In this document: positions 1 through 61,646 of the stretch, piece by piece | How the letters are laid out: each line of letters opens with the position of its first letter | Numbering within the stretch: position 1 is the stretch's first letter | Source: Chloroflexota bacterium | GTDB taxonomy: Bacteria; Chloroflexota; Limnocylindria; Limnocylindrales; CSP1-4 | NCBI GenBank assembly: GCA_003171065.1 | Contig: PMXQ01000089.1 | Span: 3,325-64,970, forward strand | Length of the DNA stretch: 61,646 nt | Reading direction: 5' to 3' | Notes under the pieces: generated by a model | Databases searched by the model: none | The model's input: the letters and a program-made list of their open reading frames with translations, nothing else | Told to the model about the DNA's origin: nothing | Program-made: the position numbers and the translations under genes

Positions 1-32
1 GGCGGGCCGGCTGAGCGGCGGGCGAGCCCGGC

Positions 33-1427
33 CTACTCCATCGTCGCGGCGAACATCCCGTCCGTGCCGAACTCGATCGGCGCGAGCGGCCGGACGATCT
101 CGCAGCGCCCGGTTGCCAGCACTTCCGCCAGCGCGGGCTCGCTGACGTACAGCAGCTCGAGGTGCTTGGTGTCGCGGATCCGGACGATCCGCGCCTCGGC
201 CGGCTCGACCCTGATGCAGCTGGCGATGGCGACGGCGAGCGCTTGCCGGTCCGTGTCCAGCGTCAGAGCGACCCGCGCGCCCTCAGGCGTCTTGGCCGTG
301 ATGCAGTTCATGTACGTCTTGTGGGCGTCCATCTTCTCGACGGCGCGCCGCAGCACGACGTCGGCCATGCCGATGCCGACGGCATTGCCCTCGGTCTCGC
401 CGGTCAGATCGCGGACGACGATCCGCTGGATGCTCGGACCTGCGCCGGTCGGCCCGGTGTAGTAGCGCCCGACGACGTTGGAATCCATGCCCAGGCCGCT
501 GATGTCCTTGCCGATGTAGTCGAGCACCAGGACGTCGATGGTGTCCAGCGGCAGCCGGGCCATCCGCTCGCGGGCCATCACCAGCAGCTCTCGCTCGCGA
601 TCCCAGATCCGGTCGCGCGGCACCGCCTCTATCCGCCAGAGCCTGGCGTACCCGTTCTCGACCAGGGCCAGGCCGAACGGAATGTTCACCTTCGAGACAG
701 TGAACTCGGCGACCGCCGGGATGAGCTCGTGGAAGGTGGCGAAGCCCTGGCGATGGAAGGTGTCGGCGCCCTTCTGTTTGCCGAGCCCGATGGCGATCAT
801 CTTCATCAGGCCGCTCTCGATCTCGCCCGTGAAGTCGGTGTGCGGCTTGACGCGGTTGATCGGGACGATCGCGTCGGCGCCTTCGAGAGCGAGACGGTCG
901 ACGAAGACCGGGACGCCGGGCCGGACCTCGCCCAGCTCGACCGTGTCCATGCTCGATCGAATCTCGCAGCCGATCGATTCGGGTGTCATGCCGTAGGAGG
1001 CGAGCACCTCGAGCTGGCCCTCCGCCGTGGCGCCGCCGTGGCTGCCCATGGCCGGCACGACGAAGACCTCGGCGCCGGCGGCGCGGACCCATGCGACCGC
1101 GGCACGAACGACCTCGTCGATCCGGTCGATGCCGCGGCTGCCGGCCGCCAGGCAGACCCGCGAGCCGGGCTTGATCACCGCGCGCTGCGGTTCGAGCGCG
1201 GCCACGACGGCAGCGGCCACGTCTGTCACCTCGGTTGCGTCCATGCGATGCCGGACCAGGGCCCAGCGCGGCAGGTTGCCGCGCATGAACTCGGCGAACG
1301 GCTCCTGACGGGAGGCGCGCGACGGCATCTCTCCGCCGGCGGGGGCGGGGGCGGCCGGCACGGGCGGGTCGGCCAGCGCGTCGGGTGCGACAGCTGCGGG
1401 GAGGTGCTTCTCGCGGTCCATCGGCAC
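33..1427 (-). CDS. LarA-like (DUF2088 / lactate-racemase family) nickel-pincer-dependent 2-hydroxyacid racemase/epimerase homologue
   Basis: 464-aa ORF. Segments VPAMGSHGGAT and NRVKPHTDFTGEIESG...GLGKQKG resemble the LarA ATGxHR and His/Lys active-site regions. Divergently adjacent to larE-larB and close to larC. The Pro/Ala-rich first ~35 aa may be an over-extended start. Confidence 0.65.
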   Translation of the reverse strand: MPMDREKHLPAAVAPDALADPPVPAAPAPAGGEMPSRASRQEPFAEFMRGNLPRWALVRHRMDATEVTDVAAAVVAALEPQRAVIKPGSRVCLAAGSRGIDRIDEVVRAAVAWVRAAGAEVFVVPAMGSHGGATAEGQLEVLASYGMTPESIGCEIRSSMDTVELGEVRPGVPVFVDRLALEGADAIVPINRVKPHTDFTGEIESGLMKMIAIGLGKQKGADTFHRQGFATFHELIPAVAEFTVSKVNIPFGLALVENGYARLWRIEAVPRDRIWDRERELLVMARERMARLPLDTIDVLVLDYIGKDISGLGMDSNVVGRYYTGPTGAGPSIQRIVVRDLTGETEGNAVGIGMADVVLRRAVEKMDAHKTYMNCITAKTPEGARVALTLDTDRQALAVAIASCIRVEPAEARIVRIRDTKHLELLYVSEPALAEVLATGRCEIVRPLAPIEFGTDGMFAATME

Positions 1428-1488
1428 AACTCTACACGTGTCGGCATCCGGCCTACCGCGCCCGACCGGGGCGGCGGCGGCGAATGGG

Positions 1489-2373
1489 ATGTATCGTCAG
1501 CCGATGCCTCACCACGACCTGCTGGAGCGCGCGCAGTCCGGGCCGGCCGCCGGCGACCCGGTTGCCCTGGAACGGTTCGGCCGCCTGCTGGAGATCGTCG
1601 AGGGTCTCGGGTCGTGCGTGCTGGCACTTTCGGGCGGGATCGACTCGAGCTTCCTTCTGGCGGTCGCGTCGCCGCTGCTCGGCGAGCGCTGCCTGGCGCT
1701 CACGGGCGACTCGGCCGCCGTGCCGGCATGGGATCGCGCCGAGGCCGCGGCCGCCGCCGGGGAGGCGAGCCGCCACGGGACGGGATGGCGGACGATCCCG
1801 ACGAAGGAGCTCGACGACCCGCGCTACGCCCGCAATCCGCGGTCGCGTTGCTACTTCTGCAAGCTCGAGCTCTACGGAGTCGCGGCGGCGATCGCGAAGT
1901 CCGAAGGCTACGCTTGGGTCGTCGACGGCACGAACGCCTCCGACACGCAACGGCTCGACCGGCCCGGCATGACGGCCGGCGCCGAGCTGGGCGTCCGCTC
2001 GCCCCTCGCCGAAGCGGGCATCACCAAAGAGCAGCTTCGATTGCTGGCGCGCTCGATCGGCGTCGAGGGCTGGGACCGGCCCGCTTCGGCCTGTCTGGCG
2101 AGCCGGATCCCGTTCGGCGAGACGATCACCGCCGGCCGGCTGCGGCGCGTCGAGGCGGCCGAGCTCGCGCTCCGGGCCCTGGGCTTCCGCCAGGTTCGCG
2201 TGCGCGACTTTGGGAGCCATGCCCGCGTGGAGGTCGAGGAGGACGAGCTGGCCGGGCTGGACCGTCGGGCGGCCGAGATCCGGACGCGCCTGATCGAGCT
2301 CGGTTTCGAGAGTTGGTCGCCGGCGGCGTATGCCGGAACCGGCGCGGGAGACAGCCCGAATGCGCAGAGATGA
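1489..2373 (+). CDS. larE: LarE, ATP-dependent sacrificial sulfur transferase for nickel-pincer cofactor synthesis
   Basis: PP-loop motif LSGGIDSS and LarE-type cysteine motif SACLASRIPFG. Start placed at ATG 1489; the ORF track starts at 1438 and ATG 1504 is also possible. Confidence 0.85.
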   Translation: MYRQPMPHHDLLERAQSGPAAGDPVALERFGRLLEIVEGLGSCVLALSGGIDSSFLLAVASPLLGERCLALTGDSAAVPAWDRAEAAAAAGEASRHGTGWRTIPTKELDDPRYARNPRSRCYFCKLELYGVAAAIAKSEGYAWVVDGTNASDTQRLDRPGMTAGAELGVRSPLAEAGITKEQLRLLARSIGVEGWDRPASACLASRIPFGETITAGRLRRVEAAELALRALGFRQVRVRDFGSHARVEVEEDELAGLDRRAAEIRTRLIELGFESWSPAAYAGTGAGDSPNAQR

Positions 2374-3208
2374 AGCGGCGGCGCCCGCAGGCCGGGCGCC
2401 CGCAGGGCCGGCGGCTCCCGCAGGGCGGGCGCAGGACGGCGCCTACGCCGCGGGGCTGGAGGAGTTGCTGCGTGCCGTAGCCGAGGGGAGCGTCCCGGTC
2501 GCGGCCGCGCTCGAGTCGCTGCGCCGGCTGCCTTTCAGCGACCTCGGCTTCGCCCGGGTGGATCACCACCGCAATCTCCGCCAGGGCATCGTGGAATTCG
2601 TCTATGCCCCGGGCAAGACTCGCAAGCAGCTGCTGGCGATCGTCGAGGCGCAGCTGGAGCACGACGAGTCGAGCGTCGTTGTGACCCGGGTCGCCGCCGG
2701 GGACGCGGCCGCGATCCGGGTCCTGGCCGAGAAGCGCGGCCTCGAGACGATCTGGCGCGAGCGGGCCGGCCTCGTGGCCATCCCCCGCGCCGTCCCCGAG
2801 GCTCGCGGCCGGCTGCTCATTCTCACCGCCGGGACCTCGGACCTGCCGGTCGCCGAGGAGGCCGAAACCGTCGCCTCGCTCCTCGGGGCCGGCGTCCGCG
2901 TGATCGGCGACGTCGGGGTCGCGGGGCTCCACCGTTTGCTCGGCGAGCAGCCGGAGATCGAGCAGGCCGACGCGATCGTCGTGATCGCCGGCATGGACGC
3001 CGCGCTGGCGAGCGTCGTCGGCGGCCTGGCCCGAGTTCCCGTCATCGCCTGTCCGACCAGCGTCGGTTACGGCGCCTCGTTCGGCGGGTTGAGCGCGCTG
3101 CTGGCGATGCTCTCGTCGTGCGCGCCCGGAGTGGCGGTCGTCGGCATCGACGACGGGGTCGGGGCCGGCACCGTCGGCGCGCTCATCGCCCGCGGCCGGC
3201 CGGCCTGA
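2360..3208 (+). CDS. larB: LarB, pyridinium-3,5-biscarboxylic acid mononucleotide synthase (PurE-like)
   Basis: PurE/AIR-carboxylase-like segments LILTAGTSDLPVAEEA and VIAGMDAALASVVGGL. ATG 2360 overlaps the larE 3-prime end; the ORF track starts at 2330. Confidence 0.85.
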   Translation: MRRDEAAAPAGRAPAGPAAPAGRAQDGAYAAGLEELLRAVAEGSVPVAAALESLRRLPFSDLGFARVDHHRNLRQGIVEFVYAPGKTRKQLLAIVEAQLEHDESSVVVTRVAAGDAAAIRVLAEKRGLETIWRERAGLVAIPRAVPEARGRLLILTAGTSDLPVAEEAETVASLLGAGVRVIGDVGVAGLHRLLGEQPEIEQADAIVVIAGMDAALASVVGGLARVPVIACPTSVGYGASFGGLSALLAMLSSCAPGVAVVGIDDGVGAGTVGALIARGRPA

Positions 3209-3215
3209 CGTCGCC

Positions 3216-4028
3216 TCAGATCGTCATCGCGCTGAAGCCACCGTCGACGCGAACGAGGGCCCCGGTCACAAAGCCCGAGGCGCGCTCCGAGGCGAGCCAG
3301 ATCATCGTCCCGACCAGCTCGTCGGCCTCGCCCAGCCGTCCCGCCGGCGTGTGCCGGAGGATGGCCTCGGTGCGGGCCTCGTCGAGCAGCTTGCGGTTCT
3401 GCTCGGCCGGGAAGAAGCCGGGCACGATGGCGTTCACCCGGATCCGATGTGGCGCCAGCTCGCGGGCCAGGTAGCGGGTCAGGATGTTCACGCCGGCCTT
3501 CGAGACGGAGTAAGTGAGGACGCGCGACAGCGGGATCTCCGAGGAGGCCGACGAGAAGTTGATGATCGTCCCGCCCTGGCCGCGGTCGACCATCGCTCGA
3601 CCGAAGACCTGGCAGGCGATCAGGGCCGACGTCAGGTTCGTGTCGAGGACGCGATGCCACTCCTCGAGGTCCAGCTCGAAGAATGGAGTCGAGCTGTTGA
3701 TGCCCACTGCATTGACGAGGATGTCGACCGGACCGAGAAGCTTCTCCACTTCCACGCGCGCCCGTTCCACCGATGCCTTGTCCGAGGCGTCCAGCGCCAG
3801 GGCGGCGGCTCGGGTGCCTTCGGCCTTGAGCGCGGCCACCAGCACGTCCGCCCGCTCACGCGAGCGGTCCATTACCGCGACCGTGGCGCCCGCCCGGCCG
3901 AAGCCGTGGCACACGGCGCCGCCCAGGACGCCGGCTCCACCGATGACCGCGGCGACCTTGCCGGTCAGGTCGAAGAGGGCCGTGCCGGCCTTGCCCGAAT
4001 TGCCCGAATTGTCTCCGGCCATCGTCAT
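3216..4028 (-). CDS. Short-chain dehydrogenase/reductase, sugar-acid (mannonate/gluconate-type) oxidoreductase-like
   Basis: 270 aa from MTMAGDN. Rossmann motif VIGGAGVLGG and catalytic YSVSK (YxxxK). ATG at 4028 overlaps the stop of the upstream cupin gene (ATGA). The 660-aa track ORF (3216-5198) is an Arg/Pro-rich over-extension. Confidence 0.85.
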   Translation of the reverse strand: MTMAGDNSGNSGKAGTALFDLTGKVAAVIGGAGVLGGAVCHGFGRAGATVAVMDRSRERADVLVAALKAEGTRAAALALDASDKASVERARVEVEKLLGPVDILVNAVGINSSTPFFELDLEEWHRVLDTNLTSALIACQVFGRAMVDRGQGGTIINFSSASSEIPLSRVLTYSVSKAGVNILTRYLARELAPHRIRVNAIVPGFFPAEQNRKLLDEARTEAILRHTPAGRLGEADELVGTMIWLASERASGFVTGALVRVDGGFSAMTI

Positions 4029-4777
4029 GACTCCTGGACCCAGGCGTGGGCCGGGTCGAGATAGGGGGCCATCTGGCGCCCGTCGCCGGCCATGACCCAC
4101 AGGTAGTAGAGCGAGTAACCGGGAGCCGCCACGACCGGGTGGTAGCCGCTCGGGATCGACACCACGTCGCCGTCGCGAACGATGAAGGTCTCCGCGCCAG
4201 CGTCGTCGTAGCGGATCTGGACGCCGAAGCCGCCGGCCGGGTCGACTTTGTAGAAGTAGACCTCCTGTAGCCGGACCTCCTCGGGCGGCCGCTGGCGGTC
4301 GTGCTTGTGGGGCGGATACGACGACCAGTTGCCGGGCGGGTTGATCGTCTCGCCCAGCAGCAGCCGGCTCGCGGCGTGCTCGGGGCCGAGGATCGTCCGG
4401 ATATCGCGGCGCCAGTTGCCCTTGCCGGCCTCGCCGATCCGCTGGTCGCCCGGCCCGATGATGCGCGCCTTCGCCGGGGCCACGCCACCTCCGGGCGCCG
4501 TCGCGATCGCGAGCTGAGCCGGTCGCGTGGCCACGAGCCGCAAAGTCGTGCCGGGCGGCGCGTAGATGGTGTGCCCCGGGCCCTCGAAGACGGACGATCG
4601 CCCGCCCGCCGACCCCAGCGACTCGCCGTCCGCCTCGACGTCGACGACGCCCCTGAGCACGACGACGGCCGTCTCGAGCTTGCCAGCAGACTCGAACGAC
4701 TGGCCGACTTCGAGGTCCGCCAGCGCGAGTCCGATGAGATCGCCTTCTCGCTCGGGGGCGACGAGGGTTCGGGTCAT
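4025..4777 (-). CDS. IolB-family cupin (5-deoxy-glucuronate isomerase-like)
   Basis: 250 aa from MTRTLVAPE. Signature NPPGNWSSYPPHKHD is typical of the IolB family. Forms an operon with the SDR through a 4-nt overlap. Confidence 0.8.
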   Translation of the reverse strand: MTRTLVAPEREGDLIGLALADLEVGQSFESAGKLETAVVVLRGVVDVEADGESLGSAGGRSSVFEGPGHTIYAPPGTTLRLVATRPAQLAIATAPGGGVAPAKARIIGPGDQRIGEAGKGNWRRDIRTILGPEHAASRLLLGETINPPGNWSSYPPHKHDRQRPPEEVRLQEVYFYKVDPAGGFGVQIRYDDAGAETFIVRDGDVVSIPSGYHPVVAAPGYSLYYLWVMAGDGRQMAPYLDPAHAWVQES

Positions 4778-4875
4778 GGCGGTCCTTCCATTTCTCCGGC
4801 GCGCTGGCCCGGATCGGCGAGCTTGTGTCAGACTCGACTGGCTGTCGCCCATAGTGTTGCCGTATCCGCGAGGAG

Positions 4876-6168
4876 ATGCCAGTGGCACAACGCCGCCGTT
4901 GCGCGTGGATCGATGCCTCTGCCGGCGCGTCGGGCGACATGCTGCTGGGCGCGCTTCTCGACGCCGGTGCGCCGCTCGAGGCGGTGGCCGCGGCTATCGC
5001 GGCGCTGGGCGTCGAGCCGATCGAGATCCGGCCCCACCAGGTCCGCCGCCATGGGCTGCGGGCCACGAAGGCCGAGGTCCTGGTCCAAGACGCCGCCGCG
5101 TCTCGCACACTCGGGGACGTGCTCGGCCTGGTCGCCGGGGCGAACCTTGGGTCGGCTGTGGCCGCGTTTGCCCGGGACGTGTTCCTCATGCTGGGCACCG
5201 CGGAGGCCGCCGTCCACGGCGAAGGCCCGGCGCACGTCCACCTGCACGAAGTCGGCGCGCTCGACTCGCTTGCCGACGTCGTCGGCTGTGCCGCCGCGCT
5301 CGACGCGCTTGGTCTGCTCGAGCCGCGTGCCCGGGTCGTGGTCGGCTCCGTCGCGCTCGGCTCGGGGAGCGTGGAGACGGCTCACGGCCCGCTGCCGGTT
5401 CCGGTGCCGGCCGTCCTGGCGATCCTCGCGGGGCGAGGCGCGGCCGTCGCGGCGGGCGGCGACGGGGAGCTGTGCACGCCGACCGGTGCGGCGCTCCTGG
5501 CGACCCTCGCCAATGAGTGGGGCGCGCTGCCGCCGATGCGCATCGAATCCGTCGGCGTCGGCGCCGGCTCCGCGGATCCGACGGGGCGTGCCAACGTCCT
5601 GCGGGTCGTGCTCGGCGCCGCCCTGGCGCCGGCCGGCGTCCCCTGGCGCTGCGACGACCTGATCGAGCTGGAGGCGACCGTCGACGACCTCGATCCGCGT
5701 CTCTGGCCCGCGGTCCTCGACGCGCTCGTTGCGGCGGGCGCTGTCGACGCCTGGCTGGCGCCGGTCGTCATGCGCAAGGGCCGGCCTGGGCACGTGGTGA
5801 CGGCGCTCGTCGCCGAGGAGGCCGTCGACGCCGCGACTCGCGCCTTGTTCACCCAATCGACCACGCTCGGCGTTCGGTTGCGACCGGTCGCTCGCCGGGC
5901 TCTGCCCCGCGATGAAGTCGTCGTCTCGGTGGAAGGCTGCGACGTTCGGGTCAAGCGCGGCCTGCTCGACGGTCGGCCCGTGACGGTGCAGGCGGAATAC
6001 GCCGACGCCGCGGCTGCGGCGGACCGGCTCGGCCTCCCGGTGCGGGCCGTTCTCGAGCGCGCCGCGGCTCTCTCGCGTGCCGCGGCCGAGGCCGAATGCG
6101 GCGCCGCGGGTGGCGCGTCGCGTGCCGCGGCCGAGGCCGACCCGGAGGCGGCAGGCCGAGATGAGTGA
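4876..6168 (+). CDS. larC: LarC, nickel insertase (DUF111 family) for nickel-pincer cofactor
   Basis: 430 aa with the N-terminal signature IDASAGASGDMLLGALLDAGAP characteristic of LarC/DUF111. Confidence 0.85.
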   Translation: MPVAQRRRCAWIDASAGASGDMLLGALLDAGAPLEAVAAAIAALGVEPIEIRPHQVRRHGLRATKAEVLVQDAAASRTLGDVLGLVAGANLGSAVAAFARDVFLMLGTAEAAVHGEGPAHVHLHEVGALDSLADVVGCAAALDALGLLEPRARVVVGSVALGSGSVETAHGPLPVPVPAVLAILAGRGAAVAAGGDGELCTPTGAALLATLANEWGALPPMRIESVGVGAGSADPTGRANVLRVVLGAALAPAGVPWRCDDLIELEATVDDLDPRLWPAVLDALVAAGAVDAWLAPVVMRKGRPGHVVTALVAEEAVDAATRALFTQSTTLGVRLRPVARRALPRDEVVVSVEGCDVRVKRGLLDGRPVTVQAEYADAAAAADRLGLPVRAVLERAAALSRAAAEAECGAAGGASRAAAEADPEAAGRDE

Positions 6169-6691
6169 CCCGGGCGAGCCCTCGCCCACTACGACGATCA
6201 TCGTCATGGGCGTGTCCGGCTGCGGCAAGTCCACGGTCATGCGAGCCCTCGCCGACGAGCTCGGCTGGGCCACGGCGGAAGCCGACGACTTCCACTCGGC
6301 GGCCAACGTGGCGAAGATGCGCTCGGGCCACCCGCTCACGGACGATGACCGGTGGCCCTGGCTCGAGGCACTCGCCTCGTGGATCGGCGAGCGCGAGCGG
6401 GCCGGAGAGAACGCCCTGGTCACCTGCTCGGCGCTGCGGCGGCCTTACCGCGATCTGCTGCGGCGCGGTCATGCGTCGGTCTGGTTCGCTCACCTCGTCA
6501 TCGAGCCGGCCGCCATAGCCGATCGCCTAGAGCACCGGCGGGGCCACTATATGCCCGCGGCGCTGCTCGCCAGCCAGATCGAGACGCTCGAGCCGCTCGA
6601 CCCCGACGAGCCCGGCGCCGCGATCCCCGCGCACCGACCACCGCTAGAGATCGTCGCGGACATCCTGGCTCGACTCGCACAGAATCCGTAA
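6161..6691 (+). CDS. gntK: Gluconokinase (GntK-type)
   Basis: 176 aa from MSDPGEP. P-loop GVSGCGKST and FHSAANVAKMRSGHPLTDDDRWPWL are typical of gluconate kinase. ATG 6161 overlaps the larC stop at 6166-6168. Confidence 0.85.
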   Translation: MSDPGEPSPTTTIIVMGVSGCGKSTVMRALADELGWATAEADDFHSAANVAKMRSGHPLTDDDRWPWLEALASWIGERERAGENALVTCSALRRPYRDLLRRGHASVWFAHLVIEPAAIADRLEHRRGHYMPAALLASQIETLEPLDPDEPGAAIPAHRPPLEIVADILARLAQNP

Positions 6692-6942
6692 CGCGGCCGC
6701 CGCGTCCGTCCCTGCGCCGGCTGGTGCCGGCTCGGCTCCAGCCGGCGCCCGCCGGTAGTCGGAAGATGGCAAACTCTCCCCTGACGAGTTTGTCGAGCCC
6801 CGGCCCGATTCTGGCTCGGTTTGGCGCGGTCCGGTTCGCGCCCAGCCAGCCAGCCCAAGACGAATCCCGTCCGACTTCGGCAAATCGCGCGCTCCCGACC
6901 GGATCGCTCATCCCGCTTCGCTCGTAGCCACGGAGACGCTCA

Positions 6943-9228
6943 ATGGCCAAGGTTCAGGATCGGTATCTGGTTGTCGACCCCTGGAGGATCGTCGAGGACG
7001 GCTTCCATCCGGAGAGAAGCCGGGTCTCCGAGTCCCTGTTCTCGCTGAGCAATGAGCACATGGGCGCGCGGGGCCACTTCGAGGAGGAGTATTCCGGCGA
7101 CACCCTCATCGGGTGCTATCTGAATGGGATCTACGAAGAGCACTACCTCAAGGAGCCGACCACCTACAAAGGGATCTCCAACCGGATTGCCTTCATGGTC
7201 AACACGGTCAACTGGCTATACGCGCACATCGAGTTGGGCGGCGAGGCTCTCGACCTCAAACGAAGCCAGTTCTCCGAGTTCCGGCGCGAGCTGGACTTCC
7301 GAACGGGTCAGGTGATCCGCGAATTCACGTGGACGACCAAGGCCGGCCAGCGACTGAAAGTCGCGTTCTCGCGGTTCCTGAGCATGAAGACAAAGGAACT
7401 TGGGTTTCAGCGGATCAGTCTCACGCCGCTCAACTTCACGGCCGCGATAGACGTCACTCTGGGCCTGGACTTCTCCGTGCCTCATGAGACGTATCGCCAG
7501 AACTTCTGGAAGTGCCCCAGGAGCGACGCCCAGGCGGACAGATGGGCCATCATCGGCACGAGCACAGGAATAAAGCACAAGCTCTTCGCGGGCTCGCGAA
7601 TCATGTCGGCCGCATCGATCGATGGAACACCACTGAAGAATGCCAAGTTCGCCGGCAGCCGTTTGACCCTCAACCTCGTCGAAGGCAAGGAACAGCACCT
7701 CGACCGGGTCAGCGTTCTGTACACAACACGAGACCCAAAGGCCAGCGTCGTCGATACCTGGACGCGCGGCGTGGAAATGCTCGACTCACTGGACCAGGCG
7801 GACTACCAGAGCGCCCTCCAGGACAACGTCGACTACTGGCAGGACTTCTGGAAGAAGGCCGACATTTCGATCGATGGCGATCCGGAAGCGCAGCAGGGCA
7901 TCCGGTTCTGCATCTTCCAGATGCAGCAGACATATCGAGGGGCCGTCGACGGTTCGAACATCGGCGCCAAGGGACTGACCGGCGAGGCGTACAACGGCAA
8001 CGCCTTCTGGGATACCGAGACGTACTGCCTGCCCTACTATCTGTTCAGCAATCCAAAAGCTGCCAGGGCCCTGATCGACTTCCGCCTCAAGACCTTGCCG
8101 CAGGCCATGGAGCGGGCGAAGAGCCTCGACTGCAAGGGGGCTTGCTACCCCATCGCCACCACAGACGGCACCGAGAGCTGCACGCTCTGGCAGCACGCCA
8201 GCCTTCAGTTCCAACCGACGACGGCCGTGGCCTACGCCATCTGGCATTACGTCGGGGTCACCGGGGATGTCGACTTCCTATACACCGAAGGCGTCGAGCT
8301 GCTGATCCCGATCTGCCGGTTCCTGGCCAGCCGCGGGGACTGGTCGCCCCGAACTCACAAGTTCGGCTACTACGCGGTCATGGGCCCGGACGAATTCCAG
8401 ATGATGGTGAACAACAATTGCTACACGAACTACATGGCCAAGCGGACCTTCACGTACGCGACCAAAGTGTTGGCGGACATGGACAAGGCGGCGCCAGCCA
8501 GGAAGAGCGAACTGTTCAAGCGCCTCGACTGCACCGCCGAGGAGATCGCGGCCTGGCAGAACATGGCCGACAACATGGCTATTCCCGTAGATCCCGAGAC
8601 GGGGATATTCGAGCAGCACGAGGGCTTCTTCGATCTGCCGCATCTCGACGTCGACGCGATCCCCGTAACCGACTTCCCGCTGTATCACAACTGGTCATAC
8701 GATCGGATCTATCGCAACGACATGATCAAACAGCCCGACGTGCTGATGTTCATGTTCCTGTACAACCAGTCGTTTTCGCCGGCCGAGAAGAAGGCCAACT
8801 ACGACTACTATGAACCGCGCTGCATCCACGAGTCGTCGCTGTCGCCGTCGCTACATTCCATCTTCGCCGCCGAGCTTGGCCTCAAGGACGAGGCGTTCAA
8901 CTTCTTCAACTTCGCCACTCGTATCGACCTCGACAACTACAACCGCAATACGGCCGAAGGGATCCACATCACTTCCATCGCGGCCGCATGGATGAACGTC
9001 GTCTACGGTTATGGTGGCATGCGATCCGATGGCGACATGCTCGTCTTCAACCCGACAATCCCGGATCGCTGGAAGTCATACAGCTTCGGGATCGCCTATC
9101 GCGACTCGATCATCCGCGTCGACGTATCTCAGGAGAGCGCTCGCTTGAAGGTAACCGAAGGCGCTCCGATCCAGGCTCTAGTTCGAGGCCGGGTCCGCGA
9201 GATCAATGAGGAAGGGCTGACCCTCTAG
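6943..9228 (+). CDS. Glycoside hydrolase family 65 disaccharide phosphorylase (maltose/trehalose/kojibiose phosphorylase type)
   Basis: 761 aa with a GH65-like N-terminus (VDPWRIVEDGFHPE...SLFSLSNEHMGARGHFEE) and a central GEAYNGNAFWDTETY region. Lower GC and a K/N/F/Y/I-richer composition than its neighbours. Confidence 0.9.
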   Translation: MAKVQDRYLVVDPWRIVEDGFHPERSRVSESLFSLSNEHMGARGHFEEEYSGDTLIGCYLNGIYEEHYLKEPTTYKGISNRIAFMVNTVNWLYAHIELGGEALDLKRSQFSEFRRELDFRTGQVIREFTWTTKAGQRLKVAFSRFLSMKTKELGFQRISLTPLNFTAAIDVTLGLDFSVPHETYRQNFWKCPRSDAQADRWAIIGTSTGIKHKLFAGSRIMSAASIDGTPLKNAKFAGSRLTLNLVEGKEQHLDRVSVLYTTRDPKASVVDTWTRGVEMLDSLDQADYQSALQDNVDYWQDFWKKADISIDGDPEAQQGIRFCIFQMQQTYRGAVDGSNIGAKGLTGEAYNGNAFWDTETYCLPYYLFSNPKAARALIDFRLKTLPQAMERAKSLDCKGACYPIATTDGTESCTLWQHASLQFQPTTAVAYAIWHYVGVTGDVDFLYTEGVELLIPICRFLASRGDWSPRTHKFGYYAVMGPDEFQMMVNNNCYTNYMAKRTFTYATKVLADMDKAAPARKSELFKRLDCTAEEIAAWQNMADNMAIPVDPETGIFEQHEGFFDLPHLDVDAIPVTDFPLYHNWSYDRIYRNDMIKQPDVLMFMFLYNQSFSPAEKKANYDYYEPRCIHESSLSPSLHSIFAAELGLKDEAFNFFNFATRIDLDNYNRNTAEGIHITSIAAAWMNVVYGYGGMRSDGDMLVFNPTIPDRWKSYSFGIAYRDSIIRVDVSQESARLKVTEGAPIQALVRGRVREINEEGLTL

Positions 9229-9899
9229 GGCGCGGAGGCGGGGGTCGATACGTCTATGGCAGCGGCCGTCAGCAGGTGTTGGAAGCTGGTGATGACCATG
9301 TCCGCGTCCTTGAGGTTCGCGGGTTTGCCAATGCCGACGCTGCCCATGCCGCCGCGCCGCGCCGCTTCGATGCCCGCTTCGGCGTCTTCAAACACGACGC
9401 AGTCCTCGAACGGGATGCCCAGCTCCGACGCGGCCCGGGTGAAGATCTCGGGGTCTGGCTTTGCCTTCGAGACCCTGGTACCGTCGATGACGACCTCGAA
9501 CAAGCAGGCGATCTTGAGGCGGTCGAGGATCAGCGGTGCGTTCTTGCTGGCAGAGGCCAGGGCGATCTTCACGCCCTTGCTCTTGAGGTAGTCGATGTAG
9601 TCGACCGCGCCGGGGAAGATCTCGTGCGGGTCCATCTTGCTGATGTACTCGACGTACCACTCGTTCTTGCGGGTCGCCATCGACTCACGTTCACCTTCGC
9701 TGGCGTCGAGCCCGCCAATCTCCAGCAGGATCTCGAGCGAGCGAACGCGACTCACGCCCTTGAGCCTCTCGTTCTGCTCCTCGGAGAAATCGAAGCCGAG
9801 CTCGTTGGCCAGCCGCTTCCACGCCAGGTAGTGGTACTTGGCCGTGTCAACGATGACCCCGTCAAGGTCGAAGATGGCTGCTCGCATCGTCCTGGTCAC
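9225..9899 (-). CDS. pgmB: Beta-phosphoglucomutase (HAD superfamily)
   Basis: HAD motif I FDLDGVIVDT, plus YHYLAWKRLANELG and RLKGVSRVRSLEILL, typical of beta-PGM. Convergent with the GH65 gene; the 3-prime ends overlap by 4 nt. Confidence 0.9.
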   Translation of the reverse strand: MTRTMRAAIFDLDGVIVDTAKYHYLAWKRLANELGFDFSEEQNERLKGVSRVRSLEILLEIGGLDASEGERESMATRKNEWYVEYISKMDPHEIFPGAVDYIDYLKSKGVKIALASASKNAPLILDRLKIACLFEVVIDGTRVSKAKPDPEIFTRAASELGIPFEDCVVFEDAEAGIEAARRGGMGSVGIGKPANLKDADMVITSFQHLLTAAAIDVSTPASAP

Positions 9900-10204
9900 T
9901 TGTCCTTGCCCCTGCTGGAGACGGTTGTCATTGGCGTCGCTTCTTCAGGCGGCCGGGTTCGTCCCACGGGTTCCAGCTGTCTGCCTGAAGTGGACCGCTC
10001 GCCCGAAAGGTCGGGGTCAGCGCGAACCCGGGTGATGATACACAGGTCCCCCGAGTCGGGCAGTCGGCCAGAGAAGAGTCGGCCCCCCGACATATGACCG
10101 CGGCTTCGCCGCCACGACCGCTCAGCTGCTGTCCACAGACCGGCGCACTCCGCTCCGGCAGGCGGTCGAACTCGCCTGAGGCTGTGATCTCCAAACCTGG
10201 CAGC

Positions 10205-12196
10205 TTAACTGGCCCCGTCGATGACGGCGAGGATATCCGGACCGTAGCGCTCGAGCTTCATAGGGCCCATGCCTCGGACGCGGCGGAGTGCCGGCAGGGA
10301 GCGCGGGCGCACGTCGGCGATCTCGGCGAGCGTGGTGTCGTGGGCGACGACGTATGCCGGCACGCCATCCGTGGATGCGCGCTCGCGGCGCCAGCGGCGG
10401 AGCGCCTCGAGCAGGCCATCGTCGGGGACCGCGGCCGTGGCCATCGGCGCGCCGGGCAGAACGCGGACGCGGCCGGCCGCCCGGCCCGCAGTTCCGCCCG
10501 CCACGCCACGCGCCGCGCGGGGTGTGACCGCCCGCGGCGGCTCGAGAGCCACGAGGAACCGCGACGGGCGGCGCGACGACGATGACAAAGCGAGGAACCG
10601 CCGCGCGCGGGTGATCCCGACATAGAGCAGGCGGCGCTCCTCGGCGATCTCCTCGTCCTCCTTCGCCTGGCGGATCGGCAGCAGACCCTCGTCGAGCGCC
10701 GGCAAGTAGACGGCATCCCATTCGAGGCCCTTCGCGCGGTGGTAGGTCAGCAGGTTCACGCCGTCCGCGGAGTCGGTAGCCTCCGCCACCTGGCGGCGGT
10801 CGAGCTCGGCGAGGACGGCGTCGACGGCAAGCGCCGGGTCGGCGGCCGCGAGGTCCTCCAGGATGCCGAGCAGCAGCTCGAGCGAGGCCGCTCGCTCGCG
10901 GCCTTCGGAGCCCGCATCGGCGGCGACGTCGTCCAGCCCCAGCCGCTCGACGAACAGCCGCTCGACGGCGGCCACGAGCGCGCCGCCCGTCTCGGCTGGC
11001 CGGTCTCGCCGCAATAGCCGCAGCGCCTCACGGACCTCGCGCCGGTCGAAGAACCGCTGGCCGCGAACGGTGAACCCGATGCCGGCGCGCGTCAGCGCAT
11101 CCTCGATGGCCGGCAGCTGGGCGTTGACACGGACGAGAACCGCCGTCTCCGCCGGCGCGACTTCAGCCGCACCGACGGCGCGACACCAGGCGACGATCTC
11201 GCGCAGCTCGGCCTCGGCATCCGCGAAACGATGAACGGCTGGCCGCGGTCCCTCCGGCCGGGTTGCCCGCAACGCGCCGCGTGGGCCGCCGGCCACGAGC
11301 CGGTTGGCGAGCTCGAGGATCTGCGGGCTCGAGCGGTAGTTCTCGGCCAGCGTAACGGTGCGCGCGCCGGGATGGCGGTCGGCGAAGCCCAGCAAGAACT
11401 CCGGCGTGGCGCCGGTGAAGGTGTAGATCGTCTGGTCCGGGTCGCCGACCACCGCCAGATCGCGCGACTCGCCGAGCCACAGCTCGAGGAGCCGTTCGGA
11501 CAGCGGATTCGTGTCCTGGTATTCGTCGACGCTGAACCAGCGCTTGCGCGATCGAACCAGCGCGGCCGCCTCGGCGTCGGCCTCGAGCAGCTCGACCGTC
11601 TGCACGAGCATGTCCTCGAAGTCGAGCAGGCCGGCCTCCGACTTCGACCGCTCGTAGTCGCGGTAGACGCGGGCGAACAGGTCGGCCGGGATCGGCGCTC
11701 GATCGCCGCCTTCGTGGACCCACCGCGCGGGCCGGATCCGGCGCACCTTCGCCCATTCGATCGTGTCGGCCATGTCCTTCGCCGGCGTGAAGCGATAGCC
11801 GCCCGGCAGCCGGCCGATGAGTGGCACGAGCAGGCGAAGCTTCGAGTCGAGGACCGCCGGCAGCGGCGCTCCGTCGTGGCGGCCCGGCCAGAAGTGGCGC
11901 AGCTGGGCGAGCGCCGCGGCGTGGAACGTGCGGGCCATGACGCCGCGGTGGCCGAGCGTCGTCATCCGCCCCACCATCTCGCCCGCGGCCTTGTCCGTGA
12001 AGGTCACCAGCAGGATCTGGTCCGGCGGGACCGCGCCCGTTTCGATAGCGTACGCCGCCCGCCGGCTGATGACCCGCGTCTTGCCCGAGCCGGCGCCGGC
12101 GATGATCGCGAGCGGGCCCGAGGTCGCGGTAACGGCCTCGCGCTGCGATGGGTTGAGATCTTCGAGCAGGCGTTCGACGGGGAGCGCGGCGGTCAA
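10205..12196 (-). CDS. uvrD2: UvrD/PcrA-family ATP-dependent DNA helicase with C-terminal HRDC domain (UvrD2 type)
   Basis: 663 aa. Walker A is AGAGSGKT and SF1 helicase motifs run throughout. The C-terminal LLEALRRWRRERA...VPAYVVAHDTTLAEIA...LRRVRGMGPMKLERYG is an HRDC domain. Confidence 0.9.
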   Translation of the reverse strand: MTAALPVERLLEDLNPSQREAVTATSGPLAIIAGAGSGKTRVISRRAAYAIETGAVPPDQILLVTFTDKAAGEMVGRMTTLGHRGVMARTFHAAALAQLRHFWPGRHDGAPLPAVLDSKLRLLVPLIGRLPGGYRFTPAKDMADTIEWAKVRRIRPARWVHEGGDRAPIPADLFARVYRDYERSKSEAGLLDFEDMLVQTVELLEADAEAAALVRSRKRWFSVDEYQDTNPLSERLLELWLGESRDLAVVGDPDQTIYTFTGATPEFLLGFADRHPGARTVTLAENYRSSPQILELANRLVAGGPRGALRATRPEGPRPAVHRFADAEAELREIVAWCRAVGAAEVAPAETAVLVRVNAQLPAIEDALTRAGIGFTVRGQRFFDRREVREALRLLRRDRPAETGGALVAAVERLFVERLGLDDVAADAGSEGRERAASLELLLGILEDLAAADPALAVDAVLAELDRRQVAEATDSADGVNLLTYHRAKGLEWDAVYLPALDEGLLPIRQAKEDEEIAEERRLLYVGITRARRFLALSSSSRRPSRFLVALEPPRAVTPRAARGVAGGTAGRAAGRVRVLPGAPMATAAVPDDGLLEALRRWRRERASTDGVPAYVVAHDTTLAEIADVRPRSLPALRRVRGMGPMKLERYGPDILAVIDGAS

Positions 12197-12367
12197 CGAT
12201 CCGACCTCGAGGAGGACCAGCCTCCAACGACGCGAGGCTCGGACCGGAGCTTACCAGCCGGCCGTTCGTTCCCGCTTACCGCCAACAGCCACCGTGATCA
12301 TGACATTGACGATGGCCCGCGCCCATGATGACGCCATGAGCGACGACCCACCGGCTACACTCAAGGC

Positions 12368-12826
12368 ATGGATGACGAGACGTTGTCCGTGGGCCGAGTC
12401 GCGATGGGGGCTGCCTGCGCCATCTTCGATAACGCGGGTCGCATCCTCCTAGTCCACCACACCTACGGCCGGCTGAACTGGGAGCTCCCGGGCGGTGGCT
12501 CAACTCCCAGCGAGGCCCCCGACCAGACGGCCGAGCGCGAACTCCTCGAAGAGACCGGTCTGCGCGCCGACCTGGACCGCCTCACCGGTGTCTATTTCGA
12601 GCCTGACCATGACTTCGGTCCGATGCTCCATTTCGTCTTTCGGTTCCGGTGGCACGACCGCCTCGCGCCGGCCGTCTCCTCCCCAGAGATCGACGACGCC
12701 CGCTACTGGTCCCTCGATGCCCTCCCAAGACCGATCTCGGACTTCACCGAGCGCCGGGTGCTTGATGCTGCCGCTGAGTCTGCCGTCCGCGTATCGACAG
12801 TCCCTACTCGGCAGTGGCGAGAATGA
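12368..12826 (+). CDS. NUDIX hydrolase
   Basis: Complete Nudix box GGGSTPSEAPDQTAERELLEETGL (Gx5Ex7REUxEExGU). Confidence 0.85.
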   Translation: MDDETLSVGRVAMGAACAIFDNAGRILLVHHTYGRLNWELPGGGSTPSEAPDQTAERELLEETGLRADLDRLTGVYFEPDHDFGPMLHFVFRFRWHDRLAPAVSSPEIDDARYWSLDALPRPISDFTERRVLDAAAESAVRVSTVPTRQWRE

Positions 12827-13227
12827 ATAACTCGGCTCGGGGGCTCCGCTCTGTCAAGAACGCGCGTAGAGACGGTCAGGGAAGAACCCCCGCTGTCTCG
12901 AACTCTATGGAATAGAGACTCCAGCCCGATTGGCGCCCCTGCAGCTCGCAGGCACCCCTGACGCGACTCGGCCCTTGACGATCTCTCCGCCTCGGTCGGG
13001 GTCGCCATGGGCTGGCTCCGGTCCCCTTTGCGGGCCGGATGGCCGACACTGCGAGACGGTTCGTGGGCGCAGGCCGCAGATGTGCACTGCCAGCCAGTAA
13101 TGCCGCGGCCGTGCAGGATCGGTGAGCAAACCGCCCTGCAATCCCCCAGAATTGCTGACCGCACCGGTTTGCATTGGCCATAGGACCGAGACAACTCTCC
13201 ATTTGAGCAGCGAAGAGGGATCTTCCA

Positions 13228-13824
13228 GTGCGTCGTCTACTCCTGATCGTGCTGGGAAGCTCGATCCTGTTCTCGGCATGCACCTCGCCCGCCCAGACCG
13301 CGGCGCCAACTCCAACCCCAGCTCCAACCCCAGCCCCAACGCCGATACCCTCGCCAACCGTTGCGCCAGCCGACGCCGGCTGGATCGTCGTGGCCCCTCC
13401 CGGAGATGGCTTCACGTCCAAGTTCCCCGGTGAACCCAATCTGACAACGACGACAACAACGACCAAGGAGGGACCCACCCCGATGTCGGTCTGGGAGTAC
13501 CTTGCGAGCACGGACCTGGACTACAACGTTGCGATGTGGCAGTACCCAGCCGGATCGACGACGGGAATGGCCGCCGCCGCGATCTATGACGGCACCATCA
13601 CCGGCATGGACTCGACCAACCACCTGACCCTGAGCACGCAGACTGATAACAGTCTCAACGGGCACGCCGGCCGAGCCTTCACCCTCAGCGGCGCGTCGTA
13701 CGCGCTCCAGGGAGAATTGGTTCTCGTCGGCGACAACCTCTACATGGTCTACGGGACATACGCACCGACGGTCGACACAGCGGGGGTCACTGCGTTCCTG
13801 GCCGACTTCCAGCTAACCACCTGA
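13228..13824 (+). CDS. Exported lipoprotein of unknown function
   Basis: Signal peptide with lipobox (LGSSILFSAC), followed by a Pro/Thr/Ala-rich linker (TPTPAPTPAPTPIPSP). Confidence 0.6.
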   Translation: MRRLLLIVLGSSILFSACTSPAQTAAPTPTPAPTPAPTPIPSPTVAPADAGWIVVAPPGDGFTSKFPGEPNLTTTTTTTKEGPTPMSVWEYLASTDLDYNVAMWQYPAGSTTGMAAAAIYDGTITGMDSTNHLTLSTQTDNSLNGHAGRAFTLSGASYALQGELVLVGDNLYMVYGTYAPTVDTAGVTAFLADFQLTT

Positions 13825-14502
13825 GTCGATTTCGAACTGGCACTGTCGCGCCGGACGCCTCGCGGTCCCCCGGCGCTTCACTGCCACGCCCGGCATGGGC
13901 AGCAGTAAGGGTATCGGTGCTGCCCTCGAAGGGCTGGGTTGTCGGGAACCACGCTCGAGCCGGTAGGCTGTCGGTTCCGACTCTATGGCAGCGTCATGCC
14001 CGCCTCGGGAACGTCTCGGTCCTACCACGCCGGCCTCGATCGTTCGTGGCCCGGGCCTCTGGCGAACCCGAATGCCGGCCGCGAGGCCATCCGCCCCAGT
14101 GTGTCTAGGTCAGCTGAGTCTGCCCACGTGGCGCGCCAGACGAGTCTCGGAGACCGCCGCGGCGATGCCACGAAGTCCGAGGATGTCAACCGGCTCTCGG
14201 CGGAGCGGAGCACCGATAGTCCGTATGACCCCTTCATCGGACCCGCTCCGTCCCCCGTCCGCGGGTACTCGTGGCGGGTGAACGACACGCGCGTCGATCC
14301 CACTCGGGTGAGCAACGTGCAACAGCCTTCTGCCACAGCCGGCCATCCGCAGCTTCAGATATGCTGGCCCAAGCCTGAGCCGCCCAGCATCCGCGGCACC
14401 TTTGTGCAGCCTGCGCGCACGCTGGTCGCCTACCCTGCGCAGAGTGGAGGAGATCCCGCGGTGCCCGAGCGGAACGCATCGACGAGAGCTGGCGAGCCGC
14501 GA

Positions 14503-15813
14503 GTGCACTCCGACCGGCCTGTCGATCCCAAGGCAGTCGAGCTACGGGCCGAGAGGAACTCACTAAAGCGCCTCGGCAAGGCCCTTGGTCCGGGCCTGAT
14601 CACTGGGGCATCTGACGACGATCCGTCGGGCATCGGGACCTACGCTCAGGCTGGCGCCCAGTACGGCTTTGCCACGCTCTGGACGACCATCGCGATGCTG
14701 CCGATGCAGACGGCCGTGCAGTACATGTGCGCCAAGATCGGTCTGGTGACCGGCAAAGGTTTGGCGGGCGTGCTGCGCGAGCACTACCACCGGGCCCTCT
14801 ATCCGGCGGTGATCGGCCTGGTCATTGCTAACACCCTGAACGCCGGCGCGGACATCGGTGCGATAGCGGCGGCTATGAATCTGCTCGTGCCGCCGATCCC
14901 GTCGATCGTCTTCGTCGTGCCGGTCAGCTTCGGGATAATCGCCCTTCAGGTCTTCGGAGGCTACCGCCTCATAGACAGGGTCTTCAAGTGGCTGTCCCTG
15001 GCCCTGCTGGCCTACATCGGAGCGGCCCTCTTTGCACGGCCCGACCTAGTCAAGGTCTTGCTTGGGTCTCTGATCCCGACCATCTCTCTCGACCCGGCAT
15101 ACATCGGCATTCTCGTCGCCCTGCTCGGCACCACGATCTCGCCCTACCTCTTCTTCTGGCAGGCCAGCCAGGAGGTCGAGGAACAGATCAGCATGGGGCG
15201 GCGCGTCCTCCGACACCGCCAGGGAGCCACGGGCCTTGAGCTCAAATACGCACTGTGGGACACGATTGCGGGGATGGTCTTCTCGGAGATCGTGGCGTAT
15301 TTCATCATCCTCACTACGGGTGCCACACTGTTCGTGGCGGGCAAGCACGACGTTGTATCGGCAACGGAGGCGGCCCAGGCGTTGCGTCCGCTGGCCGGCG
15401 ATGCGTCCGCGCTCCTGCTCGCCATCGGGCTCATCGGAGCCGGTGTGCTGGCAGTGCCAGTGCTCACCGGGTCAGCGGCGTATGGCGTTTCCGAGGCTTT
15501 CGGCTGGCGATCCGGCCTAGATCACAAGCTCATTCGGGCGCCGCAGTTCTACCTTGTCATCGTCGCAGCGACGCTTGTCGGAGTGGCGATCAACTTCCTG
15601 GGGATCAATCCCATTACGGCCCTCGTACTGAGCGCCGTGCTGAACGGCCTTATCGCCGTGCCGTTGATCTTCCTCGTTATGCTCGTCTGTAACGATCGCG
15701 CGGCGATGGGACAGCGGACCAACGGCCCTCTTCTGAATATCATCGGGTGGGTCACGACGATCGTCATGGGCGTCGCCGCCGTCGGCCTGATCGTGACGAC
15801 GATAGTCGGCTAG
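14503..15813 (+). CDS. NRAMP-family divalent metal cation transporter
   Basis: LGPGLITGASDDDPSGIGTYAQAGAQYGF plus multiple TM segments. The start is uncertain; I chose in-frame GTG 14503. The 190 aa upstream in the track ORF (from 13939) are R/S/P-rich and look non-coding. Confidence 0.8.
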   Translation: MHSDRPVDPKAVELRAERNSLKRLGKALGPGLITGASDDDPSGIGTYAQAGAQYGFATLWTTIAMLPMQTAVQYMCAKIGLVTGKGLAGVLREHYHRALYPAVIGLVIANTLNAGADIGAIAAAMNLLVPPIPSIVFVVPVSFGIIALQVFGGYRLIDRVFKWLSLALLAYIGAALFARPDLVKVLLGSLIPTISLDPAYIGILVALLGTTISPYLFFWQASQEVEEQISMGRRVLRHRQGATGLELKYALWDTIAGMVFSEIVAYFIILTTGATLFVAGKHDVVSATEAAQALRPLAGDASALLLAIGLIGAGVLAVPVLTGSAAYGVSEAFGWRSGLDHKLIRAPQFYLVIVAATLVGVAINFLGINPITALVLSAVLNGLIAVPLIFLVMLVCNDRAAMGQRTNGPLLNIIGWVTTIVMGVAAVGLIVTTIVG

Positions 15814-15969
15814 ACGGCAAGCGGTCCGAGCAGGGCCGTGGTGGTTCCTCGCCGGCTAGGCCGGAGTTGCGGGCTTCTTGGTGCTCGAGGCGCCTGCTCG
15901 CGAGCGTGGTCGTGCCTCGAGCCTGGACGCTGACTCAGACGATCAGGATCCTATTCGCGGGAACGTGAG

Positions 15970-16995
15970 CTAGCTCCGGACCCTCCGTCGCTCCGCCTCA
16001 ACGACCGCCAGACCCAGCCCGCCCGAGACGAGGAGGATCAGTAGTGCGAACAGCGGCGGAGTCGAGTCATTGCTCGAACCATTGCTGACGGTGCTGGTGG
16101 GCGGCGGTGTCGTAGTCCGTCCCGGCGTAGCCGACCCACTAGCGGTCGGGCTGGACGTAGCCGACCCAGTAGCGGTCGGGCTGGACGTAGCCGACCCAGT
16201 AGCAGTCGGGCTGGGCGTAGCCGCGCTGAGGGCTTTGTTGACCAGGCTGGCGGAGCAGATGACCAGGGATCCACCGCCGTTGGCCGAGCCATTGCACTGG
16301 TTGACCGCAAAGGCGAGGGCCGAGGCCATCGTGCCGGCAGCGGTGCAGGTCATTTGCACGAGGGTCCCGCCATTGGCCGAGCCATTGCACTGGGTGATCG
16401 CAGCACTGGTTGTGGTGGCCGGGAAGGGGCTACAGCCGGTCGTGATGCCCCCGCCGGAACCGACGCATTGGTTCACCGAGGCGGCCGTCGCACCGGGGCT
16501 GACGCCGTAGAAGTTGTTCGTTACCAGGACGCTGCAGCGGAGCGTGCCGCCGCCGCCGTTGATCGAGTTATTGCACTGAGTGACCGCGGTGACTGGCTCA
16601 CTCAGGACGATCGTCTTCGTCGAGCAAGAGAAGCCGCCGCCGCCGCTTCCATCAGTGGGGGCGCCCGCAGAGCCGAGACACTCGTGGACCGTGACCGTCG
16701 CGGATCCGCCGCCGGCGGTGATCGTGTTGACGATGGTGACCTCGCAGATCAGGCCCCTACCGCCGAGGTCGCCGAGACCCAAGCCGCATGTCGTGGTCGG
16801 AGCGATCACCGTAGCCGCGGCAGCGGGCGAGGGGGCGATGAATGATGGAACGGCCAGCAGCGCGAAGGCGAACAGGCCTGGGAAGAAGAAGGCGAGCGGG
16901 GTGATGCGACGGCGGTGCGTCCGCACCGTTTCCTGACCCGCGGCTTCCGCGGGTTCTTGGGTGACGACCGTCCAGTCGATCTTGTCGATTGTCAT
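15970..16995 (-). CDS. Secreted Cys-pair repeat protein with C-terminal hydrophobic anchor
   Basis: N-terminal TM/signal segment and six or more ~30-aa repeats of the form (V/I)xQC(N/V)GSxNGG...C. Then a PTATGSATSS x3 linker and the C-terminal LFALLILLVSGGLGLAVVEAERRRVRS. Start placed at ATG 16995 (MTIDKIDW); the track starts at 17037. Confidence 0.6.
   Translation of the reverse strand: MTIDKIDWTVVTQEPAEAAGQETVRTHRRRITPLAFFFPGLFAFALLAVPSFIAPSPAAAATVIAPTTTCGLGLGDLGGRGLICEVTIVNTITAGGGSATVTVHECLGSAGAPTDGSGGGGFSCSTKTIVLSEPVTAVTQCNNSINGGGGTLRCSVLVTNNFYGVSPGATAASVNQCVGSGGGITTGCSPFPATTTSAAITQCNGSANGGTLVQMTCTAAGTMASALAFAVNQCNGSANGGGSLVICSASLVNKALSAATPSPTATGSATSSPTATGSATSSPTASGSATPGRTTTPPPTSTVSNGSSNDSTPPLFALLILLVSGGLGLAVVEAERRRVRS
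16126..16222. repeat. 30-bp in-frame tandem repeat (x3.2) encoding PTATGSATSS
   Basis: GTAGCCGACCCAGTAGCGGTCGGGCTGGAC repeated head-to-tail inside the Cys-repeat protein gene. Confidence 0.85.
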
Positions 16996-17086
16996 GGCTT
17001 GCTCTTTCCACTTCAAGCATTCAGTCAAGCGGGGCAACCAAGCCCACCGCCGGGTACGCTACGGCCACCACCGCAGTTTGAGATTA

Positions 17087-17141
17087 GGCTGGATCTGGCG
17101 CCTGCCGCGAGGATGAAAACCCTCCCTCTCGACTGAAGTCG
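17087..17141 (-). promoter_or_regulatory. Conserved 55-nt upstream element, copy A
   Basis: 49/55 nt identical to 18760-18814 by hand alignment. Lies upstream of the minus-strand Cys-repeat protein gene. Confidence 0.4.
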
Positions 17142-17459
17142 GAGGTGGCTCCCAGCCGGAGTAACGTCGCGCGTCGGCCAGGGCGGCGGGCATCTCCGCG
17201 GCGTGCCCGAGCAAGCTCGACAACGACGCCGCCAAGCGCCCACTAGCAGAGGTCTCTCCTACCTCACGTTGCTGGGGCTACCCCGATGCGTATCGCAGAC
17301 GTAACGCTTGTGCAGTCCGTACGCCGTTCCGCCGGTGCGCTTGAGAAGATGCTGCTGTCTTCGCCCTCGCGGGGGCCTCGGGCTCATGGAAGATCGCCGG
17401 ATCGGATTGGGTGGTCACGAGTCAGATCGGCTGGTGGCCGTTGTGTCGCTCTTCGCAAG

Positions 17460-17897
17460 CTAGAGCCCGGCCGACGGAACCAGCCCAAAGGACCCCGGGT
17501 ATCCGTAGTAGGGGTACAGCTCCAAGAGGTAGTTCACATCGATAGCGACGAGGTCTGGGTCGTAGCGAGGGGCGCCGGCCACATGCTCGAGAGTGTGGCT
17601 GATGTAGACCTCGTCAGCGGTCATCCGCGTGATCGCATCGACGGGGATGAAGGACTTGCTATCGCCGAAGCCCAAGATTCCACCTGAAGCGACTTCCATG
17701 AAGCGGACCTTCCATTTGACATCGTCGACCAGGAGGTCTTGGATCCTGCCAAGGTCCAGGCCGTTCTTGTCCTTGACCATCCGCCCCCGGATGTCTACAT
17801 CAGAGCTCGAGACGGCGCGGTCGATGTCGCGCAGTCTGCTGAGCGTAGGCACCTTCCTGGCGTGGTCGCGATGGACCGCTGTCTTCTTGACGGTCAT
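17460..17897 (-). CDS. PRC-barrel domain protein
   Basis: 145 aa from MTVKKTAV. DIRGRMVKDKNGLDLGRIQDLLVDDVKWKVRFMEVASGG is PRC-barrel-like. The track ORF is over-extended to 18113. Confidence 0.7.
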   Translation of the reverse strand: MTVKKTAVHRDHARKVPTLSRLRDIDRAVSSSDVDIRGRMVKDKNGLDLGRIQDLLVDDVKWKVRFMEVASGGILGFGDSKSFIPVDAITRMTADEVYISHTLEHVAGAPRYDPDLVAIDVNYLLELYPYYGYPGSFGLVPSAGL

Positions 17898-17952
17898 GAG
17901 CGCAGCCTCCTGAACACGATGCGACGGTCGCATCGGTATCGCCGCCCCGGTC

Positions 17953-18462
17953 CTAGTCGGCCTCAAGGGCGGCGTTGATCTCCTTGGTGGCCTCATCGGA
18001 GAGGGAAGTCTTGAGGACCTCGCCACCGAGCGGGGCCAGGGCGGCCAGGGCCTTGTCCTCGGTCCACTTCTTGACAAAGAGGACGAGCGCTGCGGTACCT
18101 GGCTTGAGGACATCCTGCGACCGCTGGCGGAAGTCGTCCTTGATGCCCCAACCGGTCAGGGTGCCCATGACTGCGCCGAGGATTCCGCCGATGATCAGGC
18201 CGCCCACGGGGACCAGAAAGAGGAGGCCGAAGAGCAGGCCGAAGAAGCTGCCCATGAAGGCGCCTGAGCTGGTCGCTCCGGTCTTGGTCACCATCTTGGC
18301 CTTGCCGTCGGCGTCCTTGGCCACGACGGCCGCCCCCGCGACCTGCATGATCAGGTCGTGCTGGAGCTGGACCACGACCTCATACGCCTTCTCCGCGGTG
18401 GCCTCATCGGGGTAGCCGATGACGACAAGATCCACGCCATCTGTCACTGGGTTCTCCATCAT
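17953..18462 (-). CDS. DUF1269-family membrane protein (stress-associated)
   Basis: 169 aa with an N-terminal soluble region, a Gly-rich double TM (FFGLLFGLLFLVPVGGLIIGGILGAVMG) and a C-terminal domain, as in DUF1269. Confidence 0.7.
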   Translation of the reverse strand: MMENPVTDGVDLVVIGYPDEATAEKAYEVVVQLQHDLIMQVAGAAVVAKDADGKAKMVTKTGATSSGAFMGSFFGLLFGLLFLVPVGGLIIGGILGAVMGTLTGWGIKDDFRQRSQDVLKPGTAALVLFVKKWTEDKALAALAPLGGEVLKTSLSDEATKEINAALEAD

Positions 18463-18518
18463 GCTTTTGTGCTGGCTTGCCGATTCTCGCCTGTCGAAGT
18501 CATGCGATCGTCAGAGGG

Positions 18519-18692
18519 TCAGGGCCGTCGGACGGCGTTCTGGATGTCGCCCAAGCCCTGCTGGGCGCTGCCTTGGACCTGCTTGGCCTTGCCCTTGGCC
18601 TCCTCGTGCCTGTCGCCGGTCAACTTACCAAGCCCCTCCTCGATCTGGCCCTTAGCCTTGTTGGTAGCGCCTTTAGTGTTCAGATCGGTCAT
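18519..18692 (-). CDS. CsbD-family general stress protein
   Basis: 57 aa, MTDLNTKGATNKAKGQIEEGLGKLTGDRHEEAKGKAKQVQG. A GAGGAG Shine-Dalgarno lies upstream. The track ORF is over-extended to 19088. Confidence 0.8.
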   Translation of the reverse strand: MTDLNTKGATNKAKGQIEEGLGKLTGDRHEEAKGKAKQVQGSAQQGLGDIQNAVRRP

Positions 18693-18759
18693 CTCGGTAC
18701 TCCTCAACGACGTTCTTGCCCAGGTCAGGGGCAAATCCACATGCTGTTCCTTGAGTCTG

Positions 18760-18814
18760 GGCTGGATCGGGCGCCGGCCGCGAGGATGAGAACCCTCCCG
18801 CTCGTTTGAAGTCG
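18760..18814 (-). promoter_or_regulatory. Conserved 55-nt upstream element, copy B
   Basis: Same element as 17087-17141. Sits ~65 nt upstream of the csbD ATG, at the head of the csbD-DUF1269-PRC operon. Confidence 0.4.
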
Positions 18815-19178
18815 AGCCATTGGATCGGTCGCGCAGCCGGGCACGGCCGTGGACTCGTCGCAGAGATGTCGAGCGATTCGGTAGCCACACCGCCCCTCCC
18901 TCACAAACTCCGATCGGTCTATTCGCAGCAGTCAAGCGTCGGCTCGATGCTTGGCAGACGCGGCGAAGTGGACGCCCACGGAGTTGCCCCAGAGTCGGCC
19001 GAGCGGCCCCACCGCTTGGAAACCGATCGCTCATGCGGGTTCCGAGCGCGCACGTGCTCCCTCGCCGCTTGGTCACGCGTTCGACCACACCGGCGCCGGC
19101 CGTTCTCTCCAGCTCGGAGCTGACGGTTAGCTCCAGGCGCGCCCGGTCCGTGTCAGACTACCCGCGGAGGATTGGCAT

Positions 19179-19742
19179 TTGCCGCTGTTCGGACCGCCCA
19201 ACGTCGAGAAGTTCAAAGCAAACGGAGACGCCCCAGGGCTGCGCAAGGCGCTGGAGTATCCGGGCCATTGGCGGGTGCGCCGGGACGCCGCCGAGGCTCT
19301 GGGCCAGATCGGCGATGTCAGCGCCGTTGCACGCCTCGTTGCCGCTCTTCAAGATGACACCTCGAGCGTGCGCCAGGCCGCTGCCGAGGCTCTGGGCCAG
19401 ATCGGCGATGCGGGCGCCGTAGGGCCGCTCATGGCCCTCCTCAAAGACCAGAGCTCGGGCGTGCGCCGGGCCGCTGCGGAGGCTCTGGGCCGAATTGGCG
19501 ATGCCAGTGCCCTGGAGCCCCTCACGGCTGCTCTCAAGGACGCGAGCTGGAGCGTGCGCGCGACTGTCGCCGAGGCTCTCGGCCACATTCCAGACCCCCG
19601 TGCCGCCGAGTCCCTAAGTGTCGCCATGAGAGACCGGGACTTGAACGTGCGCCAAGCCGCCATCGATTCGCTTGCGGCGCTTGGCTCTCAGTCCAGTGAC
19701 GTCCAGCAGGGGAGCCAGGGCGGAGAGGCTGAGAGCTTGTGA
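19179..19742 (+). CDS. HEAT-repeat (PBS-lyase type) protein
   Basis: Five ~31-aa repeats of the form VR..AAEALG.IGD..A...L..AL.D. Confidence 0.8.
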   Translation: MPLFGPPNVEKFKANGDAPGLRKALEYPGHWRVRRDAAEALGQIGDVSAVARLVAALQDDTSSVRQAAAEALGQIGDAGAVGPLMALLKDQSSGVRRAAAEALGRIGDASALEPLTAALKDASWSVRATVAEALGHIPDPRAAESLSVAMRDRDLNVRQAAIDSLAALGSQSSDVQQGSQGGEAESL

Positions 19743-20170
19743 ACTTCTCGGCGTCAGAGATTCCCAGCCGGGCTCGTCGCAGCTACGATTCTCGGCACGG
19801 ACGAGACCTTCTTTGCGCTTCCACCCGCAGAACCAGGTGAGCATGACGAGGGCCCCGGGTAACTCGTCTCCAGCTCCCGAACCGGGGCCAGCTGGAGCTT
19901 CGCCCTGTCGATCTCGATGGTCTGCTCGGCCCCGACCATAAGGCTCGCCATCGTGTCGGCCTTAGTGGAGCGTCTCGATCTCACACCGCTCTATGCACGG
20001 ATCAAGGCGATCGAGGGACATCCTGGACGGCCACCGATCGATTTCAGGCCGGTCTGAGGGTCTTCATCCTCATAGGCGGTGCTCAGGTTGGGTCAGGCTC
20101 AAGGTGGACGGGTTCCGACTCTGCCCATGTTGGCCGAGCCCCAAACCCGATCGCGCGCACAGCTGGGAGA

Positions 20171-20356
20171 ATGGGCATGAGATCCGATCCCTTTTCGTCC
20201 CTCGTCAGCGTCATCTATCTCCTCATAGGCCTCGTCGTCGCGTCGAGTCACGCGTTCTTGACGCATCTCGACGCAGTGATGCCGATCGTCTCGGCAGTCC
20301 TCGCCGTGCTGCTGTGGCCCCTCGTCCTATTGGGCGTCGACCTACATCTCAAGTAG
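20171..20356 (+). CDS. Small two-TM membrane protein (hypothetical)
   Basis: 61-aa ORF with two hydrophobic helices and GGGAGA just upstream of the ATG. No homology recognised. Confidence 0.3.
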   Translation: MGMRSDPFSSLVSVIYLLIGLVVASSHAFLTHLDAVMPIVSAVLAVLLWPLVLLGVDLHLK

Positions 20357-21040
20357 CAGGCCGAGGGAGGTTGAGGTAGGACTCGCCCCGGCGGGCTTCC
20401 CGCCTACGCATACTTGTAGGCCACGATCAGCGTCACAACCAGCTGGGCCGACGTAAGCGTAGCTTCCGTAGTCAGGGGGCAGGCGATCGGCGGGCTGGCG
20501 GGCGCGCTCCCGGCCGAAGCGGTGGCGCCACTCTTGCCGGGGGTGATCGGCAGGACCGGGCAACCTGGCGTTGTGTAGGCGTAATTCGTGTCCGACGCGA
20601 TGCTGACCGAATAGATCCCCTGCAGCTGCACGCCCATAGAGGTCGCCGCCGCGAGAGCCTTTCGCGGAACCCCCGTCCCGAGCCCGTGAAGTTGATGCTT
20701 GAGCTAGAAGGGTTGCCCGATCTCGCTACGCGCGAAACAGCCTCAGGTCATCGTGTCGGGACGGGAGGGCGGCAAAGCTCAGCGAATGGGGTTTCCATCC
20801 TCGTACCGTCGAGTGAAGGCGAGCAAGCTGAGGCTGAAAGAAGGTCCCCCATGGAACTCCTGCTAATCATCGTGATCCTCATTCTCCTCTTCGGCGGCGG
20901 GTTCAGCCTCTACCGTCGCTGACAGTCGCGCCATCTGGCGACGGCCGATCCCATACCTAACGAGTCGCGTCCCAGTACGCGACTACATGATCAACGAGTG
21001 GCGCCCGCCTCGGCCGCCAGCAGTCGGCTGGCGCTGAAGC

Positions 21041-22081
21041 ATGGCCGTTCTAGCTGCGCTATTCGCGGCCATCGGGAGGCAGGCGGGCCGCGTCCTGACG
21101 ACGGCTCTGGGCTGGGCCAGCACGCTGCTCTTCGGACGCGTCCCCCGCCAGAAGCAGCTGCTCCTGTCGCTGATCGCGCTGGGCTCGCTCGCGTGGTTGG
21201 TATTGCTGCTCGGCACCATCCTGCCCAACGTAGGAACCTTCCTGCTGACGGCGCTGCCGCTGCCCGGGTTCGTCGACCAGAACTGGGTGCGCCTGGCGAT
21301 GCTGATCGGGGCGCTCGTGGTGCCGCTCCTCGTCGGTCTCGGAGGGCTGTTCATCGTCGACGTCGGGACGCGGCCCACCGGCCTCGCGGCGGCTAGGCAG
21401 GTGTTGCGCGGCTACCCGATCGCCTTGCTACTCGCGTTCACGTTCATCCTGCTGGCCATCGTTGGAGTCGTGCGCAAGTGCCGGACTCTCGCCCGTCGAC
21501 GGGCGGACGCCCACATCCCGATTGTGGTGCACGCCGGCGGCTACGAGATCATGGTCGACGATCTCGAGGCGGCCCTGAGCGAGGCGGGCTTAACGGTCGA
21601 GCGCCGGCCGGCGGCGGCGATCCTCGCCGTTCCCGGGCGGCTGGTCGCACGCGTCGCCGGCGGCGGCGTGCGGGCACTCGTCCCGCACCAGTTGACGACG
21701 CTCTACTCACCCGTCCTGGAGGTCGAGCTGTACCCCTCAGACATCGCGGTCTCAGGCCAGAAGGAGGCCGTGGCTCGTGCCCGCGCCGCGATCGCGACTC
21801 GGCTGACCGCGACCGCCGCGTACCTGACGACCTCCAAAGAGGCGCAGGCGGTCGAAGACCGCCTGGATGAGATTGTCCGAGCCCGAGGCAGGACGCGCGA
21901 GGAGGGTCGAACCCGGCGTTTCGACAGGCTGATTGAAGAGCTGCGCGCGACCGACACCACGCTCGCAACTCTCGATGTCGACTACGCGGAGTGGGAAGTC
22001 CTGTACCGCATGCGTCTCCAGATCGAGCGCGACTTGCTGGTCGGCTCCCCGGTGGGTCAGGCCTTGCACCCACCAGCCTGA
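21041..22081 (+). CDS. Integral membrane protein with cytoplasmic C-terminal domain (hypothetical)
   Basis: 346 aa. About 5 TM helices in the first 150 aa, then a soluble Arg/Glu-rich domain. No motif recognised. Confidence 0.55.
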   Translation: MAVLAALFAAIGRQAGRVLTTALGWASTLLFGRVPRQKQLLLSLIALGSLAWLVLLLGTILPNVGTFLLTALPLPGFVDQNWVRLAMLIGALVVPLLVGLGGLFIVDVGTRPTGLAAARQVLRGYPIALLLAFTFILLAIVGVVRKCRTLARRRADAHIPIVVHAGGYEIMVDDLEAALSEAGLTVERRPAAAILAVPGRLVARVAGGGVRALVPHQLTTLYSPVLEVELYPSDIAVSGQKEAVARARAAIATRLTATAAYLTTSKEAQAVEDRLDEIVRARGRTREEGRTRRFDRLIEELRATDTTLATLDVDYAEWEVLYRMRLQIERDLLVGSPVGQALHPPA

Positions 22082-22845
22082 CGCCGGCCGGCGAGCGCGT
22101 ATTGGCACCGGGCTTTCGGGGCTGGCCTCCTGATGATGGGTCCGGGTGTGCCGCATTGCGACGGACCCCACCCCACTCACGCGATAGTCTTGCCTTCAGG
22201 GGCTGGCCGAGTGAGTCATGTGGGCGACCATCTCGCACCCGAGGACGCCCACGATGACCCTCAACCACTCCCCGCCCCGACCCGCGGCGACCCAGCGACA
22301 TAGGACCAAGCCCGCTACGCGTTCCTGGTCGAGAAGGGCAACCTCTCCGCGTCCCGACGGACCGGTTTCGTCGGATGTCGGACCCGAATGGACCGACGAT
22401 CGCGTGCCCCGCAACGCCGTCGAACGTCGGCACAAGCGCCAATTGAAGGTGGTGTGTGCGGTGCTCGTCGGCTGGATCGGTCATCCCGCAGTCGCGCGGG
22501 AGTCATGGCGGCCAGGGACGCCATCACGGCTCGGGTAGCACCCCTGGAGATGGGCAATCTGCCTGACGTGACCCGCAAGACCGCGCGTCTCCTCGGCGCA
22601 CGGGCCCGTTGGCCCGACGGCAGATATGGCTCAATACTTGGTCCAGGTCAATTCGGAGACCGGTGACGAGCGGACCGAACCTCGACGCCGAACCGCGAGT
22701 CTACCTGGCGGGGCAACGATGACAGGGTGCTTGTAGGCCGCTCACACGACGCGGACCGGCTGCGCGGACCTGGAGTCGGGCTCCAACGAACCCGTCACCC
22801 CGTCGTGGCGACTTCCATTGCCGACCGTACCCGAGGGAGCGCCCA

Positions 22846-24102
22846 ATGCGACATCAACGTGCACTGCTGGCAGTCTGCGGAATCTTCCTGATCGTCTCCG
22901 CCTGTGCCCCGACGGCTCCGCCAAAGGTGACGCCGACTTCGGCCTCATCGGCCGCGAGCCTTGTGCCTTCGACCGGAGCCTCGCCGACTTCGACCTCATC
23001 GGCCGCGAGCCTTGTGCCTTCGACCGGAGCCTCGCCGACTTCGACGTCATCGGCCGCGAGCCTTGTGCCTTCGACCGGAATCTCGCCGACTTCGACCGCC
23101 ATCTCGCCGGACGCCCTATCGGCCGTCGACGCCATGCTCGAAAACATGACTTCGCAGGAGATCTTCAGCGGCTCGGTGCTGATCTCCCAACACGGACACG
23201 TGCTCCTGAGCAAGGGTTACGGCTTTGCCGACCGCGCCCAGAAGACCCCGAACGGCCCGCAGACCAGGTTTGCCATCGGCTCCATGACCAAGCAGTTCAC
23301 GGCCGCGGCCATCCTGCTGCTCGAGGTTCAGGGCAAGCTCAAGGTCAGCGACCTCATCTGCAGGTACATCCCCGACTGTCCGACTGCCTGGGGTGTCATT
23401 ACGATCAAGGAGCTCCTGACGCACACGTCCGGCATCCCCGACTATCTGGCGCAGCCCGACTTCGTCGATTACGAAGGCCAGCCCTCGACTCCTCTCCAGA
23501 TCATCGCCCACTTTCGGGATCTACCGCTGGACTTCGCGCCCGGCACGACGTGGGCGTACAGCAACTCCGGCTACATCCTGCTGGGCTACATCATCGAGCA
23601 GGTGTCGGGTCTGAGCTACGAAGCATTCCTGCAGAAGAACATCCTCACGCCTCTGAATCTGAGCGACACCGGCTACAACCACAACTCGAACGGCCTGGCG
23701 ATTGGGTATAGCGATGAAACTGCGACGCCGGCCGTGCCAATGGACCCGTCGATTCCATACGCGGCCGGAGCCTTGTATTCCACGGTCGAAGACATGAACC
23801 GATGGGAGCAGGCGCTCACGACGGATGCGCTCCTGCCCGCCGCGTCCCGTGCCGAAATGTTCGCCCCCCAGGCGGCCTTCCCCGGCGGCGATCCTTCGTC
23901 CGGCTACGGTTATGGCTTCGTGATCGGGACCCTCTCCGGACGGCCGATCATCTACCATGACGGTGAGATCTCGGGCTTCGTATCGATTGAGGGGCGCTAT
24001 CCAGTCGACGATGTCACGGTCATCATCCTGAGCAACCAGGAGAGCGCGGACCCGGGGGACATCTTTGTTGGCATATCCGCGAAGATCTTCAACGCGGGGT
24101 AG
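22846..24102 (+). CDS. Serine hydrolase, beta-lactamase/PBP4* (class C-like) family lipoprotein
   Basis: Lipobox LIVSAC and a 17-aa x3 Ser/Thr/Pro linker. Active-site SMTK (SxxK) and YSNSGY (YxN) motifs are present. Confidence 0.85.
   Translation: MRHQRALLAVCGIFLIVSACAPTAPPKVTPTSASSAASLVPSTGASPTSTSSAASLVPSTGASPTSTSSAASLVPSTGISPTSTAISPDALSAVDAMLENMTSQEIFSGSVLISQHGHVLLSKGYGFADRAQKTPNGPQTRFAIGSMTKQFTAAAILLLEVQGKLKVSDLICRYIPDCPTAWGVITIKELLTHTSGIPDYLAQPDFVDYEGQPSTPLQIIAHFRDLPLDFAPGTTWAYSNSGYILLGYIIEQVSGLSYEAFLQKNILTPLNLSDTGYNHNSNGLAIGYSDETATPAVPMDPSIPYAAGALYSTVEDMNRWEQALTTDALLPAASRAEMFAPQAAFPGGDPSSGYGYGFVIGTLSGRPIIYHDGEISGFVSIEGRYPVDDVTVIILSNQESADPGDIFVGISAKIFNAG
22931..23093. repeat. 51-bp in-frame tandem repeat (x3.2) encoding SSAASLVPSTGASPTST
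   Basis: CGCCGACTTC recurs at 22931, 22982, 33033-equivalent 23033 and 23084, an exact 51-bp period. Confidence 0.9.
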
Positions 24103-24391
24103 GGACGCCCGACCAACAATCCGAGAGTTGAGTCGCCCCGGCCGAAACGTCGACCTCTCGGGGCGGCTAGCCGTTATGTCGGCCTTGATGCAGTAGAGAA
24201 ACTCGTCACAAGCGGAACGGTGCCCGCGCTAGGTTGATCGCGTGGCGTCGTCCACGTCCACGCGGTCGTCCGGCTCGGACGGACCAGACGGTCCGGAAGC
24301 CGCGCCGACGGGGTGGGCGACGGCGGAGCTGCTCGCGGAGGCCGTCGGCCGCGCCGCGGCGCGAGTCTCGGTTCACGGCATCTGTTGGATA

Positions 24392-24420
24392 TGGTCGGGG
24401 CGAGAGGAGTCGGGCCGACA
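24392..24420 (-). repeat. tRNA-3-prime-end-like repeat, copy 1
   Basis: TGGTCGGGGCGAGAGGAGTCGGGCCGACA. Read on the minus strand, the core gives ...TCCTCTCGCCCCGACCA, an acceptor-arm-plus-CCA look-alike. Matches copy 3 over ~31 nt with 2 mismatches. Confidence 0.5.
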
Positions 24421-24498
24421 CTATACGGGTGAAGGTGCGAGCGTCCCTTGCGAGGGGGAACGAGCTTGCCGGCTACTAGGTGGCCATGCGCAATGGGC

Positions 24499-25560
24499 CT
24501 AGTCGTGGCGCGAGTAGTAGTCGCTGACCGCCCGGAATGACGCTTTTGGCTCCCAAGGCATGTCCGGATATGTCGTTCCGTGCCTCCCTCTGCCCAAGGT
24601 CTTGACCAAGGTTGAGGCGGCCATGTCGAGATCGTATCGAGGGTCCTCGTCGTAGGGATGGATCGCGGACAAGAATGTGCTGACGAAGGCGCCGTCGACC
24701 CCAGCCGCATCCAGGCTCGCGAGGGTCTCCGAAAGTTCCCGGGCCTGGAGTTCCTCATCGCGCACGTAGACGCCGTTGAGTCGCGGTCGCACAAGCCGCC
24801 CGACGAGCGGTAGGGAGTGAAGGCCCAGCGTGAAGTCGACCATGGTGCCGAGGTTCATTACTCCGCCGGCCTTGTCGGCGCCGACGTATGTGCCCAGACC
24901 GAACTCGGTCGCGACCACCGGTTTCCCGACCGCAAAGAGGGGCGCGAGCATCTCGACGTAGCGATCGTTGATGCGGGGGTCTCGGTAGTGGTCGACGCCG
25001 ATGATGTCGAAGCGACTCCAGACGACCGCTTCCCAGATCACAGCCGCATAGCTGAGCGGACCGTGGTAGACGCGCCGGACAGCCTCGACCGCACGGCCGA
25101 GGAATGCGTTGAGCGGCGCGTTATGCGCCCCGGTCTTTATGCCTTCCCCGAGCGACGGGTTCCGCATCCGAGCGACGAGATTCTTGCCCGGCACGATCCC
25201 TTGCATGAAGAGGGTCAGCTCCTGACCGACGACGAACACGACTCGATCGGGCCAGCGGAGGCGCAGCTTCTCGGCCGCCTTCGCGGCTTCAATGATGTAG
25301 GCAAGCGTCCGGTCGGGGCTCTTGTCCCAGAGCACGGGCGAGAACCAGACTTCGAGGCCCTGGGCCAGGGCGTCCTCGGACGCCTTGATCACCCGTTTTA
25401 GGTCGCGCCCACCGATACGCACGGCATTGCAGTGGAGATCGCGCTGGATGATCTCCAGTTCGCGGTGGACCACCGCCATGTCGAAGACCGGGCGCCAGTT
25501 GATGGTCATGACATGGCCGACGTCGTAGCAAACGCCTCTTCGGTTCATGACGCTCGGCAC
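24499..25560 (-). CDS. Putative clan GH-A (TIM-barrel) glycoside hydrolase
   Basis: 353 aa with candidate acid/base and nucleophile glutamates in VVGQELT and VVATEFG. No signal peptide. Family assignment is tentative. Confidence 0.55.
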   Translation of the reverse strand: MPSVMNRRGVCYDVGHVMTINWRPVFDMAVVHRELEIIQRDLHCNAVRIGGRDLKRVIKASEDALAQGLEVWFSPVLWDKSPDRTLAYIIEAAKAAEKLRLRWPDRVVFVVGQELTLFMQGIVPGKNLVARMRNPSLGEGIKTGAHNAPLNAFLGRAVEAVRRVYHGPLSYAAVIWEAVVWSRFDIIGVDHYRDPRINDRYVEMLAPLFAVGKPVVATEFGLGTYVGADKAGGVMNLGTMVDFTLGLHSLPLVGRLVRPRLNGVYVRDEELQARELSETLASLDAAGVDGAFVSTFLSAIHPYDEDPRYDLDMAASTLVKTLGRGRHGTTYPDMPWEPKASFRAVSDYYSRHD

Positions 25561-25783
25561 CTCGTGAACTCCTACGCCTTCATCCTGCTAACCGGGCGAC
25601 ACCAAGAGGCGTGGGACAGGTCAGGAACCGCCCGGCGGTACGATCTTACGCGTCAGATTCCAGGGCCAAGCATGCCGGCCGATCATGCAGCGTCGTACAG
25701 GCGTCGCCGCTGACAGCGAAAACAGGGGATGGCAGGCGTGGAATCGAGCGACAGGGAGGCCCTGCATTAGAACGGCTGTTCAC

Positions 25784-25890
25784 GGTCTGGGCGAGAGGAT
25801 TAGAGCCGACACGCCGTCGCCATCGTTGCTGATCCCGGTCGCGAACATACCCGAGCCACGTTGGTTGGGTCTGGAAGGCGGCTTAAGGGC
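25784..25890 (-). repeat. tRNA-3-prime-end-like repeat, copy 2 (107-nt form)
   Basis: GGTCTGGGCGAGAGGATTAGAGCCGACACGCCGTCGCC...GGTCTGGAAGGCGGCTTAAGGGC. Roughly 85 % identical to copy 3 over its full length by hand alignment. Confidence 0.55.
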
Positions 25891-26005
25891 GTTCCTTCCA
25901 ACCGCTGGATTAAGGCGGCTGCGGGATGAGGAATCGTGCCCGTCCAATGAGAAGGACAGCGGTATCTTTCCGCAGTCTCGGTTCAACGTCGGTCAACGAC
26001 GCGCC

Positions 26006-27253
26006 TCAGACTGGACGGCCGCGGAGCGAGATCGCTCGCTCTACGCCGTCCAGCATCAACTCGAGTGCGAACGAGCTGCCCTCAGCCGAGGCAATCGCCA
26101 GAGAGGGAGCCGGCGCTGCGAGCGGTCCTCGCAAACCGGCGTCGTCCGCAGCGGCCGGGGCTATCGCGGCCGGCGGCACATCGTCGTCGAGGGTCACTTG
26201 GATGGCGCCTGCCGAAATCTCTATCTCGTAGCGATCTGGCGCGGCCGCTCCGCCGCCGCTGCCCCAGTGTGTCTCGGTGGCCGCCATCAGGATTGAGCGC
26301 CGGTCCAGGTGGACGCGCATCGCCCCTGGGCTGACCTCGGCGTGGACCGCGGCACTGGCCGGCCGGTGCAGCCTTGCGCCCACGACCCCGCCGCTGAGAT
26401 GAACCGGGACGACGCCGCGTGGCTGCGGCAGGATGCAGTCCAGTCGCGAGGCGCCGCCATCGACGTATAGCTCGCGAACGTCCAGGCCGGACAGGTCGAG
26501 CTTCGTGCTCAGTGTGTTGCCCTTGACGTGCACGGTCCAGGCCCGCCCGGGGTTCAACTCCACATCCGCCCGACCGATGCCGCGCAAGCGGCGTACGGTC
26601 ACCGTATCGCCGACGACGGAGATCCCCGCCGGAGCGGTTTCCTCGCGCCGGGCCGTGGCCAACTCATCGCCGCCGGAGGACGCACTGACGGTTACACCCC
26701 GTGTACCGGTATCGACGATCAGTACCGCCGGCCTGGCCGCAGCGGGCAAACCTGGGCCGGCTGCGACGGCGCGGCCGCTGTCGAGGATGGCGTGGAAGGC
26801 GATCATGCGGGCAGCCTCGACCGCGTGGGCCGGCGCCAGGCCGGCGCCTTCGAGGATCCGCCGCAGTCGGATGAAGACCTCGCTCTCCTCGACCGCGGCC
26901 GGCACTTCGAGGAGCAGCCGGCTTGCGTCGCGGTGACGCTGGAGCATCGAGCTGAGGCTCGTGGCGGCGGCCACCACTTCGGAACGCCAGCTCTCGTCCC
27001 CGGTGGCAGCGCCATCCTGGGCGCTGGGCTCGACTTGCGCCAGCAGCGAGGTTGCCAGCAACTCGACCAGCTCCCGGCGGTCGCGGACGTGCCAGTACAG
27101 AGACGCCGCCTTCACGCCCAGCCGGTCCGCGAGGCTGCGCATCGTGAGTCCTTCGAGCCCCTGTTTCTGAAGGACCTCCAGACCGGCCGCCGTCAACCGA
27201 CCGCGACTCAGCCCTTGATCTTTCTCCCCGCCGCCTGCCATCTCGAGTTCCAC
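26006..27253 (-). CDS. TetR-family regulator with ~220-aa C-terminal beta-rich extension
   Basis: HTH region LTMRSLADRLGVKAASLYWHVRDRRELV. The C-terminal half (VTVRRLRG...VELNPGRAWTVHVKGN...LDLSGLDVRELYVDGGASRL...) resembles DUF4097/LiaF-C-type repeats. Confidence 0.75.
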   Translation of the reverse strand: MELEMAGGGEKDQGLSRGRLTAAGLEVLQKQGLEGLTMRSLADRLGVKAASLYWHVRDRRELVELLATSLLAQVEPSAQDGAATGDESWRSEVVAAATSLSSMLQRHRDASRLLLEVPAAVEESEVFIRLRRILEGAGLAPAHAVEAARMIAFHAILDSGRAVAAGPGLPAAARPAVLIVDTGTRGVTVSASSGGDELATARREETAPAGISVVGDTVTVRRLRGIGRADVELNPGRAWTVHVKGNTLSTKLDLSGLDVRELYVDGGASRLDCILPQPRGVVPVHLSGGVVGARLHRPASAAVHAEVSPGAMRVHLDRRSILMAATETHWGSGGGAAAPDRYEIEISAGAIQVTLDDDVPPAAIAPAAADDAGLRGPLAAPAPSLAIASAEGSSFALELMLDGVERAISLRGRPV

Positions 27254-27284
27254 CTGCCCTGATTCGAACTTCCTGTTGCAAGCC

Positions 27285-27330
27285 TAACACCGATAGGGTT
27301 ATAGTGCCAGCAAGAACCATAACGCCGTTA
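27285..27330. promoter_or_regulatory. Candidate TetR operator(s) in the divergent intergenic region
   Basis: Inverted repeats TAAC-N9-GTTA (27285-27301) and TAACG-C-CGTTA (27320-27330), between the TetR gene and the ABC operon. Confidence 0.3.
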
Positions 27331-27369
27331 GGTGGACGATAGCTGGGGTACTCCGCAGGAGTCAACTAC

Positions 27370-28383
27370 ATGCAGACAAGACAGGCCGCGACCGGTACGG
27401 TCTCAATCAGGGATTTGAGGAAGTCGTTTTCAGTCGGGCGCAAGTCGATCGAGGCGGTCAGCGGGCTGAACCTCGAGGTTGGGCGCGGCGAGATCTTCGG
27501 CCTCCTCGGACCTAACGGCGCCGGCAAGACCACGACCTTGCGGATGCTGGCGACACTCGTGCCCATCGACAGCGGCGAAGCCATGGTGGCCGGCATCGAC
27601 GTCCGCCGCAAGCCCAAGGAAGTCCGCCGGCGCATCGGCTACGTGGGCCAGCTTGGCGGCGCCGACCTCCCGGCCACGGGCCGCGAGAACCTGCTCCTGC
27701 AGGGCCGGCTCTACGGGGCCTCGGGATCCGACGCGTCGCGGCGGGCGAGCGAGCTGATCGACCTCCTGGCACTCGGCGAATTCGCCGATCGCCCGGCGCG
27801 CACCTACTCCGGCGGTCAGCGGCGGCGCCTCGAAGTCGCGCTCGGCATCATGCACAAACCCGAAATTCTCTTCCTCGACGAACCCTCGACTGGCCTCGAT
27901 CCGCAGAACCGAGCCAACCTCTGGGACCAGCTGCGCGGCCTGAACGAGGCCGGCACCACTATCTTCCTGACCACCCACTACCTCGAAGAGGCAGACGCCC
28001 TCGCGAACCGTGTGGCCATCATGGATCACGGCAAAGTCGTGGCCGAGGATACGCTGCTCGAGCTCAAGAGACGCGTCGGTGGCGGCACATTCGTCGTGCG
28101 GACGGCTTTGCCTGCGTCCGAACTCGAAGACCTCCGCGCGGCGCTGGCAAACCTGGCGCCGATCTCCGGGGCCTGGCTCGATGGCGAAGCACTCCGCCTT
28201 CGGACCTCCGACGGCCGTGCCGCGGTCGCCGCGGTCGCTGCGGTGGCTCAACTGCTCGAGACCCGAGACGTGCCGCTGGCGGCTCTCTCGCTCTCGGAGG
28301 CGTCGCTCGACGACGTCTTCCTCCAGGAAACGGGCCGCTCGCTGCGCGATGCCGGCCAGAACAACGCGGAGACCGTCCGATGA
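27370..28383 (+). CDS. ABC transporter ATP-binding protein (DrrA / ABC-2 type)
   Basis: Walker A GPNGAGKTT, signature YSGGQRRRL and Walker B ILFLDEPSTGLD. Confidence 0.9.
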   Translation: MQTRQAATGTVSIRDLRKSFSVGRKSIEAVSGLNLEVGRGEIFGLLGPNGAGKTTTLRMLATLVPIDSGEAMVAGIDVRRKPKEVRRRIGYVGQLGGADLPATGRENLLLQGRLYGASGSDASRRASELIDLLALGEFADRPARTYSGGQRRRLEVALGIMHKPEILFLDEPSTGLDPQNRANLWDQLRGLNEAGTTIFLTTHYLEEADALANRVAIMDHGKVVAEDTLLELKRRVGGGTFVVRTALPASELEDLRAALANLAPISGAWLDGEALRLRTSDGRAAVAAVAAVAQLLETRDVPLAALSLSEASLDDVFLQETGRSLRDAGQNNAETVR

Positions 28384-29141
28384 GTTTTGCCGTCGAAACC
28401 CAGCTGCTCTTTCGCCGAAAGATGCTTGAGCTCATGCGCCAGCCGGTCTGGATCATTGCCGGGCTATCGAGCCCGCTCCTCTATCTGGCCCTGTTTGCCC
28501 CGCTGCTCCAAGCCCTCGCCGGCGGCCCGGGTTTTGCCGGGAAGAGCGTGCTCGACGTATTCGTGCCGGGCATCATCGTCCTGATGGCCTTCGGCTCGGG
28601 AATGGGCGCTGGGTGGGTCACGATTATCGAGGTGGACACGGGCGTGCTCGAACGACTCACCGTTTCTCCAGCCAGCCGCTTCGCGCTGTTGCTGGGCACG
28701 GTCTTGCGTGACGTGGTCTGGCTGATCATTCCTGCCCTGCTCGTGATCTTCGTTGCGATTCCTCTCGGCTTCCATCCGAACCCGGCCGGGACGGTGGTTC
28801 TTCTGGCTATCGCCTCCCTGATCACCGCGATGGTCTCCGCGATCTCGGGAGCACTCGGGATCAAGCTTCGGCAGATCGGCAGCCTCGCCGCGGTCGTGAC
28901 CGGGCTGCAGCTGCCCCTGATGCTGCTCTCGGGGATACTGCTCCCACTCTCCCTGGCGCCGTCGTGGATGGTCGTGCTGGCGCACATCGATCCGATGTAC
29001 TACGCGGTCGAGGCTTCGCGAGTCCTGGCCAACGGCTCGATCGTGAACGGCACCGTCGTCACCGCGTTCGGTGCGCTGGGCGTGCTCACGGCGTTGTCGC
29101 TGTGGTGGGCCACGGGCGTATATCGAAAAGCGCTAGCTTAG
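28380..29141 (+). CDS. ABC-2 type transporter permease
   Basis: 253 aa with 6 TM segments. Its start overlaps the ATPase gene stop by 4 nt. Confidence 0.85.
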   Translation: MSFAVETQLLFRRKMLELMRQPVWIIAGLSSPLLYLALFAPLLQALAGGPGFAGKSVLDVFVPGIIVLMAFGSGMGAGWVTIIEVDTGVLERLTVSPASRFALLLGTVLRDVVWLIIPALLVIFVAIPLGFHPNPAGTVVLLAIASLITAMVSAISGALGIKLRQIGSLAAVVTGLQLPLMLLSGILLPLSLAPSWMVVLAHIDPMYYAVEASRVLANGSIVNGTVVTAFGALGVLTALSLWWATGVYRKALA

Positions 29142-29319
29142 TTCCGGCGGTTGTCACACACGTCGTGATGCCCGTGATTTCCGACCGCCACGAACGGGCG
29201 TCGAGTAGCCGAATCGGGACATTCAGGTCGGGCGGTTTAGCATCGATCCCGGCGACAGCTGCTGGAGGCTCGCTCCGCTTGCAGGCGACACGGGAGAGCG
29301 CGAGCGTGGCATCAGCGAT

Positions 29320-29448
29320 GGGTAGGCGGAACCTACCTGAATGGTCGGGGCGAGAGGATTAGGGCCGACACACCGTCGCATTCTTTGCTGATCCCGGTCG
29401 CGAACATGCCGAGCTACGTTGGTCGGGTCTGGAAGACGGCTTGAGGGC
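29320..29448 (-). repeat. tRNA-3-prime-end-like repeat, copy 3 (107-nt form plus flanking hairpin)
   Basis: GGGTAGGCGGAACCTAC hairpin, then TGGTCGGGGCGAGAGGATTAGGGCCGACACACCGTCGC...GGTCTGGAAGACGGCTTGAGGGC. Its left flank matches copy 4 and its right arm matches copy 2. Confidence 0.55.
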
Positions 29449-29597
29449 ATAACTTCGTCGCATCCTGGCTCAAGTCGGGTAGCGCTTTCGGCGACTTCCC
29501 CGAAGGCAGTGGAGGTCGACTCTCGCGACTCAAGCCGGCAATTCTCGTGGCGATGCGGCCGGATGGGTGGGTGGGGGTGCCGGCCGGTCCGCCTCGC

Positions 29598-30239
29598 TCA
29601 GCCCCTGGAACCATCCGTTCGCCCGGCGCGACGCAAGGCCCGGTACATCGCCCTGGGCTCGATCGGCGGTGCGATGTGATCGGCGCCCGTGGCGCAGAAG
29701 CCCGCGAGCATCAGCCCGACGAGCCGTCGCGAGGCTGCCGCTGCGCCGTCGCCGGCCGCCTCGACGACGCCGGCGTTCGCCATCAGGAGCAGCGGCACGT
29801 CTTCGGGCGTGACATCGGCGCGCAGCTTGCCCGCCAGCTTCGCCCGTTCGATAAGGCGTACCACCGACGCGTGAGCGCGGTCACGTTGCTCCGCCAGCCC
29901 GGGCGCGGAGGGGAACGTCCGAGTCAGCACGTCCCCGAGGCCGCGGTCGGCGACCTGCATATCGCAGATGTGCGCAATGAACACCGCGAACCCTGCCCAC
30001 GAGTCGGGGTCGTCTCGAGCTGCTTCTGCAACCCTCGCGTACTCCGCCACGCGGTCCACGAAGGCTGCCGCGATCAGCGCGTCACGGGTCGGGAAGCGAC
30101 GGTACAGCGTCCCGATCCCGACACAGGCACGCTCGGCAACGACATCGAGCGGGACCTGCAGTCCCTGCTCGGCGAAAGCGGCCTGGGCCGCCTCGACCAG
30201 CTTGTCGCGGTTGCGTGCGGCGTCTCGTCGGAGTGTCAT
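29598..30239 (-). CDS. TetR-family transcriptional regulator
   Basis: 213 aa from MTLRRDAARNRDKLVEAAQAAFAEQG, with HTH VVAERACVGIGTLYRRFPTRDAL. Last gene of the QOR-LUD-DoxX-TetR operon. Confidence 0.85.
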   Translation of the reverse strand: MTLRRDAARNRDKLVEAAQAAFAEQGLQVPLDVVAERACVGIGTLYRRFPTRDALIAAAFVDRVAEYARVAEAARDDPDSWAGFAVFIAHICDMQVADRGLGDVLTRTFPSAPGLAEQRDRAHASVVRLIERAKLAGKLRADVTPEDVPLLLMANAGVVEAAGDGAAAASRRLVGLMLAGFCATGADHIAPPIEPRAMYRALRRAGRTDGSRG

Positions 30240-30261
30240 GGCAGTGGCGATCGTCTGCCGG

Positions 30262-30645
30262 TCAGAACGGGGCAACGACGAACCGGCCGTAGGCGACCAG
30301 GACGGCTATGGCGAACAGGATCACGTTGAGCACGATGTTCTGTCCCTCGCCGGCCCGTCGCAGGTGGAAGGCGGCCGCGAGCACCATGACCATCGCGAGA
30401 CACGAGGCGGCGACCGGCGTGAGCCACGGCAGGATCCCCGTGACGGCCGGCAGGATGAGGCCGATCGCGCCCAGGGTCTCAAGTCCACCGATGATCCGCA
30501 TGCGGTCACGACCAACGTCCGCAAGCCAGGTCATCCCTGGTTGGACCGACGATCGATCGAACCCGATGGTGTGGATGTAGCCGTCCACCAGGAAGGCCAA
30601 TGCGAGCAGGATCTGCCCGATCCAGAGCAGTAGGTTTGCGCCCAT
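30262..30645 (-). CDS. DoxX-family membrane protein
   Basis: 127 aa with 4 TM helices. Typical DoxX size and topology. Confidence 0.75.
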   Translation of the reverse strand: MGANLLLWIGQILLALAFLVDGYIHTIGFDRSSVQPGMTWLADVGRDRMRIIGGLETLGAIGLILPAVTGILPWLTPVAASCLAMVMVLAAAFHLRRAGEGQNIVLNVILFAIAVLVAYGRFVVAPF

Positions 30646-30657
30646 GTCTGTCCCTTC

Positions 30658-31260
30658 TCAGATACCGACGGGCTCGCGGACGAGCACGACCGTTGTGCGG
30701 CCGGGCCGCCACTCGCCGAGGATCAGCAGCACTTTCTCGAGGGCCGTGTCGACGCCCATCCGCTCGCGGACCCGGTCCATCTCCCAGGGCGTCACGATCT
30801 CCCGGATCCGCCGCATGGCCGCGTCGAGGTCGGGAACGATCTTCTGGCTGCCGACGACCAGGATCACCCGGCCGGCGCCCGAGGCGTACGCCCCGAGCTG
30901 GCTGCCGGTCGCCGATGCCGCGACGAGCGTCCCGTCGGCGGTGACGGCGGCAACGCTGCCGAGCATGAAGTCCGGCGCGGAGGTCAGCTTGCGGATCTCG
31001 CGACCCTGCGTCGCCCGGTCCATCGCCATCATCCGCGGGCGGATGGCGTCGTAGCGGCCGGACTCCATGATCTCTGAGTAGAGACCGAGGTCCTCGAGCG
31101 TTTTGGACTTGCCCGAGTGGACCTCAGCGCCTACGGGGACGAGGCCCAGAACGACGTCCCGAGCCTCGGGTCCCGTCTCGGTGACGGTCGCCTCGATGCT
31201 GTGCGAGCGGAGCGCGGCGGCGACCAATTCGACCGCGTCCCCGCCGATCGTCCCGTCCAT
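30658..31260 (-). CDS. LUD-domain (LutC/YkgG-like) protein
   Basis: 200 aa. GRVILVVGSQKIVPDLDAAMRRIREIV is typical of LUD-domain proteins. Confidence 0.7.
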   Translation of the reverse strand: MDGTIGGDAVELVAAALRSHSIEATVTETGPEARDVVLGLVPVGAEVHSGKSKTLEDLGLYSEIMESGRYDAIRPRMMAMDRATQGREIRKLTSAPDFMLGSVAAVTADGTLVAASATGSQLGAYASGAGRVILVVGSQKIVPDLDAAMRRIREIVTPWEMDRVRERMGVDTALEKVLLILGEWRPGRTTVVLVREPVGI

Positions 31261-31271
31261 CGCAGGCAGGC

Positions 31272-32222
31272 CTACTCGAAGGTCAGGACGAGCTTGCCTC
31301 TCGTCCCGGCCGCGAACGCACCGAGCGCGGACGCGGCGTCCCCCAGCACGAAGGCCTGCTGGACCTCGATGCGGAGGGTGCCGGCCGCCGCCCGGGCCGC
31401 CAGATCAGCGACCTTCTCAGGTGTCGGGCTGCCCATGACGTTGGTCGCGGCAACGCCGCGGGCGGCGAGCACGTCGGCGTCGGCGGCGCCCATTGTCGTG
31501 GCGATGCGGCCGCCGTCGTGAACGAGCGAGGCCATCGGCCCGAACGCCTCGCCGCGGTTGATGAAGTCGAGGAGGACATCGACCCCGCCGGGGAAGCGTG
31601 CCGCGACGGCGGCCGCGACGTCAACCGCGCTATAGTCGATCGTCTCGGTCGCGCCGAGAGAGCGGACGAAGGCTGCGTCGTCGCCATCCCGGGCGGTCCC
31701 GATCACCGTCACGCCGCGAGCGGCGGCGAGCTGGACGGCGATCGAGCCCACCCCGCCGGTGGCTCCGATGATGAGCACGGTGTCCCCGGCGCTGACCGCG
31801 GCCGCGTCCACGGAGTCGAGCGCGGTGGCGCCCGCGAGCGGGATGGCCGCCGCGGCCTCGAACGAGAGGCCCGTGGGCTTGGGCGTCAGCACGACCTGCG
31901 GACCGGCGGCCAGGATCTCCGCCCAGGTGCCCACGTGGAGCGGCGGCATCGCGGGGACGAAGGCGATCACCTCGTCGCCGACCGCCACGTCCGTTCGCCC
32001 GGAGCCGACGGCCTCAACGACGCCGGCCGCGTCGCGCCCGACGACCACCGGGAAGTCGTGCGGGATCATCGGTACGAGGTACCCGTTCGCCTCGAACAGG
32101 TCGATGCCGTTCACGCTCGCCGCGCGCACGCGGATCAGCACGCCGTCGGCGGGCAGCTCGGGGTCGGGGAGGTCGACGAGGGCGGCTGGCTTGTCGGCGG
32201 CAGTCAGGGCGTAAGCCTTCAT
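31272..32222 (-). CDS. NADPH:quinone oxidoreductase / medium-chain dehydrogenase-reductase family
   Basis: MKAYALTA...VLIRVRAASVNGIDL with the Rossmann segment VLIIGATGGVGSIAVQLA. Confidence 0.85.
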   Translation of the reverse strand: MKAYALTAADKPAALVDLPDPELPADGVLIRVRAASVNGIDLFEANGYLVPMIPHDFPVVVGRDAAGVVEAVGSGRTDVAVGDEVIAFVPAMPPLHVGTWAEILAAGPQVVLTPKPTGLSFEAAAAIPLAGATALDSVDAAAVSAGDTVLIIGATGGVGSIAVQLAAARGVTVIGTARDGDDAAFVRSLGATETIDYSAVDVAAAVAARFPGGVDVLLDFINRGEAFGPMASLVHDGGRIATTMGAADADVLAARGVAATNVMGSPTPEKVADLAARAAAGTLRIEVQQAFVLGDAASALGAFAAGTRGKLVLTFE

Positions 32223-32437
32223 GAGTTCCTCTCGCTAAGTGGAGTAACGGCTCCGGTTTGGTGACGAAAGCGTATAGCAGGAACTGGAGCCTTCCCTCCG
32301 GTTATGTGTAGACGTCCCGCGTGGCGGATCGCTTTCCCTGGCATAGGGTGAGTGCGCGAGCTGCCACGCCAAGCCGACCTCTTTTGGCCTCGCTCCGATG
32401 CGTGCCGCCACGGTAGGACCAGCTGAGCCCGGCCCAG

Positions 32438-33409
32438 TTAGGGCAGGATCTCGACGTACCCGTCCGTTCCGTGCACGCGGATCCGCTGCCCGTCCCGGAT
32501 CAGCCGGGTGGCATGCTCCACCCCCACGACGGCCGGCAAGCCATACTCCCGTGCTTCGATCCGCCGGCCCAGCTGCGCGAGCCGCACGACCTGCGCATCC
32601 GTCAGCGCTGGCTGCGCCTGCCGCTCGGGCTCGATCGCCTGTTCCGGTGTTCCGCCTGCGGGCGAGGCTTGGATCGCAAGCGTCTTAGTGGCGACCGACT
32701 TGGCGACGAGCTCGCCGTCCCGCACCTTGTAGACGTCCGCGTTCACCAGGCCGGAAACCAGGGCCTCGCCCAGGCCGAAGCTGGCCTCCACGGAGGCGAC
32801 CTTCCGGTTGCCCGTGACGGGGTCGGCCGTGAACAGGATGCCGGCCGCCTGCGAGGAGACCATGTGCTGCACGACCACAGCCATGCGGACCTTCCGGTGA
32901 TCGAAGCCGTTCCGCAGGCGGTAGGTCACGGCCCGCTCGCTGAAGAGCGAGGCCCAGCACCGACTGACGTGCTCGAGGATGGCGGCCGGCCCCACAACGT
33001 TCAGGTAGGTGTCCTGCTGGCCGGCGAAGGAGGCCGTCGGCGAGTCCTCCGCCGTCGCGCCGGATCGGACGGCGTAGGCGGCTTGCTCGCCGAGGCGGGC
33101 GAGCGGGCTGGTGATCGCTGCCGCTAGATCGTCGGGGAGGGCGATCCCTTCGATTGACCGGCGGATTTCCGCGCTGAGCGCGCGGATCGCCTCCCGGTCG
33201 TCCGGCTTCAGTCCCGACAGCCGATCGAGCCGATCGTCGATCGACGCTTCCGCCATGATCCGCCCGAAGGCGTCTGTCGTTACGCAGAAGCCGGCCGGCA
33301 CGCGGATGCCTTCGATCCGCGAAAGCTCCCCCAGGTTCGCGCCCTTGCCGCCAACGACCGCGACCTGCGTCTGGTCGATCTCCTGGAAACCCAATACGTA
33401 GCGGGCCAT
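32438..33409 (-). pseudogene. Internally deleted rifampin-phosphotransferase / PEP-synthase-like gene (ATP-grasp head fused in frame to the extreme C-terminus)
   Basis: The N-terminal 286 aa match the ATP-binding domain (VGGKGANLGEL...VRSGATAEDSPTASFAGQQDTYLNV...LTDAQVVRLAQLGRRIEA). The sequence then jumps straight to REYGLPAVVGVEHATRLIRDGQRIRVHGTDGYVEILP, the last ~37 aa of the swivel His domain. About 500 codons of the expected ~850 appear to be missing. Confidence 0.6.
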
Positions 33410-33744
33410 CCGTTCTCTCCTGGGTTCTGGCATCCGGCCGGCGATGCTACAGCACGACCCGTATCTTGCCGCAAGCCCACGGTGCGCTATAAGCTGGGAA
33501 TGGCAAGGAGGGCGCTCTCGGATGGACGGCGGCTAAGGCCGCCCCGGGATCGCCACCAATACTGAACGTGAGTGCCGCAGTCCGAACCATGTGCACACAC
33601 CGAGGTCCGGGTCCGCTACGGTGAAGGTCCATTGCACCTCGTGAGCCAGTCGGCCCTGATACCAGGCGCCCCCGCGGTGGGTCGGTCCATAGGCCCAGGA
33701 CGGCCCTGGGCCCAATACTTGGAGGCGACAAGGGCGGACCTCAT

Positions 33745-34266
33745 TTGGGGGGCACTGACATGAACCAGAAGAACCTCGCCGATCTTTACGGCCTCGATCC
33801 TATCCCGTGGTCGCGGGCGCTGAAGGCACTCGAGTCGGCCGAACCCAAGGCCCAGACACCATTCCTTGCCACGACCCGCCCGGACGGCCGTCCACATGTC
33901 GCGGCGGTTGGCGCAATCTGGGATAGCGGCAAGATCTACTTCGTGAGTGGCGCCGCGACTCGCAAGAGCCAGAACCTCTCCCAGAACGCCAACTGCGTCA
34001 TCTCAATGTCCCTGACGGGCATCGACCTCGTCGTCGAGGGCATGGCTGAACGAGTGACGGACAACAGCACCCTCGAGCGACTCGCGAAACGCTACGCCGA
34101 CCAGGGCTGGCCGGCCACCGTCAAAGATGGGGCCTTCACACACGAATTCAGCGCGCCGAGCGCCGGCCCTCCGCCATGGAACCTTTACGCGGTCACGCCG
34201 TCCACGGTCTTCGGCGTGCTAACTGTTAAGCCGGGCGGCGCCACGCGGTGGCGCTTCGACTCATGA
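33745..34266 (+). CDS. Pyridoxamine 5-prime-phosphate oxidase-family (split-barrel flavin/deazaflavin-binding) protein
   Basis: FLATTRPDGRPHVAAVGAIWDSGKIYFVSG...KSQNLSQNANCVISM is the typical PNPOx-like fold signature. The start may be ATG 33760. Confidence 0.75.
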   Translation: MGGTDMNQKNLADLYGLDPIPWSRALKALESAEPKAQTPFLATTRPDGRPHVAAVGAIWDSGKIYFVSGAATRKSQNLSQNANCVISMSLTGIDLVVEGMAERVTDNSTLERLAKRYADQGWPATVKDGAFTHEFSAPSAGPPPWNLYAVTPSTVFGVLTVKPGGATRWRFDS

Positions 34267-34392
34267 CTGCCGATTGGCGACACCCGCTACCTCGCGCCAT
34301 CCCCCAGACCGCACTCGACGGCCTGCGTCCCCCCGACCGACGCGGAGCCCACAGGACACGAGGACGATGGCTGATGACCATCCCGAGCGGAC

Positions 34393-34439
34393 GGGTAGGC
34401 GCAACCTACTCGAATGGTCGGGGCGAGAGGATTTGAACC
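34393..34439 (-). repeat. tRNA-3-prime-end fragment, copy 4 (canonical T-loop + T-stem 3-prime strand + acceptor 3-prime strand + CCA + downstream hairpin)
   Basis: The minus strand reads GGTTCAAATCCTCTCGCCCCGACCA, followed by TTCGA GTAGG-TTGCG-CCTAC. The T-stem 5-prime partner is ACCGG rather than AGAGG, and I found no 5-prime acceptor strand within ~150 nt. It is a fragment, not a gene. Confidence 0.6.
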
Positions 34440-34595
34440 GGTGGTTCCCAAGTGCCTGATCGTGGTGCCTCAATCCATCCTCGCCAGGCTGTCCAGGTCC
34501 TAAGCCTCGGCTTGCCTTCCTCGCGAGTCGACCGGGTTGCGATGTGGGCGAAATGCGAGTGGCAATCGACAGAAAGCTCGCGGAGGCCTGAGGTG

Positions 34596-37500
34596 TCACA
34601 TCAAGGAGCGCCAATCCCAGAAGCGTCGCGCCGACTTACGAATTGGACGACGGTCTGGTCGTGCGTCTCGCTCGACTGACTCGATAGCCAGGAGTTGGCC
34701 CACGGTTGCTTCCAGTTCGGCTAAGGCATCCGTGGTCGCTTCCACGTAGGCGCCGTGAGCCGGCTCGTCGTAGAGCTCAGGTGATGGGGCATCCGTAACG
34801 CCATCCATCCAGATTGCGGATCGGACCCTGGGGTGGCCATCTCTGCCATTCCAGATCCCGAAGTCGTCCGCCTGGAGCCAGCCGCACGCCGACGCGAAGG
34901 TCCCATTGATCGTGAGCCAAGCCGGCTTGGTCGAGCCAAACCGGAGATGGGAATTGCGCAGTATCACCGCGGTTTCAGAGGGCCGCGCGTTGGCATATCC
35001 ACTCGTCAGACGGACCAGACCGCCAAACAACTCGTCGTCAGAAACGGCAATGGCTCCCGCCTCGCTTGCGGGCACTAGGGTCCGACGCCGGCGCTCCGTT
35101 GGCCGTGACCAGTCGAGGCTCCGCACCGTGGAAGTCTCGGCTATGACGTAGCCGAATGCTGATGTAGGTAGAGGTCTTGGCCCAGATGCGACCTTCTCAA
35201 CCCACTGTTCATCCGTCGAGGCGTCGGCTCGTCCACGGATTGGGCGAGATAGCCAAGGTGGGGCTACCTCCAGTGGGAGTGCATCCAGTCCAGGATCAGT
35301 CCATCGAAAGCGCCTCTCCAGAGATGCAACAGTGTCCGCATCAATTAAGCCGTGGTCGAGAAGTTCGGCAGCCGCGCGTCCGAGGGCAACTCGAACAACC
35401 TCAGATCTGGGTCGCACATACGGATACTCGAGATAGCAGCCTCGCAGCCGCTGCTGAACCGCACGCTCTCCGGCCTCGCCGAGTCGCTCCTTCCACCCAA
35501 GCTCTTCCGCGATCTGGATCATTCGGTAGGCCAAAGTGGGCGCATCCAATTGAGACGCCCTGGCGAGCCACTCGACTTCGTCCGCGAAGGCCCCGACGAC
35601 TTCGAGCGGGTCTTCTGAGTCCCGAACCGGCTCGCCGATCTCCGGCAGTCGGGGCCGTGGACTCCACGCTCGGACGCGAGGTATCGAAAGCCTGAACAAA
35701 GCCGGGGCTGTCTTGCCGTGCGCCGTGTCAACAAGGCTGGCCCGCGGAAGTTTGAGCATCCGCGATACCGCTAGCCTCGCATCCAGGCCTGGCGAGCGAA
35801 GCTGGTCCTCGAGTTGGCGGCGGAACCTTGACACGATTGCCGGAGATCGGTGTGCGGAACCCTCCAGCACGGCCAGGGCCGAGAGGGCCGTCTCCGGATC
35901 ATCGCTCAAGAGCGCCTTTTCGAGTTCCTTCACGCAAGGCCCCGAGCCTGCGCAGATAAGCAACTCCAATGCCTCGCGGGTGAGCTGCGAGAGGAGGGTG
36001 ACTGGGTGCGACAGCCAGAGAAATGCCAACTCGGCGAGCGCCGCCTCGAACGTCCCAGCCGGGAGCTCTGCCAGCTCCGGGCGGTCCAGCTTGTGCGAGA
36101 TGTCCAGGAGAGCGTCTAGATACGCCTCGAGCGGCTCCCAGACGCCAAGGGCGGGTTCGTCATCGGTGAGGTACCGCAGCAACTCATCCAAGTCGCGAAG
36201 GATCGACATCGGATCAGCCTCGCCGACCAGCAGGTCGTCCTGGAGTGCGCCGAAAGCCAAGACGCGGCAACGAACGGGGTTTAGCCGTTTCAGCGTTTGC
36301 AGCGTTATGAGGATCGTTCCACCGTCGGACCAACGGTCCCACCCGAAGGGACTTCGGCGCTCAAGCGCCGTCTCAGCGAGTCTTTGGGCATGATCTACAA
36401 GGCCGCGCTTCAACAACTCCTCAGCCGCGAGAACAAGAGCCATGGACGGGCTGCGAGGTTCCGCTTCTAGCCGAAGGATCTCAAGGGAGGCTGCAGGAGC
36501 CAGGATGGGAGGAACGATCCGCCGCAGTCTGTCAGCCGACATGTGGTCGGTTGACCGCAGCAGGTCGAGGAGGCCATCGACGGTGTCGGGAGGTGGGCCT
36601 TTCTCTATAGAGAGGCCATCCTGGGGCGAGGGATGATCCGTTCGAATGTATCCGGTAGTCGTCAGCGACGCGATCTCGGGTTCCCCAAGCAGACCGGCGG
36701 CGACAAGCTCCTCACGCAGGACAGACGCCCACCCTTCGCGAATGCTGGGAAGCCCATACGATTGAAGTGCACCAAGTAAGCTGCGTGCGCCTTCAGTCGA
36801 CTTTCGAGCCGCCAACGCTTTGCACAGCCTGGTGGCAAAAGACTCGCCGGCCTCCCGCTCGAAGGGTATTGCCCAAGCTCCAGCAAGGCGCGCGACTGTC
36901 AACGGATCGGCGCCTACGTCGACAGCAGCCTTCAGCAGGGCGACGACGCCTCCGTGGTGGGTCACAGCGCCGGCGTCCAGGAGCCATTGAAGTAGCTTGG
37001 TTGCCGCGGCAGGACGCCAGGCTCCAGCAGCCTTGACGAGCGCAATCGCGGCCAACTCAGTTGCTCGGCCCTCCGTCTGATCGTCGAGGTCCTTGAGTGA
37101 CCCGGCGATCCTGGCGAAACGAGCGGGCATCCCGGCAGGGTCCGCAACGGCAATCCGCGGAAGCCACGGCAGCCAGAAGTCGAGTTGGTAGTCCTTTCGA
37201 TACCCGACTCCGAATGCGCCCCTCAGGGCATGCCTCACCGTCGTCTCGGCTTCCTCTCGCTCGCCAAGGTCGAGCCACCGGGAGGCATGATCCAGCAATG
37301 TAGCGAAGCGACTCGAGACGTCACCCGAAGCCGGTTTCTCGATCACCGAGATAAGCAATGGCCGAACCCGCGAGTCGTAACCGCCCTTGCGTAGGAAGGC
37401 CAGGAGGACCCGCTCCTTTAGTCCGTCGGGCCAGCCGATGCGCGGGCGGGTCCATTCTTCCTCGTAGAGTGAGAGCAGTGCATCCATGTAGGGACGGCCC

Positions 37501-40500
37501 AGATAGGTCGCGGCCAGGAACAGGCAGTCGTGGGCAGCGAAGTGGGACTGCTCGAGCGCGTAATCGTCCAGCGAATTGCGCCTGCCATTGAAGACAAAGG
37601 TCCGGATGATGACGACGGCCGCGTCACGGAAATCCCAGACGCTCCCTGGGTGATCAAGGAAGCTGCCGAGGAGGCTGCCGAGGCTGTGGGCGACGCGAAC
37701 GACTCGCTTGTCAGCCCGATCTCCGAGTTCGCTCTGAACAGCGTCGACGTCCACGGGAGACCCGGACGCACGGCGAACTGCGGTCCACCACATGGCGGGC
37801 TCATATCTCCTGAAGCCCTCCAGGCCTCGGTCATCCATCGAACCCGGCCCGCCCATGCGTCGCGCCGCACCGACTGCGTCTTGCTCGCCGGCTGTGAGGA
37901 CCTCCAACGTCAATCGATACGCGGTCGTATGTGTGATCGCTCTTCCCAGCAGGGCTGCCCTAGCTTGACCGGCTCGCTCGGCATGGGCGTCGGTCAGTCC
38001 AGCAAGGCGCATGTTCTCAAGCAACCGGACTTCAGCTCGGGCTCGCGCCTCGCGCTCGTCGTCATCGTCGAGATCCAGCTTTGACGCCAGTGTCGATGCC
38101 CGATCACTTTGGTTGGTCTTCACCATTTCATCGATCGCCCCGACTACGAAGTGACCGATTCGCCTGTCGCCTGAGTCCGATTTGGCCTCCCGGAGAGCAT
38201 CCAATACATCGCCCAGGGCATCGTCCGAAAGCAGCCGTGCCGAGGCACGTCCCCAGGTCCGGGCGTCGTCGATCGCCTCGCGGGCAAATGGTCCTCCCGT
38301 CCGAAGGAGCTCTTGGGCTTCATAGTCAAGAAACCTGACGGCCGAGTCTCGTTCTCCCGCCCGCGCGAGCGCAAGAGCAGCGGCAAGCCGCGGCCTACCC
38401 ACCGCGCCCCGCTCTTGAGGCTGGTCAACGAAAGGCAGGACCGCGTCAACCTCTCCAAGCCTCGCGAGGATGTCGATCAGATCCTTGCGGTCAACGAAGA
38501 AGCCGCGACTCCTCATCTCGGCGGCAATGAATAGCAGCCGAACTAAGGCCCGCCAGTCCTTGCGAGCCGCCGCGACGCTCGCCAGCAGCCGCGCGTCGGC
38601 GTCGAGAGCCCCCGGGGGTCGCAGTTGATCCAACTGGTCGCGGAAATACGAGAAGGTCGCGAGTTCAAGTGCCTCTCGTTCCTCGCCGGCCTTCAGCAGG
38701 TGATAGACACGTTCGCCGGAGCCGGGTTCGTCGGCCAGCCAAGCCGCAATCTGCTGATGGGTCGTTGCGTCGTCTAGCTCCGTGCGCGCGGCCAAGAACT
38801 GTCGGAAGCTGTCATGGAAGAACGTCCAACGGGTTGGCGACGGCTGACGGAAGTAGTGCCCGGCCCTGTCAGCCAGCCGCGTGCCAAGGCCCGGTGAATT
38901 CATCTTCCGAAGGAGCCAGGTGACGTTGATGGAGCCTCGCAGCCGAGCCGCGTGCAGTAGCGCCCGGGAGACATCAGGGTCACGTTCGAGAGAGGTCCAG
39001 TGAGCTTCGTAGTAGGCCGGCAAATCGCCGCCATACGCTGGGATCGAACTCAGGCGGAGGGAACGTTGGCCCGGAGGCGTATCGGCGAGCTGGCGAAGAA
39101 CGTATGCGAGGGAAAGAGGGTGGCCGTTCGCGAGTCGGTGAACGTCGGCGCGTTCGTGCGGCGTGAGTGTCGGTTCAATGCGCCACGCATCGATGACTCC
39201 TTCGACCGTTGCCGCGTCGAGTCCGGCCACGGTCAGGCGTCGACTCGAATCCGAAACCTCATGCCTGATCTCTGCGCTGAGTTCTCGCAGCGTGGTTGTT
39301 TGCGTCCCCAGAACGATCAGCACGCCTTCGGGAACGGCGGAGGGTTCAGGCAAATACGGGAGGAACGGTCGAGCCGGCAATGGATCTCGTGTGGCGTGAT
39401 CTAGACCGTCGACGAGGATGATGGTTCGCTCGTTCCTGTCGGCGAACGCCTGGCCGAGTAGTCCGAGCTGTAACGCCAGTTCCTGTTGAAGCCACGTTTC
39501 TTCGTCCCTGAGCCGCTCACCAGACCCAAACCCGGCTATTCGCAGTCTGAAGACGACGTCGTGAAGGAACGAGAGCGCCTCACCTCGCAGAACCGTGGAC
39601 GAGTCTCCGGGCACGAACGCGTAGTAGCGCAAGACCCGCTCTGGGCGGAGGCGCAGCGTATCTGTCAGTAGGGAACTCTTGCCAGAGCCGGGCGGGCCAA
39701 CGACTGCGAAATACCCACTAATCCCGCTGTCCAGAACCTGCTCAAGGTCGCGACGTGCCGCGCCAGGTGCCCTGTAGACCGTTGGGTCCACTGGGAAGTC
39801 GTGGTGGTGCCGCACTCGATACAGGTCTGTCCAGCCGAGCTTATCCAGAAGCTCGACCTTCGAGACTTCGACGATCTGCTCTGACGACGAAACCAATTCA
39901 AAGAGCTCGTCAGCGATGTCCGTTACACCCAAGGGCAGACCGGCCTGGTCTTCCCCGTAAGGCGACCGGACCAGCGAATACTCGAGTTCCAGTTCGCACG
40001 AGTCGGCGAAGCTTGCGAATTCGTCAGATGCTAGGCCGGTTGCGCCAGCGAAGGCATCCCAGGCCGCGAGCCACTCCTTGGGAACGGCGGCCCGTCCTTC
40101 GGTGCGACGTGACCAAGCCTCATTCAGGAACCCAGCCAGCGAACCGGCTTTCGTGTGCTGGGTGGACGGAATGGCATTAGCGATCAGATGGACACACGCT
40201 CGACGGCCGGGATTCCGCGCGGCCAAGTTCTTCCAGCCGTCTGCCAGTTGACGTGCAAGGCTCGGCTTCGTCTTGGACGGATTGAGCAACCAGGGCCATG
40301 AGACGGTCTTGGGCGTCCGATCCCACTTGACCTGGAAGCCGTCTACTCGGCCAGGGGTGCCAAGCTGAATGTCGTCTACGCGTTCGGCCTCCGGGTCAGC
40401 GACACGGATCCAATCTAGGCCGCCCTCCAGCGCTTGGAGTATGAGCAGGCCCGCCACCCGATATTGGTTGCGATATCCCCTGATGGCTCGCCGCTCGCCC

Positions 40501-40580
40501 TCGGCGGGCGCGGTCTTTCGTTTGGGACGCGGGGTTGGGGATGCCGCTCTGATGCCACTACCAGTCGCCGGAGAAGACAC
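34596..40580 (-). CDS. Avs/AVAST-like antiviral STAND NTPase with N-terminal DUF4297 (Cap4-type PD-(D/E)xK) nuclease domain and ~1500-aa helical-repeat C-terminus
   Basis: 1994 aa with a GTG start. N-terminus is GYRNQYRVAGLLIL...WIRVADPEAERVDDIQL...VDGFQVKW (DUF4297-like D...D/E...QxK). Walker A is VVGPPGSGKSSLL (aa 294-306) and Walker B is IILVDGLDH (~aa 395). The remainder is Leu/Ala/Arg-rich and repeat-like. Confidence 0.8.
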   Translation of the reverse strand: MSSPATGSGIRAASPTPRPKRKTAPAEGERRAIRGYRNQYRVAGLLILQALEGGLDWIRVADPEAERVDDIQLGTPGRVDGFQVKWDRTPKTVSWPWLLNPSKTKPSLARQLADGWKNLAARNPGRRACVHLIANAIPSTQHTKAGSLAGFLNEAWSRRTEGRAAVPKEWLAAWDAFAGATGLASDEFASFADSCELELEYSLVRSPYGEDQAGLPLGVTDIADELFELVSSSEQIVEVSKVELLDKLGWTDLYRVRHHHDFPVDPTVYRAPGAARRDLEQVLDSGISGYFAVVGPPGSGKSSLLTDTLRLRPERVLRYYAFVPGDSSTVLRGEALSFLHDVVFRLRIAGFGSGERLRDEETWLQQELALQLGLLGQAFADRNERTIILVDGLDHATRDPLPARPFLPYLPEPSAVPEGVLIVLGTQTTTLRELSAEIRHEVSDSSRRLTVAGLDAATVEGVIDAWRIEPTLTPHERADVHRLANGHPLSLAYVLRQLADTPPGQRSLRLSSIPAYGGDLPAYYEAHWTSLERDPDVSRALLHAARLRGSINVTWLLRKMNSPGLGTRLADRAGHYFRQPSPTRWTFFHDSFRQFLAARTELDDATTHQQIAAWLADEPGSGERVYHLLKAGEEREALELATFSYFRDQLDQLRPPGALDADARLLASVAAARKDWRALVRLLFIAAEMRSRGFFVDRKDLIDILARLGEVDAVLPFVDQPQERGAVGRPRLAAALALARAGERDSAVRFLDYEAQELLRTGGPFAREAIDDARTWGRASARLLSDDALGDVLDALREAKSDSGDRRIGHFVVGAIDEMVKTNQSDRASTLASKLDLDDDDEREARARAEVRLLENMRLAGLTDAHAERAGQARAALLGRAITHTTAYRLTLEVLTAGEQDAVGAARRMGGPGSMDDRGLEGFRRYEPAMWWTAVRRASGSPVDVDAVQSELGDRADKRVVRVAHSLGSLLGSFLDHPGSVWDFRDAAVVIIRTFVFNGRRNSLDDYALEQSHFAAHDCLFLAATYLGRPYMDALLSLYEEEWTRPRIGWPDGLKERVLLAFLRKGGYDSRVRPLLISVIEKPASGDVSSRFATLLDHASRWLDLGEREEAETTVRHALRGAFGVGYRKDYQLDFWLPWLPRIAVADPAGMPARFARIAGSLKDLDDQTEGRATELAAIALVKAAGAWRPAAATKLLQWLLDAGAVTHHGGVVALLKAAVDVGADPLTVARLAGAWAIPFEREAGESFATRLCKALAARKSTEGARSLLGALQSYGLPSIREGWASVLREELVAAGLLGEPEIASLTTTGYIRTDHPSPQDGLSIEKGPPPDTVDGLLDLLRSTDHMSADRLRRIVPPILAPAASLEILRLEAEPRSPSMALVLAAEELLKRGLVDHAQRLAETALERRSPFGWDRWSDGGTILITLQTLKRLNPVRCRVLAFGALQDDLLVGEADPMSILRDLDELLRYLTDDEPALGVWEPLEAYLDALLDISHKLDRPELAELPAGTFEAALAELAFLWLSHPVTLLSQLTREALELLICAGSGPCVKELEKALLSDDPETALSALAVLEGSAHRSPAIVSRFRRQLEDQLRSPGLDARLAVSRMLKLPRASLVDTAHGKTAPALFRLSIPRVRAWSPRPRLPEIGEPVRDSEDPLEVVGAFADEVEWLARASQLDAPTLAYRMIQIAEELGWKERLGEAGERAVQQRLRGCYLEYPYVRPRSEVVRVALGRAAAELLDHGLIDADTVASLERRFRWTDPGLDALPLEVAPPWLSRPIRGRADASTDEQWVEKVASGPRPLPTSAFGYVIAETSTVRSLDWSRPTERRRRTLVPASEAGAIAVSDDELFGGLVRLTSGYANARPSETAVILRNSHLRFGSTKPAWLTINGTFASACGWLQADDFGIWNGRDGHPRVRSAIWMDGVTDAPSPELYDEPAHGAYVEATTDALAELEATVGQLLAIESVERDARPDRRPIRKSARRFWDWRSLM

Positions 40581-40831
40581 GGGTTTCCCTCTGATTCCGC
40601 CAGTTCAGGCGCGATCCTTGCCATAGTGTCGCACCTGGCCGACGGCACCTCACGCGCCCGGGCTTGGCCACGGGTCACTTCGTGCCGTCCGGTCTTGCCT
40701 TAACCCAGTGCAATGGAACGCTCGAACTGAGCACGCCCTTTCGCGTCTGACCTGGTTCCGAACCGATTCGTGTACCAGCCCAACGGGCAGGCTGACAATT
40801 TCTCGACATTTCTAACTTCGCGGTGTAGAGT

Positions 40832-41356
40832 TTGGCCATGGCGACCATCTACGCTCGGATCCCGGACGAACTGAGGACCGCCCTCGACGACTACCAGAGC
40901 CAACGGAGAGTGAAGCTGACCGCGGCAATGGTCGAGCTCATGGAGATCGGCCTCGGGGCGGTCACCGACAAGACCACCGTCGCAGCCCTAACCGAACGGC
41001 TAGCTGCCGCTGAGGCCGACGCGGCCGTGGCCCGGGAGATGGCCATCCAAGCCGAGAACGCACGCCAGGCTCTCGAGTCACGAATGAACAGTCAGGCGGA
41101 TGCCTTCGCAGCGGTCGGCGGGGCGTTGAATCAAACGATCGGCAAGTGCCCGAACCCCAACTGCGGAAAGCCGATCTCAGGCCGCGACTTGGTGGTGAGC
41201 CACGCGTGCGGAACTTGCACCGGTTCCCTGGCCGACCTTCTCGATCCAGCGCAAACACACGGATCGAGCATCAACGGCACCCAATACCTGCTTCTGATTG
41301 GCGCCCTCGGTCTGCTTGTCGGCATGGCCGTCGTGGCGCAGTCGAAGAATCCATAG
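40832..41356 (+). CDS. Membrane-anchored RHH / coiled-coil / zinc-ribbon protein (hypothetical)
   Basis: 174 aa. Arc/CopG-like N-terminus (ATIYARIPDELRTALDDY), an Ala/Glu-rich helix, CPNPNCG...CGTC, and a C-terminal TM (YLLLIGALGLLVGMAVVA). Confidence 0.6.
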   Translation: MAMATIYARIPDELRTALDDYQSQRRVKLTAAMVELMEIGLGAVTDKTTVAALTERLAAAEADAAVAREMAIQAENARQALESRMNSQADAFAAVGGALNQTIGKCPNPNCGKPISGRDLVVSHACGTCTGSLADLLDPAQTHGSSINGTQYLLLIGALGLLVGMAVVAQSKNP

Positions 41357-41374
41357 AAAGGAGGTGAGAAACGT

Positions 41375-41503
41375 ATGACCGTCAACAAGATTGTTGCCGC
41401 GGTTGGAGTCGCGCTGGTTGTCCTGGCGTGGGCGACCTACCTCGACAGACCCACTAACCGCAACCTGACGACCGCCTTGCTGCGAACGCTGTCGCTCGCC
41501 TAG
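41375..41503 (+). CDS. 42-aa single-TM micro-protein (hypothetical; not in the ORF track)
   Basis: Strong Shine-Dalgarno AAAGGAGGTGA 6-8 nt before ATG 41375. Sequence MTVNKIVAAVGVALVVLAWATYLDRPTNRNLTTALLRTLSLA. Starts 18 nt after the previous stop and is followed by a terminator. Confidence 0.45.
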   Translation: MTVNKIVAAVGVALVVLAWATYLDRPTNRNLTTALLRTLSLA

Positions 41504-41533
41504 GAAGGATCAAGCCCGGTGCTTGAGAACTGA

Positions 41534-41566
41534 GACCGCTCTGTCTCCGGACAGGGCGGTCTTTTC
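41534..41566 (+). terminator. Rho-independent terminator
   Basis: GACCGCTCTGTC-TCCG-GACAGGGCGGTC followed by TTTT. Confidence 0.6.
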
Positions 41567-41654
41567 GTTCGTGGGTCGCCGACCTGACCGGCTGACCATC
41601 CGGTTCGTGCCACGTAACCATGCGGCGGGACTCACCACCCTCCTGCCAGTCGGA

Positions 41655-42590
41655 TCACGAAGATCGGGCGCGCTCCTTCACGAGCACGGCCTCGACGGCG
41701 GCGCGCAGCTCCTTGGGAAGATCGGCGACTGCGCACACATGCCCGTCCTCGCGTGGCTTGCTACACGCCTTGCACCGTCGCACGGTGGCGTGGGGAAGTG
41801 GGGCCGGCGGCGTCGGAGTAAGGATGCGGCTGATCTGGGCGATCTGCTCAGGAGAGAGCGGTGGAGGCGGACAGCAGCGAGAGCAATGGATGGGTCCACC
41901 CCCGGCCGTCCAGCTTGAACCATGTTCGGGGTGCCTGAGGCGGAACTCCTCGTCGATCGGCTTCCGCCGCTCGCGGTAGTCCGCCCAGGGCTCGCGGTCG
42001 CGCTGGCTTGTTTCGTCACCAAGGATCGGCTGACCGCAGCCCTGACACGGAACGCCCCCGACGAGCTCCTCCCAGGTGAGGCGATCATCGTTAGTCCAGA
42101 GGACATCAGGAAACGCTGGAACTCGGGGCGGCTCTACGACTTGGGGCCTCCGCACCATCGCTGCCAGTCGGTCCCGTCGGTCTTGCGCACTCCCTCGGCG
42201 GCGAAGGGCCGCAACGATCGGCCGGGCCATTCGGACCTCATCGGGTTCGAGGGCATCGAGCGCCTCCTCTTCTCGGCGCTCGGCCTCATATCGATCGGGG
42301 TCCTCGCGGCTGAGGCGCTCGCGGTAGCGGCGACTCCCGAACTCGATGCGAGCAAGCCTGGCCGGTGGTTCGGCGACCAGTCGAGCATGGCTGTCGGCCA
42401 GGATCTCGGCCACCACTTTCGCGGCGCGTTGCTGAAGCGTTCCTCGAGAGTTGGGCGTCAGCTGTCTATCGAGCTCGACTGCGAGAGCGTCGAGGTCGGC
42501 TCGGTAGGCCTCCTCCGGAATCCCGCCCTCGACGAATCCGCTGATGACTTGGCTCCGGATGGAGATCAAGGCATCGACCGTCATGCTCAT
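41655..42590 (-). CDS. Cys-rich hypothetical protein (three CxxC-type clusters)
   Basis: 311 aa from MSMTVDAL (GGGAGG 9 nt upstream; ATG 42608 has the same SD because of an 18-bp duplication). Cys clusters are CQGCGQP, HCSRCC and CKACSKPREDGHVC. No family recognised. Confidence 0.5.
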   Translation of the reverse strand: MSMTVDALISIRSQVISGFVEGGIPEEAYRADLDALAVELDRQLTPNSRGTLQQRAAKVVAEILADSHARLVAEPPARLARIEFGSRRYRERLSREDPDRYEAERREEEALDALEPDEVRMARPIVAALRRRGSAQDRRDRLAAMVRRPQVVEPPRVPAFPDVLWTNDDRLTWEELVGGVPCQGCGQPILGDETSQRDREPWADYRERRKPIDEEFRLRHPEHGSSWTAGGGPIHCSRCCPPPPLSPEQIAQISRILTPTPPAPLPHATVRRCKACSKPREDGHVCAVADLPKELRAAVEAVLVKERARSS

Positions 42591-42682
42591 GCGCTGGACC
42601 TCCCTCATGCGCTGGACCTCCCACATCGACTGCCCGAAGGAGCAGCCAAACGACTGAGAACTGTAGCCCGAGAAGGTCAGAA

Positions 42683-42720
42683 CTACTCGAATGGACGGGG
42701 CTGGCGGAAAGGCGCCCGCA
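42683..42720 (-). repeat. Degenerate relative of the tRNA-3-prime-end-like repeat (copy 5)
   Basis: CTACTCGAATGGACGGGGCTGGCGG shares the CTACTCGAATGG flank with copy 4, but the core has diverged. Confidence 0.35.
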
Positions 42721-42852
42721 CTTCCCATTCCGCGGATTATCGTCCCGCCGGCGATCGGGCTGGCGTTGAAGAGGGCCGGTTGAGAACGTTGGCTTCCTTG
42801 CCTTCCGGACAGACCGAGTGCCGCCCCTGAACTCGGGTGCTGGCCATAGAGC

Positions 42853-42952
42853 TGCTACCGAGTGGTAGCACTTACAGATAGCTACCTATCGGTTGCAACG
42901 AATGATTGACACCGAGCGGTAGCACCTACACAATGGAACCGATCGGTAGCAA
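42853..42952 (+). promoter_or_regulatory. Candidate HipB operator array
   Basis: Palindrome TGCTACC-GAGT-GGTAGCA (42853-42870), plus further GGTAGCA half-sites at 42918-42924 and 42945-42951 and a related CGGTTGCA half-site, all directly upstream of hipB. Confidence 0.45.
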
Positions 42953-42967
42953 TGGCGAGGACTGGAC

Positions 42968-43246
42968 GTGCTTGTGAGATCCATCGGTGAGGCAGCCGCG
43001 CAGGTCCGCGGTCGTCGGCTTAAGCTGCGCCTCAGCCAGGACCAGCTTGCACAGCGAGCCGGCGTGAGCCGGAAGTGGGTGTACGAGTTCGAGGCCGGTA
43101 AGCAGCACGCAGAGCTCGGACACCTTCTACGTGTGCTCGATGCTCTCGATCTCCAACTCGATGTCTCGCCGCGGAGTGCCTCGTCCGAGTCGACGCAGGG
43201 TACGGTCAATCTCGACGCGGTCCTCGAGCGGCACCGCGATGGCTAG
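42968..43246 (+). CDS. hipB: HipB-like XRE-family HTH antitoxin
   Basis: 92 aa with HTH LSQDQLAQRAGVSRKWVYEFEAG. Its stop overlaps the hipA ATG (ATGGCTAG). Confidence 0.8.
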   Translation: MLVRSIGEAAAQVRGRRLKLRLSQDQLAQRAGVSRKWVYEFEAGKQHAELGHLLRVLDALDLQLDVSPRSASSESTQGTVNLDAVLERHRDG

Positions 43247-44558
43247 GACGAGCGAACTTCCGGACACGCTCGTCGTGGTCCTCGGCGGCGTCGTCGCGGG
43301 CACACTCACGCGGCAGCCGAACGCGACGCTCCGCTTCGACTACGACGAGTCATATCAGGCCAATGCCGAGGCGACGCCGGTGTCGCTCTCGATGCCCCTT
43401 GCGGTGCGGACCCACCAGGATGGCCGCGGCCGGCGCATCGTCACCAACTTCCTCTGGGGGCTCCTACCAGAGAACGACGCGGTGCTTGAGCGTTGGGGAC
43501 GCCATTACCACGTGTCGACCTCATCGCCGTACCCGCTCCTCTCGACGCCTGTCGGCGAGGATTGCGCGGGCGGCGTCGCTTTCTGCCCACCTGACGATCT
43601 CCCACGCTTGCTCGACCGACAGGGGCTCGTCGACTGGCTCACAGACTCAGAGGTCGCCGGCAGGATCCGGGAGCTTCGCCGCGATCAGACGGCCTGGCTG
43701 GGCCGCACGTTTACGGGCCAGTTCAGCCTCGCTGGAGCGCAAGCCAAGACGGCGCTCCTGTACCGCGACGGACGATGGGGCGTCCCGTCCGGCGGGGCCG
43801 CCACGACCCACATTCTCAAGCCCGCGGTGGCCGGGCTCGACGATCACGATCTCAACGAGCATCTCTGCCTCGCTGCCGCCCGCCGCGCCGGGCTCGTGGC
43901 CGCGCGCTCCTGGGTCGGCACGTTCGAGGACCAGTCGGCCATCGTGGTCGAACGATACGACCGGATCGTCGAGGGAGATCTCGTGGTCCGTATCCACCAG
44001 GAGGACGTCTGCCAGGCTCTCGGAATCGCGCCTTCGGCGAAGTACCAGCGCGACGGCGGTCCCGCTCCGGCGGACATCGCCGGACTTCTCCGCCGCTGGG
44101 TTACACCTGCGGCCGCTGGGGACGACGCAGTTCGAAGGTTCGCCGACGCGCTCATCTGGAACTGGATCATCGCTGGCACGGACGCGCACGCGAAGAACTA
44201 CTCCATGCTTCTGTCGGGCCCCCAGGTTCGCCTGGCGCCGTTGTATGACGTGGCCTCGGCGCTTCCGTATGGGGCACACGAGAAGAAGCTCCGCTTTGCG
44301 ATGAAGATCGGTGGCGACTACGACGTGTACCCGCGATACAACCGCTGGCCGGCGGTGGCAAAGGAGCTCGGCCTGGATCCCGACCGCCTGGTCGATCGCG
44401 TGCGCGAGCTTGCCGCGGCTGCGCCGGACGCGCTCTCGGCCGCAACCGCCGATCCTGATGTCGAAGCGCTCGCGCGCCCGTTCCCGGCGAAGCTCGTCGA
44501 CTTGGCCGCCGAGCGGGCAAGGCGGTGCGGCGTTCTCGTCTCCGCGAACCCGGCATAG
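43239..44558 (+). CDS. hipA: HipA-family serine/threonine kinase toxin
   Basis: 439 aa from MARTSELPD. Has the HipA N-terminal coupling region, the FSLAGAQAKTAL motif and the catalytic GTDAHAKNYSMLL motif. Confidence 0.9.
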   Translation: MARTSELPDTLVVVLGGVVAGTLTRQPNATLRFDYDESYQANAEATPVSLSMPLAVRTHQDGRGRRIVTNFLWGLLPENDAVLERWGRHYHVSTSSPYPLLSTPVGEDCAGGVAFCPPDDLPRLLDRQGLVDWLTDSEVAGRIRELRRDQTAWLGRTFTGQFSLAGAQAKTALLYRDGRWGVPSGGAATTHILKPAVAGLDDHDLNEHLCLAAARRAGLVAARSWVGTFEDQSAIVVERYDRIVEGDLVVRIHQEDVCQALGIAPSAKYQRDGGPAPADIAGLLRRWVTPAAAGDDAVRRFADALIWNWIIAGTDAHAKNYSMLLSGPQVRLAPLYDVASALPYGAHEKKLRFAMKIGGDYDVYPRYNRWPAVAKELGLDPDRLVDRVRELAAAAPDALSAATADPDVEALARPFPAKLVDLAAERARRCGVLVSANPA

Positions 44559-44795
44559 TCGTCGTTCCAGCCGTTGCGGTAGCGCGTCAGGTAAGCGGCA
44601 CCTACCCCGCCCTTCGGGCCGTCTCCAGCGGGTTGTGCGGTTCCTGGCCACAATACGACACTCTAGCGGCCGCCTTCCTCGTGGCCTATTCATTGCTCGT
44701 CGGGTTGGCTGGACTGGCCGTGCGTCAGGTACTCGACCTTCGAAGGAAGCTGGCGGAGCTTCAGGGTCCGGACCTATGACTCGGCAGTTGGAGGG

Positions 44796-46037
44796 CTATG
44801 AGCGACTAACTCGGCGGCTGGGGGCGTTCTTCATCACGTACCTGGCCCATTCCAGGCCGCCATTGGATCGGAGCCACTCCACGCAAAGTGCGAAGTCCGG
44901 GGCCTGGTCGAGCCTCGCCAACAGGCGGCCTCGGCTCTGGAGCCCATAGCGGTCCGCGAAGGCAAGGTACTGGCTCAGAGTGCGGCGAACCAGCCACGCG
45001 AATTCATTGACGAGACCCTCATCAATCGAGGGGGAATTCTCTCCGTGAACCGCCGCTGACCGAACCTTGTCGTACAAGAGGTATGTCTCACTGGGGTGCT
45101 CGAACCGGCCGTCGATGATGTGGCTCAGGACCATCTGCTTCAATGAAAGCTCGTGTCCCTTTTCAGTCGCGGACTTCCTGCCGAGCAGAGCCTCAAGAGC
45201 AAAGAACAGAAACAACAGAGATATGAGCGGCTCGCTAGCAAACATGGCTCGCTCGATCCAACGTGTTGCCAGATCGGCCTGCCTGTCCACGTCGGACTCT
45301 GGCTCAAGCGGCAGCCGTGCAACAGGCTGAATCTCCGCCAGACCGACAAGTCCAATGGAGAGCCCAAGGTCATAGGTGGCGGCAGGAGCTGATTGCCAGC
45401 CGGCAATGTGGCCGCCAAACGAGTACCCATCAGCCACTGTGAAGCGCAACTGTCGATCGTGAAGATTGAGATTCTCGTGTAGGGCAATTCTCAGCAGCCG
45501 GAGTGAGTGCTCAACGTTCGCGCGCGCCCTTGCAGCCATGCGCCCCAGGTCGGTGCCTTCGATTGCCACCTCGACGACGCATCCTACCGGCGGCTGGAGG
45601 CTGAACCGTCCAAGCGCAGGCGGGACCCGTTCGTCACTCACAGGAATGAAGCGCTGGCCCAAGAACGTGACTTCGGCGGCAACGGTCAGGTATTCGACCG
45701 TTAGGTAGCACAGGCGCCGCATGGGCACCTTTCCGTACGTGGAGACGAATGCGGGTACGTTGTCGCGGCTGCGATTGGCGCTGCACTCGAAGAGGAATGC
45801 GACCGCCGTTTCGCGGACTTTGTCGCGAAGATGCTCGAACCGAGGATCTCTTGCAAGGACGTACTCAAGATCGGCGAGCGCATCGTCCTGAGCCTTGCTC
45901 AACTCGATTTCCCCGTGCTCGGGGCCGTCGGGATGGTCGAAGCGCGCAACGGTGGCAATAGGGTGAGGAGCGGCCCGAACTGAACTCTGGAGCCGGGCCA
46001 GTAGGGCTTCGGAAGTTCCTAGTCGGGCCGTCACCAT
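44796..46037 (-). CDS. HEPN-domain protein (predicted RNase, Rx4H motif)
   Basis: 413 aa from MVTARLGT. The C-terminal helical domain carries RSAAVH (45045-45062), i.e. Rx4H. The N-terminal ~270 aa are unassigned, giving an ApeA-like architecture. Longer starts up to 46184 would overlap the NERD gene. Confidence 0.6.
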   Translation of the reverse strand: MVTARLGTSEALLARLQSSVRAAPHPIATVARFDHPDGPEHGEIELSKAQDDALADLEYVLARDPRFEHLRDKVRETAVAFLFECSANRSRDNVPAFVSTYGKVPMRRLCYLTVEYLTVAAEVTFLGQRFIPVSDERVPPALGRFSLQPPVGCVVEVAIEGTDLGRMAARARANVEHSLRLLRIALHENLNLHDRQLRFTVADGYSFGGHIAGWQSAPAATYDLGLSIGLVGLAEIQPVARLPLEPESDVDRQADLATRWIERAMFASEPLISLLFLFFALEALLGRKSATEKGHELSLKQMVLSHIIDGRFEHPSETYLLYDKVRSAAVHGENSPSIDEGLVNEFAWLVRRTLSQYLAFADRYGLQSRGRLLARLDQAPDFALCVEWLRSNGGLEWARYVMKNAPSRRVSRS

Positions 46038-46063
46038 CAGCCGATACTCACCGCGACCGGCGA

Positions 46064-47011
46064 CTATCCATTGGATGGTCGCCTCTGGCAGTCGTAGCAG
46101 AGGACCCGACCGGCGAAGCGCACCGCGTTCGCCTCGCAGTAGGCGGCAACCTTCGGGCTGACGAATGACCCGCAGGAGGCGCACGACTGACCCGGGGCCG
46201 CTCTCGCGACCGAGGCGGCAGGGGACATGGCTGCCACCGGCGTGGCAGCTACGGAAGCTAGGCCGAACCTAGCTGCCCAATCGACTTGACTAGGTCGATG
46301 AAGTGCGACTAACTGTCGGCCGATGTCCTCCAGCGTCCCCATGCTGACGAGGCGAGTGATCGAGCCCAAGGTGCCCAACGCACTCGTCTGGTCGATCTGC
46401 CTCTCTATTGTCGTGGCGATCTGGTCCACCTTGACGACCGTATCGAGCCCGTCGACCCGTGCTGCAGCAGCTCGGCTCCTCGGGCGCGAAATCCTGGCGC
46501 GGCTTGAAACGAGGATGAAGCTGCGCAGTCGAGGCTTGAGCTTCACGCCCAGCCGCCTGGGCAGCTTGACCAGGTCTTTGTCGAAAGCCTCGTTCAGAAC
46601 GACCATGTGCTTCCGATTCTGCTCGACAGGCGACGCGATGCCGTGCGACTTGCCGTTCCAGAAGGCGACCCATTCGCCCTGTTCGTTTACGCCGACCCCC
46701 TCGGCGAAGTGCTTGCTCTCGAACACCCATATCTCAAGCAAACGATCAAGAAGCAGATGGTCGATCTGTGCAACCCGTCCATCAACTTCGATCCGGATGT
46801 CGTGGATGACCATCAACTTGTCCGAGTCGCCGTAATGGAAGTCGATCTCGTATGCTGCTTCGCGCTCGCCGGCGAGACCTGCGCGGATATTGCGGATCTC
46901 TTGCTCGATTCTCTGCCTCGTGGATGCGTACAGATCAGTACGCATAAGAAGAGTCGTCAGAGCGTCAAGGTCATGTTGCTTGTCATCTGCGGACTTGATC
47001 AGCACCGCCAT
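46064..47011 (-). CDS. NERD (nuclease-related domain) protein with C-terminal zinc ribbon
   Basis: GEREAAYEIDFHYG...VIHDIRIEVDGRVAQIDHLLLDRLLEIWVFESKHF is a typical NERD core. C-terminal CASCGS...CYDCQ forms the zinc ribbon. Confidence 0.8.
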   Translation of the reverse strand: MAVLIKSADDKQHDLDALTTLLMRTDLYASTRQRIEQEIRNIRAGLAGEREAAYEIDFHYGDSDKLMVIHDIRIEVDGRVAQIDHLLLDRLLEIWVFESKHFAEGVGVNEQGEWVAFWNGKSHGIASPVEQNRKHMVVLNEAFDKDLVKLPRRLGVKLKPRLRSFILVSSRARISRPRSRAAAARVDGLDTVVKVDQIATTIERQIDQTSALGTLGSITRLVSMGTLEDIGRQLVALHRPSQVDWAARFGLASVAATPVAAMSPAASVARAAPGQSCASCGSFVSPKVAAYCEANAVRFAGRVLCYDCQRRPSNG

Positions 47012-47063
47012 CCCCTTGTCCGGCTAGACATCCAAGACGCTGGGTTGAGTCTTCGGTCCCACA

Positions 47064-49583
47064 TCACGAAGCCGCGGCCTCCTCCACTAGGAGTGGCCCA
47101 AAGCCTGAGCCCTCTGCGACCAAAGCCTCGAGCTTGTCCGCGTTGACTGGCTCAATGGAGGAGAACTCCCTCCCGGACACGGCTGCGAAGATCGGGCGGC
47201 CCAGCGCGATGGCAACGATAGCCCCGTCGGCGCGCAGCCGGACTCCGGCACCCCTTCGGTACGAGAGCGCTGCGCGGGCCAGAGCGACGGCGCGTGGGTC
47301 GGTTAGCACATTGCCGAGTCCTTGAGCGCTGACTTCCACTCCATACAAGGGGTGAGCGACCTTGTCGATCTTCACCTGTCCAGTCCCGAGTAGTGCCGAG
47401 ATTCGCTCACACCAGTGGTCGTCATCGGTGTAACTGGCCACGAAATCCAGCCGCGCCGATAGTGCATCCTCGGTCACCGCCGAACCGATGAGACTCGATG
47501 CCAGAGAGGCTGCTGCCGCCGATGGTCGGAAGACGCCCCAGGCGACACCCGGGATCAGAAACGGCTGCCACTCGAAGAAGGCGTCCGTACCGGCGTCCCG
47601 CAAGGCGGCATGAGCGAGTGCAGCGGCAACCTCCGGCGCCGGAGTCTCGGCCAGGGCGGCTAGGGCGGGCGCTCGCTCGTCCTCGGTCATACCGCCAAGG
47701 TATCCGGTGGCGCGTTCGCGCCTGATGAAGGCACCGAATAGGACCCCTAGCAGCTTCACCAGGCGATCGCGTTTGATCCAGCCCTGAGGCCAGATTTCCG
47801 CAATGGCACTCAGGAGGGCGCTGTAGTGCCGGACCTGCGCTGTCTCCCCGTACCACCTGGAGACTCGATTATCGGTCAACGCCAGCGACCAGCGAGCGAG
47901 GACGTTATAGGCGCGCAAGCCGACCTTCGGCTCGCCTGGGCCTTCGGACGGCGGCCGTTCCACGTGGGTCCCGTCGATTAGCCGGAGAACCGTGGGCGAC
48001 GGGGCGCGATGGAGCATCTCCTCCAGAAGCCAGAGGAGTTCGTCATCGGCAAACACACGATTGCCGAATCGGTGGTAACCGGCGGAGCGGGGGTCTGCGT
48101 CCAAGCCGTCGCGCAGGAGACGCTCCCAGAAGGTGTCGTCTACCTCGCCCTCATCGACTTCGCCAGCCTGGGCGTGACGCCCGGCCGGAGTATCTCCGAT
48201 ATCGAAGAGACCCAGGCTGTTGAGCCCCGCCATGAGACGTCCGAGCGGATGGTTCATATCCATCGCTTCCATCTCGCGAGGCCGATCTGGTCCGGGATCG
48301 CGGGAGCGAAGCGTCGCCTCAAGGTCGGCACGGATGTCGAGCGGCACCGAGTTGGAGAGGCGCTCGCCCGTGGTGTCTTCAAGCCAGACCAGGTCGGGAA
48401 TCTGGTCCCCCAGCATCTCGACCGAGACGCCGTCTTCAATGCCGACGCGAATTGATCCATCGGTTAGAAGGCCGGAGCCGGAGTCCGGCCTGGCCGCGAC
48501 AGTGATCCGGCGGTCGTAGCCGAGGGTAGCGGCGATCAGGCGGACCTTAGGCAAAGCCACCTCGGTCGAGCGCTTGAACTCGAACTGGTGCATTGACTCA
48601 ATCCCAAGCGGTGTCATCGTGGAGTCTGGCGGGACGAAAAGGGCCCTAGCGTCGCCCGACGTCATCTGCCAGACGACGCCCGCTTCGGCGTTCCCGGTCA
48701 GGGCAGTCTTCAGGAGCGCCGGTGAGGACGCGTTCGCGGAGCCCGAGAGGACGGTAGCGTTGTCTCCATCAAGGAGTCCGAACAGCTTGGCGTGGACGAA
48801 CTCCTGTGGTTCGGCCGCGAAGACCTGGTACGGCCGCCCTCCGGAATCCAGCAGGCCGACCAGCTTGGCCCCGTCCACGCTGGTCGGCAGGCCAAAGTAG
48901 CCGACGATCTTCCGCGGCTGGGAGCCTTCGATCAGGGCCGATAGTGCGGTCAACTCGGAATCGAAGAAGGGCGCCTCGAAATGCAGCTCGTCAATTGGTG
49001 CCGTGGCCCCGGCGCGACCTGCCATCCGTAGGAGCTGCTCCAAGATGGGGCTGCGCCAATTGGTGATGAACCGCGACCCTGTTGTGTCCGCTGGCAACCA
49101 GCGGACCTGCCCCAGTAGCGCGCCCCAGCGCAGGCGGAGCAGCGGCTCGTCCACGAAGGCCACCACCTCGTTCATCCACTCACGCCAAGATGCGAATGCG
49201 GGGCCGTCCTGCTCAGAGTGGAACCGGCAGTAGATCTCTTTGCCGTTGTCGAGGCCGCCGAAGCCGACGTTGCCCGAACCCACCAGGAGGACCCCCTCCC
49301 GGTCGTTGGCGAGGAGGATTGTCTTGGGGTGGAACACGCCTGCCGGCAGGGCGACGCCCCGTATCAGGTAGGTTCGACCTGCCCCTCGGATGCTCCACCG
49401 CTCGCCCGGCCCGATGCCCGCCCACGTCCGCGACAAGCGGTCCTGATCAGCCAGCACCACGATGTTTAGTGGCGGCTCGCCCAGCCGCCGGGCAAGAACC
49501 GTTTCGAGAAATGGCGGCTCGAAGGTGTACGTGGTCATCCAGCACACGGTCCAGCGGGCCGTGAATTCGGCGAGGACCTTCAT
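47064..49583 (-). CDS. PLD-family (HKD) predicted nuclease with ~500-aa unknown C-terminal region
   Basis: 839 aa from MKVLAEF. HKD motif 1 is FHPKTILLANDREGVLLVGSGNVG and HKD motif 2 is VHAKLFGLLDGDNATVLSGSANAS. The ATG overlaps the stop of the upstream gene (ATGA, 49580-49583). Confidence 0.8.
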   Translation of the reverse strand: MKVLAEFTARWTVCWMTTYTFEPPFLETVLARRLGEPPLNIVVLADQDRLSRTWAGIGPGERWSIRGAGRTYLIRGVALPAGVFHPKTILLANDREGVLLVGSGNVGFGGLDNGKEIYCRFHSEQDGPAFASWREWMNEVVAFVDEPLLRLRWGALLGQVRWLPADTTGSRFITNWRSPILEQLLRMAGRAGATAPIDELHFEAPFFDSELTALSALIEGSQPRKIVGYFGLPTSVDGAKLVGLLDSGGRPYQVFAAEPQEFVHAKLFGLLDGDNATVLSGSANASSPALLKTALTGNAEAGVVWQMTSGDARALFVPPDSTMTPLGIESMHQFEFKRSTEVALPKVRLIAATLGYDRRITVAARPDSGSGLLTDGSIRVGIEDGVSVEMLGDQIPDLVWLEDTTGERLSNSVPLDIRADLEATLRSRDPGPDRPREMEAMDMNHPLGRLMAGLNSLGLFDIGDTPAGRHAQAGEVDEGEVDDTFWERLLRDGLDADPRSAGYHRFGNRVFADDELLWLLEEMLHRAPSPTVLRLIDGTHVERPPSEGPGEPKVGLRAYNVLARWSLALTDNRVSRWYGETAQVRHYSALLSAIAEIWPQGWIKRDRLVKLLGVLFGAFIRRERATGYLGGMTEDERAPALAALAETPAPEVAAALAHAALRDAGTDAFFEWQPFLIPGVAWGVFRPSAAAASLASSLIGSAVTEDALSARLDFVASYTDDDHWCERISALLGTGQVKIDKVAHPLYGVEVSAQGLGNVLTDPRAVALARAALSYRRGAGVRLRADGAIVAIALGRPIFAAVSGREFSSIEPVNADKLEALVAEGSGFGPLLVEEAAAS

Positions 49584-51193
49584 TGGCCGAACGCTCGTGC
49601 CACCAGGGCCACGCCATCCGGAGTCAGGACCGTCTGCCCGTCTGCCGGCTGCCAGAACTCGATGTCCTTGGTCAGGCTCTTCAGGGTTCGTGCTCGGATG
49701 TTGCCCGGGTCCGTCCAAGAGAACGGGTGGCCGTAGAAGCGAAGGCTGCCCATCTCCCAGCGGAAGCGGAAAGTGAACTCCGGGAGCTTGGAGTATGCAA
49801 TACGTTCATGGGTCCGGATGACGAAATGGTTGAGAAGCCAGGCAAGGGACTCGGCAACCGTGGGGTTGTCGGCGAGGTGAAGATCGAACAGGGCCATCAT
49901 TCGAATCAGCCCGGGTTGCCATTCGCCGTCGATCCGGCCGAACTCGCCCCAGTCCGGCTCGGAGGCCTCGGCCTCAGGTAGAGCCGCCCGAACGAGGAGC
50001 ATATGGCAGATCCCGGCAACTGCGGATGTAGCCGCCCTCGGGTCAGCAACCAGGCTCGGCAGGTCGGCCGGCAAGAAGCCCAGCCTCAACTCTTCGTCGA
50101 GATCGCGGGTTAGCCGGCCGGCGTGGACGTCTATCTCAGACTCGCCCACCTTCACCTTGGCACTGGCCAGATCATTGATGGCACTGGCCAGCTCCTCGTG
50201 GGTAAGACCTGCTCCAGTGTCGCGGTTCAGCAGCGCAGGCCCGGCGTTCCGCCACACAATCATGAGTGCCATCTGGGCCCAATGGCCGGCTGCCACGACT
50301 GCCCAACGTGAGAGAGCGCGTGTGTACGCGGCTCCGACGATCCGCGGCGTCTCCACGAACGCCCGCCACGTTGCCCGCCGAAGGTCCTCGTCGGACGCGC
50401 CCACGTCTTTGTCGCGGCTCAGCAGATCGAGGAACAGGGCGATACCTTCTCGTCTGGCTCGAACCTCCGCCGGATCAACCGCAGGGTCCGGTTCAACGAG
50501 AACCTGACGTAGCAGGTCCCGTTCTTGCGGGAAGTCGACCAGCCGACAGAGACAGGCCTTCGAGGCGTACTCGACCAGCACCTCCTCGGGGATGGCCTCC
50601 TCGTTGTCGATGTAGCCCTCCATGACGTAGCGTGTGTCGGCGACCGCCTGGCCGAAGGCTTGGGCGAGGGCGGTGGCGCGGCCCGGGCGCCGTATGACGT
50701 CTACTGGCGTCGGGACTTCGCCCAACAGAGTCCCCGCAGGAGCCACGACGCCGAGCCTGCTCATCGGGCTGCCGTAGTAGAGACCGTATCCGCCGCCCTC
50801 GCTATCCACCGATATTCCCCGTTCATAGCTCGCAGGGCGAGTGGCAGTGGCGCGACCCGCGTTGTTTGCGCCGACGGCGCTGGAACCGCAGTGGTTCGGG
50901 CAAAGCTTGACGGCCAGCGCGTATTCGTAGTCGCGAGCCCTGACGTAGTTCTGGAGGGCCCTATTCGTGGGCGTGCGCCGCAGGTCTTCGTAGCGCTGCA
51001 GCAAGTACGCGTAGAACGAGAAGTATCGGGCTCTTTCCGAGAGGGCCAGGATGCCGGGCAGCAAGCGACCGATCACTCGATCCTGCGTGATCGTCTGGAT
51101 ACCGAGGGGGTCGCCACCGGTCTTGAAGAGGGACGAGCGCTCGATCCACTGCGGCCCGGTTGGGTTCGGCTCGCTCACGGCCCCGATCTCCAT
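49580..51193 (-). CDS. Unknown 537-aa protein, translationally coupled to the PLD gene
   Basis: Clean ORF with GAGAGG 5 nt before ATG 51193 (the track uses GTG 51199). Helix-rich composition, with the conserved-looking N-terminal block GGDPLGIQ...LLPGILALSERARYFSFYAYLL. No motif I can assign. Confidence 0.7.
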   Translation of the reverse strand: MEIGAVSEPNPTGPQWIERSSLFKTGGDPLGIQTITQDRVIGRLLPGILALSERARYFSFYAYLLQRYEDLRRTPTNRALQNYVRARDYEYALAVKLCPNHCGSSAVGANNAGRATATRPASYERGISVDSEGGGYGLYYGSPMSRLGVVAPAGTLLGEVPTPVDVIRRPGRATALAQAFGQAVADTRYVMEGYIDNEEAIPEEVLVEYASKACLCRLVDFPQERDLLRQVLVEPDPAVDPAEVRARREGIALFLDLLSRDKDVGASDEDLRRATWRAFVETPRIVGAAYTRALSRWAVVAAGHWAQMALMIVWRNAGPALLNRDTGAGLTHEELASAINDLASAKVKVGESEIDVHAGRLTRDLDEELRLGFLPADLPSLVADPRAATSAVAGICHMLLVRAALPEAEASEPDWGEFGRIDGEWQPGLIRMMALFDLHLADNPTVAESLAWLLNHFVIRTHERIAYSKLPEFTFRFRWEMGSLRFYGHPFSWTDPGNIRARTLKSLTKDIEFWQPADGQTVLTPDGVALVARAFGQ

Positions 51194-51259
51194 GGCCACC
51201 TCTCTGCGATGCGGTAACCGCCTACGATGTCGTCCGGGGGCAGCCTCGGCGACCGGTTC

Positions 51260-53530
51260 TCATCCCAAAGCGTCCAGCTTACGGATCAGAGCAGCTGTCT
51301 CAGGGTCGGGTTCAACGACCTCGGGTTCCTCTTCATGGCTGTATGACACCCAGCGGACGCCTCTGCTCTCGATACGATCGTAGAAGTAGACCGCATCCTG
51401 CACTGACTCAGGGCTTCGCCGCAGTCGAATGAGCGGCGCAAGTCTCAGCATCAGCGACGCGTCGTCCTCGATCAAGTACAGGCAGCCATCCTCAGGCCAG
51501 TCCCTCACCTTGACGGACCCGCGTCGGAACAGAGCCCTGGATCCAGTGAGGTGCTCTACGCTCGCGGAGATCACGCCGGCCTTTAGACTGCCCTGGCCAG
51601 CTCGGACGAGTTCCCATCCGGTGAAGGCGTCAGAAAGGGCCTCGCGAAGTCTGGCCAGAGTTCCCTCCGCCTGGGTCAATCGGCGCTCCCACTCCGCAGG
51701 TCCGACCACCGCCGCGTGCCCAATCCAGTTGCGCCGGTACTCGGCGGCTTCCTGCTCGAGCAGCCGCACAACCGCCTTGCTGGCGATGGCGTTCAGCCGC
51801 TCTATGTCTGAAAGAGCAAACAGCTCCTGGGCCTTGGTTGGATCCGAGGCAACGAGCTGACGAGTCTTGGCGGCCAGTCGAGCTAACAGGTTTGCCCAGA
51901 TACCAATCGATGCTCGGTCGTATGGGTCTTTCGCAGTTCCTCTCCGGATCGCGTCCTGAAGCAGTCCTGGGTCGCGCTCGAGAGCCGAATAGTGGATCTC
52001 GACGAGGACGACGACCAGGGCCTCGAACAGGTTCACTAAGAAGCGGCAGCGGCGCTCTGGATCGTCCGAGGCTCGGTAGCGCCAGATGACGGAAGCGAGC
52101 GGATACGGCAGTGACTCCATCCATCGCTCGAAGCCGTCTCCTTCGAGGACCCTACCCAGGCCCGCTTCGATCCTGGCGACGCTGAGCGGGCGATCCCACA
52201 GCTCCTTCTCGAGGGCTTGGAGACTCAGCCCCAGCTCAGAGAGTCGTGAACTAAGCCGCACGGTCGCGCGCTGCTGCTCAAGACTGGCGGGCAGGTAGAA
52301 CTCGCCCGCCGTCAGGCTCTCGATGGAGATCTGGGGGATCGTGGTCCCCGAAGTCAGCTGCCGGCGGACCCGCCGCCCGAGGGCCGAGCCAAGGAACGCC
52401 GCCACATACTCGCTCTCGGCGACCTCGGGGTTGATCTGCAGCTGGATATAGTTCTGCGATTTGATCTGGAACTGATCAGGCGAAGTCACGGCGGAAGACG
52501 TACCGAGCTTGGGCACGTATACGCAGTTGGGAAGCGATGGGAAAGGCTCGCCGCTGGCCGTCGGCCGCTTCACCGACACAGCCAGCTTCTCCACCGCGAT
52601 GGCCTGAAGTCCGCTTCGACGAGCGGCCTCGCGAAGTTCGAGCAGGGCGAAACTCTGTCTCGGCGGGACCAGATCCGTGCGCGGCACTAGGCGACCGAGC
52701 TCCGGGAGGGCTCCGTTGCGGCGCGCCCGTAGGTTGGCCAGCAGGATCTCCTGGTCAGCCTGGGCATCAACCTGACCCAGGAAGACCGAGTCCTGAGACT
52801 CCTGGGTGAGGACCACCACGTTCAACGGAATGGACAGTCCCGCGAACGTCCGGGTTGGCAGAGCAAGTACAGCTGTGATGCCGACTCCGACGGCCTGCAG
52901 ACAGGCTTGCGTCGATAGCCCGTCCGTAGTCCGAAGAAAGCCGTCCGGCAGCACCACAAGCATCGACCCGCCTGGGCTCAGCTTCAGCGCGGCTTGGACA
53001 ATCATCGTGTAGGTCGCGCTGGCCCTCAGGTTGAGACTTCGGTCTGGCACCGACAACGTTCTCGGTGGCAGACCCAGAGGAGGCGATCCAACGACGAGAT
53101 CGAACTGGCCGATGTCGGTGTCCAGAAGCTGCCCGGCGTCTCCGAGAAGCCATTCGATGCGGGGACTCGGGAACAGCTCGGCCGCCAGTTCGTGGACCTC
53201 AGTGTTGATCTCGATCCCGACACCCTGCTGAAGTCGACCGGCATCGTCGAAGTCTCGGAGCGTCAGACCCAACCCGGCCCACGGATCGAGTACGCGAAGG
53301 TCCGACCGATCGCCGGCCAGGGCAACCATGAAGTCGGCGACGAAGATCGGATCGGCGATTTCGGGGCCACTCCGGTCATCGGCTATGAGATGAGCGCAGT
53401 CCCGCCAGTCCTTGATGAAACCTTTCCGGATAGCTTCGCCAACCACGGCGACTGGCCCTGGGAAACGCGCGCCGCGGACATCGTCGGCGAGCTTCCACCG
53501 CAGCTCCGACCAGTTGACCGCGCTCTCCAT
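51260..53530 (-). CDS. N6-adenine-MTase-like domain fused to an HsdS-type target-recognition domain and a ~300-aa unknown C-terminal domain
   Basis: 756 aa. Motif I is VLDPWAGLG and motif IV is VVGSPPLG, with Leu where an aromatic residue is expected. TRD-like segment is AAFLGSALGRRVRRQLTSGTTIPQISIESL...LPASLEQQRATV. The ATG lies 15 nt downstream of the hsdR stop. Confidence 0.75.
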   Translation of the reverse strand: MESAVNWSELRWKLADDVRGARFPGPVAVVGEAIRKGFIKDWRDCAHLIADDRSGPEIADPIFVADFMVALAGDRSDLRVLDPWAGLGLTLRDFDDAGRLQQGVGIEINTEVHELAAELFPSPRIEWLLGDAGQLLDTDIGQFDLVVGSPPLGLPPRTLSVPDRSLNLRASATYTMIVQAALKLSPGGSMLVVLPDGFLRTTDGLSTQACLQAVGVGITAVLALPTRTFAGLSIPLNVVVLTQESQDSVFLGQVDAQADQEILLANLRARRNGALPELGRLVPRTDLVPPRQSFALLELREAARRSGLQAIAVEKLAVSVKRPTASGEPFPSLPNCVYVPKLGTSSAVTSPDQFQIKSQNYIQLQINPEVAESEYVAAFLGSALGRRVRRQLTSGTTIPQISIESLTAGEFYLPASLEQQRATVRLSSRLSELGLSLQALEKELWDRPLSVARIEAGLGRVLEGDGFERWMESLPYPLASVIWRYRASDDPERRCRFLVNLFEALVVVLVEIHYSALERDPGLLQDAIRRGTAKDPYDRASIGIWANLLARLAAKTRQLVASDPTKAQELFALSDIERLNAIASKAVVRLLEQEAAEYRRNWIGHAAVVGPAEWERRLTQAEGTLARLREALSDAFTGWELVRAGQGSLKAGVISASVEHLTGSRALFRRGSVKVRDWPEDGCLYLIEDDASLMLRLAPLIRLRRSPESVQDAVYFYDRIESRGVRWVSYSHEEEPEVVEPDPETAALIRKLDALG

Positions 53531-53545
53531 TGGACCGCCCCACTG

Positions 53546-56542
53546 CTAGGTTGCGTCGCCCGTTGCTCTTGCCTGCGTGAACACCCGCCGCAGGTAGTGG
53601 TTCATCACGATCGACTGGAACGCCGGGTCATCGAGGATGCGCTGGAAGATGTCCTGGTTGTCATCCATGCGGCCGACGATGCTCTTGATGAAGGCGTCCG
53701 CGAAGACGAGCTTGAAGTTCTCGATCGGGTTGGCGCGCGCCTGGGCGACCAGCTGCTCGTCGCCGAGCCAGGTCGCTTCCATCTGGTCGAAGAAGAGCTG
53801 ATCGGCCGGACCGAGTGCCGTGCCGAAGTGGTCGTTGAGCACTGAGATGATCGCGGACAGGCGCTCCTGCTCTTCCTCGGTCTGCTTGCCTTCGCCTGAG
53901 TAGATGGCCTTCAGCTCGCCCGTGCCCTTGTCTGGACCGATGTCGCCCTCGCCGGTCTTCTCCAGGCGCAGGTGCGTCAGCTCCACCTCCGAGCCGAGGT
54001 CGAGACGGCCGCCACCCTCGGACGGCAGCAGCGACTGCAGCGCACGGCTGGTCAGATACAGGGCCTCTAGGAAGACATCGCCGAAGTCCACGACCTGGCT
54101 GAGGAACGAGTAGGCGCGGACGAACTGATCGAGAGCGTCGCGGACCTCATCCTGCTCCTCGGGTCGCTTGGCCTTGAACCGCTCCACGGCCGGTGCCAAC
54201 TGCGCGTACACGGCGCCGTGGTCGCTGACCTTCTTACTCCGGTCGGCGATGAGCGCGGCCACGGCGCGCGCCTCCACGTCGTCGAGCACCTGAAGCGAGA
54301 GCAGCCGGTCGGCGAGGTCGTGGAGGAGGTTCGGGTCGGTCGGCTCCGCCACGGTCGTCTCATACCAGGGCGCGAATGCCTCGGTGATCGCCTCGGCCTC
54401 GTTTCGGAAGTCGAGTACGAACGTGTCGTTCTTCTCGGGATGGATCCGGTTGAGACGGCTCAGCGTCTGGACCGCGGCCAGCCCAACGAGCGTCTTGTCG
54501 ACGAACATCGTGTGCAGGAGAGGCTGGTCGTAACCGGTCTGGAACTTCTCGGCCACGATCAGGACGCCGAACTCCGGCCCGCCGAACTGGGCCGCGGTCT
54601 GCGACTCGGGGAAGCCGTTCATTCCGGATTCGCTGAAGTCGATGCCGGCGTCGTCCACCTTGCCGGAGAAGGCCACGAGTGCACGGGTGTCGGAGTAGCC
54701 GTGCTCGGCGATGTAGCGGTCGATGGCCTGCTTGTAGCGGACGGCGTGCAGGCGCGAGCTGGTCACTACCATCGCCTTGCCCTTGCCGCCGATCTTGTGG
54801 CGGGTGTGCTCGCGGAAGTGCTCGACGATGATCTCGGCCTTCTGGGAGATGTTGTGCGGGTGCAGCGAGACGAAGCGGGCGATCGACCGGCGCGCTCGGC
54901 GTTTCTCATAGACCGGGTCGTCGCTGACCGCCTTGCCGACCTTCCAGTACAGCTTGTAGGTCGTGTAGTTAGCCAGCACATCGAGGATGAAGCCCTCCTC
55001 GATGGCCTGGCGCATCGAGTACAGATGGAAGGGCACATGCACGCCGTCCGCGTTCAGCCGGCCGAATAGCTCAAGCGTCCGTCCCTTGGGCGTCGCGGTG
55101 AAGGCGAAGAACGAGAGGTTCGGTTGGTGGCCACGAGCGGCCACGGTAGAGGCGAGGGCGTCCTGTGGATCGGGCGGCGTGGCTGTGGCGTCAGCCTGCT
55201 CGGCGAGGGCGAGCTGCGCCTCGATCGAGGCAGAGCCGAGAGCCGCCTTCAGGTCCTTGGCGGCCTCGCCGGTCTGGCTCGAGTGCGCCTCGTCCACGAT
55301 GACCGCGAAGCGCCGATGGCCGAGGTTCTTGACCTTGTCAAGCGTGAAGGGGAACTTCTGGAGAGTCGTGATGACGATCCGGAACTGGTCACCCATGAGC
55401 GCGTCGGCCAGCTGCGTGCTGTCCTGCAGAAGCGGCGTGACCACGCCGGTAGCGTGCTCGAACTGGAAGATCGTCTCCTGGAGTTGGCGATCGAGGATGA
55501 CCCGGTCGGTTATCACCACGACCTTGTCGAAGACCGGATGATCGTCCAGGCCGTGCAGCGACATCAAGCGATGAGCGAGCCAGGCGATCGTATTGGACTT
55601 GCCGGAACCGGCCGAATGCTGGACGAGGTAGCTCCGTCCCGAGCCTTCTTCGCGCGCCGCCGCCTCCATCCTACGGACGGCGTCCCACTGGTGATAGCGC
55701 GGGAAGATCGTTGAGCCCGAACGCATCTTCGCGGCATGGGTCGATCCTTCGCCGGGCACGACGTGGATGAAGCGGCCCAGCAGGTCGAGCCAGGCGTCGC
55801 GAGCCCAGACTTGCTCCCAGAGGTATCGCGTCCGGTGGCCGTCGGGGTCGGGCGGGTTGCCCTTGCCGCCGGCGTTGCCCCGATTGAACGGCAAGAAGCC
55901 CGTCTTCTCGCCTGCGAGCCGCGTCGTCATCTCGACCGACTCGGGATCGACCGCGAAGTGCACCAGCGCCCGCCGGCCCAGGGTGACGTTGGCCGGGTCG
56001 CGATCGGTGCGGTACTGGTGCTTGGCGTGCTCGACGGTCTGGTGCGTGAGCGGGTTCTTCAGCTCTGCTGTCGCGACCGGGATGCCGTTGACGAAGAGGC
56101 ACAGATCGAGGGTCTTCGCCGCCGTCGGCTCGTATGGGAGCTGGCGGGTGACAGTGAGGCGGTTCGCGAGGTATCGCTCGGTCAGCTCGGGCGTGAGGCC
56201 GTGGGCCGGCTTGAAGAACGCCACGCGCACCTCGATGCCGTGGTCGTTGACGCCATGCCGCAGGACGTCGACCGTGCCGCGTTCGTCGATCTGCTTGGCC
56301 AGTCGATCGGCGAACTGTTGGTGCGCGCCGACCTCGCCGCCGTGAACCGCGACGAGACGCTCCCACACCTTGGGCTGCGTCTCGACCATGAAGGCGAACA
56401 GCTCGGCCGTGTCGAGCCCGCGGGTCCGATCGAAGTCCGCGGACCACTCGGGCTTGGTGCCCCATTTGCAGACGCGGTATCCACCCCGCTCGGCGAGGCT
56501 AACCGTGATCGCATCCTCGAAACCGCGCTCCGACACCGTCAT
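53546..56542 (-). CDS. hsdR: Type I restriction enzyme R subunit
   Basis: 998 aa from MTVSERGFEDAI. Walker A SAGSGKSNT, DEAH box VIVDEAHSSQTG, and type I R N-terminal nuclease and C-terminal domains. The ATG overlaps the hsdS stop (ATGA). The track ORF is over-extended to 56896. Confidence 0.9.
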   Translation of the reverse strand: MTVSERGFEDAITVSLAERGGYRVCKWGTKPEWSADFDRTRGLDTAELFAFMVETQPKVWERLVAVHGGEVGAHQQFADRLAKQIDERGTVDVLRHGVNDHGIEVRVAFFKPAHGLTPELTERYLANRLTVTRQLPYEPTAAKTLDLCLFVNGIPVATAELKNPLTHQTVEHAKHQYRTDRDPANVTLGRRALVHFAVDPESVEMTTRLAGEKTGFLPFNRGNAGGKGNPPDPDGHRTRYLWEQVWARDAWLDLLGRFIHVVPGEGSTHAAKMRSGSTIFPRYHQWDAVRRMEAAAREEGSGRSYLVQHSAGSGKSNTIAWLAHRLMSLHGLDDHPVFDKVVVITDRVILDRQLQETIFQFEHATGVVTPLLQDSTQLADALMGDQFRIVITTLQKFPFTLDKVKNLGHRRFAVIVDEAHSSQTGEAAKDLKAALGSASIEAQLALAEQADATATPPDPQDALASTVAARGHQPNLSFFAFTATPKGRTLELFGRLNADGVHVPFHLYSMRQAIEEGFILDVLANYTTYKLYWKVGKAVSDDPVYEKRRARRSIARFVSLHPHNISQKAEIIVEHFREHTRHKIGGKGKAMVVTSSRLHAVRYKQAIDRYIAEHGYSDTRALVAFSGKVDDAGIDFSESGMNGFPESQTAAQFGGPEFGVLIVAEKFQTGYDQPLLHTMFVDKTLVGLAAVQTLSRLNRIHPEKNDTFVLDFRNEAEAITEAFAPWYETTVAEPTDPNLLHDLADRLLSLQVLDDVEARAVAALIADRSKKVSDHGAVYAQLAPAVERFKAKRPEEQDEVRDALDQFVRAYSFLSQVVDFGDVFLEALYLTSRALQSLLPSEGGGRLDLGSEVELTHLRLEKTGEGDIGPDKGTGELKAIYSGEGKQTEEEQERLSAIISVLNDHFGTALGPADQLFFDQMEATWLGDEQLVAQARANPIENFKLVFADAFIKSIVGRMDDNQDIFQRILDDPAFQSIVMNHYLRRVFTQARATGDAT

Positions 56543-57747
56543 GCGGCCACTCCGGGTATCTGCAGCTGGCCGGTGACGGCCGCCGTTATCAACGCGTGGC
56601 GGCGCTCCTGGAGGAGATTCACCTGCTGGGCCTGCGCGGCGCGCAAGCTGTGCACTTGGGCTAGCTGCCACTCCAGGGCTTGGACTGTGGCACGCTGAAC
56701 CTGGACGTCTGGCGCCGGTACTCGAAGAGCCGAGAGGGACTCCGTGTTGAAGTGGGCCTGTAGTGCCCCGACGGACTCCTCGGCTATCTGCCCTCGCACG
56801 AAATGGGAGTTGAGCACCAGTTCCAGGAAACGCGGCAACAGGCGCGAGGTTCTGCGAACGATCAGCAGGTCGACGCAGTTGCCACCATCCAGCCATTCCG
56901 GCACAACGGCAGCTGCGCCTGCGTTCCCCGTTCTGACCACGATCACGTCGCCCGCGTGAAGCCTTGACTTGGCGTTGGCCTCGTTGGCCTCGTCGCTGAT
57001 GAAGGTGATGCCCTCGTCACTGACCTCCCCAGGTGACACGTTGAAGCCCCGGACACAAGGAGCACCAGAGTCCGCGTACAGCTCGGAGGGCCGCACCACG
57101 ATCCCTACCGTCGTTTCCGCGATCCACTTGATGGGCACCAATGGCCAATCCTGGCCTGTGATCGAGAGCGTGGCCAATGCCTCAGCGCGTTCGTCTAGGA
57201 GTCGTACCATCTGCTGCCGATCGGCAACCAGCTCGTCGATCCGCGCCGTCTCGGCGTCTAGGTAGTCCGCGATCGAACGTTGCAAGGCCAACGGCCACGA
57301 TGGAACCGCCAAAGCTGCAACGGCCTCCTGACGCAGACCGAACCTGGTAACGCCAGTTGCAGCAACCTCCAACTGAGATCGGCATCCACGAGATGACAAC
57401 GCCCAACGGAGGTACCTGCCGTCCACGTCGGATCTGGGCCGGATCAAGGCCAGGTGATAGCCGGAGACCACCCCAGGCAGGTTCACTCTCACGCAAGCAG
57501 AGACGCCGATGTCCTCAGCAGTTTCAGAGTCCTTGGTCAGAAGAACGTCACCCTGCTTCAGCTCGAAGTCCCGAACCTGCTCAACGGTCGCGGAAGCCTC
57601 CATGAACTCCAGTCCGGGGCCTATGTACTCGTTGTAGTAGACGTCCACGTAGTTGCAAATCTGAACGCGGACCTGACCGTCAACGGTCTTCTTGTCGACC
57701 GAGCTGAACCTCACTTCAGCCAGGTGTGCCAAGCGTCGATCTGTCAC
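56539..57747 (-). CDS. hsdS: Type I restriction-modification specificity subunit
   Basis: 402 aa. Two TRD halves are separated by conserved helical spacers (QRSIADYLDAETARIDELV; QRATVQALEWQLAQVHSL). The GTG start overlaps the hsdM stop. Confidence 0.85.
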   Translation of the reverse strand: MTDRRLAHLAEVRFSSVDKKTVDGQVRVQICNYVDVYYNEYIGPGLEFMEASATVEQVRDFELKQGDVLLTKDSETAEDIGVSACVRVNLPGVVSGYHLALIRPRSDVDGRYLRWALSSRGCRSQLEVAATGVTRFGLRQEAVAALAVPSWPLALQRSIADYLDAETARIDELVADRQQMVRLLDERAEALATLSITGQDWPLVPIKWIAETTVGIVVRPSELYADSGAPCVRGFNVSPGEVSDEGITFISDEANEANAKSRLHAGDVIVVRTGNAGAAAVVPEWLDGGNCVDLLIVRRTSRLLPRFLELVLNSHFVRGQIAEESVGALQAHFNTESLSALRVPAPDVQVQRATVQALEWQLAQVHSLRAAQAQQVNLLQERRHALITAAVTGQLQIPGVAA

Positions 57748-59741
57748 GCGGTCACCTCGCCAAGGAGCCGCTGGATCTCCTCCTCCAACGCCTTGATCTC
57801 CGCGTCGATCTCCGCGAGAGGCCGCGGCGGGACGTAGCGATAGAACTGGCGGGTGAGCGGGATCTCGTAGCCGGCCTTCGTCTTGGCGTGATCGACCCAG
57901 GCGTCGGGCACATACGGCAGGACTTCGGCCGCCATGTAGGCATCGACCGCTGATCGGTAAGGTGCGGTCGACAGTCGCTCCGTCGGATCAGGCTCGAAGC
58001 CGGACGTCGGACTGGGCAGCGGAACGTTCTCGTTGTCGCGTAGGTCCGGGTCGGGCTCGGGGTGGCCCTTCCGATCCGTGATGACCGGCGCTTCGGGTTC
58101 GCGAACGGAGATCGCCTCCCAGACGGCCTTCTCAATCGCCTTCGGTAGCGGGCCTAGCTTTCGAGCAACTGCCGTGCGATCGGTGGACGAGAAGCCAGCC
58201 AGGTGTTCGAGCAGTTCTACCAACGCGAGGCGCTCTGGCTCGGTCAGCTTCGTCCAACCCGGCGATGTCTGGATCGCCGGCAGCGTGTCCGCGGTGACCC
58301 CGTACCGCAACCGGAGCGGCCGCTCGACCGTGATGCGCTGGTAGCCAAACGATTCGTTGGGCAGGATCTTGACGCGCTCGCCCTCCTCGAAGTCGCCATA
58401 CAGGCGGGTAATCTCGGCGATCTGCTCAAGGCTGATCTCGTTGCGCTTGTTGCCAAGGCTCTTGCGCATCTTCACGAAGGACTCGCGGGCATCAACGAGC
58501 TGGATCTTGCCGCGGCGCTCGGGGCGCTTGCGGTTGGTCACGATCCAGAAGTAGGTACTGATGCCGGTGTTGTAGAAGAGCTGATCTGGGAGCGCCACTA
58601 TGCCTTCGAGCCAATCGTTCTCGATGATCCACCGGCGGATCTCGCTCTCGCCCGAGCCCGCGGCGCCGGTAAAGAGCGGCGAGCCATTGAAGACGATCGC
58701 CAGGCGGCCACCGCCCTCGTCGGGGCGCTTAAGCTTGCTGATCATGTGCTGCAGGAACAGGAACGAGCCGTCGTTAATCCGAGGCGTGCCGGCGCCAAAG
58801 CGGCCGGCGAAGCCAAGCTTCTCGTGCTCAGCCTCGACCACGTCGGCGACCTTCTTCCACTCGACCCCGAATGGCGGATTGGCGAGCAGGTAGTCATACC
58901 GCTCGCCTGGGAAGGCGTCCTCGCTGAAGCTGTTGCCGAAATGGATGTTCGCGCCGGGCTGGTTCTTGAGCATCATGTCCGCCCGACAGACTGCGTACGT
59001 CTCGGCGTTGAGTTCCTGGCCGAATGCGATCAGCTGACCGTCTGGATTGTGGTCAGCCACGTACTCCTGGCTCACAGAAAGCATTCCGCCAGTCCCGCAC
59101 GCGGGATCGAGCATCGTCCGAACAATGCCCGGCGTGCGCAGGATGTCGTCGTCCTCGATGAACAGCAGGTCGACCATGAGGCGGATGACTTCGCGCGGCG
59201 TGAAGTGCTCGCCCGCCGTCTCGTTGCTCAGCTCGGAGAACTTGCGCAGCAGCTCCTCGTAGATGTAGCCCATCTCGACGTTGCTGACCTTGTCCGGGTG
59301 GAGGTCGACCTCGGTCACCTTGGAGAGGACGAGGTACAGCAACTTGGCGCGGTCGAGGCGACCGATCTGGGCGTCGAAGTCGAACTTCTCGATGACGTCG
59401 CGCGTCTCGGGGTCGAAGGCGGCGATCCAGGCGCGCAGATTGCCGGCAACCTGGGGCGGGTCCGCCAGGATGCGGTGAAGGGTAAGTGGGCTGGTGTTGT
59501 ACGCCTCGACGCCCGTCAGGGTCTTCAGGACGACGTTCCGCGCGTTATCGCTCTCTATCGCCTTGGCCCGCGCGAGCACCTGAGGCTTCGTGGGCTCAAG
59601 CACGCAGTCGAGGCGGCGTAGTAGGACCAGAGGCAGGATGACCTTCTGGTATTCAGCGCGCTTGTAGTCGCCGCGAAGCAGGTCAGCGATGGCCCAGATG
59701 AGCCCGGCGTGATTGTTGATTGCGGCTCTGACCTCAGCCAC
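57744..59741 (-). CDS. hsdM: Type I restriction-modification methyltransferase subunit
   Basis: 665 aa. HsdM N-terminal domain (LIWAIADLLRGDYKRAEYQKVILPLVLLRRLD), motif I MLDPACGTGGML and motif IV LLANPPFGVEW. Confidence 0.9.
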   Translation of the reverse strand: MAEVRAAINNHAGLIWAIADLLRGDYKRAEYQKVILPLVLLRRLDCVLEPTKPQVLARAKAIESDNARNVVLKTLTGVEAYNTSPLTLHRILADPPQVAGNLRAWIAAFDPETRDVIEKFDFDAQIGRLDRAKLLYLVLSKVTEVDLHPDKVSNVEMGYIYEELLRKFSELSNETAGEHFTPREVIRLMVDLLFIEDDDILRTPGIVRTMLDPACGTGGMLSVSQEYVADHNPDGQLIAFGQELNAETYAVCRADMMLKNQPGANIHFGNSFSEDAFPGERYDYLLANPPFGVEWKKVADVVEAEHEKLGFAGRFGAGTPRINDGSFLFLQHMISKLKRPDEGGGRLAIVFNGSPLFTGAAGSGESEIRRWIIENDWLEGIVALPDQLFYNTGISTYFWIVTNRKRPERRGKIQLVDARESFVKMRKSLGNKRNEISLEQIAEITRLYGDFEEGERVKILPNESFGYQRITVERPLRLRYGVTADTLPAIQTSPGWTKLTEPERLALVELLEHLAGFSSTDRTAVARKLGPLPKAIEKAVWEAISVREPEAPVITDRKGHPEPDPDLRDNENVPLPSPTSGFEPDPTERLSTAPYRSAVDAYMAAEVLPYVPDAWVDHAKTKAGYEIPLTRQFYRYVPPRPLAEIDAEIKALEEEIQRLLGEVTA

Positions 59742-60012
59742 TTACGACCCCCTGCGGTTGTCCTGTCGTGCTCGAAGGATAGCGCCCGCGTGCCGGGCTT
59801 CGGCCTCAATGACGCAGCGGGAGGCACTGGCGCGGACTTCGCGCTATCTCGCGGGGACTTCGCGCTCGCGGGACCGGGTGTCGTGGAGTTCAAGGCGTCG
59901 CCAGTCACGTCAGGGCCGGAGAAAGGATCGTTCCTGGCAAAGAGGCCCAGCAGTACGATCAGTTCGTCAGACGCGGAGCTATGCGTCGACTTCCACAGCT
60001 GAGGGTGGGGTC

Positions 60013-61314
60013 GTGGACTTCCCGAACGAAGGCAGCAGAACACTCGACGAAACGATCACGCTCATCGGCGCCCAGCCTCAGGTCTGGGTCCGGATCGGCG
60101 CATCCCTGCGCGAAGACGGCAAGTGGTATGCCCGACTCGCTGAGTTCACGAGCGGAGGCGCTCCGGCCGGTTGGAGCGTCAAGGAGTGGGCGTACCCGCA
60201 AGCTCTCTTCGCGGCCAGCATCGTGAGTGGCGAAGTCTTGGGCCAATGGCTCCGCAGTGCGGAAGCAAGTGTGGCCGGAAAGCAAGTCATTCTGCCTGCG
60301 CCCTACGGTCAGACTTCATGGGAACGCGAGCAAAGCCAAGCCCCAACTGGTTTCGAGAGACTTGCCTGGCCAATGACAGGGACGACGATCGCAATGGTGG
60401 AAAACCGATCGGAGCCGTCGGGACACCTAGTCTCGGCCGAAGATGCTCCATCCTTCATGCGCTTCTACAACGGAGCTGCGAGCTTCTTCACACTGGGTGA
60501 AGTCCGCGGCGGATCGCTCCCGCAGTCGATCGTCTACCGCCACCAGGATCAGATCGGCCGGATAGTGAGCGTCCGGGTCGCCGAAGAAGAGGTGAAGGTG
60601 CTCGTCGAGGGTCCCGAGATCGGCGGCATGATCATCGAGCTTGCTGGCGACTCTCCAGGGCTCGTCGATCGCATTCCTGAGAACCCCAGGGAGTCTCATG
60701 CGGCGGCTTTCGAGCTGACTGGCGGACTTCCCGCCGGTGCCTGGATCCTCCTGCGGCGAGGCTCGGATTGGGTGGACCGTCGTTTCCTCGCCCGATCGTG
60801 GATGACCACGTCCGAGGCGGGTGTCGAGTTCGTCGACGGGAGAACTCGGCTCGACGCTTTGGTCGCGGATCGAGAAGGGCAACGGGTGGAGTTCAAGCGC
60901 GAGGTTCCGAAGGAGGTCGCCGGCGTCATGAAGTCGGTGTGCGCCTTTGCGAACGGGGACGGAGGGTCCATCCTCTTTGGCGTCGATGACGAGCTGGGCG
61001 TTCCGGGGATTCAGAATGGCTCTATCGGCCGGATCCGAGATCAATTGCAGCAGCTGGTTGACTCGTGGGTACAGCCGACTCCGAAGATCACGTTCGACAT
61101 CCTCCCAACGGATCTGCCGGGCAAGAGCGTCCTGGAGATGCGAGTCGACTCCGGAGGGCATTTGTTCGGGTCGAGGACCAACGCCAGCACTAACGATTTC
61201 ACGCCATACATCAGGCACAACGCGATCTCCGTTCGTGCCAGGTTGCATGAGATCGAGCAGATCGTCGGGTCCAGGCCAGGCAGCGATCCCGGCAATAGGT
61301 ACGGGCTCCGGTAG
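60013..61314 (+). CDS. Protein with C-terminal AlbA_2 / Schlafen-like domain and unknown ~300-aa N-terminal region
   Basis: The C-terminus EGQRVEFKREVPKEVAGVMKSVCAFANGDGGSILFGVDDELGVPGI is a typical AlbA_2 (divergent AAA) signature. The start is uncertain: I chose GTG 60013, while the track start at 59713 overlaps hsdM and is Arg/Ser-rich. Confidence 0.6.
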   Translation: MDFPNEGSRTLDETITLIGAQPQVWVRIGASLREDGKWYARLAEFTSGGAPAGWSVKEWAYPQALFAASIVSGEVLGQWLRSAEASVAGKQVILPAPYGQTSWEREQSQAPTGFERLAWPMTGTTIAMVENRSEPSGHLVSAEDAPSFMRFYNGAASFFTLGEVRGGSLPQSIVYRHQDQIGRIVSVRVAEEEVKVLVEGPEIGGMIIELAGDSPGLVDRIPENPRESHAAAFELTGGLPAGAWILLRRGSDWVDRRFLARSWMTTSEAGVEFVDGRTRLDALVADREGQRVEFKREVPKEVAGVMKSVCAFANGDGGSILFGVDDELGVPGIQNGSIGRIRDQLQQLVDSWVQPTPKITFDILPTDLPGKSVLEMRVDSGGHLFGSRTNASTNDFTPYIRHNAISVRARLHEIEQIVGSRPGSDPGNRYGLR

Positions 61315-61448
61315 GGACCTCGGCCTCACGTCAGGCGGCAGTGGCCCGGCCTGCTCAGCCCGCGCCCAAGTGTGTCCCCTTCTCGCGAGGTTGCTCGCCT
61401 TCTTTCATTGGAATCGCAAGACTGAACTCCAAGCCTAAGCAGTCCGGC

Positions 61449-61646
61449 TCACACTGCGGCTTGCTCTTCGTCGGCGGCTTCGCGATGGGTACGGACGAAG
61501 TTGATGATGTGCTGCTCCGTGGCGGTGGTGAGGTCCAACCCGGCCCCTCGGAACCAGCTGACCGATCGCGCCAGGGCACGGAGACGGTCGTACTCCGGCG
61601 CCGGGATCACCGCGACAGCCAGATGACCTCCGGCGACGATCGTTCG
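61449..61646 (-). CDS. Partial (5-prime truncated by the window edge) Phd/YefM-like antitoxin candidate
   Basis: My hand translation of the minus strand gives ...TIVAGGHLAVAVIPAPEYDRLRALARSVSWFRGAGLDLTTATEQHIINFVRTHREAADEEQAAV*, with the stop at 61449-61451. The (V/I)xPxEYxRL pattern resembles Phd/YefM antitoxins. Confidence 0.35.
   Translation of the reverse strand, partial: RTIVAGGHLAVAVIPAPEYDRLRALARSVSWFRGAGLDLTTATEQHIINFVRTHREAADEEQAAV

Follow-up and report, generated by a model that had tools for sequence, protein, structure and literature searches.

A predicted glucuronate route to the pentose-phosphate pathway around a group 22 LarA homologue in a Chloroflexota genome

Seven genes at the start of the window, the 61,646-nucleotide stretch of Chloroflexota DNA analyzed here, encode what is on balance probably a route from glucuronate into the pentose-phosphate pathway, one known from Thermotoga and here built from different proteins. 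Gene identities, the LarA fold, conserved residues and conserved gene context are established here, and from these we infer the enzyme assignments, the substrate and the order of the reactions. An IolB/KduI-family cupin would turn the uronate, an aldehyde, into the 2-ketose D-fructuronate, taking the place of UxaC, and an SDR would reduce fructuronate to D-mannonate. A LarA homologue (LarAH) of group 22, with NPN supplied by LarB, LarE and LarC, would then invert C2 to give D-gluconate, presumably by the proton-coupled hydride transfer of LarA through a 2-keto intermediate, with His130 and His196 as catalytic residues. GntK would convert gluconate to 6-phosphogluconate, which would enter the pentose-phosphate pathway through a Gnd-like enzyme whose gene lies outside the cluster. 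An earlier note on this DNA had proposed the same course from uronate through mannonate, LarA-type epimerization and gluconate to 6-phosphogluconate; the support that we add comes from comparative genomics, as the neighborhoods of close relatives (SDR, UxaE, UxaC or cupin, hexonate kinase, Gnd) point the same way.

Gene content and layout of the cluster

All seven genes were confirmed and their coding frames resolved by GC3 frame analysis (Table 1), and profile matches together with these frames agree with the gene set of the earlier note (LarA homologue, larE, larB, SDR, cupin, larC and gntK). By strand the genes form four transcription units: the LarA homologue (minus), larE-larB (plus), cupin-SDR (minus) and larC-gntK (plus). 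The host is a high-GC, Limnocylindrales-like member of the Chloroflexota rather than an actinobacterium. The interleaving of lar and sugar-acid genes described earlier is present, with one correction: the SDR and cupin genes separate larB from larC and are encoded on the minus strand. The LarA homologue is indeed divergent from larE; its reading frame is open to a GTG at 1427, previously taken as the start, and the likely start is the ATG at 1421, which gives a protein of 462 aa matching the database entry.

Table 1. Features at the start of the window.
Feature	Position	Strand	Profile or remark
LarA homologue (larAH), predicted hexonate (D-mannonate/D-gluconate) 2-epimerase	33..1421	-	NCBIfam NF052515
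Intergenic region, larAH/larE, divergent	1422..1488	.	67-82 bp depending on larE start
larE, ATP-dependent sacrificial sulfur transferase	1489..2373	+	TIGR00268
larB, NaAD carboxylase/hydrolase of NPN synthesis	2330..3208	+	NF033503; Pfam AIRC
SDR, predicted fructuronate reductase / D-mannonate 5-dehydrogenase (UxaD/UxuB-SDR type)	3216..4028	-	PRK08277
IolB/KduI-family cupin, predicted uronate ketol-isomerase in UxaC's stead	4025..4777	-	Pfam KduI; TIGR04378
Intergenic region, cupin-SDR unit/larC-gntK, divergent	4778..4875	.	sequence read
larC (LarC1+LarC2 fused), CTP-dependent nickel insertase	4876..6168	+	Pfam Ni_insertion
gntK, P-loop GntK/IdnK-type gluconokinase	6161..6691	+	TIGR01313

The three cofactor genes reported earlier were identified by LarE against TIGR00268 (244.7 bits, cut-off 150), LarB against NF033503 (235.8 bits, cut-off 175) and LarC against Pfam Ni_insertion (389.5 bits), TIGR00299 (176.5 bits) and NF052512 (118.2 bits). 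In-frame start candidates for larE are GTG 1438, ATG 1489 and ATG 1504, the larB start overlaps the larE end, and larC may instead start at GTG 4882. GntK scored 175.1 bits against the GntK/IdnK-type model TIGR01313 (cut-off 113.75). The gntK ATG at 6161 had been said to overlap the larC stop; the genes do overlap, by 8 nt at the junction ATGAGTGA, but the ATG is not itself over the stop (TGA at 6166-6168). The adjacency of larC and gntK is kept in four of the relatives' loci (L001, L003, L012 and L031).

The SDR carries the GGxGVLGG-type motif noted earlier, in the form IGGAGVLGG, and its best NCBIfam match is the D-mannonate oxidoreductase PRK08277 (268.9 bits, slightly below the cut-off of 281). 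Gluconate 5-dehydrogenases follow about 70 bits lower, and the solved structures closest to it are those of hexonate and gluconate 5-dehydrogenases, among them the gluconate 5-dehydrogenase entry 1VL8. The 4-nt overlap with the cupin is real, an ATGA at 4025-4028 joining the cupin stop to the SDR start. For the cupin, the likely start is ATG 4777, preceded by a GGAAGGA ribosome-binding site, and the resulting 250 aa equal the length of its homologues.

No sigma-70-like match was found in the larAH/larE intergenic region and no consensus promoter in 4778..4875; a search for an operator common to both divergent regions gave nothing beyond an 11/13 match, within chance. The window's own locus, with its left flank inspected, is without a transporter, a regulator or UxaE. 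The inventory of the host genome, to which the following negatives refer, was made on an 88% complete assembly. No second LarA homologue was found in it, so larB, larC and larE appear to be dedicated to LarAH. UxaC, the mannonate dehydratase UxuA and UxaE were likewise not found, nor was IolE or an IolD over the cut-off, and a single Gnd-like gene lies outside the cluster.

Family, fold and active site of the LarA homologue

LarAH matched NF052515 ("nickel pincer cofactor-dependent isomerase, group 22") with 508.6 bits (cut-off 400), which corresponds to group 22 of Desguin 2020 and places the protein there among the LarA subfamilies, at a large distance from the LAR and MAR groups. Its match to Pfam Lar_N reached only 24.9 bits, and a faint NCBIfam malate-racemase match 23 bits. 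The AF2 model (pLDDT 84.4) has the LarA fold: VIA Z-scores were 18.8-21.1 to all LarA-family structures over residues 51-440, at an identity of 13-18%, compared with 6.6 for the next fold, and the best 15 Foldseek matches listed (ranks 1-19) were all of the LarA family with probability 1.0.

Alignments also account for the catalytic residues. H130, H196, K209 and H225 are invariant across 21 homologues with identities down to 43%, and correspond to H108, H174, K184 and H200 of LarA. The first three were paired by hhalign against canonical LarAHs (93% probability), and H225 stands 16 residues past K209, the same spacing as H200 past K184; in phmmer, H196, K209 and H225 aligned with the PH...K...H residues of PDB 4NAR, the Thermotoga maritima protein. 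The invariant set comprises both catalytic histidines, the lysine that tethers NPN and the histidine ligand of Ni. LarA K298 had no clear counterpart in the hhalign alignment, and no alignable counterpart was obtained for the C-terminal specificity positions W358/T359.

LarAH is not a GntE: it is a member of group 22 and matched no GntE-type NCBIfam model. GntE1 (LarAH19, Corynebacterium glutamicum) and GntE2 (LarAH20, T. maritima) (PMC3750489, PMC7583248) share its fold and its catalytic and NPN-binding residues. However, LarAH belongs to another LarA clade, with 15% identity to 4NAR in structural alignment, and has Thr197-Asp198 after the second catalytic His, at the positions of LarA F175/F176, where the GntEs have Glu-Val/Ser. 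Group 22 was listed as of unknown function by Desguin 2020, with none of the 13 purified proteins linked to it, and our literature searches turned up no assay of any member.

Gene neighborhoods and the alternation of cupin and UxaC

Gene context was surveyed in 48 Chloroflexota species-level genomes with LarAH relatives at ≥64% identity. An orthologous SDR was present in 28 of the 48 loci, and in at least 11 it immediately precedes larAH in the same orientation; UxaE occurred in 11, one of three unrelated kinase types (GntK, PfkB or FGGY) in 14 and the 6-phosphogluconate dehydrogenase Gnd in five. Among the arrangements were Gnd-PfkB-UxaC-LarAH (L024) and LacI-ABC importer-UxaE-SDR-LarAH-UxaC (L013), and some loci had the order uxaE-SDR-larAH. 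The published context of group 22 (SDR 45%, UxaC 20%, LarE 30%, sugar kinases and sugar-acid dehydratase COGs; Desguin 2020, Tables S1 and S3) agrees with the window's locus, and the present loci add to it UxaE, Gnd, the three kinase types and the alternation of cupin and UxaC.

The replacement of UxaC by an IolB-like cupin is the apparent new element here. The cupin was found in 13 of the relatives' loci and UxaC in six, the two never together (0/19). No UxaC was found in 13 of 14 genomes with the cupin in the cluster, and a KduI/IolB protein was absent from four of five genomes with cupin-free clusters, the five being L009 and four whose locus contains UxaC. As all compared genomes are mutually related MAGs, this complementarity may reflect one or two evolutionary events only. 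The cupin scored 251.6 bits against Pfam KduI/IolB and, because it also passed the IolB equivalog TIGR04378 (217 bits, cut-off 205), it may act on a 5-deoxy-glucuronate-like substrate; its close homologues, where named, are called "5-deoxy-glucuronate isomerase". With IolB and KduI it shares the cupin family PF04962 and aldose-ketose chemistry on a uronic acid, and E. coli KduI assists hexuronate conversion (PMC3578941). It differs in that its gene occupies the place of UxaC in sister operons and that its host genome (88% complete) holds no inositol genes.

The predicted route and its alternatives

The closest parallel is the hexuronate shunt of T. maritima, with the operon gnd-uxaR-uxaE-uxaD-gntE-gntK (PMC3750489) and a GntE proven to be an NPN-dependent mannonate/gluconate epimerase (PMC7583248). 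There too a uronate is converted to fructuronate, an SDR forms mannonate, C2 epimerization gives gluconate, and a kinase and Gnd follow; the uxaE-SDR-larAH order of some relatives mirrors its operon. At the window's locus, in contrast, the cupin would stand in for UxaC, the cofactor genes lie among those of the pathway, and UxaE and a transporter are absent.

The last two steps before Gnd could also run in the opposite order, with a GntK-type kinase phosphorylating D-mannonate and the group 22 enzyme acting as a 6-phosphomannonate/6-phosphogluconate 2-epimerase, which we regard as unlikely. Extracts of Lactobacillus suebicus convert mannonate through 6-phosphomannonate to 6-phosphogluconate (PMC6978723), likewise without a dehydratase, but with the kinase preceding an epimerase whose genes are unidentified there. 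The absence of the GntE loop signature from group 22 would fit a somewhat different substrate, and with kinases of any of three unrelated families beside larAH, the kinase substrate is not fixed by homology. However, the kinase of the cluster scores well above the cut-off of a gluconokinase model, every sugar-acid enzyme of the LarA family that has been assayed uses the free acid (PMC7583248, PMC11770544), and the LarAH sequence gives no apparent hint of a phosphate-binding pocket. Somewhat more probable, though still a minor possibility, is that LarAH epimerizes another sugar acid at C2 (such as L-idonate/L-gulonate, altronate/allonate or an aldarate) and that the cupin uses a different uronate in place of glucuronate (such as mannuronate, guluronate or iduronate), gluconate still being the substrate of GntK. 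One candidate reaction would be fructuronate to 5-keto-D-gluconate, followed by a gluconate 5-dehydrogenase-type SDR, in line with the lower-ranking matches and nearest solved relatives of the SDR. Desguin 2020 suspected a mannonate isomer or an aldarate as native substrate even for GntE1, and in L026-L030 the SDR-larAH pair has other partners (Cupin_2, EamA, DegT aminotransferase, SIS and GntR). Against this, PRK08277 outscores the gluconate 5-dehydrogenase models, and the closest relatives carry UxaE, UxaC, Gnd and gluconate-type kinases, which all belong to the branch from glucuronate/galacturonate through fructuronate to mannonate.

We consider it very improbable that the cupin is a genuine IolB and the cluster a vestige or a variant form of inositol catabolism, or that the genes are chance neighbors with LarAH racemizing a simple 2-hydroxyacid such as lactate or malate. 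The equivalog score and homologue names of the cupin and the faint malate-racemase match would agree with such readings, but the lack of IolE and of an IolD over the cut-off in the 88% complete genome, and an IolB product that is deoxy at C2 and thus unusable by a C2-epimerase, speak against the former. As to the latter, neither a lactate permease nor a malic enzyme nor any comparable gene lies nearby, LarAH is distant from the racemase groups, and the SDR-larAH adjacency is kept in 28 species, beside uronate genes. Among LarAH relatives below about 64% identity the context shifts: some loci carry cytochrome P450 and LysE, and in Poribacteria the neighbors are UbiA, a TIM barrel and a sulfatase, which indicates that the LarAH family is not monofunctional.

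Gene content and surroundings of the cluster

The first 6.7 kb of the window has a G+C content of about 70-75%, and third-position GC singled out one coding frame per segment. Family searches confirmed the whole gene set read there in the earlier note, in which larE, larB and larC accompany an SDR, an IolB-type cupin and gntK. Both claimed overlaps were also found: an ATGA joins the stop of the cupin gene to the start of the SDR gene, and larC and gntK share 8 nt, ATGAGTGA. The interleaving of cofactor and sugar-acid genes is real, but the earlier note was silent on the cupin-SDR pair lying on the opposite strand; the cluster therefore comprises four transcription units, with two short intergenic regions separating divergent units. 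These two regions share an 11/13 match (core GGCACAAC), which is within chance expectation and is not palindromic; one copy lies at the 5' end of larAH and the other at that of the long cupin ORF, both of them minus-strand units. No palindromes or common operator were found in the two regions beyond this match, and a promoter/terminator scan of the cluster gave background level only.

Features of the cluster and its right flank, in window coordinates
Feature	Position	Strand	Evidence or description
LarA homologue (LarAH)	33-1421	minus	NF052515 "nickel pincer cofactor-dependent isomerase, group 22", 508.6 bits (cut-off 400); Pfam Lar_N only 24.9 bits
LarAH residues 1-40	1302-1421	minus	Pro/Ala-rich N-terminal extension, predicted disordered, pLDDT about 40
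11/13 intergenic match	1418-1430 and 4879-4891		core GGCACAAC
LarE	end 2373	plus	TIGR00268
LarB	2330-3208	plus	NF033503
SDR	3216-4028	minus	best model PRK08277 D-mannonate oxidoreductase, 268.9 bits (cut-off 281)
KduI/IolB-family cupin	4025-4777	minus	TIGR04378 (IolB equivalog), 217 bits (cut-off 205)
LarC, fused LarC1 + LarC2	4876-6168	plus	family searches
GntK/IdnK-type gluconokinase	6161-6691	plus	TIGR01313, 175.1 bits (cut-off 113.75)
GH65 phosphorylase-type gene (761 aa) and convergent HAD gene (224 aa)	6943-9899		directly after gntK

The SDR carries the motif IGGAGVLGG, and its top model among 227 SDR models, PRK08277, scored about 70 bits above gluconate 5-dehydrogenase while falling short of its own cut-off. 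The gntK product contains the Walker A motif (P-loop) GVSGCGKS.

To the left of the window, the contig extends 3.3 kb with only SpoIID-like, zinc-ribbon, LURP-one-related and ArsR-DUF2087 genes. To the right of the cluster lie the GH65 and HAD genes, followed by a UvrD-type helicase. The GC content of the GH65/HAD pair is about 60%, against about 72% in its flanks, and the pair occupies the position held by the 6-phosphogluconate dehydrogenase gene (gnd) in two syntenic relatives (L003, L012); it looks like an insertion that displaced gnd or came after gnd loss. GH65 and beta-PGM were rejected as pathway members given the lower GC and their absence from syntenic relatives, two of which have Gnd directly past gntK.

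The host assembly (3.02 Mb, 151 contigs) is 88% complete, and no uronate isomerase (UxaC), mannonate dehydratase (UxuA), tagaturonate/fructuronate epimerase (UxaE) or second LarA homologue was found in it. A single Gnd-like gene is present on another contig (C36), and its product is only 46% identical to the cluster-linked Gnd of relatives. The larB, larC and larE genes seem to exist only for the group 22 enzyme, which would explain their interleaving with the pathway genes.

Family, fold and active site of the LarA homologue

In the genome search LarAH scored 509.1 bits against the curated equivalog NF052515, and its NCBIfam matches were only group 22 and a 23-bit match to MAR. A six-frame Pfam Lar_N search of the host genome failed to detect larAH. 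In the classification of 354 LarA homologues into 25 groups by Desguin et al. (2020), groups 19 and 20 are D-gluconate 2-epimerases (GntE) and group 22, with 20 members, is of "unknown function"; the neighbours listed for it are SDR (45%), COG0129 dehydratase, LarE, TRAP transporters, sugar kinases and UxaC (20%). The same authors purified 13 proteins, none of them linked to group 22, and nine further enzymes fall in the classes LAR, HHR, MAR, GntE and HGR (Urdiain-Arraiza et al., 2024). Our literature search found no assay of any group 22 protein, and the NCBIfam name of the family is generic. The family comprises 3,900 clusters at 50% identity (E up to 0.001), or 1,138 at E up to 1e-30. Group 22 ranks among the largest LarA clades that have no assigned function. 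NF052515 was over cut-off in 44 of 151 sampled Chloroflexota genomes, a tally that includes genome G160, flagged as unpublished, as the six-frame Lar_N tally includes G053, with the counts alone depending on them. A control genome, that of Haloferax volcanii, also had a match over cut-off; this archaeon is amenable to genetics and might be used as a test organism, and we found no paper on its group 22 member.

A phmmer search of LarAH against the PDB matched only 4NAR, a structural-genomics protein from Thermotoga maritima (E 0.029 over 64 residues), and a profile of 21 group 22 sequences gave no PDB match at E up to 1. The AF2 model of LarAH (pLDDT 84.4, first 40 residues disordered) matched 9EIA, 7S91, 9Q3K, 4NAR and 5HUQ in Foldseek with probability 1.0. 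In VIA, residues 51-440 of the model aligned to every LarA-family structure with Z of 18.8-21.1 (305-328 residues aligned, rmsd 3.4-5.0, identity 13-18%), and the next unrelated fold had a Z of 6.6. Judged by this model, LarAH has the two-domain LarA fold. The N-terminal extension is present in close relatives of 457-462 aa and missing in more distant family members.

Profile-profile alignment (hhalign, 93% probability) with nine canonical Chloroflexota LarA homologues, in Lactobacillus plantarum LarA numbering, paired His130 and His196 with the catalytic H108 and H174. Lys209 aligned to the NPN-tethering K184 in both hhalign and phmmer. His225 lies 16 residues past Lys209, the same spacing as that of the nickel ligand H200 after K184; phmmer aligned it to the TFH-motif histidine of 4NAR, and hhalign shifted it by 2 columns. 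None of the four varies among 21 homologues, which reach down to 43% identity. The LarA-type enzyme of the earlier note thus retains both catalytic histidines, the NPN lysine and the nickel-ligand histidine, and so has the hardware for NPN tethering, nickel ligation and two-base proton-coupled hydride transfer. LarAH is predicted to be an NPN-binding, C2-inverting 2-hydroxyacid enzyme. For LarA R75, R98 and R102 are candidate counterparts. The Y294-K298 region (Y294, Q295, K298) aligned poorly, with low pLDDT at 324-327 and no lysine seen at the K298 position. The C-terminal domains alone, which hold the specificity positions W358 and T359, gave no hhalign alignment (probability 0.1).

By sequence, LarAH lies outside the GntE clade (groups 19/20, LarAH15), and its structural identity to 4NAR is 15%. 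The GntE signature consists of Glu-Val/Ser at LarA positions 175/176 and Ala-His at 358/359 (PMC11770544); the former is replaced by Thr197-Asp198 in LarAH, and the latter falls in the C-terminal domain that profile methods could not align. The single-histidine LarA subfamily (9Q3J/9Q3K, PMC12611868) was rejected, as LarAH keeps both histidines, and AKR-type NPN enzymes (NphT, PMC13524815) were rejected as alternative cofactor users with no AKR in the locus.

Conserved neighbourhoods, the cupin and the proposed route

For 80 loci of group 22 relatives with 10-kb flanks (48 of them Chloroflexota), ORFs were called and clustered, and recurrent clusters were annotated. Among 185,579 species genomes, the closest loci were all from Limnocylindrales-like Chloroflexota MAGs of fen, peat and soil, followed by Thermomicrobiales, Poribacteria and a few Bacillota; an actinomycete host was rejected on the taxonomy of these relatives. 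Below about 64% identity to the window's LarAH the neighbours change, with cytochrome P450 and LysE at three loci (L036, L037, L039) and UbiA, a TIM barrel and a sulfatase in Poribacteria; functional inference was therefore restricted to the window's subclade, and context was counted for relatives with LarAH at least 64% identical among the 48 Chloroflexota loci. The orthologous SDR was present at 28 of these loci, lying directly upstream on the same strand in at least 11 and sometimes overlapping. UxaE was found at 11 loci, Gnd at 5, and a kinase at 14, from three unrelated families (GntK 5, PfkB 5, FGGY 5). The IolB-like cupin occurred at 13 loci and UxaC at 6, with no locus containing both.

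Gene order at loci of the window's subclade
Loci	Arrangement
L005, L006, L008, L011	(LacI-)SBP-ABC importer-cupin-UxaE-SDR-(larB, larE reversed)-LarAH
L002, L015, L017	cupin-to-LarAH portion of the L005-type map, on shorter contigs
L013	LacI-ABC importer-UxaE-SDR-LarAH-UxaC
L018, L019, L044	UxaC-FGGY kinase-SDR-LarAH
L024	Gnd-PfkB-UxaC-LarAH
L007	Gnd-PfkB, then UxaE-SDR-LarAH
L003, L012	UvrD-(Gnd)-gntK-larC / cupin-SDR / larB-larE / LarAH
L001, L031, window	as L003/L012, without Gnd

The uxaE-SDR-larAH order, together with the hexonate kinase and gnd genes of other loci, resembles the T. maritima operon gnd-uxaR-uxaE-uxaD-gntE-gntK (PMC3750489), in which GntE has been demonstrated to interconvert mannonate and gluconate (PMC7583248). 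The GntE context of fructuronate reductase, hexonate kinase, Gnd and UxaE is found around group 22 members of the window's subclade as well.

PGAP-type rules would name the cupin IolB, and the JGI name of its close homologues is 5-deoxy-glucuronate isomerase. IolB works with IolD, IolE, IolC and IolG in inositol catabolism. In the 88%-complete host genome IolE was not found and the best IolD match, at 170 bits, was far below the cut-off of 715; the cupin's neighbours are uronate genes. In otherwise syntenic operons the cupin fills the role that UxaC has in sister operons. UxaC was not found genome-wide in 13 of 14 genomes with the cupin in the cluster, and a KduI/IolB protein was missing from 4 of 5 genomes with cupin-less clusters (four with UxaC at the locus, plus that of L009, where the cluster has neither gene and UxaC lies elsewhere in the genome); the genomes are incomplete, related MAGs, and the alternation may reflect one or two events. 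IolB itself catalyses the same aldose-ketose shift; its substrate is a uronic acid without the C5 hydroxyl. With this chemistry, no IolE or above-cut-off IolD found, and a placement and alternation like those of UxaC, the cupin is therefore best read as a predicted uronate isomerase. E. coli KduI has been linked to hexuronate conversion (PMC3578941). A KduI-KduD assignment (pectin DKI/DKII) for the cupin-SDR pair was rejected, with 23.5 bits against 250 for the KduI equivalog and 167 against 339 for KduD.

The earlier note had proposed that uronate-derived mannonate undergoes LarA-type epimerisation and passes to GntK, a route that is supported as far as comparative genomics allows. The IolB-like cupin would convert glucuronate to fructuronate, which the SDR would reduce to mannonate with NAD(P)H; the group 22 enzyme with NPN would then epimerise mannonate to gluconate via a 2-keto intermediate, and GntK would yield 6-phosphogluconate for Gnd. 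We infer each substrate and the order of the steps from the gene identities, fold, residue conservation and conserved context. As the host has no detected UxuA, mannonate from the cluster would have no dehydratase exit, and the epimerase and GntK would supply one.

The data support a variant of the known pathway that draws on an unassayed LarA clade and, probably, on a substitute isomerase. The pathway logic itself is already published; what is new from the window is the alternation of cupin and UxaC, along with a locus that is compact, self-contained and would be handy for cloning. We tentatively suggest, with somewhat less than even confidence, that the Thermotoga-type hexuronate-to-6-phosphogluconate shunt was rebuilt in Limnocylindria-like Chloroflexota by two independent non-orthologous replacements, an IolB-family cupin for UxaC and group 22, with its own substrate-binding residues, as a second NPN-dependent mannonate/gluconate (or 6-phospho-mannonate) 2-epimerase of independent origin. 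The same epimerisation of a sugar acid would then have arisen at least twice by recruitment of nickel-pincer chemistry, and the cupin/UxaC alternation would correct a systematic IolB misannotation and add a second uronate isomerase family.

An order in which the kinase acts first, making the group 22 enzyme a 6-phosphomannonate 2-epimerase, appears improbable; such an activity has been demonstrated in L. suebicus extracts, where the gene is not known (PMC6978723), and LarAH could in that case be the missing enzyme, one sought for the redox-neutral fermentation of galacturonate. A further rival to mannonate epimerisation is that LarAH acts at the keto-acid stage, or on a different hexonate or an aldarate, while a true inositol role for the cupin, or a chance neighbourhood, is a weak candidate. 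If the substrate of group 22 were firmly established, thousands of proteins now called "hypothetical", "DUF362" or "lactate racemase domain" could be annotated in Chloroflexota of soil and peat, in Poribacteria and in haloarchaea.

Group 22 loci with other neighbours

At the poribacterial loci (L049-L080, 43-47% identity), a UbiA prenyltransferase, a xylose-isomerase-like TIM barrel and a sulfatase follow in conserved order, and at some loci a UbiX-like flavoprotein lies between them. These loci lack SDR and uronate genes, and the function there therefore probably differs.

Five loci with LarAH about 65-69% identical (L026-L030) have an SDR-LarAH pair with Cupin_2 upstream and an EamA exporter downstream. 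A DegT-type aminotransferase, Glucosamine_iso-family, SIS and ceramidase-like proteins, a GntR regulator and an SBP are nearby, and these loci may encode an amino-sugar-acid pathway with the same reductase-epimerase module. At L020 and L023 (70-73% identity), LarAH directly follows an FGGY kinase and a xylose-isomerase-like TIM barrel; an ABC sugar importer is encoded alongside, and SDR is absent. Contig C91 of the host assembly encodes an FGGY kinase 71% identical to that of the L020/L023 context.

Follow-up and report, generated by a model that had tools for sequence, protein, structure and literature searches.

A conserved gene pair with remote similarity to ZacA and ZacB of Azaca in bacterial defense islands

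Bacterial defense islands, mostly those of Actinomycetota and Chloroflexota, carry a two-gene cassette encoding a mostly alpha-helical protein and a two-lobed PLD-superfamily enzyme. The cassette is described here from a 61,646-nt stretch of Chloroflexota DNA (the window, meaning this stretch at its full length), where it forms the last two of three consecutive minus-strand genes: gene 1 (51260-53530, 756 aa), gene 2 (49580-51193, 537 aa counted from ATG) and gene 3 (47064-49583, 839 aa counted from ATG). Conservation as a unit is limited to genes 2 and 3. The explanation that we consider probable, taken as a whole, is that the pair is an uncharacterized, distant and helicase-less relative of Azaca, often located at the tail of R-M-like systems, and that the region is a defense island in which three separate modules, hsdMSR, gene 1 and the gene 2-gene 3 cassette, stand in a row on one strand.

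The locus and gene 1

The coordinates and strand given for the three genes in the preliminary description agree with a check of the open reading frames. All three are real genes, because each has full-length homologues of 30-70% identity in unrelated assemblies; their GC3 of 0.74-0.77 compares with a GC content of about 0.64 for the region. Directly upstream of gene 1 lies a complete Type I R-M operon, hsdMSR (53546-59741), recognized through Pfam and PADLOC as hsdM (57744-59741; MTase_I, 860 bits), hsdS (56539-57747; Specificity_I, 7.6e-67) and hsdR (53546-56896; REase_I, 3.9e-34, with HSDR_N and SWI2_SNF2), all on the minus strand. All three subunits of this separate system are present, and genes 1-3 are additional to it, not components. 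As first described, 15 nt separate hsdR (stop codon from 53546) from gene 1 (ATG ending at 53530). Genes 1 and 2 are 66 nt apart, genes 2 and 3 overlap by 4 nt, and the gaps between the three co-directional genes hold no terminator-like site. A Shine-Dalgarno-like GAGAGG lies 5 nt upstream of the gene 2 ATG, and the gene 2 ORF can be extended to a GTG at 51199. On the far side, 52 nt downstream of gene 3, a NERD-domain gene (46064-47011, minus strand; Pfam NERD, 4.8e-14) follows; besides the window, it does so only in L054 and L003, which are of one lineage.

In addition to the NERD and Type I R-M genes, the window encodes an Avs1b-like STAND protein, HipA and a Schlafen-domain protein, surroundings that bear out the initial view of a defense locus. 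Equally sound was the observation that the cassette has no DrmA/B, PglZ, BrxC, BrxL or SNF2 partner (Pfam, PADLOC, NCBIfam). The DISARM core of DrmA and DrmB (DUF1998/MZB) finds no Pfam or PADLOC match among the window genes, and the BREX proteins PglZ, BrxC and BrxL find none among window proteins scanned between 31 kb and 61 kb.

Gene 1 combines an N6-adenine-MTase-like domain (residues ~50-270), a single HsdS-like TRD (residues ~340-475) and a C-terminal domain of no known family that is conserved in the homologue alignment (residues ~480-756). Its motif I, VLDPWAGLG, is present in the translation, and LDPWAGLG is conserved across the family alignment; the MTase domain matches Pfam N6_Mtase (22.3 bits, cut-off 20.4) and HsdM/TaqI/BsaXI in the PDB. 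The TRD has many PADLOC Specificity_I matches (residues 342-433) together with S-subunit matches in the PDB. Gene 1 also matches PADLOC mad2 (7.9e-17) and mad5 (5.9e-7), whereas its NCBIfam MAD5 score, 19.4 bits, stays below the cut-off of 400. The C-terminal ~280 aa yield zero matches in Pfam or among PDB sequence relatives, as expected from the earlier account of some 300 residues with no recognized motif. A conserved YRxNWIGH (Rx5H) in this domain makes it a candidate HEPN-like domain.

The gamma-class N6A-MTase-like domain resembles mad2, and the single TRD resembles HsdS and mad5. In MADS, however, the mad2 MTase and the mad5 S subunit are separate proteins within a mad1-mad8 locus, whereas gene 1 is a fusion, and no other mad genes occur in the window. 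Gene 1 is further set apart from MADS, Type I HsdM/HsdS and Type IIG MTase-TRD proteins by the lack of a recognized nuclease domain, by a motif IV without an aromatic residue and by a conserved 280-aa C-terminal domain unique to its own family. In active N6-adenine DNA MTases, motif IV is (D/N/S)PP(Y/F/W). Across the gene 1 family it is GSPP followed by L, I, V, M, P, T, F or N, with F in one member and Y or W in none; PP is invariant, with S before it in all but three members, which have F or Q.

The preliminary description treated genes 1-3 as one system, with the MTase-TRD protein providing DNA recognition or self-marking and the PLD protein restricting. The consecutive, co-directional arrangement with short, terminator-free gaps is consistent with this proposal and is kept in three further loci (L003, L053, L054), and some MTase-containing system often adjoins the pair. 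These three loci, however, are 95-98% identical to the window and represent one lineage, so they are not independent support; they are the only ones among ~90 pair loci with gene 1 alongside the pair, and none of the ~85 others (0) has a gene 1 homologue. Four loci from three lineages, moreover, have a gene 1 homologue but no pair: in L045/46 it lies upstream of hsdMSR, in L047 it stands by itself, and in L048 it is flanked by GmrSD and Hachiman. With 20 clusters found, the gene 1 family is also small compared with that of gene 2, which has hundreds. Absent from all independent pair loci and present without the pair, gene 1 cannot belong to a conserved trio, and a single three-gene system is highly improbable. 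Because it co-occurs with the pair in one lineage only and has homologues without the pair, gene 1 is an independent module. It would act on its own, probably binding or methylating DNA in a sequence-specific manner.

The gene 2-gene 3 pair and its relation to Azaca

A survey by tblastn and gene clustering, covering 42 genome loci and 80 metagenome loci, found gene 2 and gene 3 adjacent in essentially all of ~90 loci, wherever the contig permits. The hosts are mostly Actinomycetota and Chloroflexota, with the addition of one Polaromonas plasmid, pPNAP03 (L133), which carries the one distant pair recovered from a plasmid collection. In the window, the two genes share an ATGA stop/start overlap (49580-49583, minus strand) in which the gene 2 TGA overlaps the gene 3 ATG, as read directly in the sequence (minus-strand 49583-49580, ggccaATGAaggtc). 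Of 82 loci, 76 keep a 4-nt NTGA overlap; their proteins share only 27-45% identity with those of the window. The translational coupling that had been proposed is conserved along with it. All-against-all clustering of neighbors returned the two pair clusters alone as universal, with no third conserved gene. The neighborhood check suggested at the outset gave a divided answer: gene 2 homologues do co-occur with a PLD gene, but, outside the one lineage, not with a gene 1-type MTase-TRD gene.

Conserved motifs and Foldseek assign residues ~1-335 of gene 3 to a two-lobed PLD-superfamily phosphodiesterase, followed in the AF2 model (pLDDT 86.2) by a beta-rich domain (residues ~345-420), a low-confidence linker (~477-550), a helical domain (~552-732) and a C-terminal alpha/beta domain (~737-839). 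The two HKD/PLD motifs originally reported, FHPK...GSGN and VHAK...GSAN, are present in the translation. They belong to the catalytic sets H85/K87/GSGN102-105/E116 in lobe 1 and H264/K266/GSAN281-284/N298/E300 in lobe 2. In 35 homologues, H85, K87, G102-N105, E116, H264, K266, G281, S282, N284, N298 and E300 are invariant, whereas the canonical Asp at K+5 is not conserved. With this set intact, gene 3 is predicted to be catalytically competent.

The model also predicts that gene 3 adopts a Tdp1-like, single-chain two-lobed PLD fold. Foldseek places Tdp1 first (6e-9), followed by PPK1, SauUSI, F13, NgoAVII and BfiI; human Tdp1 accounts for every one of the top 24 matches (E 6e-9 to 9e-8, target-normalized TM-score ~0.5). 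The likeness to Tdp1, SauUSI, BfiI and NgoAVII concerns the fold of residues ~1-400 and, for Tdp1, a catalytic set of H, K, N and E without the Asp, HKN being the Tdp1-type catalytic pattern. Gene 3 has no detectable sequence similarity to Tdp1 or to the PLD restriction nucleases (a PDB profile search gave no relevant sequence relative), and its domain context is different, with neither the helicase domain of SauUSI nor the B3-like DNA-binding domain of BfiI. Because the canonical Asp is missing and Tdp1 gives the best fold matches, gene 3 could act on a substrate other than the plain DNA backbone.

Such a substrate is central to a very unlikely reading in which gene 3 is not an endonuclease but a Tdp1-like enzyme that hydrolyzes phosphotyrosyl adducts between protein and DNA, with gene 2 as its adaptor. 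It would act on relaxase- or terminal-protein-linked DNA of incoming plasmids, linear replicons or phages, or in the repair of trapped topoisomerases or relaxases. The Foldseek ranking and the HKN-type set, invariant in each lobe, agree with this reading, as does the position of several pair loci on or near conjugative elements (TrwC in L049, L024 and L044; the plasmid in L133). The rank of Tdp1, however, may reflect heavy sampling of a single-chain two-lobed PLD protein, and the restriction nucleases SauUSI, BfiI and NgoAVII match too. In addition, the nearest sequence relative of gene 3, ZacB, belongs to a DNA-cleaving complex, and the surroundings of the pair are phage-defense islands, not repair operons.

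The N-terminal region of gene 2 (residues ~28-121) is ZacA/DUF6361-like, and the remaining body is mostly alpha-helical and family-specific. The sole PADLOC match is ZacA (1.6e-5, 22.7 bits), aligning residues 28-121 with profile positions 32-120 of 396, so that the likeness appears remote and partial, extending over ~90 of 537 residues. The same match recurs in 25 of 30 family members, which match nothing else in PADLOC. In Pfam, DUF6361 is the top family for the gene 2 family, yet it is found in 2 of 30 members with a best E of 0.003; gene 2 itself has no Pfam match, in keeping with the initial failure to find a motif. The AF2 model is confident (pLDDT 88.6, pTM 0.88), and its fold finds no PDB relative (best Foldseek E 0.87). 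The family is large, with 1623 clusters at E<=1e-3 and 239 at E<=1e-30 in a library of representative proteins at 50% identity. One gene 3 relative is labeled "HKD family nuclease"; all other named entries for both proteins are hypothetical.

Azaca reportedly dates from Millman and colleagues in 2022. As in that system, the gene for a two-lobed PLD enzyme comes second in the cassette, here after one whose product has a remote and partial likeness to DUF6361 proteins; genes 2 and 3 match no PADLOC families but ZacA and ZacB, they lie in a phage-defense context, and their products are expected to form a complex. Azaca itself comprises ZacA (DUF6361), ZacB (a PLD nuclease) and ZacC (an SF2 helicase), all three of which are needed for cleavage of T4 DNA (bioRxiv 10.1101/2025.07.10.664194; 10.1101/2024.10.26.620412). 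Gene 3 is the clearest counterpart: it matches ZacB at 1.4e-6, and its Polaromonas homologue does so at 2.8e-11 with both lobes covered, although the homology is remote and gene 3 exceeds the 586-position ZacB profile with its 839 aa, ~500 of them extra C-terminal residues. Gene 2, at 537 aa, is likewise longer than the 396-position ZacA profile, of which its N-terminal ~90 residues alone align. Homology of genes 2 and 3 to ZacA and ZacB is therefore weak (E ~1e-5 to 1e-11), far under the PADLOC acceptance level for Azaca, and the taxa with the pair are mainly Actinomycetota and Chloroflexota.

The most conspicuous difference is the helicase. The cassette has no ZacC SF2 helicase or P-loop, nor is one conserved nearby: no third gene is conserved across the ~90 pair loci, and ZacC is found neither among the tested neighbors nor among the 25 commonest of 187 families matched by 56 large unlabeled neighbors. 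A helicase or ATPase hidden within the pair was rejected as well, with a Walker A motif in none of 65 sequences (0 of 30 for gene 2, none in the 35 of the gene 3 family) and no Foldseek match to a P-loop NTPase for either AF2 model. The statement that the genes match no named system holds insofar as no complete named system covers them; it needs qualifying for genes 2 and 3, whose family members weakly but consistently match ZacA and ZacB. A literature search on DUF6361, Azaca and PLD accessory genes of BREX, DISARM and Type I systems found no description of the pair.

Genomic context and possible partner systems

The pair frequently adjoins methylation-based systems. Among 49 non-redundant loci flanked by at least 5 kb of sequence, 26 have a Type I/III R-M, DISARM, BREX or similar system within 10 kb, a raw count that may reflect general clustering in defense islands; L049 and L064 would raise it by two. 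In ~16 independent loci, the pair is co-directional with the neighboring system and begins <=80 nt after its last gene or overlaps it by 4 nt, the last genes being HsdR, YgjP, DrmC, DUF499, a Type III UvrD, a IIG MTase or an RT gene after BREX. Besides Type I/III R-M, the neighbors include rarer systems, DISARM, BREX and DUF1156/DUF499, which are well represented; others are DruE/DpdE-like helicases with IIG-type MTases, DRT, Gabija-like, pAgo and Wadjet components. DISARM or DISARM-like clusters adjoin the pair in eight loci (L024, L117, L002, L020, L036, L050, L099, L112), and BREX genes only in L031 and L035. In the latter two, a 1135-aa gene upstream of PglZ is assumed to be a putative PglX.

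These associations bring the pair close to DISARM DrmC and to PLD-SNF2 or DrmD-type arrangements, in which a PLD-family enzyme stands beside a large MTase and SF2 helicases. In contrast to DrmC, which is a small PLD protein, gene 3 is a ~850-aa single-chain double-lobe enzyme with a dedicated partner, and DrmA and DrmB are lacking in the window. Gene 3 was rejected as a DrmC substitute, since L024 and L117 keep their own DrmC of 236-266 aa; in L024, DrmMI-DrmA-DrmB-DrmC is complete without counting the pair. As for the proposal that a modification component is paired with a PLD nuclease, conservation does not show such a pairing, but adjacency to diverse methylation-based systems leaves room for some functional link.

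This link could be one of dependence. On a rather unlikely reading, the pair is not autonomous but is an accessory or back-up effector plugged into a neighboring R-M, BREX, DISARM or BREX-related system, either borrowing the neighbor's SF2 translocase to make up for the absent ZacC or firing when phage anti-restriction inhibits the neighbor. Apart from the proximity counts and the operon-like placements, it draws on the fact that every partner system has a translocase or helicase and the pair has none; a back-up nuclease role in BREX loci is, in addition, an already published concept (PMC12839542). However, the partner systems are mechanistically unrelated, which makes a single physical interface unlikely, and in L134, L133, L005, L011, L014 and others the pair has none of these systems within 9-10 kb, standing alone in Nocardioides L134 and on pPNAP03. 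In L050 and L060, it is divergent to the neighboring system across a 450-500-nt gap. A bolder and somewhat less probable version holds that the cassette is a portable plug-in nuclease module that shed the Azaca helicase and uses the SF2 translocase of its host system (HsdR, Res, DrmA/DrmD, BrxL/BrxH or the DUF499-system helicase), turning a stalled or activated state, or anti-restriction inhibition, of those systems into DNA destruction.

Proposed mode of action and significance

Under the favored explanation, a distant Azaca relative in its own right, the gene 2 and gene 3 proteins would assemble into a stoichiometric complex like that of ZacABC. Gene 3 would serve as the phosphodiesterase effector, cutting invading DNA via a phospho-histidine intermediate, and target sensing or regulation, in the helicase's place, would fall to gene 2 and to the C-terminal half of gene 3, which diverges fast. 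We infer that the cassette is autonomous, because the pair also occurs alone, and that methylation-based systems have often acquired it at their 3' end, where it would add a second layer. It may nonetheless be non-autonomous in operon-like R-M-linked loci, because such linkage is frequent. The helicase-less version may also work quite differently from Azaca, because the Walker A of the Azaca helicase is essential for cleavage in vitro (bioRxiv 10.1101/2025.07.10.664194).

The pair constitutes a large unannotated family, both of whose proteins are left unnamed by the current PADLOC v2, Pfam and NCBIfam. To our knowledge, few defense systems have been tested in Actinomycetota and Chloroflexota. 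By sequence comparison, the pair would be a two-gene variant related to the known Azaca system. If it is active, a ZacA-type protein and a PLD enzyme can work without Azaca's helicase, which would help to define the role of the enigmatic DUF6361 protein; the gene 2 fold, moreover, has no solved relative. The repeated attachment of the pair to operons of Type I/III R-M, DISARM, BREX and BREX-related systems provides a concrete setting in which to test for layered or back-up immunity. As far as we know, the killing step of BREX is still unclear. If the plug-in reading were true, the pair would represent an effector layer shared across mechanistically different methylation-based systems, BREX included.

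The conserved unit within the three genes

Three minus-strand genes follow hsdR of a Type I restriction-modification (R-M) operon: gene 1 (51260-53530, 756 aa), a fusion of a methyltransferase (MTase) and an HsdS-like target-recognition domain (TRD); gene 2 (49580-51193, 537 aa); and gene 3 (47064-49583, 839 aa), a PLD protein. These coordinates agree exactly with the preliminary description, as does the 15-nt gap between hsdR, whose stop codon starts at 53546, and the ATG of gene 1. A Shine-Dalgarno-like GAGAGG stretch lies upstream of the gene 2 ATG, and the minus strand at 49583-49580 reads ...ggccaATGAaggtc..., so that the TGA of gene 2 overlaps the ATG of gene 3. The translated motifs reported earlier, VLDPWAGLG (motif I of gene 1) and FHPK...GSGN and VHAK...GSAN (gene 3), are all present. 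Because full-length homologues of every ORF occur at 30-70% identity in unrelated assemblies, the genes are real and not high-GC ORF artefacts.

Gene 2 loci were collected from one-genome-per-species contigs (42), metagenomes (80) and, in several cases, exact-protein look-ups, and the sharing of neighbours was tested by tblastn and clustering of all adjacent ORFs. In every contig that extends beyond gene 2, a gene 3 homologue comes directly next on that strand. The gene 2 and gene 3 clusters are the only ones common to most loci, and clustering of neighbouring ORFs reveals no third conserved gene beside the pair. Despite protein identities to the window of just 27-45%, the NTGA stop/start overlap recurs in 76 of 82 loci, which is strong evidence of selection on coupled translation and backs the coupling first proposed from the ATGA at 49580-49583. 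Three loci (L135:11579-13171, L136:3665-6044 and L051:10835-13394) carry a split or truncated gene 3 homologue; these copies may be frameshifts or pseudogenes, or else long-read assembly errors, and in some lineages the pair may be decaying.

Gene 1 behaves differently. It accompanies the pair in only three other loci (L003, L053 and L054), which belong to the same lineage as the window, being 95-98% identical to it. Its family is small (20 clusters found), and relatives without the pair lie upstream of another hsdMSR (L045/46), alone (L047) or between GmrSD and Hachiman (L048). The conserved unit is therefore the gene 2-gene 3 pair. The preliminary description had taken genes 1-3 as one module; co-occurrence of genes 2 and 3 holds throughout, but that of the MTase-TRD gene does not, so the trio is rejected as a conserved system, and we give hardly any credence to a single three-gene system.

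The N-terminus of gene 1 has the gamma-class N6-adenine MTase-like fold ascribed to it (N6_Mtase just over threshold; mad2, 7.9e-17; PDB matches to HsdM, TaqI and BsaXI) and is followed by one HsdS-type TRD, matched in PADLOC and PDB. The conserved C-terminal domain, previously put at ~300 aa and here at ~280 aa, indeed has no match in Pfam or PDB sequences. Motif I is conserved across the family alignment, and motif IV (~residues 148-152) is GSPP plus an aliphatic or small residue, never Y/W. Lack of an aromatic residue in motif IV is atypical of active N6A/N4C MTases, and MTase activity of gene 1 is thus uncertain. An invariant YRxNWIGH (Rx5H) motif at ~residues 598-605 of the C-terminal domain offers, as a lead only, a HEPN-like signature, and gene 1 might combine an inactive MTase-like sensor with an RNase.

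Gene 3, gene 2 and their likeness to Azaca

In Pfam and NCBIfam, gene 3 has a sub-threshold PLDc_2 match and nothing else; its sole PADLOC match is ZacB (1.4e-6). Its AF2 model (pLDDT 86.2) contains a single-chain two-lobed PLD core (~residues 1-335), after which come, in order, a beta-rich domain, a linker modelled with low confidence, a helical domain and, at the C-terminus, an alpha/beta domain. Divergence is fast in the C-terminal ~500 residues, and relatives from a more distant Chloroflexota clade can be aligned over no more than the first ~300 residues. Among 35 homologues, H85, K87, G102-S103-G104-N105 and E116 are invariant in lobe 1, as are H264, K266, G281, S282, N284, N298 and E300 in lobe 2. 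The canonical HKD motif has an Asp five residues past the Lys; this Asp is conserved at neither motif in the gene 3 alignment. In a Foldseek search against PDB, the core best matches Tdp1 (E 6e-9, target-normalised TM-score ~0.52), followed by polyphosphate kinase C-domains, SauUSI, vaccinia F13, NgoAVII and BfiI. The first rank of Tdp1 and the unconserved Asp would suit a Tdp1-like protein-DNA adduct hydrolase, but SauUSI, NgoAVII and BfiI are also matched, and we hold this function to be highly improbable.

Gene 2 has no match in Pfam or NCBIfam, in line with its earlier reading as motif-less; PADLOC, however, returns ZacA as sole match (1.6e-5, residues 28-121 aligned to positions 32-120 of the 396-position profile). 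This match is a family property, since 25 of 30 diverse family members match ZacA and no other PADLOC model. DUF6361 is the commonest Pfam family in gene 2 relatives, yet is found in 2/30, at 0.003 or weaker. The proposed structure prediction yielded a confident, mostly alpha-helical model (pLDDT 88.6, pTM 0.88) but no fold relative, as Foldseek against PDB gave nothing better than E 0.87. A Walker A motif is absent from both the gene 2 and gene 3 families. Searched by profile against 1.84 billion representative proteins, the gene 2 family counts 1623 clusters at E<=1e-3, of which 921 reach E<=1e-10 and 239 reach E<=1e-30; every source that names members calls them hypothetical.

Azaca consists of ZacA (DUF6361), ZacB (PLD) and ZacC (SF2 helicase), and its cleavage of T4 DNA in vitro requires all three, including the ZacC Walker A (bioRxiv 10.1101/2025.07.10.664194; 10.1101/2024.10.26.620412). 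ZacA and ZacB are the sole PADLOC families matched by genes 2 and 3, by remote homology. In contrast to Azaca, the pair has no ZacC, which did not turn up among the neighbours scanned, and gene 2 aligns to the ZacA profile only partly; the pair consequently falls outside Azaca, though in its working it appears most Azaca-like. DISARM, BREX, MADS and a component of a Type I enzyme were also considered, and none fits. The earlier statement that the trio matches no named system thus stands in that Pfam and PADLOC place genes 2 and 3 in no complete one, but needs qualifying for their weak, remote ZacA/ZacB matches. A distant pair (L133) on plasmid pPNAP03 of the proteobacterium Polaromonas naphthalenivorans CJ2 (NC_008759.1, 161630-165822), the only match in 72,556 plasmids, encodes WP_011798398.1 (553 aa) and WP_011798397.1 (844 aa) with a 4-nt overlap, both annotated hypothetical; PADLOC matches them to ZacA (1.5e-5) and to ZacB (2.8e-11, spanning both PLD lobes). 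We found no description of the pair in the literature that could be searched; a 2026 BREX survey covers auxiliary or back-up nucleases in general, the pair not among them (PMC12839542).

The defence island and the neighbours of the pair

The pair is located in an acquired defence island. At 1-7 kb and 30-33 kb GC stands at 0.71-0.74; from ~34 kb to the window end it drops from ~0.71 to 0.62-0.66, consistent with horizontal acquisition, and this last stretch is dense in defence-type genes. A separate low-GC patch (~0.60) lies at 7-10 kb, and no tRNA gene is present within the 61,646-nt window. The island holds a candidate antiviral STAND NTPase of 1994 aa (34596-40580, minus; PADLOC Avs1b 4.6e-23, weak AAA_16), with third-codon-position GC (0.68) below its neighbours', and a HipA-family kinase toxin (43131-44558, plus; HipA_C 4e-49, Couple_hipA 2e-17). 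Behind gene 3, a NERD-domain gene (46064-47011, minus) starts after 52 nt and is followed by a 462-aa protein without family match (44796-46184, minus); behind the pair, both are confined to this lineage (L054). Upstream of gene 1 lies a complete minus-strand hsdM-hsdS-hsdR operon (Pfam and PADLOC). Its longest hsdR ORF (53546-56896) overlaps hsdS (56539-57747) by 358 nt; homology starts at ~residue 86-245, and the true start therefore probably lies close to 56540, giving an overlap with hsdS of the 4-nt type. The longest ORF of a 533-aa Schlafen/AlbA_2 protein (59713-61314, plus; C-terminal Schlafen AlbA_2 domain, 2e-16) overlaps the hsdM 5' end on the opposite strand. No terminator-like site occurs on the minus strand between hsdM and the NERD gene, and the pair is possibly part of one long transcription unit.

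Neighbours elsewhere were identified with Pfam and PADLOC in a representative set of loci, against which the other loci were then assigned by BLAST. Besides the window, Type I R-M accompanies the pair in L001, L009, L010, L017, L018, L019, L049, L064, L065, L091 and L092. Other partners are complete DISARM (DrmMI-DrmA-DrmB-DrmC, pair next; L024) or DrmA-DrmB-DrmC on a contig cut upstream (L117); a DruE-like helicase with a DpdE/DrmD SNF2 protein and a Type IIG-like MTase (L050, L060, L099, L036 and others); a PLD-SNF2 helicase with a IIG MTase (L002, L020, L112); BREX with PglZ and BrxL verified (L031, L035); Type III R-M (L042); a DUF1156 MTase with a DUF499 ATPase (L007, L026); and SMC/mad3-like ATPases (L012, L040, L126). 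The other large neighbours are defence proteins of mixed kinds: DRT-associated helicases, GajB-like and NERD-UvrD proteins, pAgo, Wadjet and IIG enzymes. The DUF1156 MTase at L026:1787-5809 has an internal IS200-like Y1 transposase domain match (3.8e-9), which may reflect an odd fusion or an insertion. Between the BREX operon and the pair lie a Schlafen/AlbA_2 protein and a reverse transcriptase (L031:6451-9954) or a 428-aa protein without identity (L035:8642-9928), accessory modules stacked on one strand.

Of the 49 non-redundant loci flanked by 5 kb or more, 26 have an MTase-plus-translocase system within 10 kb of the pair. In ~16 independent loci the pair runs in the same direction as the system's last gene and lies <=80 nt from it or overlaps it by 4 nt. 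These figures suggest, short of establishing, an R-M association that is specific, beyond general defence-island clustering. The pair might accordingly be an accessory effector that needs the neighbouring system's translocase, or that system's inhibition; we consider this unlikely, and the pair also stands alone amid ordinary genes in Nocardioides (L134) and on pPNAP03. Conserved adjacency and coupling, the intact double catalytic set in a PLD fold, the remote ZacA/ZacB homology and the defence context argue that genes 2 and 3 probably constitute a two-subunit, helicase-less Azaca-like defence complex. In such a complex the two proteins would bind each other, gene 3 would cut DNA via a phospho-histidine intermediate, and gene 2 and the variable C-terminal half of gene 3 would provide sensing or regulation. 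The pair would be autonomous, though often recruited behind methylation-based systems to form a second layer. Its interest lies in a large unnamed family, one subunit of which has an unseen fold, and in its unexplained, repeated attachment to unrelated methylation-based systems.
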